The translations under genes were made by a program, and so were the position numbers. DNA of 64,000 nt from contig OZ076409.1 of NCBI GenBank assembly GCA_964187785.1, forward strand, positions 60,142,001 to 60,206,000, written 5' to 3'. The stretch is from Amphiscolops sp. MND2022 (lineage: Eukaryota). This document shows positions 1-64,000 of the stretch, one piece after another. Positions within the stretch are counted from its first letter, which is position 1. Each line of letters begins with the position of its first letter. The notes under the pieces were generated by a model. The model was not told where the DNA came from, did not search any database, and was given only the letters and a program-made list of their open reading frames with translations.

Positions 1-412
1 AGAAATAACGTCTAAATTCAATGTATTAAGATTTTGAATAGGCATGACTGGCGGTAGACGTTATTCCCGTTGAGCATTTAGACGTTATTCCTTAGACGTT
101 ATTCCTTAGACGTTATTCCCGCTCGCCGATATGATGACAACCAAAAATGATAAAATTCAAAATGGCCGCGTTCATCAAATTCGAATTTTTCAAAGTTAGA
201 AATTTTTTCAAATGGAAGTTTTTCTTTGACGCAACTTCAAGTTTCCAAAAAATGAATTCAAAACTTTTTTTTCGCGATTTGAAGTTTTTCAATTTCCATG
301 AATAGTCCCATGCATGGCCATGCATGGTCCATGCATGGCCATTCATGGGATGTGACTTTTTACATGGACCATGCATGGGATCGCATGGGATCGCATGGGA
401 CCTCAGTACGGG
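1..412. mobile_element. End of a Tc1/mariner-pogo-like DNA transposon or MITE (runs off the window)
   Basis: Terminus CTCAGTACGGG (402-412) is the reverse complement of the TA-CCCGTACTGAG terminus at 40102-40114. Subterminal CATGCATGG/TCGCATGGGA repeats at 309-400 and TAGACGTTATTCC repeats at 55-119. Confidence 0.55.
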
Positions 413-725
413 TGGACACTTCAGGTTGAAAAAATACCATCATTTTTTGATATTATTGTCCAAAATAGCAGAAATTCACGTTTGAAACGAGCTAAAATCG
501 TATAAAAAGGCCCCTATTTCAGCGCAAATGTTGTCCGCTATAAAATCTAATGAGCAACTTTTGACTGACAGTCATTGTGATGGACAGGATTATGTCGACA
601 TCAATTAGTTTATTGGACCAAAGTTTCAACGCAAACGATGTCGACATAATGGTATTTGAACCTTCTGTCATATTTTCCCCCGCCGCAGTTCTTTTTGGGG
701 GGGGGGGGATTTATGACAGGGTCCC
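413..725 (-). mobile_element. Truncated inverted copy of the 1489-1945 MITE
   Basis: 413-~670 is the diverged reverse complement of ~1537-1792. It ends in the TIR-like GATTTATGACAGGGTCCC and is cut at 413 by the preceding element. Confidence 0.7.
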
Positions 726-885
726 GTTATCGTAATTTTGAATGCTCGAATTTGATTGGCCAAAATCAATTCATTCCATTACGTCATACAATGCTCCCCG
801 GGATTCTTATGTTTAGAGCATTCATAATTGGTAAAACATCAGGTATACTGACAGCAAATTTTATTGCGAAGTTTTTACCATTTTT

Positions 886-1458
886 AGTCGGCGCTTTATC
901 CTTTTAAGGAGAAATGCCCGACTATAGCAGTGACCTTTTTTTCTTTAGACTACAATCCTCACACTGATCGGTCCACTTTTCTTACAATTCTCACAATCTT
1001 AAGATCTTACAATTCTTACTTTAAAAGCTTGCGAAGTAGTATTTTTACATCATCTAAGAAACTCAAAGGGACCAAAGGGTACTCCCTTAGAGTATTTTCG
1101 GCTCTGTGAGACATTTTTCGAAAAACAAATTTTCCCCAAAGGGTCCCCCCTTCAATTTTTTTGGAGTTTTCCGACAGAACGGATGTTGAAAAATCCCAAA
1201 GGGTCCCCCCTTTCAGTTTTATCGGCATTGTGAGACTTTTTTCAAAAATTTTTTTTCACCAAAAGTGCCCCTCCAATTTTTTTTGAAGATTTGCGACAGA
1301 ATGGATGAAAAATTTCAAAGTGTCCCCTCTGGTGCGCCAATTCGGTTCTACTTTTGGGTTTTTTGGTACCGTAGAAGAGAATACTTTAACACTTTGAAGT
1401 CCTTTTGCTGTTTTTGAGCCTTAGATATGGCACCGACTTGGGCCGTTCCCGGCTTGTT
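886..1458 (-). mobile_element. Helentron-like non-autonomous element (HINE/DINE-1-type), family A
   Basis: Minus strand starts AACAAGCCGGGAACGGCCCAAGTCGGTGC and ends in the hairpin AGTCGGGCATTTCTCCTTAAAAGGATAAAGCGCCGACT plus an A-run. Same ends as 8639-9183. Internal AAAGGGTCCCCCC subrepeats. Confidence 0.7.
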
Positions 1459-1488
1459 TAACATTTTGCGAAAATTCTAAACACCTTT

Positions 1489-1945
1489 AGGACCATGTCA
1501 TCTATTTCCTCACCCCCCCTCCCGGGGAGGAGATAAGACAGAAGGTTCAAATACCATTATGTGACATCGTTTGCGTTGGAATTTTGGTCCAATAAAACAA
1601 TTGATGTCGACATAATCCTATCCATTACATTGACTGTGAGTTAAAAGTGGCTGATTAGATTTTATAGCGGACAAAATTGCCGCTGAAATAGGAGCCTTTT
1701 AGTACAATTTTAGGTTTTTTCAAACGTGAATTTCTGCTATTTTAGACAATAATATCAAAAAATTATGGTAATTTTTTTACCTGAAGTGTCCAAACAGTTG
1801 AAGAGACCATCCTCTAAGTATATAAAATCATATAATATTCTCTTATTAGTGAAATTTTTTTACTCATGGACAAAATGTGCTTTCGTGTTGGGGAGGGGGG
1901 AATTCCCAACAAGGTGTACCTGGGGGGGATAGATGACATGGTCCC
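1489..1945. mobile_element. MITE with ~17-bp TIRs
   Basis: GGACCATGTCATCTAT at 1490 and ATAGATGACATGGTCCC ending at 1945. Second partial copy at 413-725. No clear TSD. Confidence 0.65.
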
Positions 1946-3221
1946 ATTTTTAAAACTCCTCTGGCCGAGATGTCAAATATTATATGCAGAAATTTGCGCA
2001 AGTTTGGCATGTCAGGAATCATTTCCACACATTTTGCAGGTTTCTTAATATTCAGAGAAAAACCTTTCTAAAATTTTGCAGGATAAGCATTTCTTACAGG
2101 ACCAAGCATTTCCTGCGAGGTTCATTCAACGTTAGACAATTCGTACAAGACTATCTGCCTAAAAGACAACTTTCGTCTGACGTTTTCAAGCAAAATTTAT
2201 CTTTTAGTGAGATCTCGTCCGAGATACTCTATGAAAATCTCCAAGTTTCTTGAAAGTAAACATTAAAGGCTTTAAAGGGGCATTTTTTGGGATTTAGCTG
2301 TATGAACCTGGAACTACAAACTCGTGAGGAAGTTTTCGATCAAAATGCTTATTGACATCGTATAATTGAAGCTTTTCAAAGACAAAAATTTCACTCCACA
2401 TAATTACATTTTCAACGAAATAGGATTGATAGCGAGCAAGAACAATCCTTTTCTTCAACCAAATCAATAAAACAGCAGAATCTGCAGTAGCCTTTAGAAT
2501 AGAAAACGAAAAAACCTTAAATTAAGTCATTGAACAAATCAACAGAAATCAAATCCTCGATCATCAGATATGCAATTGCAGAATCTCGCAGTTACAATTG
2601 AATCAAAATAAAACTAAACAGATATCCTTCTTCGCAGTTGCTCTAAAGAAATTGTTGAGGATTTTTTGCAGATAAGGCGTTTTTTTTCATTTTAGGCACC
2701 TTTTATTCCAATGCTTTTATCCAGGAAAAAACGGACACATGTTATGAGCAACAAATTTATCTTTTTTAATAATTTCCATATCTACAAAATCTGAGATAAT
2801 CATTTTACGCGAGTCAATCACTGACTCCTCTATAAAATCCAGGAGCAAAAGTACATGATGAAACATGTAATCTCCACTGAAAAAAGTGTACTTGAGCTGA
2901 GAATGAATTGAGGTGATACAAAAAAGGCAAATTTGGATAACAAAGATGATTTTCATTAGGGAATTTTAACAACTCCGTATATTGAATTCATGGAAAAACG
3001 ATGTGCGGCTTTCATTCGCTCGATCAAAATATAAATTTTTTTGTTGAGCAGTTCCGTAGACATGTCTTTGCGAGCTTTCATGTGGGGAATTCAGACAGGA
3101 ATGATTGCAAGAATAAAAAGCAAGAGATGCGAATTTTCGAAGACTGTTACAAGAGGCCTCCGAAGAAAAACGACACCTTCAAAACTCAATCGTTTGAAAA
3201 CTAAAAGGCAAATGTATAGTC

Positions 3222-3576
3222 TACCCTAGTTGAAGCTGCTGGTAAGTTTCACATGTTCCTTAAGGTTGCCAAACACTTTTAGCATGATTTTTGGAGTTTC
3301 ATAGAGAATGATTTAAGAAACATTTTTCTCTGATGCAATGCTATTTGTTCAGGTATTTATTGGGATTTCTATACAATTTGAAGTTAGGTTTTAAAAATTT
3401 CAAAGATTGCAAGGACTTTTTTCAAAGCGCAGTGACATGCTGACAGGATTTGTTCCAAGATGCATGGAAATTTTTAAAAGTTTTTTTCCCTGCGCGCAGT
3501 CTGAATTTTCTAGGTTTTTCAAAAAATTACCCTGCATGCAGGCCTGCAAAAAGTTCCAGCAGTCTCGACTAGGGTA
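3222..3576. mobile_element. TA-flanked MITE (Tc1/mariner-type)
   Basis: Left TA-CCCTAGTTGAAGCTGCTGG and right CCAGCAGTCTCGACTAGGG-TA form imperfect ~20-bp TIRs with TA on both sides. Confidence 0.7.
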
Positions 3577-4192
3577 CACTACAAAAACCTCTACTGATCT
3601 GAAAACTACCTGTGGCATATATGTATATCCATTCTCAAAACGGCTATTCTAAAATATGTTTTCCACTCCTCATGACTTTGGGAAAAAGTCATTAATTTCG
3701 ATAACCAGCATTTTGTTGCTACATACTTAATTCCAGTAAACAGTTTTAGTAAAGTTCAGTTCAGAAACAAACTAAGTTTGAAAACAAATAAATTGGAACC
3801 GCGGGTTATTCCTGTTGAAACAGAGAAAATAGGAAGGCGTCAACAATTCGGATAAAGAATGGATTTGTAACTTTCTAGCTTTCATCAGCGTTCCTAGGAG
3901 CTAGTGGAAAAAAGTGGGAGAAAAAACTTTTTTAAAAACCGCGAATTTTGTTTCTCAAGAAAACGAAAAATGAATAATCTTACTGGCTGCAAATTGAAGA
4001 AAACCTCTAAGTTGTCTTTTGTTTTTATTCGGCCATTTCGAAGAAAAAGCACGAATCGTACAGTGGCTAGTTTTTTTCGTCAGTTCTACACGATTGGTCC
4101 CCTTTTTTGTTCATTTGTTCAACTTATTAGCCGAGCTGATAACCCGGATTTTAGTTCGGATATAACGTTTCCAAAGTTCGGATACAACATAC

Positions 4193-4655
4193 TGTCGTAA
4201 ACTCCAACTGAGATTGACTCACAATTATGAGTAATTAAAAGCTGACTCAATGTTTCTCTGAAGCCAAATCAAAGACGCCAGATTAAGTTTTCTCTTGAAT
4301 GAAACTTTTCACTCTCCATAATTACAATTGAAGTCTACTCTTTTATCTTCAACAATGCAACGTCTCCCGAAAGGAATCTAGAACAAATTTCAAGTTTTCT
4401 AAAGTGAGATCCACCTAATTTTTCTTCTTTGGCAACAAGTGCCTTTGGATAGAAGGTTCATCGAATTGATTAGGATTACAAACACCCTTTTTCTTCAACG
4501 ACAACCTTTATCCACTTTATCGTTATGTTGACATCATTAACATCATTTGAAAACCTATATTTTCCCATCGAACATAATTCCCTCTTTATCAAAACTCAAT
4601 ACAAGGCAATCTTTCAATTAAAATAAATATTTTCTCGACGAGTGAGATTATAAAA
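4193..4655 (+). repeat. 5' LTR of BEL/Pao element
   Basis: Direct repeat of 10622-11080 (shared ATTGACTCACAATTATGAGTA, CCAAATCAAAGACGCCAGATT, CGACGAGTGAGATTAT). Confidence 0.85.
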
Positions 4656-6049
4656 TGGCGTCCAGGCCATGATCTCCAACAGCTCCAAAGCAAATGGAAG
4701 CCATACAGCCAACTGAAAACATCATTGAAGAACCGCAATTACTACGATTAAAACTATCTAGAAGATCTCACAAGGTCAATATGCGACGGTTATTAAACCA
4801 ATTTTTAGAATTACTACAAAACGAAGATACCACACTGGAAGCCCTGGAAAAACTTGAACAGAAAGACTCAATCTAAGAGGGAAGACCTGTCAAAGGAAAG
4901 CGATGAAATTGAAGCACTCACCTTATTGGAAAAATTGGAAGAAGAAATCGAAGAAACTATTACCTTCACAGAGGAAATCGACAATTGTGTTTTTGAAGTA
5001 GACAATATGGTAAACAGCCAAAGATGAATCAACCCAGCTAAGAAGTAACCCTGATGGAAACGGCACCCTCTTGCTAACAAATAAAAGACTCCCGAAGCTA
5101 GAGATGCCAACTAGATGATTTGCGTTTCCCATCTTTCTGAGAATTGTTCGATGCCAACATTAATTCACTCACCACACTGACATCAGTTCAGAAATTTAGC
5201 TACCTGAAGACAACTTTGGAGGGAGAACTATCAACACCAATCACCAACTTGAAAATGACAGCAGCAAACTACAACTCAGCATTGGAGATTAATAAGGACA
5301 GATACGGCGACAAACATCGCAGCACTGAAGCACACTACAGAGAACTATTTACTTGGACCCAGAGACAGAAGGATACACTCACTCGAAGCAGTTTTTGACT
5401 AGGAACTACACATACGTGGACTCGAAAGCTGAAACAAGGAGAAAGGAGAGTTCGGAGACCTGCGAACTCTACTTTTGATGGACAAGCTATCCGGAGATCT
5501 GAGAAGATGTTTAGCCAGAGATCACAGCAAGACAACATGGAAACTCGATGACTTGTTCACAGTCCTTAAGAGAGAACTACAAGTTTTGGAACAAGACAAA
5601 ACGAAAGAAGTAAACAAATGCAATCCCATTCGACAGCAGCCTTTTACAACGACCAAACACAAAGTTCGAAAAAAAAAACAACACAGAACAGGATACGGAA
5701 AGAAGGACTACACAGGACAAAAGAAACCAGCCGCGGAGTGTTCTTTCTGTGGATCATCACATCGCGCTAGCGACTGCCTAAAATACACCAACGTTAATGA
5801 TCGCCTCGAAGTAGCTGAACGGAAAGGACTATAATTCAATTGCCTGAGAAAACACCAAGATGCATCGTCTTCTGCAACTCGGTTCGAAAAATGAACATAC
5901 CGAAAGTCCAGCGGAAAGCACCATACAGCACTTCACAAGAAACGCAACGGTGAAAAGAAGAACGAAGACACAGCAAAGGCCACAGATACAATCAAACTTC
6001 ACAAACCAATCAGACTGGGATCCTGAAGACATTTATGGGAACGGTAGCT

Positions 6050-6267
6050 AATGGAATCGAAACAGTGAAAGCAGCAATTTTACAGGACCAAGGAAGCTCG
6101 GACACCTTTTGAACTCTCAACTTAGCACAGATGCTCCAGATACCTACAACATCACAGCAATGGAATCGAAACAGTGAAAGCAGCAATTTTACAGGACCAA
6201 GGAAGCTCGGACACCTTTTGAACTGTCAACTTAGCACAGATGCTCCAGATACCTACAACATCACAGC
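6050..6267 (+). repeat. 109-bp tandem duplication in the BEL protease region
   Basis: AATGGAATCGAAACAGTG...CATCACAGC at 6050-6158 and 6159-6267, nearly identical. Confidence 0.9.
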
Positions 6268-8638
6268 AACGACGTAGCATTTCACACTTTGGATCCGACG
6301 ATAAAACGGACAGATGTTACATAATAAGCCCCATCACGTTAAAGATAAATGAAGGAGATGTTCACATGAAAGCAATTGTTGTACCCAAGATTTGTACACC
6401 GAAAGTTGCCAGCGCTATCGATACAGAAAAGAAGAGCAACTGAAGGACAAGACTAATGTAGAACCGGTCAACGAAGGAAGCTTAATCGACCTCCTCATTG
6501 CATCAGACATTTACTACTCAGTGGTAAAAGATGGAATCATCCCACTAAGCAATGGAACAGTCGCAGTAGAAACCAAAGTTGGATATCGTCTGTGGTGGCT
6601 CCACAGATTGACAGTTACTTCCCAACAACACAAACAGCTCTCATTGTTACTGACAAAGAACACATCGAAGAACCACAGCAGCTCTTCGAACGGATTCAAG
6701 ATGAGCTCCACGTTTGCCCAACACACGGTAATGAAATAGACGACTTCTACATGAATAGTCAAGAACCCGAAGATTGGAGAATATACAGCATCGCTACAAT
6801 GGACTCCCAAATGTGAAAAAGCAAAGATTCCGACAAATAGACACATAGCAAATCACAGAGCAATAAACATGATCGAGAAAATGTCAACCGACAAACAACT
6901 CTTCCAGAAGAAGCTGAACGACGTTTTTGGAGATTACCAACGACGTGGCTTCATCAGCCTGACGATCAACTACAACTACAACGACGGCAAGTGCAGCTAT
7001 CTTCCCTGGCATGCAATCTACAATGATAACTTCATTCACACCAAAATTAGTTTTGCCTCTGCGCCTGTTGCAGAGACAAACGACTGGGAATGCCACTCAA
7101 CGACTATCTCTGGAAAGGACCCAATTTGACAAACAGTCTGGTTGCATTAGTCCTCAGATTTCAACTACATCGGAGTGTCTTGACAGCAGCTTGAAAAATT
7201 TTTTTCTCCAAATGAAAATCAAAGAAGACCGAAGATACTTGAGATTCTACTACCTACGCAACTCAGAACACGAAGATCAAGGAACTGGATAACTAGATGT
7301 CTACCATTTCAACGTTAGCATTTTTGGATCTCGAGCATTTCCTTTCATCCTCGCAGCCGTTTTCAGCACCATCTACAGAAATACAACCTTGAGCACACAG
7401 CACTGAACATTGGAAGGAACATACTAAAGGACAATCTCGTCACTGGTACCGACACAGAAGAAGAAGCAAAAACGTATTTCGGAAGGACCAGGAAGATGTT
7501 TCCAGAAGCATCAATGAACATTCGCCAGTGGAATTCAAACCACACAAACATACGGAATCACGTGGAACAGCACTGAATTGCCGAAAAACGAGATCCTGGG
7601 ACTAGAGTGGACCACAATGGAAGATCAGTTATCACTGGATCTTTTTCAGCAACACTCGGAAGCGGTCTGGACAAAAAGAAAAAAAGTTCAGCTAGTTCGC
7701 GACATTTTTCGACACGTTTGAATGGACATCCCCAGCAACACTCAAAGCCAAACTCTTTATGAGAGACCTTTGGAAAGAAACTTGGACAGGGGACAAAGAC
7801 ATACCGAAACATAAGAAAAAAGAAAGGACTGCAATTGCCGCCGATTTAGCCAATGCAATAACATTCGTAAGACCAAGACACATATCAATTACAGAGAAAC
7901 ATCCCCTTGACATTTTGTAGATAGCTCGTTCGCAGCATACGCAGCAGTTGCCTACGTTAATAAGGAGCTTTACATGGCAAAGACCCGACTTGCCCCAGTA
8001 TCTCCAAAGACTATACCCGAACTCGAGTTGATGAGTTGATGGCAATGGCAACTCATCAAGACATCTCGGAACCATTGGAAAACGCAGTTTTCATCCCTAG
8101 AAAGCAAGAAGAACGAACAGAGGGTAAATCCGAAGATACCCTCGAGACAAGAACTCAACAGATAGGACACTATACAGCAAGAGAGGGTAGCCCAGAAGAT
8201 ACCCTCAACACAGACCACACTCAACGCAGTAAAAGACTCACGCCAAAACAGAGTAAACTTGAAGACGCCCTGTATCAGAATAGCTTAAACCCACCTGAAG
8301 TAACAGAGAAGATAGACCACTCAGGAACTTTATGCAATTTTTCAACACCCATTTTTGCTTTGTCAGGCCAGACACCCAAAACAGTAATCGACATGACACG
8401 CCACTCTAAGTTGAGAAAATTGATTCGGACTTGCGCTTGGATCAACCGTTTCGTGACAAGCTTAGAACAAACACCTCACAGCAAGAATAGTAACTCCATA
8501 GTCAAAACAGAACCCCAACAACTCACTCAAAGGGAAGAACGGACGGCATTTTTCAACATCATTCGTCAATCACAAGATACATCACACGCCAAAACTAAGC
8601 AACTTGGAAACTACACACCGAAGCTACACCTTGGAAAG

Positions 8639-9183
8639 AACAAGCAGGGAACGGCCCAAGTCGGCGCCAAATCTAAGGCTCAATATTAGCAAAAGGACTT
8701 CAATGTGTCAAGTATTCTCCTCTACAGTACCTGCGTGAAGAAAAAATTGGAAAAAAATCCATTTTTTAAAAAACTTTTTTTTGAATTCTTTTTGGTCTCC
8801 GGTAAGTCGCATTGTGCCAAAAATTGTAAAAAAGGGGGGCCTTTGGAAGTTTTTGAACATCCATGTTTTTGCAAAATAGGAAAATTGAAGGGGGACCCTT
8901 TGGAGACATTAAAAAAAATGCGGGAAAAAAGTATCACAAAGCCGAAAAAAAACTACACAAAAAATTTTTGGTCAAGGTTGGACCCGAACCCACGTCCTTC
9001 TGCTTGGCAGACCTCAAAAAAGCCGTAACCTCTTTGCCAAGTGCCAGTAGAAGTTACAAGTGTGGCACTTAGTGGATCATGAAAATTTTAAAAAGTGGAC
9101 CCTTTAGTGTGAGATTGTCAGCTGAAAATAAAACTACTCGCTGTAATAGTCGGGCTTTTTTCCCCAAGGGAAAACGCGCCGAC
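8639..9183 (+). mobile_element. Helentron-like non-autonomous element family A inserted in BEL pol
   Basis: Starts AACAAGCAGGGAACGGCCCAAGTCGGCGC; sub-TIR GTCGGCGC (8660-8667) / GCGCCGAC (9176-9183); 3' hairpin 9149-9183. Sits in an A-run with no TSD, and BEL coding resumes afterwards (LGLFIDQHDIIRCRG). Confidence 0.75.
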
Positions 9184-10621
9184 AAAAATCAACGGAAGTC
9201 TCGGACTTTTTATCGATCAACATGACATCATCCGATGCCGAGGAAGTTTGGAAAAATGCAAGGATCTCTCACTTGAAGAAAAGGAGCCCTTTTTACTTAC
9301 CCATGATTTTTTGGGAAAGCTGATCGTGGAAGACTTCCACAAAGGCACTCTACACTCCGGAAAAAGAGCAACTTCAATACACTTAAGAACACAGTTTTGG
9401 ATGATCTGAGGAAGAAGCTTCACCCAGAAGATTCTCAGGAACTGTAACACCTCCTGTCGCATAGACTGCAAACGTTACAGATACCCGGACCAGTCAGCGC
9501 TGCGAAGCTATCGCATCAACTCAGCGCACCACTCATCAGTGCTGTGGTAAATGACTATGCAGGCCACCTTTGTCATACCAAACACCGCATAACAATCCAA
9601 AGCCTACATCGACGTTTTCGCCTGCTGCATCACGCGTACAGTACACCTGGAACTTGTGACAGATCTAACAGCCGAACAATTTCTTCTCGTGTTCCGCCGT
9701 AATAATGCAGCTTACTTCATTGCAGTATATTCAGGAATAGAGAGAAGTTTGGAAGACGACGCCATACAACAACACTTCAGCAAGCACCAAATCAAATGGA
9801 TACATAATGCCGGAAGATCACCAGTAAGGGAAGCATTGTACGCAAGACTTGTCGGTATTGTCAAAACCATGCTGAAGAAAATTCTCGGAAGGCTCTACTG
9901 ACTCAAACAGAGCTCCACACGATCCTGAAAGAAACCGAAGCCACAGTCAACAACAGACCCTTAACATTCGTGGAAAGGGACACAACACCTACATCACCAT
10001 CAGCATTGACACCGTCTCATTTCATCAATGGACGAATCACATCAACATTGCCCCACCTTGAAGAACCCAAAGACAACATTGTCGAGAAAGACAAATGCAA
10101 GCCAATCAAAAACTATGCTATTTGACACAACTACATGAAGTATTTGGAACAGATATAAAACAGAGCATTTGAGATTTCTAAGAGAATGCCAAAAAGCTAG
10201 TAAAGTGAAGACATTTCAAGTAACAGTCACGGAAAAGAGATATAAACTGGTTTAATTGACACACATCGCTGGACATGGAAAATGGGAAGAATCGAAGATC
10301 TCTACAAAGAAACCACGGAAAAGAAAGATCGGATCGAGTAAAAACACAAGGACGTGACATCACCCGAGCACTTTATACAATATACCCTCTCGAATGAACA
10401 ACAATAGAAGAATCGAAGCCTGATGAAACACCTTGATGATGCAGAAGACCTTCGAGAGAAAAATACCTCAGTAGTAAAAATGTCAGGAGACAAGAATGAT
10501 ACAAACCTGAGCAGTGATTGGAGACCGCGGCGCAAAGCTCTTACTAAAACTATAAATTGCCTCAAGGATACTTTGGATTATGATTATCTCAACGAAAAAA
10601 AATCTCTGACTGTTGGGAGTA

Positions 10622-11080
10622 TGTAGTGAACTCCAAATTTTATTGACTCACAATTATGAGTACTCACAAACTGACTCATTTTTTCTCTAAAACCAAATCA
10701 AAGACGCCAGATTTAATTTTCTCTTGAATGAAATTTTTCACTCTCCAAAATAACAACTGAGGTTCACATTATTTTCAACAAATCAACGTCTTCAGAAGGG
10801 AATCTACAAGGAACTTCAAGTGTTCTAAAGCTAGATCCACCTATTTTTCCTTCTTTGGCAACAAGTGCCACATTGAATTTGGATAGACGGTTCGTCGAAT
10901 AGAGTACAACTACAAACCCCTTTTTTCTTCAACGACAACCTTAATCAGGTTTATCGTTTAGTTTACATCATTGGAGCCCCTATAATTTCCCAGCGAACCT
11001 AATTCATTTTTTATCAAAACTCATTACAACGCAATCTTTCAAATATTTTATTTATTTTCGCGACGAGTGAGATTATGAAA
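10622..11080 (+). repeat. 3' LTR of BEL/Pao element
   Basis: Direct repeat of 4193-4655, preceded by a short purine tract GGGAG. Confidence 0.85.
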
Positions 11081-11109
11081 CTTACACTAGAGAGAAACTT
11101 AGTGAAACT

Positions 11110-11393
11110 TAGACCGTGCGAGACTAAAGAGTCCCCCCTTCAGGTTTTCCGGCACTGTGAGACGTTTCTCGAAAAGTTTTTACAGTTTTCAAAGGGTCCA
11201 CCCTTCAAATTTTTTCGATATATTGCAACAGAATGGCTGTTGAAAAATCCGAAACGCTCCCTTTTAGCGCTCCAATTTGGTCCAACTTTTCGGTTTTTCG
11301 GGTACTGTAAAAGAACTTCTTCGACGTTTTGAAGTCCTTTAGCTATTTTTGAGCCTGAGATAATGTGCTGACTTGGGTCGTTCCTGCCTTATT
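11110..11393 (-). mobile_element. Truncated Helentron-like family A copy
   Basis: Similar to 1080-1458 (CTGTGAGAC, AAAGGGTCC, TTTTGAGCC..GACTTGGGTCGTTCC). Confidence 0.7.
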
Positions 11394-11849
11394 TTTTCAC
11401 ATCATAGTTGAGAAATTTCGTTCTGTTGGAAAACCACGAATCAGACTAGTCTGTGTTTTCTATATTGGGCCACGGTTCGTAACCTGTGCAGAAACTGGAA
11501 ATATAGGAATTGGTCTTATGTATTGACATCAGAAAATAAATCGATCTTGGTTCAGTTAGTACAAGATTGCAAAGCCAGCTCATTCGTATCTGCAATTTTG
11601 TCAAACAAATGTCAGTCAAAAATCACGATTGTATTGCTAAGCAGATAAAAATAGATGTATTCGTATTCTTGAGAAGAAGACAAACAACATAAACGTTGCA
11701 AAAAAAATCATTTCCATAAACCAAGAGCAATACTCTTTTCCAATAAACTCTAGATCCAGTAAAATTGCATAAGGGCAAAATTAAGAAACTTCGCGATAGA
11801 TACTGAAAACCACACCTATGGCTTCCCTTGATATCAACATTTTCGTTTT

Positions 11850-13405
11850 TAGCTGCTGGGACTCCCAACTCTATTGCAGCTGCAACGCGGTATCACATCG
11901 ACGATCCACCTATCGCATGATTGTAACGGCTTACCCAGGAAGATCTTGTATTGGGCCGCTGATATGTATGGTTCTTCAAGGCGACCTTGGAGTCCCACCT
12001 CACCAACGATTAAGAGTGCTGATGGTTTCTACTGGTGATAACGGGTGCCACAATGGAGGTTCTGGAGTCCCGCCCCACTCGCGAATGTAACGGTTCGTCC
12101 CAGCGAAAGTCTTGGAGTCCCACTCCACTTCTATGATCCCATAAATCTTGTATCATCTAAAAAAATGATGTCTCTGAGATTTTTCGTAATGAGTAGCTTT
12201 AATATTTCGTTGAGAAATGCTCCACTACAACCCAATGAAACCCACACTTTTGTACGAGACAAAGACTGCCTGAGAATCAACAGAAAGGTTTAATAACTCC
12301 GAAAGAAAAAGCGAATCAACACAATCGAAGACAGCAGAGGTAAGTATGAAACAGAAATCACGGATGATTTATTAAATAAAAGATCAACTTTTTTCAACCG
12401 TTGATCTCGCTAGTTTTTAACTGTTTCGAAGTCATGTCAAGAATGAAAAGAGCAAGTTGATAATTAAATATTGCACATCAAGTAAAGAAGGCAATTATTA
12501 GACACAAACACAATTTCACCACCACGAATAATAGAAAGAATACAATGACAAAAAATAGGACATTGCGGACGTGATTTTATTCAGATGCATATAACACACA
12601 AAAACATCAAACAAGGCCTTCCGAAAGGTTGATTTGAGTAACCGTATAAAGAGGTTGTGATGTAATATAAAGCAAAACTTCAATAAAACTCGCCGTAAAC
12701 CTTCCCTCTTTGTATTGGAAAGAAAGCAATTGTTATTCAACGACAGTTTCGAAGGCCCACTTAACGCACAATTTAAAAACAATATTGTCCCATCGAAGGT
12801 CTTGGAGTCCCACCTCACCCCAGCAGGAACGCGATATTACAAAACAATGTCTGGGAGTCCCACCTCATTTGTAGCTGCAACGCAGTATAACGTCGACGGT
12901 CTCGAAGTTCACCTATCGCATGATTGTGACGGCTTCCCAAAGAAGATCTCGTATAGTGTTGGTGATATGTATGGTTCTTCAAGGCGACCTTGGAGTCCCA
13001 CTTCACCAACGATTAAGTGTGCTGATGGTTTCTACTGATGATCACACAGTAAGGAGTTTGAGAACGGGTGCCACAACGGAGGACTTGGAGTCCCACCTCA
13101 CTCACTGTTGTAACGGTTTGTCCCAACAAAAGTCTTGGAGTCCCACACCACTAACGCCTGAAGCTAAGGATCATGAAGAAGTTCTGGTAGTTACACCTCA
13201 CTGACAACAAAATCATGTTCCACGGTTATCTCAACACAAGGCCTTAGAGTTTCACCTCACCTGTAGCTGCAGATGGAAATCGCCAGGACAACAAAAAGCC
13301 AAACTATTCTCTGAAATCAAATTTAGTGTGCGTGTTCGAATTGCTACATACTTCATCCAAAGATACTTTTTCGACAGTTTAGTCATTTGATTTTCGTAAT
13401 TTGTT
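11850..13405. repeat. Two blocks (11850-12130 and 12790-13405) of a dispersed repeat built on a ~50-bp-period CTTGGAGTCCCACCTCAC motif
   Basis: Motif copies at 11856, 11986, 12061, 12111 and at 12801, 12851, 12901, 12989, 13084, 13134, 13183, 13243. 11850-12130 is homologous to 12850-13150. Confidence 0.8.
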
Positions 13406-13799
13406 ACCAAACACGACTTTGACTTCAGCTAAACAACTGACTTTTGAACTTTTTGCCAGGTCTGTTTTCCCACAAGACTCCTGACAGTTTCCGTCAGCAA
13501 AACAAGGCTAAAGAAATAATTGTTCACAATTTACAATGATCTAAAACATACTTTTGTTCACATCCCGAAACGTCAAACTTGGGTTACACATTCTAAGGAA
13601 AATAACTGGGTGTTTCGATCTCCAGGGGCAAAAACCAAAACTACAGTTTGAAAGGAAATCTAACGCGCTACAAAAAGTTGACGGCAAACAACTTTTTGGT
13701 TCGTTTCCCTCACGGTGAAAAATGCCTTTAAAGAGCCGTGGTGGAATTTCAGATTTCCATTCCGACAGAAATGTCATTTTTGGGAGGTACGTCCCTGCT

Positions 13800-14292
13800 C
13801 AATTTGAACGGTACAGCGTCGTAGTTTTTTTTTCATCGCTTCAATTCTCAAGTACGCTGCAAAATGGCGGCTGTTGTGCGCTTATAGTTGAGTGCATTTA
13901 CTAAGGAAAAAACGTGCACTTCAGGGTTCTTTAAAAGTTTGCGGGCTCATTTCTCCGGAACTACTTGATGACTTTTTTCCAATTGACACACGTTAGACAA
14001 TTCATGTATCTATACCTTGAGCCATTCGAACGTTTTTTGACAATTGTAGCGATCAAATAAAAACTTCAAAGGACACTCAATTTTGAAATTTCGTCGAAAT
14101 GTTTTGAAAGCTTCAACCTACCGTCAAATTCTCCCCCCACGGGGTTCTCGATGTCGCAGAGGCTGAAGTTTACAATTAAGTTTTCCTTAAGATGAGCTGT
14201 CGAATGCTGAAAACCGTTCGTTGATATCTTCCACATCTTCGCAAAATCAGGTTTTAAGTTCTAGTTTTGATTAGGAGGTGGATATTTCAAAC
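13800..14292. repeat. Dispersed repeat, old homolog of 20620-21092
   Basis: Collinear shared blocks: CTTCAAT..CAAGTA..GGCGGCT..TGTGCGC; CA.GTTAGAC..TTGAGCCA..TTTTGACA.TTGTAG; GCTGTC.AATGCTGAAAACCGT; GGATATTTCAAA.GG. Confidence 0.65.
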
Positions 14293-16235
14293 GGCCGTTG
14301 TATTAAAATTCTCTGTGTCGCTGCTGTCGGGGTAGAAAATTATCAATTCCGCGCGCGAAGAGAAGGCTGTTTTGCTGACACTAGTTGAAGTCTTCGCTGT
14401 AGTGGGTTGGTTGTTAATGGGTAGATGGTTAAACATTGATGTCTGGAAGGATGATGCATCAAAAAGAGGATGAAAAGGCGGCTGTGAATAAACCTGAAAG
14501 AGCGTGTCTAGGGAGATTCTCCTTGTTGCACGCAACTCCACTTGTTTTGATGCATTGGTCGCATCCTGTAGAATCTTGTACTGAAGCTATTCCCCTCAGC
14601 TCTTGGTCCTTCATCTGGCAAGGCAAACATCACTGTCAGCGTCGCCATAATAATAAACACTTTCCGGCTTTTCTATCGACGCCTGGATGACGGCCGTCAA
14701 GGTTTGCCGTTTCAAGCCACAGTACAGGCTACGTTTCATCCATAGGGGGTACCATGAACCATCCAACACGCAGTATTTCTGCAGTTAGAATCGAACATTG
14801 TTCGTGTTGGGCGACGGAGTTTCAATCCTTTTTAATCGATAAGTTAGTAGTGGATTCCCCGCTCGTAATGTAATTAGTAATACTCAGGTCGTTGGTAGGT
14901 CTCAGAGTTAACGGTTATAGTTGATTTGAGACGAACGCGACCTCCTTGAAATTTGTAACTCACACAAAGTGTTGGAGTATATTGCATTTTGGATACTCTA
15001 TCGCTTTGGATTTTAATGTACATCAGCAAAAAATAGTAAAGTCAACTAGTTAGTATGAAAACTAGGTTTGTACTTACTGAACAGTCTTCTTTGTTTTCCT
15101 TCTTTTTCCCACAGACTTTTTTCCTTGTAGTTTAATTTGATTCACATCTTCCAGTCTAAAAAACTTTCCTTAGTTTGTTTACACGAAATGGGTGTAGATG
15201 ACTTGTCAGGCAAATTTTTGTGGAAAACAACACTGGCGCAAAAGAGTATAAGAATGTTTAAAATGGAATTTCCGTTAAAAATTTCATGCTTCACGCGTGG
15301 GATTATTGTGAACGTCACTCATTCTCATCGTCGTCATCGTCAGAGTTAGCTTCTCATCAACTTGTGAGGTCGTTGGGACTCGTTGCATTTCATCTGCAAT
15401 GGATGTCATTCACGCAGCCTCAGATTCGTCTCCAGTCTCACTGCCCAACATTTGGCGAACGTATCGCTCCCGAACAAAAAGTTGTTTTCTTTTCACTGCT
15501 TTATATAACATTCCAAATGATATTAACGAACACAATGTCATAACACAAAAAAGAAGAGCTAAATTCTTGGCAATGTCTGAAGAAAAAGCAAAGAAAAATT
15601 GAAGCTACCTCGGTAATATCTTCTGAGACAGACAAAAAAACACATGCAGTCGCTGCAATTCGCTTGCATCAAAAATTCGAGAGGGCTGCTACTCGATTGT
15701 CTACGAAATGTTACGGGAATCTTCTGCAGGATCTTCTTCAGGATCTTCTGCAGATGGCGTATCTATAATTCAGTACAAACATCTAATCGACATATCATTC
15801 CTACGACTTGGTAGTAGGTAACAGTTGCTTGCGAACCCTGATCAGTGGGAACCCCTTGACGGGTTGTGAACGAGCTCTTGTCATTCACGGTGTCATCGAT
15901 ACATCCACACAAAACTTATAATTACTCTTTCAACTATACTAGCGAGTCGAATATTTTAGCACGTATTAGTTATAACACAGAACCAGGTTGGGTAAATATG
16001 CATTCAGTGTTTTATTTGAAAACAGAATTGATTGTAGGAACGACGACTACAACCATTCAATTCTAGCGACAAATGAAATGGGATTAACCATAAACTGTAG
16101 GAAAGCCGAGAGTGACACTGATGACACCATCTTCTGACTCAGCACCTCATGATTGTACAAGCTTGCGACAATTCACTATTCAGGCTCGTAAACCGATATC
16201 CAAATAGCGAGCTTCACTACTTCGGATGACTCAAC

Positions 16236-17060
16236 TCACCTGAGAATCATACGAAGACACAAATGTTGTTTAGGCCGTACCACGTATTCGTCAATGCCGA
16301 AATGAACTGGCGGTCGATGATTCCGTGTTGATTTTGCGTTCAACGCGTCGAAATGACTGTTTTCACTTTCCTCGACATCGTTTATTGGTGGGGAGGAGTC
16401 ACCGCCGTCATTTATCTCCTCATTTTCATGTGATGGACGTTCCACTTGCAAGTGGGGGGAAATTGATGAACAAGGAATTACCCATCAGTGAATTTTCGTC
16501 ACATTCGGGCTCAAACACGCAGAGAGCGTCGTCAAAGACACGTGTGGCCTATTATTTGTTGCTAGTGAGGAACGCAGGTGGAACAAAAAATGCGAAACTG
16601 ATGACTCTCGCTCTCGTTTTCCGATGAATCAGATTCATGAAAATAAACCTCATAAATCCGTTTACTTGTTACGGGCTTTTTGGACTTGCGCCAAACTGCA
16701 TTGTAAGTTTCTCGCTGACGTAAGATTTCAAAGGATCGAAATGAATGTTTTGCCATTTTCCCGGGACACCTCTCTTACAAATCTGATGAATCATCAATCC
16801 ACAGCGACTTGTCCAACATTGTACGGAAATGAGAGTGTTGCTCCTGGAACTTCTTTGCTAAGAGCAACTTTTATCAGGTTTCGTTTCCCCAACCAAAGCC
16901 TTGTTCGTAAACTCGAATTCATCTTTGGAATAAATTTGCACAGAGCCGGGCTGTGCCTGTTTGTACTCAAAAATTGAGAACGATGTGGGACTGTCCACCA
17001 TAGGGGGATAGAATGTTTTGGGAACAAGCCTCTCAGAACAAATTTTTTGCACGTTTTATT
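16236..17060 (-). pseudogene. Heavily decayed Ty3/Gypsy integrase C-terminal remnant
   Basis: Minus-strand fragments resembling CSER..KH..P, LRTRL, YNVGQ and the gypsy tail motif STRNHRPPVHFG. Confidence 0.45.
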
Positions 17061-18149
17061 CCAGATTTCCGAGTCGAATCACCTACTACCTTTTCGTTGT
17101 CGTGTTTGGCAAGGGCGAATGTCCTTGCTGACGGTAGTTTCGAATAGACAACGACGGGGGTTTGTACGGATAATTTTTAGCACATTTTCCGACTACGCTA
17201 AAGCTACAATACGGGTCTTCTTCTGACGATGATTGCGTTATGTTTAGTTGTCCTGTTGATCCTATCCTATTCGAATTCACCTAAAAGTTAGGAGTTAACG
17301 AGGCTTGCGAACATGAATTTCTTGGCTAGGCGAGTTTTCGATGCAATCCAAAGGAATTGCTACGTTTGTACTGGTAGTTTCTGATGCTGTTAATGTTTCT
17401 TCAACTAGCTAGTTACTTGAGTGGCCAGTCCCAATTACATCCGAATGCATATCGTGTGCATAACGAAATTTGACACGTTTTCGATCTTTTTGGAATTTTG
17501 CTTCCTGTGATCTCTTTGAAGTTCATGAGCTCTTTGCAAGGTTTCTCCGAAATTGCGTTCATGTGCATCTTCTTACAATTGTGTTTGACTTCTCGAATAA
17601 AAAACATCGTCAATAAATTGATCTCGCATATCCATTTTCTTTTCCTTAAGTACAAATTTTTTTCAAAAGTACATAAGTACAAAAAAACTGCAATCTGGCC
17701 TGCTCTTCTCGAAAACTCTTTTACGACTTCGTTCGCTCATTGACTGATATAAACTCGGACTGTGGAGCTCTCTGACTGCGATAATGTTGCATTTTAGGTT
17801 TAAGGGTTCAGAGGAGTTCAAAACGCGGGTCATAACAAACAGGTTCTTTTCCAATGTCTCTACAAGACGTTTCGGTCTCTTCAATAACCCAGAATGATAA
17901 ATAGGTGTGCATGGTTACGATTTTTTACCATCATTGCGCCTGACTATTGCTACTTAAAAGTTTTACCCAATCTTCCCAACAGTTGTAAACATTGCGACAG
18001 ATATTTTCTTGTATCATGGGCAATGTTGGATCAACAGTCAGTGTTTTTGTTTGGATTCGTTTTCAGGAAGTATTGAATTGTCGGAAACTACATTTCCCTC
18101 TGTGTTGATTCCTTTTTCAATTCTTCATTCGTCAATATGCATTTTGTTT

Positions 18150-18305
18150 CCCTTAGGATACATATGCCGCAACGAATTAGCAAACTCTAGCGCTAGTTCG
18201 ATTAACAGCCAATAAAAACGCGTTATTATTTCAAATACGTGTTACGTGTTTTGCTCGTTACGCTGTGTGATTTGGCGTTACACGCAGTGATCAAAATACA
18301 GTATG
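18150..18305 (-). mobile_element. Terminus of repeat family B (Helentron-like hairpin end)
   Basis: Reverse complement of 55370-55521 and 21480-21563 (ATAACGCGT..ATTGGC..TTAATCGAACTAGC..CGTTGCGGC..ATGTATC). Confidence 0.6.
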
Positions 18306-18374
18306 TGACTATTTCACCAAAAAGTAGTAGAAGTGGACTGAGAATATGGAAACTTACAGTTGTTTCAATTTCGT

Positions 18375-18607
18375 TCACATCAAAATCCTGGTATATGCAG
18401 TGTACAGAGAAGTTACAAAGTTCATCGCGTTTACATCGATAATCTATATCTTGAATTCTTTGCTCACAGGCAGCTAATAAGACTTAAAAAGTTCATCGCT
18501 TTCACATCGTAAACGTGAATAGCAATTCCTGGTTTATGCGGTATACACATAAGTTACAAAATTCATCGCTTTTACATCAGTAATCTATATCTTGATTTCC
18601 TTGCTCA
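18375..18607. repeat. Degenerate direct repeat, ~140-bp period
   Basis: TCCTGGT.TATGC.GT.TACA..AAGTTACAAA.TTCATCGC.TTTACATC..TAATCTATATCTTGA.TTC.TTGCTCA occurs twice. Confidence 0.7.
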
Positions 18608-19008
18608 TCATCGCTTTTTCGAAGTTCATTCATAAAATAATCTCAATCACTAGACAATATTTGTATATAATGATACATAATACAATGAGGTTTTTTTCTG
18701 TTCCTACCCTGATTGATCTGGCTTGAATCATCTTCAATAGCCAGTAGCGCTGTTGCCAAAAGGGCTATGTTAAATGTGAATTCACGCATGTAATTATGTA
18801 AAATAGTCAAATTAGTGTGAACCAGTCAAAATGAATAGTGTAAAACAGTCAAACTAATTTCCGATTGCCGCAGCGGCAAATACAATGTGAAGCGTTTGTG
18901 TTAAGTAGGAAAGCAAGATGATCTATCGTTTGTTTGGTGTAAAGTAGTCAAACTTTGATTAGTTTCCCCATTTTCAATGAACCATAAATCTAATTACTCG
19001 AAAAGTGA

Positions 19009-19316
19009 ATTCTAGTCACAGATTGACTACTTTACACTTCATTCACATTACGGATGAGTCAATTGTAGGTTGAATATTCTCGACTGGTTTCCACTTTTCT
19101 CTAATTACGCGTTCCACTTTTGCGGCATATCTATCGTGCTGTCCGTTCTTTCGAAGCGGCGGATTCTAGTCACAGACTGACCACTTTACACTTCATTCAC
19201 ACTACGGATGAGTCAATTGTAGGTTGAATATTCTCGACTGGTTTCCACTTTTCTCTAATTACGCGTTCCACTTTTGCGGCATATCTATCCTGCTGTCCGT
19301 TCTTTCGAAGCGGCGG
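19009..19316. repeat. 154-bp tandem duplication
   Basis: ATTCTAGTCACAGA...CTTTCGAAGCGGCGG at 19009-19162 and 19163-19316, few mismatches. Confidence 0.9.
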
Positions 19317-19609
19317 CCGATCCTAGGAAAGAAAAGCTAGTGGACTTACAAGTGTGTGGTTTACTACCAGCATGTTTTGACTGTTGGGTGCCATTGTGAT
19401 CTTCTCCGGCGTAGAAGCACAGCTGCTGCTCCATCTCAATTCTAAGTGCGCCAAAGTAAGATTTTTGTTCTCAGTAACTCTAACAACATGTTATGATTTG
19501 CACCACAACATCTCAATTAAACCCATAGGTACCATGCACGAGACAAGGTCTGGCTAAGTATCTACATTAACTCCGAAAGAAACGACGAATCAACTCAATG
19601 GAAGACAAC

Positions 19610-19890
19610 AGGAGTATGGTCTTCAGAATCCCACCTCACTTTGATTGAAGCTAAGGATCTTGAAGACGGTCTTAGAGACCCATCTGACTTGCGACAAAAT
19701 CTGGTTCCGAAGTTGTCTCAACAAAAATCTTGGAGTCCCATCTCACTTGTAGCTGCAGATAGAGATCTCCGACACAACAAGTAGCCAAACTGCTTTCTAG
19801 ATTTCAACTCAGTGTGTGTGTTTTAATTGCCACACACTTCGACTAAAGATATTCTGTCTGCCGTTTAGTCACACTGTTAATCGTAATTTT
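19610..19890. repeat. Third block of the CTTGGAGTCCCACCTCAC-motif repeat
   Basis: Motifs at 19621, 19671 and 19729. Collinear with 13130-13405, including the downstream tail. Confidence 0.75.
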
Positions 19891-20619
19891 TAATTATTCC
19901 TTTTGGGGGGGCTTAGTGTTCAGTAAGACAGTTTTTCCTACTTCGGTACTGAAAAATTGTCAGAAGTACAAATTCTCATCTTAGTTCCACTTCCTTGGCA
20001 ATCATGACTAGTAGATTTACTTCGTTTTCGACAAGATTAGAGGGGAGGTCTTTTGGATTCAACAAATCCCACATTTGCAAACACCACATTGAATTGACAT
20101 TTGTTTGTTGGACAGGTCTTTTTTTCAACACGACCTTATATCTCTTTTGATTACTCTCTTGAGCAAAAAATGGCTGAAGGAAAAAATTCTCAACAAACTA
20201 ACAAACTACAACTGTCTAAACAAATTTAGTTCGCATCCCAAAAAGTCAATTTTTTCCTACACTTTTTATTGGCGGTTCAAATGTAGGTGTTTCGATCAAC
20301 GGGGCCAAAAATGGATTATATAGATGGATTAGAAAATTAAAGAGCTTCAAAAAGTTGGCGCACTAACAATTTTTTATTCTCAATTCTTCACGTTGAAAAA
20401 AAACCTTCTTTAAGACGCGTGTCGATAATCAGTTCTCCATTCTGGCAAACTTTTGTCCAGAAAGGCAGAGAAGCATCTGTCCAGAAAGTCTCAGCTTGAT
20501 ATTGCCCAAAATGTGAGATGGGCGAATAGCCTTTTGGTAGTTTAAATTTGCTAAAGTTAAAAAGAAACCTCAACTTTCAATTTGTGGCAGTTTTTCGCTA
20601 GGACGCCGCAGCGCCATTG

Positions 20620-21092
20620 TTCCTACGTCGTTCATTCATATACTTCAATGCCCAAGTATGCAGCATCGAAGGCGGCTTTTGTGCGCCCTTACATTGAGTA
20701 CTAAGCAAACACACGCGAAAAACAACATTTTAAGCCATTTTGAGGCCAGTTTCAAGGTTTGCTGAGTCAATTCTCAAAAACTACTGAGTCTTATTTTTTT
20801 CCCTTGACCACATGTTAGACGACTAAATTTAATTGTTTGTTTGAGCCAAATCAAACCTTTTTGACATTTGTAGTGATCACATGGACATTTTGAACAAATT
20901 CATGTTTTGGAAATGGGTCGGGATCTTCTTTTCCAAGCTTCCACCGCTAGGGTTCTCGTTCTTGCACAATGTTCATATTTTCAACATAACCCTGCTTTGG
21001 ATGGGCTGTCCAATGCTGAAAACCGTCTGATGATGTTTTTCACAACTCCAAGAAAACGGGTTTCAGTTTTTATTAGAAGGATATTTCAAATG
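20620..21092. repeat. Dispersed repeat, homolog of 13800-14292
   Basis: Shares the collinear blocks listed for 13800-14292. Confidence 0.65.
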
Positions 21093-21339
21093 GGTGACGG
21101 GCATTTTCTTATTAGCTGTGCGTACGGATACTCACAGAGCGTTCCGAAATGTATTCCTTTCGCTTTCTAACACGCTTTGGCGAGTAGCATTCTTTGCTTA
21201 TAGCCCACACAGCGACGTTTCGTTCTCGTTTACCCCCAAACACATGTATTAACATAACAAACTGACAGCTATTTTGTTCATAGATAAATATGACTTCAAG
21301 TTTTTTGTCCAAATGCGTACCAGACTAAAGTGAATTTCA

Positions 21340-21563
21340 ATCAAGTTCCGTATTGATGTTCGAAGTGGAAATTAGTCAAAGTGCGTAATTGAATATTGTG
21401 TAAAGAAGTCAAACCACGAATTTTAATCACTTAGTGAAACGATTAATCAAATAGTGTAATGAGTATCGGAACGTAATGTGTATTTAAAATAATAACGCGT
21501 TGTTATTGGCTATTAATCGAACTAGCAAGATCTTGCTAGTTCGTTGCGGCTCATGTATCGTAA
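21340..21563 (+). mobile_element. Repeat family B end with terminal hairpin
   Basis: Perfect palindrome CGAACTAGCAAGATCTTGCTAGTTCG followed by TTGCGGCTCATGTATCGTAA. Homologous to 18150-18305 (-) and 55370-55521. Confidence 0.6.
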
Positions 21564-21735
21564 AGTCCTAGTTCAGTTTCTGTTGGTAAGCGTTCCTGGA
21601 ATTTTCTTCAAAAGTACTCCATACGTAGTCAGGTCCAAAAAGGAACATTTATTTGATCTAATTTTCCTTTCTTCGCAACGGTCATTGAGAAATCCGATGT
21701 CAAAGTTTCTTTACTAATAAAGTCTCATATAAAGT

Positions 21736-22584
21736 TGTCACAGTTCAATCCATAGGATACGGACGAGGACATGGCTGCACTGCTAAAATGACCAAGAGGT
21801 TATTTGGCTATTAAACTAGTTTTGAGTGAGAATTAATTAATGAAAACGAACGTCTATTTTGCGCAACTCTAAAATGCAAACTGAAATAATTTCGTATTTC
21901 CGCTGAACCACATAATCCACGTCAGGCTACAAACATTCTCAACCTGAAACTGGGATTAAAGCTAGGTTTTGAATTGAGACAATAATCCAATCTAAATAGA
22001 AAATAAGGACCTAACGAATTTTAGAACGAGAACATATTTCGATTTAAAACAGAAAATACATTTAAGACGCACATTAAAGGAAATACGCTTTTCCTTTAAA
22101 GGAATTTCGCCTTTCTTACGCCTTCACTTTGCCTTTAGTACAAAACTTAATTTGAAATATCTGAAATACTCAAAACATCATTTGAAACGTAATACTCTGA
22201 AATATCAATTCAAAATCCCAAAACACGAAATTTGTCATCAGGATGTCAAGCAGGAGCCAAACGAGAAGAAATGTTCAACAGGAGAGCGCCGAAAATGTTA
22301 GTAAAACCATAACTTCTCCAGTTTTGGTAGAAAACGTAGACTTGGTTGAACAGGACGTTGTAGTTGCAGAACCTTCATCCGCCAAGTCCGCTAGGATTGA
22401 AAATATCGAATCTTTTGAGAATCCCAAAACGAACTACTGAAATTGCTGAATCCTAAAACAAGCGAGAATGTTAGGGAACAAGATGAAAACACCCTAAACG
22501 GTGAACCTTGAGAATTTTATACACCATCAAGATCTGTAAGGATTAGTTTTACTCTAAACGACGACACGAACGCAAGTCGTAACA
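21736..22584 (+). mobile_element. Solo LTR of a Gypsy family related to 22866-39005
   Basis: Starts TGTCAC..GGACGAGGACATGG..GAGGTTATT and ends AGTCGTAACA, as the large LTRs do. Contains a gag-like N-terminus MSSRSQTRR (22243). Flanks AAAGT/ATTGT match only 3/5. Confidence 0.65.
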
Positions 22585-22865
22585 ATTGTTGTAGGTGGTG
22601 GCGGCAGCATTATTGCGTTAATACGTTGCGCGGTTCAAAATAGCTACGAAGGGTTAATTTGGTTGTCAACTGGACCAAAGACAATAACATTGACATTGGA
22701 CAGTAAGGCGAGGTACTTGAAATACATACTGTTATCTTTACTCATTTAACACCCGAATCATCTACCTTGCGGATGATATAAACTTTGAAAAACATCATAA
22801 TATGAGCGAAACATTCAATTATCTACAATGTTTCGTATGGTCTCTGAGTAAAACGGGGAACCTGG

Positions 22866-25109
22866 TGTCACGACCCGCTCCCGGTCGAAATTTTACATGC
22901 TGCTCAGGAGTTGCAGGCTTTGGACGAGGACGTGGTCGAGGTTATTATACATACTAAACCTAAACTAAATTTTGCAAAGTTAAACTAACTCTACTTACAG
23001 TACAACCAAAATTATTCGTAGAAAGCTTTCTATAAGTGAAGTCTAACGTAAGACTTACGGAATATTTTCAGAAATGATTTAGGACTAGCCAAAGTTTCCG
23101 GTTTAATGTTTTCACGCGTAACGCTACTTTCATTTCCGGTATCGTCTTCTGAATTTTGTCATACTAATGTAAATACTAAAACAGAAACATTTTCCAATCG
23201 GGATCATTCTTCTTTTGTCCCACACTAAAATGAAAACACCAAAAATAATATTTATCTCCGAGATCCCAACGGAGTGCATACGATCTAAAATGAAAAACAT
23301 ACAAAGTATAGGGGAGTTATTTCTCCAGTAATGGAGCAGTTGTCAATATTCACTTGAAGCCTCAGTCAACTGATTTTAAGCAAATGTTTACAACGTTATG
23401 ACAGCGTCACTCAACTGAGCTAATACTAGGTGTTTCTATTTATATGGACCAATAGCGTCACTCTTCAAATGAACTATTTAGGCTTGCGCTGATAGAATTG
23501 AGCTCGGTTGCCCCTAGCAACGCCAATTAGCTAAGAGAAAGAGAATGAATTCGCCTACGCGCTCCGCTTTCTCTCTGACGGCCTCCGCAGCTCAGCTGTA
23601 ACTAATCTTAATACGTACGGAGCGACTACGGAGCGGATTGTAAAATTGTATTCCACTGGCTAGCTATAACTAATCTTAAGACGTACGGAGCGGCTACGGA
23701 GCGAACTGTAAATATGAAGTATTGGTACAAAAGGAATTATAACAAAATCTCCCTTTTTGAATTGACGCAGTTAGGTGATCTTTGGAATAGAACTTCACAT
23801 GAAGAAAAGTTGTACTGTAAGGAAAACTGAAGTACTAATTTGACGCTACCAAATGTAACATACGGTTGACTTACGTTGCAATTTACTCATCAACAAAAGA
23901 ACTTCGATTGATCAGCTTCATTTTATAGGAGATACATTGTGGTAATGAATTTGGGAAATGCAACGTAAGATCAGCGCACTTTCCGAATGCCTTCCTATAG
24001 TTCCTTGTATTTGTAACACTGCAATAATCACGAGTCGCTATCCAATTAATATCAGTCCGTTGCTAGTTTTGATAAGTGGAAACTTTTACACGATGCTCTC
24101 AATTTGTACAGAAATGATGTTTTATACAAACGGATTGTTCCCGTTGTAAATGCTAATGTTTTGTGTTTTAACCCATACTGGTGCTAAAGGTATGGTGAAT
24201 GTTCGTTTAAGTTATTGATTGTAATAGGCCGTTTCAGCATCGTTTGTTCCTTTCCAATATTTTAGGTTTTTGCCCATTTTTGAATTCATTCACTCCGTTT
24301 CATTTCCGTCAATATTTTTGAGCGTCATATTTTTGCTTCGAACATCGATTTCCTAACTTGGGAAGTGACTAATTGAACACGCCGGCGTTCTCTAGTCGAT
24401 GAAAATTTCAACTAGACTTTTAATTTGCGTATTACGGAACAACAAGTATTACGGAGCATCGACGCAACTAGAAATTTTGATACCTGCTTTAATGACGCGG
24501 GGCTGAAATAATTTGAATACTAAGCTGTTTTTGATGAACAAACCCGATTTTTAGGATACTTAGGAATTTTTAGGTGAGGAACAAATGATGCTAGAAGGGT
24601 ATAAATATGTTAGGTTTTCATGTAAATTCAGTTAGTTTTCTGCGATAACACACTGTTCAAACTGTTCTGTTTCTACAACAATATTCTTCGAAGAATTCAA
24701 TTTTGCCGAAGACTTTGAATTTTCAATCTGAAAAAGGACTACTAGAAGCCAGAAACGAAGAGCCATAGCTGAGTTAGCCTCAGGAGAGTTTGACACCTCA
24801 GAACACGAGAACATCCCGTCCGGGATTTAATTGCAAGTTCTAGAAAAGCTCCCAGAACTCGGCCTGAAAATCTAGACGTGACAAAAACTTCTCTGAGAAA
24901 AGGAACTCTAGCTGATCTAACAAAAATATTAGCTGAGAATCAAAAGGAAAGGCTCAAACTAATAGCACCTTTGAGTAAAAAACGTCCCATTTGTACCAAC
25001 GATCAGGGATCTGATTCTGGACTCGAAAACCTCGTTGCGAGAACGTCAACAACTGTTAAAACAACAACTGTGACTAGCTCTAGAACTACCCTAGTAAACA
25101 GTCGTAACA
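22866..25109 (+). repeat. 5' LTR (2244 bp)
   Basis: Collinear with 36833-39005. Carries an extra ~60-bp internal duplication near 23595-23710. Confidence 0.95.
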
Positions 25110-26153
25110 TGGTGACAGTCGTAACATGGTTCTCAAAGACTCCACAAATCCACCCACCAAAAGAACGAAACAACAACGTGCAACTAGCGAACAAACAAGA
25201 GACCGTCCCTCAACATCTAAAATACTGTCTTATCCAACCGCAGACATTCCCATCTGCCCTTCTACTCCCAATGCCGAAAGCGCTTACTGCTTCGCTCCCA
25301 GTTTTCGATGGTAAGTCCGAAAAGTTTGAACTTTTTCAGGACCTATTCAGAAACAACATCAAAATGTACCCTCATCTCACAGAGATTCAAAAAATAAATC
25401 ACTTTCACTCACTGCTACGAGGAAACGCGCTCCAAGGGTACTGTAACCTCGACGACACCAAAAAAGACAACCTGGAAGAAGTCATAACGGCTTTCAAAAG
25501 TCGTTCGGCGATTTCCAATCATCAGCTAAAACAAAACAAGATCCGAGTGGGACGCCCTACATTTCGACCCAACAAAACAAAAACTCCATGAATTTTTGGA
25601 CACATTGCAAAAAACGGCTAAAGAAGCCTTCGGATCTGAGGCACAAAAATTCATCGATAAAGCAATATACGCTAAAATGCCAGACCACGTTAAAAAGATC
25701 CTTAACAGGGCCTACTTAGAAGACAAGCCCTACAACGATATCGTTCTGCATCTTGAACGAGAGATGCAATTGAACGGACTAGGCGCGCCTGATGAAACGA
25801 CCCTAGTCCCTCTTAACACAGTGGACGCCGTAGTGACAGATGAAAAGAAAGAACAACAACAAAGAGGGTATTGCTTCCACTGTTGCAAATATGGCCACTA
25901 CAAGGCACATTGTCGCCGATTTCGAAAGGAGCGATACTACGCCAACACAAAACCAAACATTAAAGAGCCAAATCAAAATGAACCGCCAAAACCCAAATGT
26001 GATACGTGCGGAAAGATGCACAAAACCGAAAACTGTTGGGACGGAGGTAATGCTGCAAATGACCCCAGGAAACGCAAACGAGAATTCACCATCCCAACAG
26101 ATAAGATTGGGGAACAACCCGTACCTTCCAAGTCGACCCAACCAAAAAACTAA
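24735..26153 (+). pseudogene. gag: Gypsy gag (starts inside the LTR), frameshifted
   Basis: (M)TTRSQKRRAIAEL.. (ATG intact in the 3' LTR at 38640); LPVFDGKSEKFELFQDLF..QKINHFHSLLRGNAL; zinc knuckles CFHCCKYGHYKAHC and CDTCGKMHKTENC. Confidence 0.85.
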
Positions 26154-26220
26154 AATCGCCGCGCCTACGCTTTGGGGAAAAAGTAGACGCCAGGGCGTAC
26201 ACCATCGAATACCCCCCAAA
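26144..26220 (+). promoter_or_regulatory. -1 ribosomal frameshift signal (A AAA AAC plus stem-loop/pseudoknot)
   Basis: Heptamer at 26144-26150 directly before the gag stop. The -1 frame is open into ORF 26297. Stem GCGCCTAC/GTAGACGC; loop TTTGGGG is complementary to CCCCAAA (26214-26220). Confidence 0.75.
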
Positions 26221-29200
26221 TAGGTACGAAGAGGATTTTTTCACAGAATGTAACGAGGAACCAACTCAGGAGTGGCAACGTCGCTGGAACGTAGGCATGA
26301 TATTTAGACACAAAGCCAGACACCCAGACGATCCAACACAACTACCCCAAAGGATAACGGAGTCACCCGATAATTATGCAACACTCGAAAGACCTCTGCC
26401 AGAATCAAAAACCCAGCGCATTTACATATATGACAGAGACTATAGATGTGACCCTTGGGACGAACCAACCATCTATGACACAAAAAAACTCTCTTTCAAA
26501 ATCCAGGTTTCAAACCCTCAAGCCCAATCCTCTGAGATTACAAATTTACCATCACCGCCGTCACCAATCCTGAAAGGACAACACCGTCCCCGACAGTACC
26601 CGTCACCATTACGTCCACACCGATAGATGCAGAAAACATCATCTGGATCGATTATAAAACAATATGGGCACAACAAGAAAGAGACCAACGAGGGAAAACT
26701 GATCCTACAGTATCACTTCCAAAAACCGCGCCTGCCACAGCAATGACAAACGAGGACGAAGAAAAAACGGAATGCCTTTCAAAGCTACTCGAAAACTTAG
26801 ATGTAATCAAAGAATTCATCCAACACGACAAAGATTACGACTACATTCTGTTAATGTCCGCAATCACCCTCAAGAAGAAAAAACGAATGCTCTTTCTACC
26901 AGTTGAATTCAACACTGTCAAAATCGACGCCCTTGTTGACTCAGGTGCGTACATTAACGCTGTTAATGAAAGGGACGCTGAAAAACTTCGACAGAATGCA
27001 AGTCAATGCATCGTCAACAGAGCACCCCACCCCCTTTCAAAGTGCAGTACGCTAACGCTGAAATAGAACAACCACTCGCCACGTTTACCCTACGATTCAA
27101 AATAGGGGACTACACTTTTGAAGAAACGTTCATTGTCATGAACCAAACATCAGTCGCCATAATAGGCTTAGCATTCGTCCGAAAACACACCGCAATACTA
27201 GATACTGCACAAGGGAAAATTGACCTCCCGAAGATACAAATCACGATGGCGCTCACAGACGAAATGCAAAAGTGCAACCCCAAGCCCATCATGATCAAAA
27301 CGGAATCAAAACATACGATACCTGCACATGCCACACGCATAATCTACTTATCAAAACTAGTGAGTACCGAACATCCAATAACTGGAACAATCCAACCTCT
27401 ACCGCAATTTGACGAATGTTCAAAATTAATGATAGCTCCGGCAATAACAACTGGCAGAGATAAAAAGGTGGCATTAAAGATTGCCAATACAACCGACTTT
27501 CCTTATACAATAGCCACCGACACCAAAGTAGCTGAACTACGAATACTCAAACCGGAAGAAACGAAGATGGTTCGCCCAGTTGACATTGCTGCCCTCAATC
27601 TCCTCACAGAACACGACGACGTAGTAACGTACATCAACGCACTAATGCAAGTATAACGGCCGGAGGACAATGAAGAAAAATTCTGGTTTCCAACCCCAGA
27701 AAACCCCGGCAACGAACAAGAACATTCACCCACACAAAAACGCAATCTGAAAGAACTACGGGAACTCGCCGAACTGGAAAAACTCGATGCAACTCAAAAC
27801 GACGAATCCCAAATCGAGTTCCTTGCAATGTTCAAATGGACCGACTCACTAATCACGGGAAAAGATCGTAATAGCCTAGAAAACACAATTGTCGAATTCC
27901 ATGACATATTCGCCCGTCACAGATTGGACATCGGAATGAATACGCAGTTCAAAGTCAACTTAACTCCACAAGATGACAAACCAGTATACACACAAAGCCT
28001 ACCAGTCCCAATCACTCTCAAGGAAGATCTAACGGTAGAGCTGGCCCTCATGCATAGATATGGCATAATCACAACTCTCCCATTCTCCAAATATGCCAGC
28101 CCCATATTCGCACAATGGAAACCTAACGGCAAGCTGAGACTATTGGTGGACCTGCGAAAAATCAACGCCCTCATTACAGTTGACTACATCAACAACAACC
28201 ACCCGGTTAGCACCCTCTCAGATGCAGCACAACACCTAGCAAGGAAGAACTGTTCTGCAAACTCGACTGCTCCCAGGCGTATCACTGCCTCCAAAGGGCA
28301 GATCAAAAGTCAGAAGAATTACTTGCTTTAACTTTGCTAGTAGGGCGTTTGCCTATCGTCGCCTGGCACAAGGACTAAGTAGAGCGCTGTCAGCCTTCTC
28401 AAGCTTCATGCGGGAGTACCTCGACTCAGTAATCAAAGCAGATCAGTGTGCACAATACGTCGACGACATTGGCATAGCCGCAAATACAACGGAACAACTC
28501 ATCAAAAATATCAGAGCAGTCATCAAATGTATACGAAAAGTGGGATTAAAGTTGACCATCGAAAAATGCTATTTTGGTGTAACGCAAATCGAATTTCTCG
28601 GACGAACTATCACCCCAGACGGAGTAGCCCGGCAGGATCAAAAAATCAAAAATTTCCTCTCAAAAATTCGATTCCCTAAATCTAAAAAACAAGTCCAAAA
28701 ATACATCGGTTCCGTCAATTACTACCAAAACTACATACCGCGCTTATCAGAAACACTCATTGGTATGTAAGAACTGCTGAAAACCGACTCTAAAATTAGA
28801 ATCTCGGAAGAACTCGTCGATAACTTCAAAGAAATCAACGCCAGCCTAGCTGAAGCCTGTGGTCTTGCACTCAGACAACCCATAGCAGGGAAACAGTACG
28901 TCCTAATGACGGACGCAAGTTTTCGAGCATCATGCTACGCCCTAATGATAGAAGAAAATGATGAAAGAAAACTCCTCTCCAAAAAGAAAACTTTCGCACC
29001 TGTAGCGTTCGAGTCACGTGTTTCCTCACCAGCGCAACTAAAGATGTCAATCTACTGCAAAGAGTTTTTGGCTATATACCACGCATTCCTCGAATATAGT
29101 CACATCCTATAGGAAACAACAATACCGACACTAGTTTTGACAGACAACCGTTCAGTAACAAGATTTTTTTCCAGACAAAAACAACGCCGCCTGCACTTTG

Positions 29201-31347
29201 GAATGCCTGCGACTATGTCCTCCAATTTAAATTTCGAATCATGCACGTAGCAGGCTCCCAGAACACGGCAGCAGACTTTCTCTCAAGACTCGAACTCACT
29301 CTAAAAGAAAAAGTACAACTAGAGCTAAGAGATGACATCTCAACGTCACCAACAGAGGTCAACTTACAATCATCAGATGTTGCAGACGAAGAACAACTTT
29401 TCTTCCTGACAGATGAAGAAGAAGAATCCGAACAAGAAATTTTTGCCAGGAAATCACAAAGTAAACAACGGGCACAGGAAGAACACGAAAAAGAATTATC
29501 AACAAAAGTAGCTGAAGACATTAAGATACCTCTCAACTCCGCAGTCTACTCGTTCGGCGCAATCAAGGAAAACGCACGGATCAGAACCGAACAAGACGCG
29601 GATCCCCTCCTGAAAGCGTTGAAACTACGGATATCACACGAAGAATACGACAAGCACCTCCTTAAAACTAAACCAAGAGGACAAAATCTACTACGTCACA
29701 AAGAAAGAATCATAATGAAAGATGGAGTCCTATTGCGGAAGTACTACGGAGAAGACGGAACAGTCACACACAACCAAATCATAATCCCGCAACACCTAGT
29801 CCAGAAATTTTGTCCACGCTACATGGGAAAACAAACAAGCATCCAGGAATAACAAAAATGATACAGGAATGTAGCGCCAAATACTATTTCCCGGGACTAG
29901 CACGGAAAATCAGAGCCTGGGTAACTAGTTGTCCAAATTGCATTGCCAACAAGCGAATTGACAAGTGACAAATACGTCCCAAAATGCTGAGCAACACTGA
30001 ATTCACAATGGGACCAGAAGTTGCCATATTACCAAATTTACCATCATCCATTGGATTTCAACACATCATCACAATGATGGATGTCTTCTCACGCTACCTT
30101 TTTGCATACCCAACTCAAGATTTGACAGCAAAGACAGTGGCCCGTTGCATAATCGATGTAATGACACGACATTGCTATCTACCGACCATCATGCTCCAGA
30201 CAAAGGATCACAATTCAGATCAGAAGTGGTCAATCAGATAGCCCAAACGCTAGACATACGGATAAATCACGCATCGACAAAACATCCGCAAACAATAGGC
30301 ATATTAGAAAAAACGCATGCCTCTCTGAAGACTTCGTTAAAAATATCAACGGGAGAAGACAATCAATGTGGCACAAATATGTCTAAATCGCCGTCATGAA
30401 CTACAACACAAGCTATCATGAGAGCTTGGGCTGCGAACATACAACAGTGTTTCACGGATGCATTCCGTACAACATCTTAGACATCAAACTTCGATTAAAA
30501 CCCGAATGGAAAAAAGGCAACAACGAAGAATTAACGTACAAACTACAGAAACAAATAGCCGAGATCCATCAAGCCGCCATAGAGAATCTGATGCAATCAT
30601 ATCTCAACTACAAACAAAACTACGACAAGAAAGCGACTGCTACACCTCTCAAGGTCAACGTCTACTGCTACGTTTTAAACCAGAAAGCAGACAACCAGTC
30701 AATGAACTTCGCCTTCAAAGATTGCATCTGGACTGGTCCTTACGTAGTCGTTAAAGTGCTTTCAAACAACATTTATGTCGTACGTCGCACGGGTACACGA
30801 TACACGCAAACCCTCCATGGAATTCGCCTAAGACTATATGCGCCCAATCAGCGAGTACCTGACGTAACCGTCAGAAGGGAAGATTACCTTCCAGATTCAG
30901 AGTTAAAACAACCCACAATGTTTGGTACGCGCAAGCTTGGGAAACCGAATTCGGATGAGCTCTGTTCGGCACGCCTACGGAAAATTCAATAGAAGAAGCT
31001 ACAATCACCGAAATCACAGACAAGACAGATGATGACGCAACTACAACGGAAAATGAAGTGGCTAAAACTGCTATAGATGAAAACTCTAATGGGGATAAAA
31101 CATCCTCCGATAACGTTACGTCATTTAATCTGTACGTCACTGACAATCCTTGTGTTTTGACTCCACCGCCTATACAAAGCCCTCCACACTAAAAAAACTC
31201 CCGAGCTACCTCCTATAGTTGTCGGATACAATCCTAGGAAAGTAGGAATATACAACTTACGACCTAATCCGAGAACTAATGTGAATCCTGACTTCAAAAT
31301 GCTCGACTCAGTGACTACGGAAGACTCACGTCAAAATCATAACTAGA
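26150..31347 (+). pseudogene. pol: Gypsy pol (PR-RT-RNase H-IN), disrupted
   Basis: PR ALVDSGA; RT SKYASPIF..LRLLVDLRKINA, KLDCSQAY, YRRLAQGL, QYVDDI; RH TDAS; IN HHCC (LHGK..HPGI..CPNC) and core MDVFSRY..DKGSQF..HPQTIGILE; W.GPY.V. Several stops and frameshifts. Confidence 0.95.
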
Positions 31348-31531
31348 TGAAAAGTTTCAGCATATCAAACCAAACCGGAGTGGCAACTTTAAATTTTTCA
31401 AACTCGCTAAAGCTACAAAACCAAAAAACGGACAACTAACGTGCCCTAAAGATATACAACAAGAGGATACCAGCACGTCATAAATACAGTTATAAAGAGT
31501 CACAGTCAAATGAGCGTCAATATATCAATCG

Positions 31532-34500
31532 CTAAAAGAGTTTCCCAATCTTATGATAAATAGTAGGATCAGGATTACCTCCCTTTGAGTTAGTCTTCAC
31601 CTTTTTTCCTCCACTGCCCTTCATAGATGATCCGCAGGGCTTACTCGCGGACTTAATAGACGAAACAGACGCAGCAACATTCTTTGCAACTGACTTGGGA
31701 CTTACTCTTTTCACCATCTTCGAACTGACTACGGAACTTGTACTGCTCCCAGCATCAGTTGAATTGCCAACTTGACTGTCGCGAGAACTCCGGTTTGCTT
31801 TATTGCACTCAAGATAGTATGTCTCACAACTTTGGCGTCGCTCCAACAAATACCTCTGGAATAAGGATTTATAACGTTCCACAAAAACAGCGACATCACT
31901 CAGTCGAAACTTTTTCCACACATCAACATCACCACTGACGAAGAAGACTCCTGCATTCGCAAAAGCCACCTGAATAGCATTGAGGATAGACCAAGAAAAA
32001 AATAATTGCGGATTGAAACCCGAGCCGAGGACGTGAGACACTACCATCAGACCACAGTTTTGGACCATCACCTGATTAAGCGTACTGCCAATTAAATCGA
32101 TGGTCACAGCAGGAGGATCGCTATAAGGTGTCTCAACAACACAACAGATCTTGAATAATCGCAAAATATGCGTACGGGACTGAAAACCAAAGTCCCGTAG
32201 AAGAAACTGCACCACATCATGAATCCCACTTGCAGCGTATGTAGCATTTTCGTGATGCCTCCGTCTCTCCACATTATAACTCTTATATTCAGGAGAGGCA
32301 GCTTTCAACTCATCCGAAGACAACACGTTGCATGTCGAGAATAACTCACAAAGTGAATTGAACAACTCAAACACATGCTGGTCATCACCCTCTAACATAA
32401 CTTCCGGGCAAAAACTGTACAGCCCGCGTGAGATGCCAGATGTCACGGTTACGTTATCCAGAATCAGGAACACAAACCGATCGATGCATTCTCGACACTT
32501 AACACGGAATACTCGCATTTCACCCGTCTTCGTAGCAGCCAAATCACGTCCGAAATCACAATCCATCAGGAACTCTTCCACAGCAATAACACCAAAAGCT
32601 GACAATTTGGACGTGTCCATATAACTTTCCCATTCATGGATGCCAGGCAAATCGGACAGTCTGCGGGTCCTCATCAGCAAACAATAAACGAAATTGCACA
32701 CCTCGCCGTACCCACGGAAAGCATAATCTGATCGGCATTGTCGCAACTTTCCGAAGTTAATGTAGTCTAAAACAAAACACGAGGATACAATTAAAAGAAA
32801 GTGAAGGCACGGAAGAAAGCAACTAAAACAAAGCAGAACAATAGCAGACAACAGTCCCAAATAACGGTAATCCTGATAAACTAATCACAGTCGTCAGTCA
32901 GAACCACGGACACACAACAGAAAAACATCATACTTACGGGTGTCTAGAAGCAATCGCAGGAAACCGAACCGATAAACGATCAGGCTATCGGAAATCAGTT
33001 CAAAGTCGGTACCTCTTAACTAAAACACAACAATTATCCTATAACAATGTCAAGGCAAAAACAATGACACAGATACCACCCTACCCAAAAAAGACCCAAA
33101 ACCCAAACCTTAAAGAGGAAACAACCCACAAAAATAAAAAACTTACTCGATCGACGGTACTCTTGAAGTGAGGATGGCCAGTGTAACGGATATAAGGACG
33201 GATCGAGGACTAAAGTTCAATCACATCACTCAAGACATCTCGCAGATCACTGAATGCAACGGACCCCTCACGGATACACTTCCGCAAGAGAGGCCTATCT
33301 TCGGTCCAGTCTTCATAAAGAGACCCCTTCAAACGATGAACGACGTACTCGAGGGCTGTTGTCACCTCCAGCATACCAAACACGTCCTGATGTGACTGCC
33401 GAAAACACTGAAGGAACACATTTTCATAAAATGACCTCAACACCATAAATCGACGTCCGTCAGCTCGATTATCATCCATTACGCGGATGAGAGACGGACT
33501 CCCACTAACAACTGACACAGGGAGCTGCTCTCCCTCGAAACAAGTCATCACCTCAGCTAACGGAAGGAGTTCGGGATCGGGCACCTTCTGATCTAAAGAC
33601 TGACTGCCGACACAGATTTTTTTGAGACTTGTCCCATTCGCAAAGGACATAAGAGCGCTCCACACTGCCCACCTTTTCGAACTATACCCCGTACTCCTTG
33701 AACGACTTCACATCATTGACCATCAACCGAAGAACCCGCGGTGCTAATCACTGACAGAGGAAGGACTAAAACACAAATACAGAATATTAACAATGCGTAA
33801 ACAACCGACCGCCTACTCCCATTTATCACCATTCCCCTGGTTTTACGTGACAAAACGCGGGAAAACTACTATTAAACACATTCAACTTATAACGGTCTCC
33901 AAACGGCTCCACCGCAGAGAGAATCCAGGTTCCCTTTCGCCCAAAGTAGCACAAGAGTGACCCCACAGACGTCGAAGGTAGTCGAAATCGCCGCCGTTTC
34001 GGAGGAATTCACAAAAACAGGACACCAGCGTCATAAAGGGCACCTTCGAATCAGCCCTATTATGCTTCGGCAAGAGATCTTCTGGAAACGGGTACTCCCC
34101 GCTCAAGTCCACAAAAGGCACGCTGATCATCCGACAACTCCATGGGCTCCATCAACCTGTTCAGATTTTGTAAGCCCATGTGAACCCAGTAGGTGACATC
34201 CCTGAACCAATGCGCATCAGAACGGAAACATCGACTAAACCCTCCAGAGCCATGCGCTTTCATGGCCACATCACGTCCACACACACGGCAGTGGAAATGC
34301 ATCGCCTCTCCGGTCTTGGCCCCAGTCACAAAGTCGGCGAAAGCAGGATGACGGCTCTACATACGACGAAGGAGCTCATTTCGACTACTGTATTTCTTTT
34401 CAGGACGCTTCGCCAGTCGACTCTCCACCTTCTCGCTAAGCTCTTGAAACTTTGCAAAACACATACATGCTGCCAAGAAAGGAAAACACAGTCCTATAAT

Positions 34501-35582
34501 GAGACACGTATGGTACGATTCACTGATTCAACATACAAACGCCAACCCTGAGACAATACACCGGTAGTGAAATACTAACCACTTTGAATAGTCAAAGAAG
34601 TCCTATCCTTCACTTCCTCCGCGAGCTGACGGCCCAACAACACTACATCTTGAGGACTCAGCGACACCCCTCCGGATCGGTACAGCTGTTCATCGTCCTG
34701 ACCTACATAACAGCAATAGAACTACACCAAAGAAAAAAACCCATACAGAATGCTATCATACACTATGTGAAACAACAAGTTCAAAGCATTATAACTCACA
34801 ACCCAGTACAACCTGAAGAAAAACAGAGACGGAAACAAAGCGCAATTCAACTAACTTTGCCAACCACTCAGACAATGTGTCAAAGGAGGAGGAGACGGAG
34901 GTGTCGGAACAGTTTTCCGTGCGCGTTTTGTTGGCGTTGAAAAATTAACGGCAACCTCCCGGGTCACACTACTCCTCGGATCTAGAAACCAAAAAGACAT
35001 CTGAATGCGTGCCCTTTTTCTCTACCATGAACAACAATTGGGCAATCAACAGAATACCAACCGGATTTTTTGTTGCCGGGGGATCAGTCTCACCTTCTTG
35101 AGACTCACTGTCAGCATCCTCAGCAGTATCGAATGTTGTCGATTCTGTCCTGGTCTGAAGAGGGATTGCAGCCAGTGGAACTTCAGACACAGGCAACACA
35201 GAAGTTAACACATCGTTAACGGAACAAGAAGAATTAGGGGCAAGAATAGTGGAAACTGAAGGCAACACAACAGTTCCAGAAGTATTAGTTCCCGTTGCTG
35301 CTACGGAAGTAACAGCAGTGGAAGTGCCAGGTTGAGGAACTGAAAATCAAGATCAGGATTTCAGACGCGTCAGAAAATCGGGTGAGACTAAATTGGCTGA
35401 TCACCAAAAAACACGTCCTAACACCCATGAAAGTCAGAAAGATTTTACCAACCTGAAGCATTTTTAACATTTTCTTCCTCCGAATAAACCACATCATCAT
35501 CGGAGTAACAGAAATTGGTTTCGTTCCCACTGACAAAACCAACAGCTGTGAGAGTAGGAGGAACACTCTCATCATTCTCCAT
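31532..35582 (-). pseudogene. Antisense 7-exon gene inside the Gypsy element; zinc-finger protein, probably hAT-transposase-derived (~1080 codons, a few disablements)
   Basis: Exons (-): 35582-35453, 35339-34856, 34702-34580, 34469-33891, 33765-33147, 33019-32938, 32766-31532. Donors GTTGGT, GTTAGT, GTTAGT, ATAAGT (mutated), GTAAGT, GTAAGT. Pyrimidine-rich YAG acceptors. Phases 1,1,1,0,0,1 match at every junction. Motif HFHCRVCGRDVAMKAHGSG..SDAHW. The confidence is for the gene structure; the hAT origin is less certain. Confidence 0.8.
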
Positions 35583-35869
35583 TTTGAGAAATTACAGCAG
35601 AAATCTTCAAGATAATCAAAAGAAAAAAAGAAATCAAGAAAGAAGAAACTACGCTGAGTAAGCGTAACCACCCAGAAAACATTAGCAACGTCATCCCTAA
35701 CTATTCAGGAAAGATACAAATTCTTCAACTTCACTGAAAGGCCTACTAAGGCATTGACGGGAACAAAACGTTTCCAAAAATCCTACTGGTGAATAATATT
35801 CATAAAGAAGCTCTGAAGAAAACCCTCTCAAAAGCCATTTTAGAAATTACGTTTCGTAAACGTATTCTT

Positions 35870-36120
35870 TTCGAGGAAATTGATGACGTCATAACGACGC
35901 TGATGAAAGAAAATGGAATTAGGACGAAGATTTCCTATTTTGACCAATCACAGCGAAGATAAACATTCATCGCCTTAAAAGGTCAGGACGGACCAGAACG
36001 AAAGCGGGAAAATCAACCAATAAAAATTTGAAGAAAGCCACGATGGAAAAGAAATTGAAACGATCATTTGTCGTCCAATTTCCATAGAAGCTTGACCAGC
36101 ATCTCTCGCCAATCTAACTC
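35870..36120. promoter_or_regulatory. Putative bidirectional promoter of the accessory cassette
   Basis: Lies between divergent ATGs (35582 minus, 36183 plus). CRE TGACGTCA 35884-35891; CCAAT at 35944 and 36017 plus two more downstream; E2F-like GCGGGAAA 36004-36011; CHR-like TTTGAA 36027-36032. Confidence 0.5.
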
Positions 36121-36182
36121 TACAATTTTCTACACAAACTTCTGAAACCTCCTCGCAGAAATACCGAAATCAAAATCTAAAA

Positions 36183-36596
36183 ATGAACGGCTACTCACTT
36201 GTGATAGACATATCTTCTGATGAAGAAAATACGCGCCATAGCACTCCGATAAAAACCCTGCCACTCAACTTGGTCAGGACGCTGAACATCAGCGACTCAT
36301 CTACAGAAGTCTATCGCGGTAGCGATGCGGAACTAAATTCCAGTTTTGAAACCAAATGCTCTCCGAAAAGAGTAAAATTGACCCCCCGAAAGAGGAAAGC
36401 ATCAAGAGTAACTTTTAACCTGCTACCTACCGTCTGTAAACAGAAAAATAATTTGGAATCTGATTCCGATGATTTTTATGAAGAACTGGACTCGCTCGAG
36501 AAAGCAGCTCCTCTCAAAACTTCACAGAAGGCAAACGTCTACCCAACGCAAAGGGAAAAACGCAAGCAACTCTCTAAACGACTTCAGCGAACCTAG
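36183..36596 (+). CDS. Accessory ORF, low-complexity protein with SIM-like motif and NLS (probably originally longer, to ~36750)
   Basis: AAAATG context. LVIDISSDEE near the N-terminus, PKRVKLTPRKRK, acidic ESDSDDFYEE. Coding-like text continues in an overlapping frame up to just before the PPT. Confidence 0.55.
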   Translation: MNGYSLVIDISSDEENTRHSTPIKTLPLNLVRTLNISDSSTEVYRGSDAELNSSFETKCSPKRVKLTPRKRKASRVTFNLLPTVCKQKNNLESDSDDFYEELDSLEKAAPLKTSQKANVYPTQREKRKQLSKRLQRT

Positions 36597-36832
36597 AAAG
36601 AAAACGCCACAAGAATACCATGAGGAATTATGCTCCCCTGAGGCTCAAGAACACTTTGAATAAATAGTTCGCGAACTAGAACAAGAGGAAAGGAAAATCA
36701 CGTACATGACTGCGGGGAGAGGACGCGGCCCTCACCAAATACGAGACTAAATCAGCCGGCCCCCTGTTGTGATAAAGAAAAAAATTCCTCACTGCCATGG
36801 TTTTCCCGTATCTTTGGCATCAAGAGGGGCCC

Positions 36833-39005
36833 TGTCACGACCCGCTCCCAGTCGAGATTTTACATGCTGCTCAGGAGTTGCAGGCTTTGGACGAGGACGT
36901 GGCCGAGGTTATTATAAATACTAAACTGAAACTAAACTTTGCAAAGTTAAACTAATTCTACTTACAGTACAACCAAAATTAATCGTAGATAACTTTCTAG
37001 AAGTGAAGTCCAACGTAAGACTTACGGAATATTTTCAGAAAAGATTTAGGATTAGCCAAATTTCCGGTTTAATGTTTCCATGCGTAACGCTACTTTCATT
37101 TCCGGAATCGTCTTCTGAATTTTGTCACACTAATCTAAATACTGAAACAGAAACAATTTCCAATTGGGATCATTCTTTTTTTGTCCCACACTAAAATGAA
37201 AACACCAAAAATAATATTTATCTCCGAGATCCCAACGGAGTGCATACGATCTAAAATGAAAAACATAGAAAGTATAGGGGAGTTATTTCTCCAGTATTAG
37301 AGCAGTTATCAATATTCACTTACAGCCTCGGTCAAGTGATTTTAAGCAAATGTTTACAACGTTATGACAGCGTCACTCAACTGAGCTAATACTAGGTGTT
37401 TCTATTTATACGGACCAATAGCGTCACTTTTCAAATGAGCTATTTAGGCTTGCGCTGATAGAATTGAGCTCAGTTGCCCCTAGAAACGCCAATTAGCTAA
37501 GAGAAAGAAAATGAATTCGCCTACGCGCTCCGCTTTCTCTCCGACGGCCTCCGCAGCTCAGCTATAACTAATCTTAATACGTACGGAGCGACTACGAAGC
37601 GGATTGTAGAACTGTAAAGATGAAGTATTGGTACAAAAGGAATTATGACAAAATCTCCCTTTTTGAATTGACGCATTTGAGTGATCTTTGGAATAAGACT
37701 TCACATGAAGAAAAGTTGTACTGTAAGAAAAACTGAAGAACTAATTTGATGCTACCAAATGTAAAATACAGTTGACTTACTTCGCATTTTACTCATCAAC
37801 AAAACAATGTCGATTGAATAGCTTCATTTTATAGGCGATACCAAGTGGTAATGAAATTGGGAAATGCAACGTAAGATCAGCGCACTTTCCAAATGCCTAC
37901 CTATAGTTCCTTGTATTTGTAACACTGCAATAATCACGAATCGCTATCCGCTTAATACCAGTCCGTTGCTAGTCTTGATAAGTGGAAACTTTTACACGAT
38001 GCTCTCAATTTCTACAGAAATGATGTCTTATACAAACGGATTGTTCCCGTTGTAAATGCTAATGTTTTGTCTTTTAATCCATACTGGTTCTAAAGGTATG
38101 GTGAATGTTCGTTTAAGTTATTGATTGTAATAGGCCGTTTCAGCATCGTTTGTTCCTTTCCAATATTTTAAGTATTCCCCATTTTTGAATCCCTTCACTC
38201 CGTTTCATTTTCGTCAATACTTTTGAGCGTCATAATTTTGCTTCGAACATCGATTTCCTAACTTGGGAAGTGATTAATTGAACACGCCGGCGTTCTCTAG
38301 TCGATGAAAATTTCAACTAGACTTTTATTTTGCGTATTACGGAACAACAAGTATTACGGAACATCGACGCAACTAGAAATTTTGATACCTGATTTAGTGA
38401 CGCGGGGCTGAAATAATTTGAATCATAAGCTCTTTTTGATGAACAAACCCGATTTTTAAGATACCTAGGAATTTTTAGAAAGGGAACAAATGATGCTGGA
38501 AGGGTAGAAATATGTTAGGTTTTCATGTAAATTCAGTTAGTTTTCTGCGATATCACACTGTTCAAATTGTTCTGTTTCAACAACAATTTTCTTCGAAGAA
38601 TTCAATTTTGCCGAAGTCTTTGAATCTTCAATCTGAAAGATGACTACTAGAAGCCAGAAGAGATGAGCCATTGCTGAGTTAGCCTCAGGAGAGTTTGAGA
38701 CCTCAGAATCCGAGAAAATCCCGTCCGGTGATTTAATTGCAAGTTCTAGTAAAGCTCCCAGAGCTCGGCCTAAAAATCTAAACGCGATAAAAACTTCTCT
38801 GAGAAAAGAAATTCTAGCTGATCTAACAAAAATATTAGCTGAGAATCAAAAGGAAATGCTCAAACTAATAGCACCTTTGAGTAAAAAACGTCCCATCTGT
38901 ACCAACGATCAGCGATCTGATTCTGAACCGTTGCGAGAACGTCAACACCTGTTAAAACAACAACTGCGACTAGCTCTAGAACTACCCCAGTAAACAGTCG
39001 TAACA
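36833..39005 (+). repeat. 3' LTR (2173 bp)
   Basis: Collinear with 22866-25109. Preceded by the PPT and followed by TSD CCTGG. Confidence 0.95.
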
Positions 39006-40101
39006 CCTGGATCTATAAAACATGAAAAACCTATCTCATTGACCACGTTATGCTACCTTTCAGCCGGCTAAGCCGGGTGCTGTTTTGTTTAAAGTTTCCA
39101 GTAGTTTAGACTAAAGTTGAACCCATCCCAGCCATCTTCGAACGTTTTTAAGCGTTGACAACAATAAGTGTCGACGTTTTTTGTATCCAGTTTTAGTTTA
39201 GAGATTTAATTTTTGAGAAAAAAATGCAGAGAAAAGTGCTTTCAAAATAAGCCGAGATTTCGTTGTTGTTCTCTTTTACTGTTCGGCGGTGATTTTCGAA
39301 AGTTCTCTTGACTGTAAAATCAACCAATTTTGACCATTTTTTGTAAGATGGGTCGTTTTTTCTAACTCTGATTTCGAATATTGCCGATTTCATGGCAAAG
39401 TTTTGCAGAGCTGCTTATCCTCCAGCGGATTTCCAACGAACATTTTGTCAAAAATTAACTGCTATCGAAAATTTCAGCTAAAAATGCACGTTGGTATCCC
39501 AATATTTCAAGGTAGGGAATTTCAATCTAGGGCATAGCCGATAGTTTCAGGTCTGATCAATCTTCTAATGTTTAGATTTGTCAGAAAAACATCATTCGGA
39601 GAGCCTTGTGAAGGAGCTGTCTTTTTGGAGGAAACGCCAAGCTACAAGAATGCAATATGAACGTTGTGGAAAATGTTTGAGTTGAACTGTCGTAAGCAGT
39701 CAGAGTTGATAGGAAAATGTGATTCTCATACCTTTTCTTTAAAAATTGGATTGCAAAACAAAAAGCATCAACGGACACTGCTTTGAAGTTAATTGATAGT
39801 TTATCACTGAAACATTTTGCCAAGTTTTAGATTTCATGCGTTTTTTGTCTTGGTAAATCAAGTACTTACTAAAAGGGCATTTACTGTTTTTCGCCGCCTG
39901 AGAATTTACAATAATCATTCACGAGGTGCTGCAACTTGATATAGCCTTTGTCAGTCGTTCAAAAGTACAAGTATAGATCGTTTCAAAAATTTCGCGAGAC
40001 TAGAACTAATTAATTTGTTAATGACGTCATCCATAACTCTAAATAATCTTATCTGTTGGACTATAGATTTGAAAAACTAAAGAGTCAGCATATTGAGTTC
40101 G

Positions 40102-41000
40102 TACCCGTACTGAGACTCCATTCAATCCCATCGATGGGCATCGCAATTTTTTCTGATGGGCATCGATGGCCCATCGATGGGATTTGAATCATCTCCCAGC
40201 GCATGGGGACACTTGTGGAGCATTTTAGGGTTAATTATATCTAATTTTAACCTACTCTCATTTCCTTTTGAGCCTGAGTAAGCTTTCTCGAGCCTGGAAA
40301 TCACTTATTTCGGAGCCTTGTCCTTGAATTGTTTGAAAAAAATTGAAGACCTGGCAAAATTGCAATTATTCGCATAAAAATGCGACGAAACCGAGCTTCC
40401 ATTGCTGAGAAAACCATCTGCTTGTAAGAAGAAAAAAGATCTGGAATATGCAGAAATTTGACTCTTAAAGTACGTTTTTGTATCAAAAAATTTGGTGTTT
40501 TTTTCTTGGAAAATCAACAGAATCCGGTTTTTCATAAAGACAAATAATATTGATAACTGTGTATAACTTCATTTCCGAATAAAACATTTGGGCATCATCG
40601 AAATCCCAAACAAAGCTTAAATAGACTGACAAACTTTACTGGCGAGACTTTTGTTGAAATTTTGAACATGGCCAAGTCGAACGAATTTTTTGACCGAAAA
40701 TTTTGATTCCCATCGATGGGTCATCGATGGTCCTTTGATGACCCATCGATGGCATCATCATTAGAAAAACCTCATCGATGCCCATCTGACGCTTGATTCG
40801 TTTTGCGAGTACAGATTTTCGACCCAATTTGACTTTTCTTTCTGTCAGACCGCCTAATACCTCGCTTCAGGATTCCTCTAAGTGTTGACTCGGAAATCGA
40901 GAAAATCTGAGCAATTGCTGAGTTTGCATAATCCGGGTTTGCATCTTTAAAATGGTATATCAATTTTGCAAGGGCGTCAGATGCGCGTTTGCCTCACGTC
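40102..41000 (-). mobile_element. pogo/Tc1-like DNA transposon remnant with HTH fragment
   Basis: Terminus TA-CCCGTACTGAG (40102-40114); subterminal CCCATCGATGGG palindromes; minus ORF 40772-40963 ANSAIAQIFSISESTLRGILKR resembles a psq/CENP-B-type HTH. Far boundary not seen. Confidence 0.55.
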
Positions 41001-43599
41001 GTTGCAGAAATTGATGCGATAGCATCACTTGCTAAAAGACTGGTACCTAGTCTCGCGAACTTTTTGAAACGATCTATACATTGAAAGGAGCTCCCGGTAT
41101 ATCTTCAACAAAATCTGACATGTTTGTTTGCTATCAATTTTGACGATTGACAGGTCCCAAACCTTTTCTTCAATTAACGTTTTAAATGATTTAGTTAAAG
41201 TTTCGGACGGAAAAGGTTTCTCAGGTAGCTCACAGGCAAACAAAAATTGAAGCATTGAGAGGTAAACAAGACGCCTGAAACCAACGGGACATTTTCCGCT
41301 CCTCATTGTCCTACTGATTTTGAGGACATGATTTTGAGGTTCAGATTAGCCAATGAACTATCAAAATGCAAAAAAAGTTAGAGGAATAAAAATTTTGTCA
41401 CTATTTGATTCATCTTACTCCATTTAAGCCAACGCCTGATTCAAAAATACGCTCATTACCGAAATGTTCAGTTGCTGAAATAATTTATACCAATACCTAT
41501 CCTACCTTGAAAAATTTATATACACAAAACAATACTAAAAATTTCAACAACTGGAGACTTTTAAAATTTTTGACTATGTTGGGTCATTTCGACTCACGAA
41601 ACTGAAAATATCGCATTCAAAATGCCTACTGGATACCGCTTCAATCGATGGTGAATGTTTGCAATGTGTGCAATGTGTGAAATTTGCATGGAAACGTCTT
41701 CTGCATGAAAACACTTTTGGATTTTGAGGAGTATTTCTACGTTTTTTTCCACCTGGAAAACTGCGATAATTCTTTAAAAGTCCTGCTGCATAGATAATCA
41801 TTTGGTTTGGAGCCTAGTGAAGAATAAATATCAAACAAGAAAGTCAAAACAAAGATTTTTGATTTTAGTATGTTTTTGAGGCTGATTTTAGCAAGAATTT
41901 GCTTTTTACCTTCAGAGACGACTATTAGATACCGGGTAAAGTCGTTAGTAATGATTCAAATTGTTGTATACCGCGGAATTGCTAAAAAGTAAAGTTTTGC
42001 AAAAAAGCTGCATAAAACCTTCAAAAACGTGAAAATTCATGTTTTGGATAAAACTGAGGATTTCTTTCTTCCACTAAAAACTGCAAACCTTTTGTGAAGC
42101 CTACAGCAAACCTATTCGTATCGTCGAAATCTTTTTTTATACGTTCCAATGAAAATTATTCAAAAAAAACGAAAACAGTAAAACTTTGAAGTTTTCAGTT
42201 AATTCGCGGATTTTTGAGGGAACTTTGTTAAACGAAACTGCATTGTTTCCATCGAGTCCGTTTGGTACCAAATCTTTTCAATGCTGAAGGTTTCTATTGT
42301 ACTAGCACACGAACATTTCCGACCACATCACAGAATTTGATAAATTAAAACGTCGAAATATGGCAACGTTTGGATTTTGATTGTTTCGGTCAAATGGTTT
42401 GGTATTGTTTTTCCTAAAAAACTGTCAACTTTCGTTTGAAAGTCTTACTGTCTGGCAAGAAGTGTTTTTTGAAGCTTGATAAACCTTCTAATTTACCAAC
42501 ATTAAATTAATCAAAAATGACCAAAAATCTACAAAATGGAAACATTGATTTTTTCGACTTTTATGTCATTTGAAAAATTATCCTTCAGAAGCATGCGGAT
42601 CTCACTTCCAGAACCATTTCAATTGCCTACTTGAGAACCATTGTATTCGTTTTTGAACGTTTTTGTCATTCCTAATACGAAACGTTTCAATTGGTCCACA
42701 AGTTCATCGATTTTTCGTATCATTTGAAGTCAATCTAAAATGTTTTTGAAGCAAAAGACTGCAACTTTCTCTTCAAAAAGTGTGCTACATGGCTTGTTAT
42801 CTCCTCCTCGAACATTTTGAAACCTCTAACACAAGAAAGAGTCAATTTTCGAAGTCAATTTGAAAAACTTTCTAAGGAAAATGTTGTTCGGTCTTCACAA
42901 AACCGTGTCTCAAACAATTTTTTCTTTTGAACGTTTTACCGATCATGATCCACGAACTAAATTGAAAAAGTGACGAAAATTGTATAAAATCTTTTGAATG
43001 ACTCGTAATTCTGTCAAAATTTGAACTTAAGATAAATCAGCATCACTAGGGAGAGTGAAGCTTTCCCGTATTAGAGAGGTGAAAATAATATACAAAGTCA
43101 ATAAGTCAAAATGTAAATTAAGTGAAGTGGTGGTCATCCATCATTGATGACAATGTTAGTGAAGACAAATCATTTGATAAGTTACTTATTCGCGCCATGT
43201 TGGAGTCTCAAATAGCACTGCGGTATCAGCTATGAAGTTGAAAAGCTCATGAAATGAAGTTATGCAAGGTCAAAGAAACATAATATTTCCTTTGAATCTG
43301 TGAAAAGGAAATTATAAAAAGTATGACATTAATTTTCGAAATACTAATAAATAAGGGCACTGTATCGAAATTCTGCCACAAAACGTTTATGGGGCTAAGT
43401 GGGGCGTTTATGGGGTATAATGGTTGTTCCACCATGTGGGTGGAATAAACGCTCTCACTTGACGTTTTGAAAAAAACTATTAAAAATATTGAAATTTATG
43501 TTTAATGTTAAAAAACTATTTTTCACAAGAGGAAGAAAGATTATCGAACTCCACTTCCTACAAATTTTAGTCCTCGGTATGGGGATTGCATTCCGCACT

Positions 43600-44400
43600 A
43601 ACTGCGTTGCTTGAATCGCTGTCTTATTAGGAGAAGTTCCAAAGTTCAGATGTTAAAGTTGATCTCTGGCGCCTACATTGCCGGCCCTGTTTTCGTCGGG
43701 AAAACACTCGTAATATAGAGGCGCCAGTTTCATCACAGATCGTTGCAGCTCACCCATATATGTCCTGATATTCGCAGATCTGATTACTCCATCGGACCAA
43801 GAATACTTTTCCAATACTTTGGCCATTTGAAAGAATGTTTTCCTAAAAAATTCGTTCACAAGTCATACCAAGTTTCAAATTTTGAGCGTCCGGTGGTGAC
43901 TTGTGCCATTTGGAACGCACATTGCACTGAGGCAGATATCCGTTCGATCAGCGTTTTCATATCATCTCAATTTACTCTTGTGCCACTTTTATACAACCTT
44001 CGTCAATCGACACTTCAGCTAGCATCAGTGATTAGAGGCTGTGAGATACTTGAAGAGTCAGTCCTTTTGAACGCAATATAAAATACATCGCCTTCTTACA
44101 ACTGCGAACTAGTCTTTCCCAAACACCACCTTTCACTCTATACGTTGGTGAGCCAAACGATTGTGGATAGCTGACTGATTCCATTTCTTTGCTAGTTCGT
44201 TGAATTCACGAGCAGAACCCACGAAATTAGGACGATTGTCGCTAATAAACATATGAGGTCTTACTCGTCTGGCCTTGAATTGCGTGATAGCCACCATACA
44301 AGCGTCGGTATCCAGTGCGTCACCCACTTCGATGTGAACTGCTCGTGTGGTCTAGCATGTGAATGAACAACACCAATACTTGACAGTTGTTTGCAGCAAT
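43600..44400 (-). pseudogene. BEL/Pao integrase and 3' end remnant
   Basis: VHIEVGDALDTDACMVAITQFKARR..ISDNRPNFVGSA; DGVIRSANIRT..QRSVMKLAPL; then PPT-like AAAACAGGGCCGGCAA and TGT (LTR start at 43677). Confidence 0.85.
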
Positions 44401-45059
44401 TTGACTAGGATCAAGACTCAATGAAATACACGAGTGAATGTCTGAGTTTGTCTTAAAACTTTTCAGTCAAGTTTATTATTATCAAACAGTTGGTTTTAGG
44501 ATTTAAACATTAAAGAAGATGTGAAAAGGTAGTTTTAGAATTTTGATTAAAGGTTAACATCAAGTTGTATGTCGAGTTTTCATCAAGTTGTAATTATTCT
44601 TTCCTTACTTGAGTTTCCGGGGTTTTCAAATTTTTAGCTTGGGACAGATTGAAAGGACGGAAGAAGTTATTGATTGAATTACAATGAGGTTTCGAAAAGT
44701 GTAGGGATTTGAATACGTTTAATTTTGATTTTACATGTTATTTTTTCGGAAACTTAGGTTTGATCATTTGAAATGTTATACAATTTTAGCTTTGTGTGTT
44801 CCTTGGGGGTTTTTGAAGATTGCGGATGGAGTTGACAGTGATTGACAAGTGAAGGAGTGGCGGAGAAGGAAGAAGAGTGGTGTAAAAAGAGCAAAGAAAA
44901 TTTGTTGGCGGCCTTGTTGACAAACATGAAGCTTTATGAGACGAAGATTTGCAGTTCTCATTTCAACTTATGCATTAATCTCATGCGTCTTTTCGTACAC
45001 ACTGAATTAAAATATGATTTGCGAGCTTCATTGGCAAGAAGGCGGCCTGATTAAAGTCA

Positions 45060-46320
45060 TAACAGAAAACATATTAGGATGTGACACTAATTGAGAGTTA
45101 ATTCGTGAAAAGCTCTAGATGTTAATGCTCACATATTTCTTTGGAAACCTTAGTAAAAGAATCTGCGAATTGAGAATTGGTTGATTACCATTTTAATTCC
45201 TTGATGATAGTGTTGTCGGTAAGAGATCTGAAATCAGTTATCTCGATGCGAAGGCGCTTTTATTTCACAAGACGTGTTAGATATACAGAGTCAACTAAAG
45301 ATTTGCTCTCTTTAAAACAATATATTGGAAAACGAACACAAGCAATTTCATTGATTAAAGAGTGATGAAACATTGCGGCCTCTGCTGCATTGACCATTGC
45401 AATCGTTTTTGCGCAAAATGTACTCCGCCTAACACTTTGAGAACGCCAATACAACAATACCTTGTACTCTCCAGCTGTCAAAAAGATAATACAGCACGCT
45501 TGGGTCCCTGGAACCTCGAGATTATTAATTAGGGAGTCCGAGTAAACATGGATCACCCAATTAGGTACAGTTACAAGATCAGACAACAGCAATCAGCTGA
45601 ACTGTTCCGTGGCTTTCAACAATCTAATCAATTTATTCGCAGCGACAAATTCTGAAAGTAAGTGTCCTTGTTCTCGACGCCGATAAGAGGCAAATTGTTT
45701 GAAAAACAGACAGGTCTGGTCCGGGTGGCAATTCAGTTATTTTTCCCTAATAATTTGCAAAAACCACTGCTTTCTTTGCGTGATGATGTTGGACTGGGGA
45801 CAAAATCTCGATCAAACAGTCAGTGTATGACTTCATGCTGAGGCATAAACATTTATCAGATTTTGAAACATGGAAGCCCAGATAGATGAATGGCAGTTCC
45901 TCAATACATTCACAGTCCAAAACATCAGATGTCCAAAGTTGTGTCATCTTTAAAGTAAAAAACGCAATGATCAAATTCAGATACTGAACAAGCTGCAGAT
46001 TTTAACTCTACCTTTACCGTTTCGTACCTGTGTCTGGCAGCATCTGCAAGAACATACACAAATCGATTCATCTTCCCTTATTCATTGTCCACAGTCCTTG
46101 CTTCGACTGGAGGCTTGATAAGCACTTCAACCCGGAGAGCAGTCCCTGAGAAAAAGCCGTTCGTATTTCAACAGCGCAACTTTGCCTACCATTTCATTGT
46201 GAAACAAGAGTTTAAATGCTGAACGCATCCCTCGAGCAAGTGCGAAAATCGCGAAAAGCTCAAACTTCTTAACTCCTGAATAATTTTCCTGAGAACACCC
46301 AAACATGGCATTCTCCTCCT
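45060..46320 (-). pseudogene. Ty1/Copia (GalEa-like) RT-RNase H remnant
   Basis: IRTAFSQG, VLIKPPVEA, FVYVLADAAR, FIYLGFHV; RNase H LYWRSQSVRRSTFCAKTIAM..SKSLVDSV..KRLRIEI. Confidence 0.75.
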
Positions 46321-47123
46321 CAGGATCATCTGCAGTTAAGTGCGATAATTTGCTCTTATCAACACAATCTAAGGCGCCAGCAAATAATTCAGGACTTTTC
46401 TATTTGACGTTTCACCAATTTTTCTGTACACAGCTCGACTTTCCTCCTCCTCTTCTGATTAATGCTGAAAAAGTTTGTCCCTCAAAACCTGGTTTCTCTG
46501 AAACTAACTGTATAATTCTAGCAACTTTAATGGCGTGAGAAGGTGGAGCGTGAAGAGGCACTTCTTTATGTGTGGTACAACAGACGAATCATCTCCGGTA
46601 ATACATTTGCATTCTTCGGTTTCTGAATCTCCAATTCTGTGTCTGACAGCTTATTTGTATCAACGATTGAACATGTATTAGGTGTTTCATTGTCATTATC
46701 TTTGTAATAAGCAGTTGGCGCAGTATCGGCTACTATATTCGACTTTGCAAGGGTGCGATGAACCAATCTCTGAGCCTCGTTCTATGTACTTTTATGAACC
46801 TCCGTTTTGAACAAAAATTACTGCACTGTCAGATCCGATTACAACCCCTGGTCATCTCCCTTAGTCTTCATTGTCACAATTGTAGTACACTTGATCTCTA
46901 TCAAAGCTCTGACGTCGTTTTTGGCTTGCAACGCAGGTGGTTCGTTGGTCAACACTGACGGACGCAAGGCATTGGCCTCAAATAGCAATTGGAATGGTGA
47001 GCACAAATCTGTGTTTGACAAGTTACTCTTAGCATGAACGGCAAACTGAAGTAAAGTCTGATCCGAAAATTTGACAAAAGGGTTGTCCCGTAGACGTAGT
47101 CTTCCCGTAAACGTCTTCCCGTA

Positions 47124-47640
47124 TTCTCATGGTAGCAGGTTGTCACCGACATGTACAAATTTCAAGACACCACCGGTGTGGAACTCGGATGCAACATTAG
47201 AAAAATGGAAAATGAAAATTGAGATGTGGGATGCAATTGCCGAATTGGCGAAGGAAAAGCGCGGGCCAGTACTGGCGTTAACACTTGAAGGTGCTAAAAA
47301 GCAAGCTGTATTGAGTATACTATTGGAAAGTTTGGAAGTAGAAAATGGACTAGAGGCTTTGTTGAACAAGTTGAATGATACACTTCGGAAAGAAACGGCC
47401 GATGAACTTTATACATACTACGAACGTTTTGAGCGCATTTGTAGTGGATGTTACTCTATGGCTAGTTTCATTGTCGACTTTGAGCAACTTTACTCCAAAC
47501 TACAGCAACATGGTTTGAGATTACCAGATGAAAGACTGGTTTTTAAACAAAATTGTATGGTTCCGGTGTAGCAGATCGGGACCAAAAACTTGTATTATCC
47601 GCCTTATCAGACAATGGAATTCGAAAAAATGAAAAGATTG
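47124..47640 (+). pseudogene. Copia (GalEa-like) LTR end, PBS and gag N-terminus
   Basis: ..TCTCA|TGGTAGCAG (tRNA-iMet-type PBS, 47130), then PPVWNSDATLEKWKMKIEMW..EKRGPVLALTL..GLEALLNKL..YERFE..FIVDFEQLY. Confidence 0.7.
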
Positions 47641-47994
47641 AAGCGAATTTTGAACATATCACTCAAGTGAAAGACAAACCCACCTCCTGCTACCATGAGA
47701 ACACTAGGGTAGAACAAACTATATCGGTAAGACTGTATTTGATCCGGGCACGCACAAGATACTGAAACACAAGACAAAATGTAATAAACATTACGTCAAA
47801 ACGGCATTCAACTTCAAGTGTTCATCCATTACAAAATTTCTTGACTGCTCGTGTATAAAGATACTGGCTATCCAATTTATCAAGAACGGAGGCCCGCAGC
47901 CTTGCCGAATTTAAAAGTCGTGGGTGCTCTTTGGTGACCACTATCCCTCACTCAGTGTCATGGTGATAAATTTAGACCATAAATCTTTTCAAAT

Positions 47995-48300
47995 CAGGCG
48001 TCGTTCACTTGAAAAGAGTTCCTAAAATTTCATGGACCCTCCTAGCTGAAAACTTGATACCCAAAAATAATGATGTTTGTGGAACCGAGTCAAATATTGC
48101 CTTGTGGTGCTCATTGCTCTCCTCTCTAAGCTGCTTTTTGAAAACACCTTTTTTAATTCAGGCGTTGTTCACTTGAAATGAGTTCCTAACAATTCATGGA
48201 TCTTCCCAGCTGAAAACTTGACCAAACTTAATGATATTTGTGGAACCGAGTCAAATATTGCCTTGTGGTGCTGATTGCTCTCCTCTCGAAGCTGTTTTTT
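47995..48300. repeat. Tandem duplication, ~163-bp period
   Basis: TCAGGCG..GTTCACTTGAAA..GTGGAACCGAGTCAAATATTGCCTTGTGGTGCT..GCTCTCCTCTC at 47995-48140 and 48158-48300. Confidence 0.85.
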
Positions 48301-48499
48301 TTTGGAAAAATCACCTCGAGGAGGTAAACGTCAGAGGTCAACTCTCAGTGCCATTGTCAACAAACGTACTTTGGAAGGTGTCATTGAGAAAAAAAAACGA
48401 AACGCGAAAGAAAACAGTAACAGAAAAGCCTGTTAGATCAACGACTGCATTCCTTTTGCACTCAATCAGACGAAGGTAATGTTAAAGCCGGAATTAGAA

Positions 48500-50790
48500 C
48501 GGCAGTAAGCGACGACAAAATTGCAGATTTCACGGTCGACAACTACCCGGCCTTCAAGCCGAAACATCCACAGAGGGAAATTCGTTCTGTTCTGGACCCT
48601 ACAGTTATCGATTGTTTTTTAACTTCTGAGTTCTTCATCCACAAGTCTCTCACAGGTCATTCCCCAATGGCTCAAGTGCAGATTCGGATGGCATTTTGCC
48701 CAAAGTTTTGAAAGATTCAATTATAAGTCGAACCGGCGAACTGGACTGAATTTTCGCAGAGAGAATTTCTCTCAACAAATCTTGTCAATGTGATTCGCTA
48801 AGGAATAGTACCTTTCGAACTTCGACCGTACTTCTGTTATTCGATAATAATTGCGTTAAAAAACCCGATGGAAGACTTCGTCCTATCGCATCAGGCAATA
48901 AATTTAGCTGGTTGTCTGCAAAAAGTGCAGGATACTTTATCTCAAAATTACGTCAAGCCAGATACAAGTAGGTGTAGGAAGTCGACAAGAAGATGTGGAC
49001 ACCCAAAGGGGCGATGAATTGTTCGCCTCACATGTTTTCCGTTGTCTGATAGAAAACCCCCAGCACCAACAAATTTAATCTTGTAAATTGTCTTTGAAAA
49101 CGTTTTCAATTCGATAAACCGACAATTCTTGCTGGAGAATATGTTTGAAGTACATCCTGAAGTTTATAAGTACTCACACTTGGTGTATATTCAGCCAAAA
49201 TTTTTTAATGGTGATTCAGTAATCAAGTCTTGTGAAGGGGTGATTCCGCAGTTTTATTTTCGGATTCCGTTCAGGATCTGATTGACAGTTTGGAGTCGCA
49301 AATAAATTTTCGGTTCCACGACGATGTAAAATTAAGTGATGATTTCAAAGCTGTTTTGACCAATCTGAAAAACATGCTTAAGCGGAAAAAACGCTGGAGT
49401 TCAAACAATCCCACGAACCCACGAAAAAAAATTATTTCCTTGATGCCATCACTGAGAAACGACTATCGTCGCCTTTTGAATTTTTCCAAAAAATCAGACC
49501 TTGGATCACAACACCAACGAAAGATGATCCTAGTATTCTTGGTCCACCGCTCAGCTCGAAATCGCAGGCAGACCTTATGGAAAAAATGTTGAAATGGAAT
49601 TAATAGAAGTTAATGAAATTGTTGAAAAACTGGATGCGCACTATGTTTTTCACGTCAAAAAATTGAATAGTCTGCCAAAGTTGTTGTACTTCTTGAGAAC
49701 CACAATATGTTTTGATCATCCAGCTCTCTTGGAAGAGTAAGACAAACGCACACGGGCTTTCCAAATCTGTAACGTGAATTCCGACGATAATTTGAGTACT
49801 CAGCTGGATCTGCCTGATAAAATGGGCAGTCTTGGGGTTTCATCCGCATCAATAACAGTTTTTCTCGCTTTTTTTGCCTCAGGGTTTGGTACGAGTGACT
49901 TTATCGTGACAATTTTGTCGTAAAACTTCAAAAATGTTTAGTTCACTAAAACGATTGGGAAATGCCTGAGTTTGACGAATGAACAGGAAAGTCCTCTCGA
50001 TGGAACCCAGAAAATTGGACCCAACATGTCAACGTCAAAACTGCCCATGATTTGATTTCTCGAATGGATGACAAACGTTCGAAAATTTTTAACGCTCATC
50101 AATGCAAATTCTGGTCTCAGTGGCTAAAAGTTGTTCCTTGTAAAAACCTAGGCTTGAAACTTGATGATCAGCCGCTTCGGATTTGAATTGGTTTACGTCT
50201 CGGAGCCAACATCTGTGTTGCGCATTCGTGCCACTGTGATAAAAGAATTAAACAGGATGGTGTACACGGTCTTTCTTGCACCAAGAGTGCTAGTCGCTTC
50301 TCACGTCATGTTACTGGAACTTTTCTCATGAAGCTGACGTTGGTATTTCTCGACTTGCCTTGATTGCTCGAGACGCGTGGACTGTAGCGAACTAATGGCA
50401 AACGCCCCGACGGTGTCGCTATGATTCCATGGGAAATGGATGTGGGAAGTCACGATTGTGGGTGTTATTGCACCCAATCGCCTGAATCGAAGATCCTTCT
50501 GCAACCCTAGAACCACAGTCACTGAGGCAGAAGCGCGTAAACGTGAAAAGTATTGCAAGTTCGTGAACAATGGTTACAATATATCAACCGGTGACCTTAG
50601 AAGTACAGGGTTCTTAAGGCAGATCAGTGAAATTTTCACGAGTCTCTTTGAAAAGCTCCGTCCTTCAGACGACAATCAATGAGCTGGCAGGTTTTTGAAG
50701 CAACGGATCTCAATTGATTTTTCGATCGGCAATGCGGCCTGTGTTTTAGGAATTGTGAGCGACAGAGGTGTTTTTGAAGAAACCTATTAC
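48500..50790 (+). mobile_element. Decayed CRE-clade (RLE-type) non-LTR retrotransposon
   Basis: RT traces LRPIA.GN, QVGVG, NVFNSINR. C-terminal SQWLKVVPCKNLGLKLDD, GLRLGANICVAHSCHC..HGLSC..RH, GKRPDG..IPW, EAEARKREKY, FLKQRISI..GNAACVLG. Confidence 0.85.
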
Positions 50791-51219
50791 ATTGTCATTT
50801 TTTGTAAACCTGTATACCATTGCAGCTTTCCTAAATCTTGTTTCATCCGTTCGACTGGGATAATGGCTGGTCATAGTAGTTTGTTGGTTGTTTTTTGTTG
50901 TTACTGGTCTACTGTTGTTATTGTTGCGTATTTTTGGAGATAAACCTATTAAACAGTTTCAGCGAAACGTGCTCTACTCGAAGTGTCCATCCAGTCAAGA
51001 TGAAGATGAAGGCTCGTCACACCGGATTCAATGTACAGGAAAAAGGCAGAAGTGAAAGTGCTGTATGGCGTGGATCCGTATCTGGCTCCCAAAAACATAC
51101 CCATGGGATTCATGAATCGTCCTTTTTGTGTGACTTTTGTGCATCTTTTGAGGTTTGGGAGCTCCGTGAGAAGCAGTCCCAACACTCAATCCCCAATTCA
51201 TGGTGAACTTTCCTGCCGA

Positions 51220-54200
51220 TTCTAACGGGCAGTAAGGAATCCTAGATAATGTCAGATGATTCGGAGTCAAAGAAGAAGCCGACGAGGATGTCTACCAAAA
51301 AGTTGTTGATGTTGCTATAAATATGAGACACAAAATTTCAAAAACAGTTATCAAAATATGTCACCGGGCACCTTGCAGAAACTTGGAAAAAGATGAAGGA
51401 CGCCCTACCACTGTAAAATTTGTACGCCGACAAACAATAAGTGGGCTGATGGCGCACAAACAATCAATGAAACAGTGTGAAGATAAAATCTTTGTCAACG
51501 AGGACATCACTTTGTTGAGGGCGCAATTAGCCAAAGCGTTACAATTGCCAGCCGATATCAAATCTGTACCAATTTAAACTAGGAATTGGTCATTTATAAA
51601 ACTGATAATCCAAAATTACTTTTAAGAATCTGTTCAAGTTATTTGAATGGGATCCACAGACGAGCTTACATTTGTGTTAGCGGGCCCTCTCACTTATACG
51701 CTAAAATGTAAACAAATACCTCGTAAACGTGAAAACGTTTGCAAAACTGTTACGTCTGATAATGTTGAAAACGAATGGATTCGACACAAAAATGTGAGAT
51801 CAATTGACAACCGTTTTGAGGAAATGGCAACATTGATAGAACCTTTTGGTGTCAATAATAAATCACAGGACTGCTGCTCCGATACGTGGATGGTTGAATC
51901 ATTTGCTGAAGACCTTCATGTTTTATATAAATATGCACCAATGAAAACAAAAGAGACTAGAAAAGAAGGTATGGCAAAATATGTCCGTGAATCACTCTCT
52001 CTTGAGATAATGGAATTTGACACTGGAAATGATTTGAATTAAATTGTAATCAGATGTACCAATCTAAAAAAGGAAAAATTTTATGTAGTTTGTTTATACA
52101 ATCCCCCTTCGGTCGATAAACAATACTTCTTGGAGCACATTGAAATTCTTCTTGAAAGTTGTTGTCAGATGAGCAACTGTTTTCTTGTTTCTGACATGAA
52201 TATCAATGAACTTGAAACATCTGCCATTGGAAATAAGTATTTAAACTCCTTGAAAATCAGTGGGTATTATCAAGGTACCAAAAAATCTACACTGAGAGTC
52301 ACGTCCTGATCACACAGTACATATTGATTACCTAAGCACTCTTGAGTTTGGTGTCAACAAAACCAAAATAACCCATCATCGTGCAACTTATGTCCAAATG
52401 GATAAAACAATAATTCAATCCATTCAATTTAACAAACCAGGGAAACAGTGCCATTTTTTCTAAAGGGGTTTCTTAAAAAAATACTCAAACTATTGTAGGC
52501 ATTGCCTGGAACTATCAAATTTAAAACAGGACGACGATTGGTTAACTGAAAGTCTGGCTGATGCACTCACAACAGTCGTCATCGTTATCACTTTGAAGTA
52601 AAAAGAAAAACATGAGAAGAATCCAAAAAAAACTTACTTTGACAAAGATGTAAAGAAAAGCATAATCCGACGAAATTTCGCGTTTAAGAGATACAAGTGA
52701 TATCGCACTCCGTCCAACTAAACAAAATACACGAAAATGAGAGATCGGGTCTGCGAATTCTTGCGGTCGGAGGAACGCGAATAATTGGTTGATCGAGTTA
52801 CCTGGTTTTTCAATTCGCCGAACGCTTTTTCAATGAATTGAATTGACTAACTCGTAGACGGAAGAAGAACGGTATTTTTTTAATCGCAGACAATGAAAAC
52901 AATTTGAACACAAATGATTTTGCCGTATCAAACTTGTTCTATGAGAAGTTCGTTTCGATAAGCAAAACATTAGCCGCTCCAATTCCCACTCTCACATTCA
53001 CTACTGAAGGAATATCATTGAAGGAGAAGTCTTTCTTTTTCTATCCAACTGACTCCCTGGAAATCGCTAAAGCTGTACGCAATCTTAAGAAGCGTAAAAC
53101 GGCTGGATTAGATGGGCTAACAACTGAATTTTCAAAGATTAGTCTTGATGTGATTTGTGATAGGCTGACGTACCTTGTCTACGAGTCATTGTCAAGTGGT
53201 GTTTTCCCGACAATTTTTAGTGCTGCGAAAGTGGTTCCAATGTTGAATGTGGGAAAAAGAGCAATTGCCAGAAATTTAGACCCATATCAATTTTAACGGT
53301 TGTGAACAAAATCTTTGAGCTGGTACGTTTCGAAAGACTGTGTAAATTCATGCAAATAAACAATCTTTTCTATTGTCGCCAATTCTGATTCAGATCAAAA
53401 ATGAGTATACTGCATACAATAACGGACATAACGGAACTGATCCAGAAAAATATCCATCTTGATGTATCCTGTATGCTCTCAGATCTGAGAAATACTTTTA
53501 ATACAAACAATAATGAAGTCCTTTTTTTTCAAATGGAGAGATATGGTGGAGAGGTATTTGTTTGAAATGGTTCAGGTGGTATCTCAATGATCGTACCCAA
53601 TGCGTTGCTAGTAATCATCCGTATTCAAATACCCTAGCTCTTGAGTGTGGAGTACCATTTTATGACCGCTATTGTTTTCTAACTTACGTCAAGGATTTTC
53701 CAAGCTCTTGTGATGATATTGTACCATTCTTGTACGCAGTTGATACTAACTGTGTTTATATTCGACTAAAAAATGCTACGACGACACTTCAAGATAAAGT
53801 TGAGCATATACCGTCGTGGATGGCAAAAAAGTAAATTAAGCCATTTTGGAAAAACTTAACTGGTGCACTTCTTTCATTCTGTCGGAACGATAGTGTAAAA
53901 ATGCCAAACACTATTAAATTGCCAACCAAATCTGTGAATTATCTGGGTGTTCATCTGGACAAAAATTTGACATTCGTAGCCCATGTTCGAAGTGTACTGG
54001 GTGAAATGGCTAAACATGTATCATTGGTAATGGAGTTGAAACATTTTTGAAAAAGTTCAATAGTGGTCAGATATCATAACATTTACATGGAGCCTATCAT
54101 CCAATACGGTATTTTAGTATACCGTTGCACGGGGGAAAGTAAATTGAAGGACATACTACTGCTGCAAAAGAAAGTATTTTTCGAGTTATTTGTTTCAAAA

Positions 54201-54540
54201 ACCGAAGATATTTGTCCGATGTGATGTCCGAACGAACCGTATAATGAATGTTTATGATATTTGTGTTTGTGATGTTTGAAATACGCTGTTCATTCAACGA
54301 GAGGCAAAATTGATAAAAGTGATGAAAGTCTTTCCTCATAAGAGCTCATCGATTTTCACACGAAGTGTTAGCACGTACCGCTGAAATGTTTCATGTACCG
54401 CAGCAATGATTGGAAGTTCATCGACAGTCTCTGAAGTATCGTGGAACGTTACTACTGAATCACTTTCTGAGGAAAAAATTTTTGCCTCCTGATTACAAGA
54501 TATGCGAAAGTCGAGCGCTTAGTAAAAGTCTCCTTAACAT
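51220..54540 (+). mobile_element. Decayed CR1/L2-group LINE (ORF1, APE and RT)
   Basis: ORF1 FGVKEE..CHR..RPTTVKF..IFVNEDIT; APE NVRSI, DTW, LYNPP, DMNIN; RT AGLDGL, AKVVP, RPISIL, WFRWYLNDRTQCV, GVP, YAVDT, YLGVHLDKNLTF. Confidence 0.85.
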
Positions 54541-55229
54541 TTAAAACCGAAAGAATAGTGATTGTCTGGCTCATAGTTTTTGTATGGAGGCCTGGTTAAG
54601 GATGGTCCTCTCTTGTGTTAGTATTTCTATTTTGAGAAAGCTCATTTACCACATGCCGCGAAAGTGGAAATTATCATCAAGTGAAATTTGTATTTTTACG
54701 AGAGCGAACCGTATTCCAGTCAAACAGAGCATCGTGTTCATCGCGGATTGTGATGCACAGTAAAATCAGAAATTGCGGATTTTGGTCATTGAGCGTAATT
54801 AGAGAAAAGTGGAAACCAGTCAAGAACTTTCAACCTACAAAAGATTCCCTGTATTTGATTTATGTAATTACAATAAAGTATAGAAATTACATATAATATA
54901 CAAAATCATCAAAAACGTGTGACTGGGACAAAGCTCAAAAGATTAGGTCTTTCAACAGCGTAAGGTATTCGGGATTTGATCTCACTGATACAACCGGTGG
55001 TTCAAGTCGTTTGCGCCTGAGAGGTCGCCCAGTTGAAAACCTCAGGCTGAAACAAATTAAACACATTGAACAACTGAACCAGTTCATTGGATATTGCACT
55101 TAAATGGCACCTATAGATTTAGACTGATTACCATTGTACAAAAATATCGCACTTGATAATCACGAGGTTAGAAAGAAAATGAAGAATGCTTCAGAGTGGA
55201 AAAAAGTCAAATTTATCTCTAACTTGCAC

Positions 55230-55521
55230 ACTTTGATTGTTTTTCACTTTCAAAGTGAATTCCAGTCAAAATGTGTACCAGGTAAAAGTGTAAAATAATC
55301 ATTTTCCTCCTTCGTGTGTGAAGTGGAAATCAGTTATAGTACGTAATTGCAGAGAGTGTAAAGTAGTAATTTACTGTATTTTGATCATTACGCGTAACAC
55401 CAAATAACAGAGTGTAACGAGCAAAACAAATAACGCGTATTTAGAATAATGACGCGTTTTCATTGGCAGTTAATCGAACTAGCAAGACCTTTTTAATCCG
55501 TTGCGGCATATGTATCGCAAT
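55230..55521 (+). mobile_element. Repeat family B copy
   Basis: Homologous to 18150-18305 (reverse) and 21340-21563. GTGTAAA.TA.T subrepeats. Confidence 0.6.
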
Positions 55522-55699
55522 GTCAGCGAAACACATTTATGATCAGACGAGCGAGGAGTCAAAACAACCTGATATCACCAAGTCTGAGCGTGAAATGCAG
55601 TTTAATTTTAGCGAAGAGAACTGTCGACTACAGGCCGATAATCCTTTGAAAAAATTTATAGAATCAAACTTGGTCATGTTTTGTAGGTAACATGACTAG

Positions 55700-57420
55700 C
55701 ACCTCAGTCACAAATCGTAGTTTTTTTCTTTAATGCACAGGGCATTTTGACATCTGAAAGACGGCTCAGACTCACGAAACTTTAAGCTACCAATAACCCC
55801 ACTTTGATTTGCCTCACGGAAACCTGGCTCGATTCTTCTGTTGAAAACAAGTCGTTGTTTTCCAACCTCCCTTACAGTGTAATCTCCAGAAGTGATAGAC
55901 AAAAAGGTAAACATGGCTAAGTCCTCATTGCAGCTTCTCGCGCCTTCATCACAAAAACAGAAGTCGTGTTCGAGATTTCAGGAAGTTATTTTTGTTCTTG
56001 TCTTTTTCAAAGCTAACCATGGTACCTTGGAGTAATCCTGTTTTACATACCTGATCGGACACCAGATCTCCATGTCGATTATTCTGAGGTCATCATGGAT
56101 TTGAATTGTATAACAGGAGAATTCGAGAGAATCATTCCGTTAGCGTGCCATTCTAAGGAAGTACTTGTTCTCGGTGACTTCAACTTTTGAAAAGCTTGCT
56201 TGTTGGGACACTGCGTTCTCAACCCTCTTAGACGAACAATCATTATTAGACTTTTTTGTGTCGACACTTCACTTTGTTGCCTAGAAATTGTCAAAAACGT
56301 CTCAAACGTTTTTTGTTCTACTCGTCCCACACCGTACATCAAATCAACAAATCAAGTTCAGCAGAGCGTTGCTCCGCCCCAGCAACAGTCCTTAAAACGT
56401 TATCTAGTGATCTGATCGAAATAGATAACCTGTATATCTGTGCATATTTACAACGTGCACCATACACGACACCAAGCTGACTTGTTCAACCGTTTTTTTT
56501 GCTCGGTGTATAACAAATCCCGTGAGGAAACTGTCCATCACCAAGCTGATATCGCCTCAGTTTTCTTGAGTGATTTGCATTTTTCAATTGAAATCATCAG
56601 AAAACATCCTGAAAAAGGTCCCCGATCAACAAACGAACCACCTGCCGATGGAAAACCTTCTGTTTTTCTAAATACCATGTGTGAACATCTTGCTCCATTG
56701 GTCTACCTATTTTTCACCTACACAACGTCAACACTCAGTTGGTTCGATATCTGGAACTGAGCCTTTGTAACACCAATTCAAAAAAGGGAAGCCGTAGTGA
56801 TATTCAAAGTTACAAGCCAGTCTCGATTCTACCCAGGCTCTCGCCGATATTCAAAAACTGGTAATCGACTTGATTTATAGTAAACTCCGAAACAAACTAA
56901 ACTATCGCCAGCATGGTTTCTAACGTGGTGAATCCACTAGTACTCAGCTGATCGCATTCTTAGATGAGCGGTATCAGAATGTGGACATCAACGAAGAGCA
57001 AATAGTGTTTAACTTGAAGATTCAAAAGGCTTTCGACTCAGTTTATCATGCAACCCTCCCTGACAGACTCTCATTGTTTGGTTTCGATGACAGCCTGCTC
57101 AGACTCAATCACTCATATCTGACATGTAGGACTCAAAGAGTTACAATTGACGACACACCATCAACTGCTGGTGAAGTTTCAAGTGGAGTTCCTCAGGGAA
57201 GTGTTGTGGTGGGTCCTCTCTTTTTTTTCACTTCATATAGATGACATGCTCCCTCTTCCAGAACTCCCCCACTGCTACTGCTTCGCTGATGATACTAAAA
57301 TCTGCTCAAGTGTTGATCCTGAATAGCTCCATTCAGATCGGAGCACAATGTCTCTCTGGGCTTATGAAAACCACTTGACATTTCCTAAAGACAAATGCTG
57401 TACCTTGCATTTTTAGAAAA
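55700..57420 (+). mobile_element. Second decayed CR1/L2-group LINE (APE and RT fragments)
   Basis: ICLTETWL, RSDR, VLVLGDFN; ADLFNRFFCSVY, QKAFDSV, SYLTCRTQRV, SGVPQGSV, FADDTK. Confidence 0.85.
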
Positions 57421-57548
57421 CGAAATAATGCTCATATTTTGACCAAACTTGTCAATGCGACAGAAAGTTTCAGTTTTTTGCGACACTCTGTGCCCCATCA
57501 AGTTCTTCGAGAGTGATATTGAGCCTCTTTCTCAGAAGTGATGCAATG

Positions 57549-59556
57549 ATTATTAATTGAATTGACTGTTGGGATGACAGAAATGAATTTGCAAGCGATA
57601 TATTTACTAATGTTTAGTCCAATCTGCCCATTATTTTTGTGAATACGTCCGCCATGTTGTCAGCTGATGAGACAAACTTCAAGTGAACTTTGTGCTCGCT
57701 GCACTTGACCGTGTCCTTGAGGAACGCTAGGCGGATAGCGAAATGTTTCAACTTGTAGCTACCATCGTCCTTCGAGACCAGTGCCAGACAAGATTGGGAG
57801 TTGCTAAGACTAGTTGCTCGTTTCGTCTCGCCAATGCACTCCAGAATCCCTTGTAAGTGAAGTGCTTCCTTGACCGCTTCGCTCAGTGCGTGAACGCTCT
57901 GTCGTTGATGTGGCGACGCATGTCTGTTTCTTCGCTGACAAAGAGAGTGCGCCAATCCATTAGCTGAAACAGGATCCAGTAACACTTTTGCGGTCGTCCT
58001 TGCAGCTCGCATAGTCCGCGTACAAGTACCCTGTTAAGTGTGCCTCTCAGATCCGCCAGGTATGTGATGCCCACGTCTTCAGTGCCCCCAAGGTACCGCA
58101 ACACATGTTTTGCCGCCTGCCAGTGAACCACACTAGGTTTCTTGAGGAACATTGCCAAGAGACGAGCTGTAAATCCCAGGTCAGGTCTCGTTCTCATCGC
58201 CAAGTGGGCGATGCTTCCCACTAGTCCTCGGTAATTGCATTCAGTTGACTTAGAAGCACCCTCTGAGCCGTCTTACGACTGGTCGTCTTTGCTGAGCGAA
58301 TATTTCTCTGGTAAGGCACGTTCGATATGGACAGCTTGTGGCTCAATGTCAAATAGTTTTGCTCTGCTTCCAAATGCAATGCCCGGGAACGACGCAAGAG
58401 CGCCAAAGTCTCCAATTGTGAACTTTTTGGCGACCTCTGCCTCAAACTACAGTCCAACGTCCTCGCCGATTGAACCGTAGACGAAATCGTCACCCCACAC
58501 CAACGCCCAGCAATGATGGTCGCCCCTAGTCTCCTAGTCTGTGTCCAAAGACACTTGTCGTGCTACGAACAATGAAACCCCAGTTGCTCCATTCGATGCG
58601 ATAGGCACTCGTACCATCTGCGCCCTGAAGGTTTGAGCCCGTACAACGATCTCTTCAGTTTACAGACCACCTTGCCGTCGCCCTGCTTCAACCTTTATGG
58701 CTGCTCCAGAAATATATTTTCGTCTATGGATGCCTTGAGGTATGCTGTCTTTATGTCCATTTGTCGGAACCCTTCACGTCAAGTCGACCAGTGTCATCAG
58801 GGAGTGTCGTCTCCGCGCATCTATCAAGAGTCATGACAGATGTAACGTCTCCTCGAAAGCAGTCCATGTTGAACGTCAGTTTTATTGATGCCCACATCTT
58901 GGCTCGGAGTTGACCCTTTTGTGGTCCGAAGTTGAGAACCCTGGCGATGCTCTCCAAGTTGGAGGTAGGCCCTTCAACACCATTACGCTGAACATTGAAT
59001 TCGAAGTCATTTCGCATACTTCGTGAAAGCCCAGTCGTGTTCCCTCAGCTCTGGTGAGGTAGTCGGTCACCTTCTCTCCTTGTGCCATCTTCAATCCAGC
59101 CAACTGAGCGAGCAACGTCTGAATGCGGGGGCTCTCGGTACTGCGGTGCTTCCCCACAATGGCTTTCCAAGCTTCCACCAGGTCTGGTTTGTGTGTCGTG
59201 TTTCTCGTTGATCAAAACGCTTTTCTATAAAGGTTAGTATTCTGTAGACGGCAGTTATCAAAGCACATATCAAAGTGACATCGACATCTAAAATAAAACA
59301 TAAGTCAATTAGAGCAATATATAATAAAGGCATAATTCAGTATACACAACATTGTGAAGGCGGATGAAGTTGATTCCAGCCTTGTCCAAGCACTGAACAA
59401 GCTCGTACCAGACCATGAAGCGCTGCTTCTTCCGCTCGTCCTCTGCTTTGACTCTGGCAACTTTTCTCCTCCTCTCGTCCTATTATGAGATTCATCGTCC
59501 TGATTAATAATTGAATTGATTGTTGGGATGACACAAGTGAAAATGCAAGCGTTAAA
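57549..59556 (-). mobile_element. Internally deleted Ty1/Copia element (gag, RT, RNase H)
   Basis: UBN2-like gag LKMAQGEKVTDYLTRA..VLKGLP; RT QMDIKTAYL, KLKRSLYGLK, TRPDL..HWQAAKHVLRYL.GT; RH DDRKSVTG, NMADVFTK. ~50-bp direct repeats at 57549-57600 and 59502-59556. No PR or IN seen. Confidence 0.85.
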
Positions 59557-59926
59557 TAGAGTAATGTTTACAGGTCACTGGAGGTGCCAGGAAAAGTACA
59601 AATCAGTTTACTGTCTAGTAGGTACCCATTTAGTCTGCTCTCTATTTCGACTTCAATTGTTTCATCGGGTGTCGGTCAGCTGGTCAGCTCTCAGCCATCT
59701 AAACCTGACACCCTTTCAGTCGTGTGTTGTTTCCATCATTTCATTTTGTTCTTCATGGTCTGCAAACAGGCTTCTCAAACTGAAACTCAAACTTTCAAAA
59801 TCAAACTCAAACATTCAAACTTTTAGGTTTCAAACTCAAATTCAAACCAAACTTCATTATATTGTCAAACTCAAACCCAAACTCAAGCTCACGAAAAATG
59901 TTCAAACAGTTTGAGTTGTTTGACTA

Positions 59927-60662
59927 TATCTTAATATATCGCAGATGGCTATAATTTTTTTCATTTTTATTAAAATTTTAGCAAGGTGATTCAAACATTT
60001 TATTTTTAGATCGTATGGTATGGGCAAGTCGTCTCCGAAGGAAGACTGGCGTCCACTTGCAACCAAAAATCCGCAGCTCAGGGGAAGCTTGAACCTGCTA
60101 CTTATATAAAAGATCGAATAATCCAAATTCTGCAGAAATTTGGCATTGGAAATTTTGACCGATTCGTTTGCGTTATGTCATTCGTTTCACGTTCTCAATA
60201 TTCTCGCTAAGAAGCTAATTGGAATTGACGCAGATTTTTCTGTTCCCGAAGATGATGAAACTGGAGCTGAATTGGACGACATTTTTGCGTTAGGTTATCT
60301 TAATATATCGCAGATGGCTATAATTTTTTCATTTTTATTAAAATTTTAGCAAGGTGATTCAAACATTTTGTTTTTAGATCGTATGGTATGGGCAAGTCGT
60401 CTCCGAAGGAAGAATGGCGTCCACTTGCAACCAAAAATCCGCAGCTCAGGGGAAGCTTGAACCTGCTACTTATATGAAAGATCGCATAATCGAAATTCTG
60501 CAGAAATTTGGCATTGGAAATTTTGACCGATTCGTTTGCGTTATGTCATTCGTTTCACGTTCTCAATATTCTCGCTAAGAAGCTAGTTGGAATTGACGCA
60601 GATTTTTCTGTTCCCGAAGATGATGAAACTGGAGCTGAATTGGACGACATTTTTGCGTTAGG
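59927..60662 (+). repeat. ~368-bp tandem duplication inside the hAT element
   Basis: 59927-60294 and 60296-60662 are nearly identical. ORFs 60140 and 60508 share the same N-terminus. Confidence 0.92.
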
Positions 60663-61482
60663 GGTCTCAGGAGAAGTCAAAACTGCTGTTAAAGGCCTCA
60701 AAAAACCGTCAAATCTTCAGGATTTTCTAGCAATTCAAAAGATAAAACAACCAGAATTGAAATCATCACCGTTGAAGCCAATGCTCGCAAATGCAACAAG
60801 ATGGAATTCTACTCATCTCATGCTTAATCGATTTTTAGTTTTGCAAAAGTCCATTACCGCGTTTACTCAGAATAGTTATAATTGGGACGAAATCAAGAAG
60901 CTAAGAGATTTACTTCATCCATTGTACGAGGTAACCATGAAACTGCATAGTGGAATTGAGAAATCTGCTCACCCGTTTGATTTTTATATTCAGTGCGTTG
61001 ATTACATTCGATCATTATTGCAACAAGAAAAGTCTCTGACCGACGTTAGGATACCCGTTATGCAGCTTCTTATCAAGTGGTGTGGTAACGTTGTCATACA
61101 AGCATTTAAGGAATCTGGTCCATTGTATGACAAATTGATTGGTATGGTATCTGAAGTCGATAATTCGCCAAATTCAAGGGCTGACGATCATCCGTATACT
61201 GCCGATTTGAATAGTTCATTTGACGCCTATTTAGCGAAGCAAGGGAATTGTCCAGTTGATCAATTGGTTACGTCAATTTTGGCTGATATTCCCGTTTCAA
61301 ATTCTGATTTGGAACGTTTATTCAGTTATGCAAAGTTTCTGAAAACTTCAATTCAAAGTCGCATGGATCCAGAGACTTTTACTCGTAACGTCTTTCTGAA
61401 GATGACTGAGGAGCTAACTTTGGTTGTTAGTATGAACACTGCCGCGCCAAAGGTGCTAACTCCAATTGTAATTGACAATTGA
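60508..61482 (+). CDS. hAT transposase C-terminal half (5'-truncated, uninterrupted frame)
   Basis: 324-aa ORF with HSFHVLNIL, NATRWNSTHLMLNRFL, LRDLLHPLYEVT and the dimerisation motif IPVSNSDLERLFS..QSRMDPE. Confidence 0.85.
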   Translation: MALEILTDSFALCHSFHVLNILAKKLVGIDADFSVPEDDETGAELDDIFALGVSGEVKTAVKGLKKPSNLQDFLAIQKIKQPELKSSPLKPMLANATRWNSTHLMLNRFLVLQKSITAFTQNSYNWDEIKKLRDLLHPLYEVTMKLHSGIEKSAHPFDFYIQCVDYIRSLLQQEKSLTDVRIPVMQLLIKWCGNVVIQAFKESGPLYDKLIGMVSEVDNSPNSRADDHPYTADLNSSFDAYLAKQGNCPVDQLVTSILADIPVSNSDLERLFSYAKFLKTSIQSRMDPETFTRNVFLKMTEELTLVVSMNTAAPKVLTPIVIDN

Positions 61483-62179
61483 AACCATGTGCCATGTGCC
61501 ATTCCATATTTTTTGTTGAAACATTTGTTGAAATTCCATATTGTTTGTTAAACGTTTTTGTTAAAATATTTGTAAAACATTTTTTGTTAAAACAATGTGT
61601 TTTATGCAAGTTACAAGAGGTGTTCGTTCATTATTCATAACAGTTTGTTACGTATTTGCCTAAATTTCAAACTATTTAACAATTTTCAAACTACCAAACT
61701 CAAACTCAAACTCTAAAATCAAATCAAACTCAAACTCAAACTATTTGGTTTCAAACATTCAAACTTCAAACCAGGTTGCTTCAAACGTTTGAAAACCCTG
61801 TCTTAGTACCCTGTACTAGTCTTACCCGCATAATGGGATCTTTGACCGACAAATAGTCTGAAATGGTGCTTTGGTAATAACTCCTACAGCTTCCTTCTCC
61901 ACACATCAGCAACAATGCAACAATGCCCATCGCCTATCAGAAAATAGAACGAGACTTGCGCTTGATCTCCGGCATCTCCTCTGGAGTCACGTGCATAAAT
62001 TTCCATGACCATTTTATCATAAAATGTGGCAACAGATCCTTGCGAAGTAATGTGAAACCCTAAGGAGTGTACTAATGGAATTAGATCTAACTGTTAGGTC
62101 TAAATTTCAGATCTAATTTTATCTAAAAGACTTAGGTCTAACCCCTTTATGATTCAATATGTGTTCTGAAAGCGAAAAT

Positions 62180-62405
62180 ATAATGTGGGGCATATGCGAT
62201 GTATGCACGCTCGCCCTCACCGTCGCAAAGACCAGCTTCCACTACGATCGCTTCCCTTGGGGCCGCTTATATTCCCATCTTGCTAAGCGAGGTCGAACAG
62301 GAGCAAAGACCTAGCGGGAACGGAGATCGCGAAGCGATCGTAGTGGGAGCTGGCCTTTGCGACGGTGAGGGCGAGCGTGCATACACCGTATATGCCCCGC
62401 ATTAT
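62180..62405. mobile_element. GC-rich foldback/MITE with ~75-bp inverted arms
   Basis: 62180-62254 is the reverse complement of 62331-62405 with about 5 transition mismatches and a ~76-bp spacer. Confidence 0.8.
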
Positions 62406-64000
62406 GATATTTCTCGGAGTTGACTTATTTATTCCGTGAGTTGGAATGGAGTTGGCCTAATTTTGTGGTCACTTGGCTTAAACTTTTTAAGCCAAGTGAC
62501 TCAAGAAAAAAATTAATCCAAATGGTATTAAGCCAAGTGACTAGTAACCAACATATCCGAGGCACGTTTTATACTTCATATCACTTTTTAGTTTTAGATC
62601 CTAATTGACTTGTTTTTTCCTCAAATTAGAAGAGATTTTCAGACCTCGTTATATAGATCAATTTATTTAGATCTCAGTTTTGCACCCTCTCTCAGATCTA
62701 TTTCATTAGACCTGATCCCACGTAGCCAAACCCAAACTCGTCGCGCCGATATTCAAGAGGAAAATAGTTCTTCAGTCGTTTTTCCCAAGAGTAACTCAAC
62801 TCGTCGATGATTTTCATGAGGGGGCTGTAAATAGGTCGAATTTTTGTGGTCGAAAGGACAGAGGTCGAACCTTTTGATCGAATTGCAGGGATCGAATGGA
62901 ATGCGGTCGAATTTTATCGTATTTGTTGTATGGCTCGGTCGCTTCGCTCCCTTCGCCAAGTAGCACCATTGAGGCATGGCCATATGGCACGTCGCTCCGC
63001 TTCGCTTCGCTCCTGCATTCAGGGGACTAGGGGTATGTGAGCATATCTGACTACGCTATAAATATTTCGATCCGAGTTGTTTCGATCCCATTCAAAAATT
63101 TGGTATGTCGACCTGAGGACTAACTCTGATTTTCGATCCCGTTCCTTCGACCTATTTCCGCCCACCCATTTTCATGAATCTACTGAAATGGACTTGATCA
63201 CTCCTTCGCATATTTTCAAAGACCATTTTCGACAGCACTTTCTATTTTTAACTCGAACTAAGTATGACTTGAACAGAACCTGTACTCGGCATATAAAATG
63301 TAAATGTTCTTTTTCTGTATCCTGAAAGCTTCTTTGATTTCTTTTTACTTATCTCTCCATCTGTATCTGTCCATGTGTAAACTCCCCAAGGGGTAAATTG
63401 AAGCCTATTACGACTACTATATTGTATTATGTATACACTACACCAAAGTAAATTAACTTCTCATTTCGTTGCAAACCACGGGTGTCTTCTCCCCACGACC
63501 TGATGACCCACATGGCACTTGATTGATGACGAAGATCCATATCTGATCTTTAAGCAAAAATTATCCTACTTCGAATTTTGAACGAATTGATGATCTTTGC
63601 AACAGGCTGCTATCCTATTTGACTGTTTCATTGTGGGATGCGTTCATTTCCCAGAAACTTGAAGTTTTTGAATTCTAACCGAAGCTAATCGTATTGGCAG
63701 AGTCGGCCGAGACCATGATGATATACACAATTGTGTATGTTATTGTTGTGGATTTTCAGCTTTCGCTGATAGGATGTCTCCCAATTTCTTTCTAACACGA
63801 ATATAGCGAATCAAGAGACACAATGGGAATTTTTGAATATAGATATAGTTGTCGCATCTGTTTGTGGTCATAACCGGCTGACCTAGTTGTCACTTGAGTG
63901 TGTCTTCGTTGTTTTTTTTTCGAACTGACTCAACCTTAGTTTGTCGGTAGCTCAAACATCGATATATTCCCGGACTGGGGCAAATGGCGAAGCCACTGGA

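Follow-up and report, generated by a model that had tools for sequence, protein, structure and literature searches.

A multi-intron antisense gene of possible transposase ancestry in an animal Ty3/Gypsy retrotransposon lineage

Architecture of the element and its antisense gene

The window analysed here is a 64,000-nucleotide stretch of the Amphiscolops sp. MND2022 genome (contig OZ076409.1, positions 60,142,001 to 60,206,000), and it contains a Ty3/Gypsy LTR retrotransposon. The 5' LTR (22866..25109, + strand; 2244 nt) and the 3' LTR (36833..39005, + strand; 2173 nt) both have TG..CA ends and are 93.9% identical over 2172 aligned columns. The 5-bp target-site duplication CCTGG lies directly before the former and directly after the latter, which bears out the duplication-bounded element described in an earlier sequence-only reading of this DNA. 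After the 5' LTR comes a sequence that starts with TGG and resembles a primer-binding site; before the 3' LTR lies a short run rich in purines. The gag and pol region (25110..31346, + strand; start approximate, pol stop codon at 31344-31346) carries stops and frameshifts in this copy, although its pol still yields Pfam matches to reverse transcriptase (RT) and the integrase C-terminal domain. In the uninterrupted relatives L022 and L033, the pol domains follow the Gypsy order of RT, RNase H and integrase.

In the stretch from pol to the 3' LTR, the opposite strand carries a gene predicted to comprise eight coding exons and seven introns and to encode about 1090 amino acids. Its end is separated from the pol stop by 185 nt, in a tail-to-tail arrangement. 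Read along the minus strand, exon 1 with the ATG (35453..35582; window and 20 aligned copies) is followed by intron 1 (35340..35452; 113 nt, phase 1) and by exon 2 (35062..35339), a Ser/Thr/Ala-rich low-complexity linker whose frame is broken in the window copy. Intron 2 (34982..35061; 80 nt, GT..AG in the window) separates this linker from exon 3 (34856..34981; 126 nt), which encodes a basic TPTKRARK-like motif and a proline run. Intron 3 (34703..34855; 153 nt, phase 1), exon 4 (34580..34702; 123 nt) and intron 4 (34452..34579; 128 nt, phase 1) lead to exon 5 (33891..34451), which encodes a putative CxxC..H..H zinc finger and then a conserved region. The donor of intron 5 (33766..33890; 125 nt, phase 0) is decayed in the window copy and canonical in 20/20 copies. 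Exon 6 (33147..33765), predicted to encode an RNase H-like alpha/beta domain and then helices, is broken in the window copy, as is exon 5. Beyond intron 6 (33020..33146; 127 nt, phase 0), exon 7 (32938..33019; 82 nt) and intron 7 (32767..32937; 171 nt, phase 1) lies exon 8 (31532..32766), with a predicted all-helical domain of about 335 amino acids and a disordered Ser/Lys-rich tail. This last exon is free of stops in the window and in 79 of 102 scored genomic matches; the window copy of the gene as a whole is decayed.

The sequence-only reading had proposed a six-intron gene. Its exon lengths, its six intron lengths, its donor and acceptor letters and its four stop-free exons (1, 3, 6 and 7 in its numbering) match the window sequence, and the antisense multi-intron gene stands. 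The intron count does not, as a seventh intron of 80 nt lies inside what had been taken as exon 2. Likewise, the junctions are correct in their letters as written, but the family acceptor of the third proposed intron is located 18 nt further downstream (exon start 34451). The TIQS|ACMC junction is not that of the family because the true acceptor is decayed in the window copy. Both corrections, to intron 2 and to the intron-4 acceptor, were made after inspection of the alignment.

Of 48 genomic matches, 20 were taken into the near-copy alignment and the other 28 were left out. Across these copies, 139/140 donors have GT and 135/140 acceptors have AG (20/20 and 19/20 for intron 2). Predicted splicing without any editing yields an uninterrupted product of 1088-1091 amino acids in five copies, although these are 98-99% alike and so are not independent. 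The proposal that the family propagates a spliced accessory gene of ~1080 amino acids is upheld at the level of predicted splicing. If intron 2 is not removed, the same five copies stop at amino acids 177-179. Introns are also richer in T than exons (0.45-0.47 versus 0.29-0.30). Splice-site conservation among 20 related copies is modest evidence alone because, in a chance control, 234 of 824 dinucleotide columns from intron interiors were identical in at least 18/20 copies. A stronger test of the gene model is provided by the distant subfamily L023, in which all seven predicted introns have GT-AG ends and equal phases yet different lengths. In L022 and L033, the reading frame stays open across three core introns, giving 859 and 833 amino acids, respectively. 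Finally, 17 of 21 sequences, the window copy not among them, have a pyrimidine-rich AG at a distance of 18-35 nt upstream of the ATG, which suggests an additional intron in the 5' UTR.

A gap of 600 nt (35583..36182) separates the ATG of the antisense gene from that of a second accessory ORF in head-to-head orientation, and may serve as a two-way promoter. CCAAT occurs in 21/21 and TGACGT in 19/21 of the gap sequences, as raw motif counts. The second ORF (36183..36920, + strand; end approximate) is intronless and points away from the antisense gene. It stops at 36596 in the window copy, whereas uninterrupted copies encode 233-290 amino acids with a Gly/Arg-rich end and extend some 90 nt into the 3' LTR; no Pfam family matches it. 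Neither this ORF nor the module swapping and likely transposase ancestry described below had appeared in the earlier reading.

Spread, selection and module exchange

The cassette adjoins pol in 20/20 near copies, 18/20 of which also show an LTR match. All five distant subfamilies (37-60% last-exon identity) keep the gene antisense behind pol with core junctions in common. When copies were chosen by the last-exon protein alone, 29/30 and 34/34 were judged by eye to be continuous with integrase DNA. The gene is present in hundreds of scored copies in this animal genome, and, among the copies checked, none of the cassettes lay outside a Gypsy element. In well-aligned blocks, dN/dS is 0.07-0.27 for the antisense gene and 0.07-0.19 for pol (15 of 26 sequences against L014, with dS saturated for distant pairs). 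Very close pairs (L015, L016 and L019) have few changes and give unstable values of 0.15-2.5. The association with pol and the purifying selection on the exons exclude a one-off nested insertion, a possibility that the earlier reading had raised. We are close to certain that this gene is carried by an animal Gypsy lineage of several subfamilies, copied along with the element and kept under purifying selection.

L014, L022 and L023 are 97-99% identical in pol and only 46-68% identical in the last exon, and the pol and cassette trees (15 of 26 sequences) are incongruent (AU p values of 1e-59 and 0.001). These comparisons indicate that pol, the antisense gene and the sense ORF are exchanged as modules. 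Cassette diversity and incongruent trees are expected of a specificity module, but such swapping can also come from ordinary template switching without an arms race. Subfamilies with near-identical pol and very different cassettes constitute a natural experiment on the role of the cassette.

Protein domains and possible transposase ancestry

The predicted protein combines a finger of the form CxxC..H..H with an RNase H-like domain and a helical C-terminus. The presumed zinc ligands are conserved in 35/37 (C), 35/36 (C), 37/37 (H) and 35/37 (H) members. Pfam matches for the finger are weak and of C2H2 type, including KIN17- and jaz-type families (3/37 members each; best E 0.003-0.44), with none to zf-BED. 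Comparison with the finger of a genomic hAT transposase by hhalign gave E 0.07, whereas exons 6 and 8 had no match in profile comparisons with seven genomic hAT transposases.

The exon-6 product was modelled on its own, using the L014 exon. The resulting model is of middling quality (pLDDT 70, pTM 0.41) and displays three strands, a helix, a strand and a helix. The hAT transposase Hermes occupied ranks 1-3 among 350,542 chains in a Foldseek search, spanning 193 columns. This match is weak (E 0.013-0.023, above 0.001; TM 0.28, rmsd 17), and the hAT idea predated the search. The top VIA rows for the model are mostly RNase H-like folds with Z of 5-6.5, and Hermes is not among the best 50. These results support an RNase H-like fold for the exon-6 product, as far as the model can be relied upon.

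The acidic pair expected of a DDE transposase appears to be missing. With positions placed by eye from the strand ends of the model, 41/44 sequences have Glu where the first catalytic Asp is presumed to lie, and no acidic residue is among the six commonest at the presumed second position; no third position was located. A conserved Cys and His follow the core (C in 46/57, H in 52/57), spaced as CxxxxH; hAT transposases have CxxH there, as is also seen in the genomic hATs.

Sequence searches returned little. Nothing in the exons or their homologues scored above the Pfam cut-off, and none of the Pfam hAT families, including PF05699, was matched, although PF05699 scores in true hATs of the same genome, where hAT transposases are numerous (150 matches). 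PF04195 was likewise without a match in exons or homologues, and PF14291 had none in the genome, as was also the case for its control. PDB sequence profiles yielded nothing significant, and IMG/VR gave no match. For the last exon, searches of the PDB and of the VIA and viral libraries with the model brought no match, the hit lists being taken up by a single long helix; the ESM Atlas offered no usable match, and longer homologues were not found. The sequence P0127 reaches at best 35% identity in this genome and so probably derives from a different one. HECT clusters from the ESM Atlas (0.76, query P0152) were rejected as noise. A single JGI metagenome match, L034, was set aside because its match is limited to the search motif; it resembles a bacterial protein of deaminase/Nudix type, as judged by eye.

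Like the hAT transposases, exemplified by Hermes (PDB 4d1q, 8sjd and 8edg), the cassette protein appears to have an N-terminal CxxC..H..H finger, an RNase H-like core and a long helical region. It differs from them in having no significant sequence match, no PF05699 and no catalytic Asp pair; the gene lies inside a retrotransposon, and no inverted repeats were found around it in the one decayed copy searched. We consider it reasonably probable that the gene derives from a DDE-type DNA transposase gene, and slightly short of an even bet that the ancestor was specifically a hAT.

Candidate functions and related systems

The RNA of the element that is reverse-transcribed is of the strand opposite to the antisense gene. 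Antisense introns are therefore not removed by the spliceosome, and the intronless state of the neighbouring sense ORF is as this strand logic predicts. We propose that a DDE-type transposase gene was inserted backwards into a Gypsy element and went on to lose both its inverted repeats and its catalytic residues while keeping its introns. Transcription from an internal promoter within the 600-nt gap would yield a spliced mRNA, whose protein product might enter the nucleus via its basic motifs. There, the zinc finger and dead core, as a DNA-binding scaffold inherited from the transposase, would bind the element itself and keep it transcribed. That a dead transposase has been kept as a subfamily-specific transactivator or anti-silencing factor is our preferred, though tentative, reading. 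The full scenario is more doubtful: it would require a dead hAT-like transposase with introns kept by antisense orientation, a two-way promoter shared with the second gene, and a product that is exchangeable, counters silencing or transactivates in a subfamily-specific manner, and helped the lineage to spread.

The same finger and RNase H-like anatomy, together with the basic motifs, could instead serve integration, with transposase-derived DNA binding tethering the pre-integration complex to chromatin or aiding nuclear entry. Nuclear import has been suggested for plant antisense ORFs (PMC7264820). However, the cassette recombines freely against near-identical integrases, which suggests that there is no tight co-evolution with pol, and we regard a role at integration as unlikely. 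Somewhat more unlikely is that the protein works on RNA in the manner of Rev or CERV, exporting or protecting the unspliced genomic RNA. An animal precedent is CERV of the C. elegans element Cer1, which is translated from a five-exon mRNA and is needed for export of the genomic RNA (PMC10309623). CERV resembles the present protein as a multi-exon accessory protein of an animal Gypsy element, and is nuclear. However, it has exons in common with gag and is therefore encoded on the sense strand, whereas the cassette holds a separate antisense gene with no sequence similarity to CERV as far as tested. The KIN17- and jaz-type finger matches that might favour RNA binding are weak, and the sense ORF with its Gly/Arg-rich end is an equally good candidate for such a factor.

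A host gene captured by the element, or an orphan without relation to transposases, with an RNase H-like fold of another kind (for example, nuclease or PIWI-like), would account for the lack of any sequence-level hAT match and for the generic character of the best VIA rows (Argonaute, Pelota and actin-like; Z of at most 6.5). We judge this origin improbable, given that Hermes came first in Foldseek over 193 columns and that no copy was found outside a Gypsy element among those checked. In addition, the order of finger, alpha/beta core and long helical region fits the architecture of insertion-domain (hAT) transposases.

A nested DNA transposon carried as a passenger, whether still mobile or not yet lost, is compatible with possible transposase ancestry and with the abundance of hATs, but is largely refuted, and very improbable, in view of the site and orientation shared by every copy checked, purifying selection equal to that on pol, the apparent absence of the catalytic Asp pair and the lack of a convincing bracketing inverted pair between 30900 and 36900 (12 nt and A/T-rich at best among the best 25 of 61 pairs). 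Equally improbable is an incidental protein whose antisense transcription restrains the element through double-stranded RNA, an effect suggested for plant elements and reported in micropia (PMC7264820): the 185-nt distance to the pol stop would suit it, but strong amino-acid-level selection and conserved intron phases imply that a functional protein is required, which contradicts this as the sole role, although it may coexist with a protein role.

The position of the gene has precedents. The sequence-only reading found its architecture unfamiliar among described animal Gypsy elements, and our literature search, mostly of open-access main texts and outside Repbase/Dfam, turned up neither a multi-intron antisense gene in any Gypsy element of an animal nor a transposase captured in a comparable manner. 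The layout itself is not unique, since plants and Botrytis have published cases of antisense extra ORFs lying between pol and the 3' LTR (PMC7264820). The plant examples given there include maize Grande gene23, rice RIRE2, the TRP28/PF04195 ORFs of Retand and PvRetro13 (PMC7264820, PMC11963269). Grande gene23 is driven by a promoter of its own and its product is nuclear, and the Retand domain is named Transposase 28 (PMC7264820, PMC11963269). Position and orientation are the same as here, and the plant ORFs are similarly present in most copies and conserved like pol (PMC7264820, PMC11963269). The present gene differs in its animal host, its seven predicted coding introns, its length of 1090 amino acids, and a finger and RNase H-like core in place of PF04195; PMC11963269 does not use the word intron. 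The brtn gene of Boty-like Gypsy elements in Botrytis and Sclerotinia is likewise antisense and located between pol and the 3' LTR, as cited in PMC7264820 and PMC8365987.

VANC of Arabidopsis VANDAL offers a functional analogy only, as a transposon accessory protein with family-specific action. It is an anti-silencing protein traced to a MAIN-like host protein (PMC6719617, PMC13547354). VANDAL is a plant DNA transposon, whereas anti-silencing by the present protein is putative.

For antisense extra ORFs, both origin and function are described as unknown in PMC7264820, which reports no similarity of the known ones to other transposons and sees no backing for descent from a transposon. If the dead-transposase reading is true, the present family would supply a concrete origin for such ORFs and a candidate transposon-encoded counter-defence protein in an animal. 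The lineage carries a predicted seven-intron gene of 1090 amino acids under selection of pol strength, whose modelled fold points to a dead DNA transposase. Genes of this type are missed by ORF-based repeat annotation, and gene annotation may label them as multicopy host genes.

The antisense gene and its host element

The antisense gene (31532-35582, minus strand) lies in a Gypsy element at 22866-39005 (+), in a host genome of 1.07 Gb whose Wnt genes mark it as that of an animal. This element is bounded by two LTRs of 2244 and 2173 nt that are 93.9% identical to each other, start with TG and end with CA, and a CCTGG target duplication is present on both sides of the pair. In this copy gag and pol are both disrupted, and uninterrupted relatives carry the domains RT, RNase H and integrase in the order seen in Gypsy elements. 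Pol ends at 31346, which is 185 nt from the stop of the antisense gene. A short tandem duplication (25097-25127) spans the 5' LTR end and the primer-binding site, and a 68-nt tandem repeat (23594-23712) is present in the 5' LTR and absent from the 3' LTR. The pol stretch ahead of RT (26982-27653, +) yields a weak match, below the cut-off, to PF04797 (herpesvirus dUTPase-related; E 0.005), and it possibly encodes a dUTPase-like domain.

A sequence-only reading had assembled the antisense gene with six introns. The window sequence confirms the coordinates it gave, the lengths of those introns and the letters at their splice sites. Alignment of copies called for two corrections to this model: an 80-nt intron (35061-34982) had been missed, and the family acceptor of what was then the third intron sits instead at 34451, where it is decayed in the window copy. 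A genome search gave 48 matches, and 20 near-full-length ones among them were compared (72-92% identity). Under the resulting seven-intron model, these copies have GT at 139 of 140 donors and AG at 135 of 140 acceptors. Removal of all seven introns leaves an unedited open frame of 1088-1091 aa in 5 of the 20, and the same five meet a stop at aa 177-179 if the additional 80-nt intron is omitted from the model. The near copies alone constitute modest evidence because the five open copies are 98-99% alike and because, as a control, 234 of 824 intron-interior columns are conserved to a similar degree among the 20. The window copy carries two decayed splice sites and several stops, as well as three non-triplet indels relative to the reference copy L014. 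We consider the conclusion that the antisense gene is a real feature to be solid.

In 17 of 21 sequences, though not in the window copy, a strong, pyrimidine-rich, acceptor-like AG resides 18-35 nt upstream of the ATG (corresponding to about 35600-35640, minus strand, of the window; donor not located), which suggests an additional 5'-UTR intron. Gene callers yield partial, intron-retaining versions of this gene. The database proteins P0152 and P0153 read through the exon 5-6 intron in frame.

Carriage, selection and module exchange

The proposal that the family as a whole propagates this cassette is borne out in the near copies, where pol adjoins it in 20 of 20 and an LTR match follows in 18 of 20 (missing in L001 and L006). 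Two loci are rearranged: in L007:1-3600 just the end of the pol query finds a match, which lies about 2.6 kb farther away from the cassette than in other copies, and L011:4-775 holds a duplicated cassette piece in place of part of pol. Among copies picked by the last-exon protein alone, integrase DNA is continuous in 29 of 30 (chosen at 96% identity or more over at least 400 aa; continuity judged by eye), and in 34 of 34 top matches of a second search with the last-exon protein, again judged by eye. First-look searches with the last exon return an unconfirmed raw count of 4,170-8,479 candidates each, and 79 of 102 scored genomic matches, a sample favouring the best-scoring ones, are stop-free. 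A representative library contains 415 homologues of this exon at E values up to 0.001. Two of those tested are 100% identical to host genome sequence, and the homologous protein P0127, with a best identity of 35% in the host genome, probably comes from another genome.

In five distant subfamilies (last exon 37-60% identity), the antisense gene is located behind pol in all five. Locus L023 has seven introns of 66-170 nt, all GT-AG, with phases 1,1,1,1,0,0,1, and a single nonsense codon. The frames of L022 and L033 stay open for 859 and 833 aa through the three core introns. L021 contains a single stop and, by eye, seemingly one intron fewer in its N-terminal part.

Selection was evaluated relative to L014 for the window and eight moderately distant copies, using codons from well-aligned blocks only. 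Ratios are unstable for very close pairs. The core of exons 1-8 gives dN/dS values of 0.07-0.27, compared with 0.07-0.19 for pol, and the disordered tail gives 0.20-0.38. Exons are better preserved than intron interiors (76% versus 63% identity, window versus L014).

A second accessory ORF (36183-36920, +) is intronless and runs into the 3' LTR. Its start, at 36183, faces the start of the antisense gene head-to-head over a distance of 600 nt. Introns in the gene opposing the genomic RNA, and none in the gene along it, form the pattern predicted by retrotransposition. In uninterrupted copies this sense ORF encodes 233-290 aa, ending within the 3' LTR, and is low-complexity with basic and Gly/Arg-rich stretches. 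No Pfam family was found for it, and it is conserved at the protein level (dN/dS 0.07-0.30, at high dS).

L014, L022 and L023 share 97-99% of pol and 46-68% of the last exon, and the DNA of L014 matches that of L015 at 98-99% outside the sense ORF, where the figure drops to about 60%. AU tests on 15 sequences, with L021 and L032 as the root, find the pol tree and the cassette tree incompatible in both directions (p 1e-59 and 0.001). Element modules are exchanged, and the sense ORF is swapped independently of the antisense gene.

The encoded protein

A low-complexity region with a basic motif spans exons 1-4. Exon 5 encodes a CxxC..H..H finger, and the product of exon 8 is all-helical and ends in a Ser/Lys tail. 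Searching Pfam, PDB sequences and the Atlas with the protein gave no useful match. The predicted model of exon 6 has an RNase H-like topology (pLDDT 70, pTM 0.41). The hAT idea had been written down before the fold searches, in which Foldseek placed the Hermes hAT transposase at ranks 1-3 among 350,542 chains, albeit at E 0.013-0.023 and TM 0.28. Among the 50 VIA matches listed, the RNase H-like folds are generic ones only (Z 5-6.5), and Hermes does not appear.

Membership in the hAT transposase family was rejected as tested, because profile comparison with seven hAT transposases from the host genome gave a match for the finger only (E 0.07), the last-exon model had no structural match, and the putative catalytic positions, as assigned by reading the model, are changed (the first is Glu in 41 of 44, the second non-acidic). 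Descent from some DDE transposase is a weak-to-moderate lead that we consider slightly more likely than not, and descent from a hAT transposase specifically, a lead of the same grade, falls just short of an even call. The domain order and motifs typical of hAT transposases can partly be seen in those of the host genome. Several of these (L024-L031) have long ORFs, and L030 is L026 with an internal deletion.

Candidate roles, known systems and other repeats

The antisense gene is carried by the element, retains an intact frame when spliced in silico, is under selection and takes part in modular exchange. An internal two-way promoter may drive it, its transcript would be spliced, and the product would localise to the nucleus and bind DNA. 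We tentatively favour a putative nuclear regulator, specific to its subfamily, that sustains transcription of the element, and rank this ahead of every alternative while granting it less than an even chance. A role in integration tethering is unlikely, one in RNA export is less likely again, and a captured gene unrelated to transposases is lower still. That the cassette is a passenger transposon is very improbable, given that no convincing inverted repeats bracket it in the window copy among the 25 of 61 pairs listed, and action through antisense transcription as RNA only is just as improbable.

Plant and Botrytis elements are known to carry extra antisense ORFs in the stretch from pol to the 3' LTR, and the accounts of these leave their origin and function open (PMC7264820, PMC11963269, PMC8365987). 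Among animal comparators, no antisense multi-intron gene appears in the available portions of the descriptions of CERV (PMC10309623), Burro (PMC6431247), bdelloid ORF3s (PMC5408684) or Tor env, which has an internal promoter (PMC4402516). VANC (PMC6719617, PMC13547354) may serve as a functional analogy for the antisense protein. No animal Gypsy case with a multi-intron antisense gene was found in the literature searched (main texts, few subscription journals, no repeat databases). An antisense extra gene behind pol is a layout of an already known kind, and the animal seven-intron version is a variant on it.

Elsewhere in the window, direct repeats at 4193-4655 and 10622-11080 (80% identical, 6.4 kb apart, with A-rich ORF fragments between) probably represent a further LTR element of greater age. 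Inverted-repeat elements and dispersed MITE-like repeats occur at 413-681/1525-1792, at 18157-18317, 21307-21567 and 55265-55524, and at 62180-62434. A 368-nt tandem duplication (98%; 59927-60662) overlaps the beginning of an open frame of 330 aa at 60490-61482 (+).
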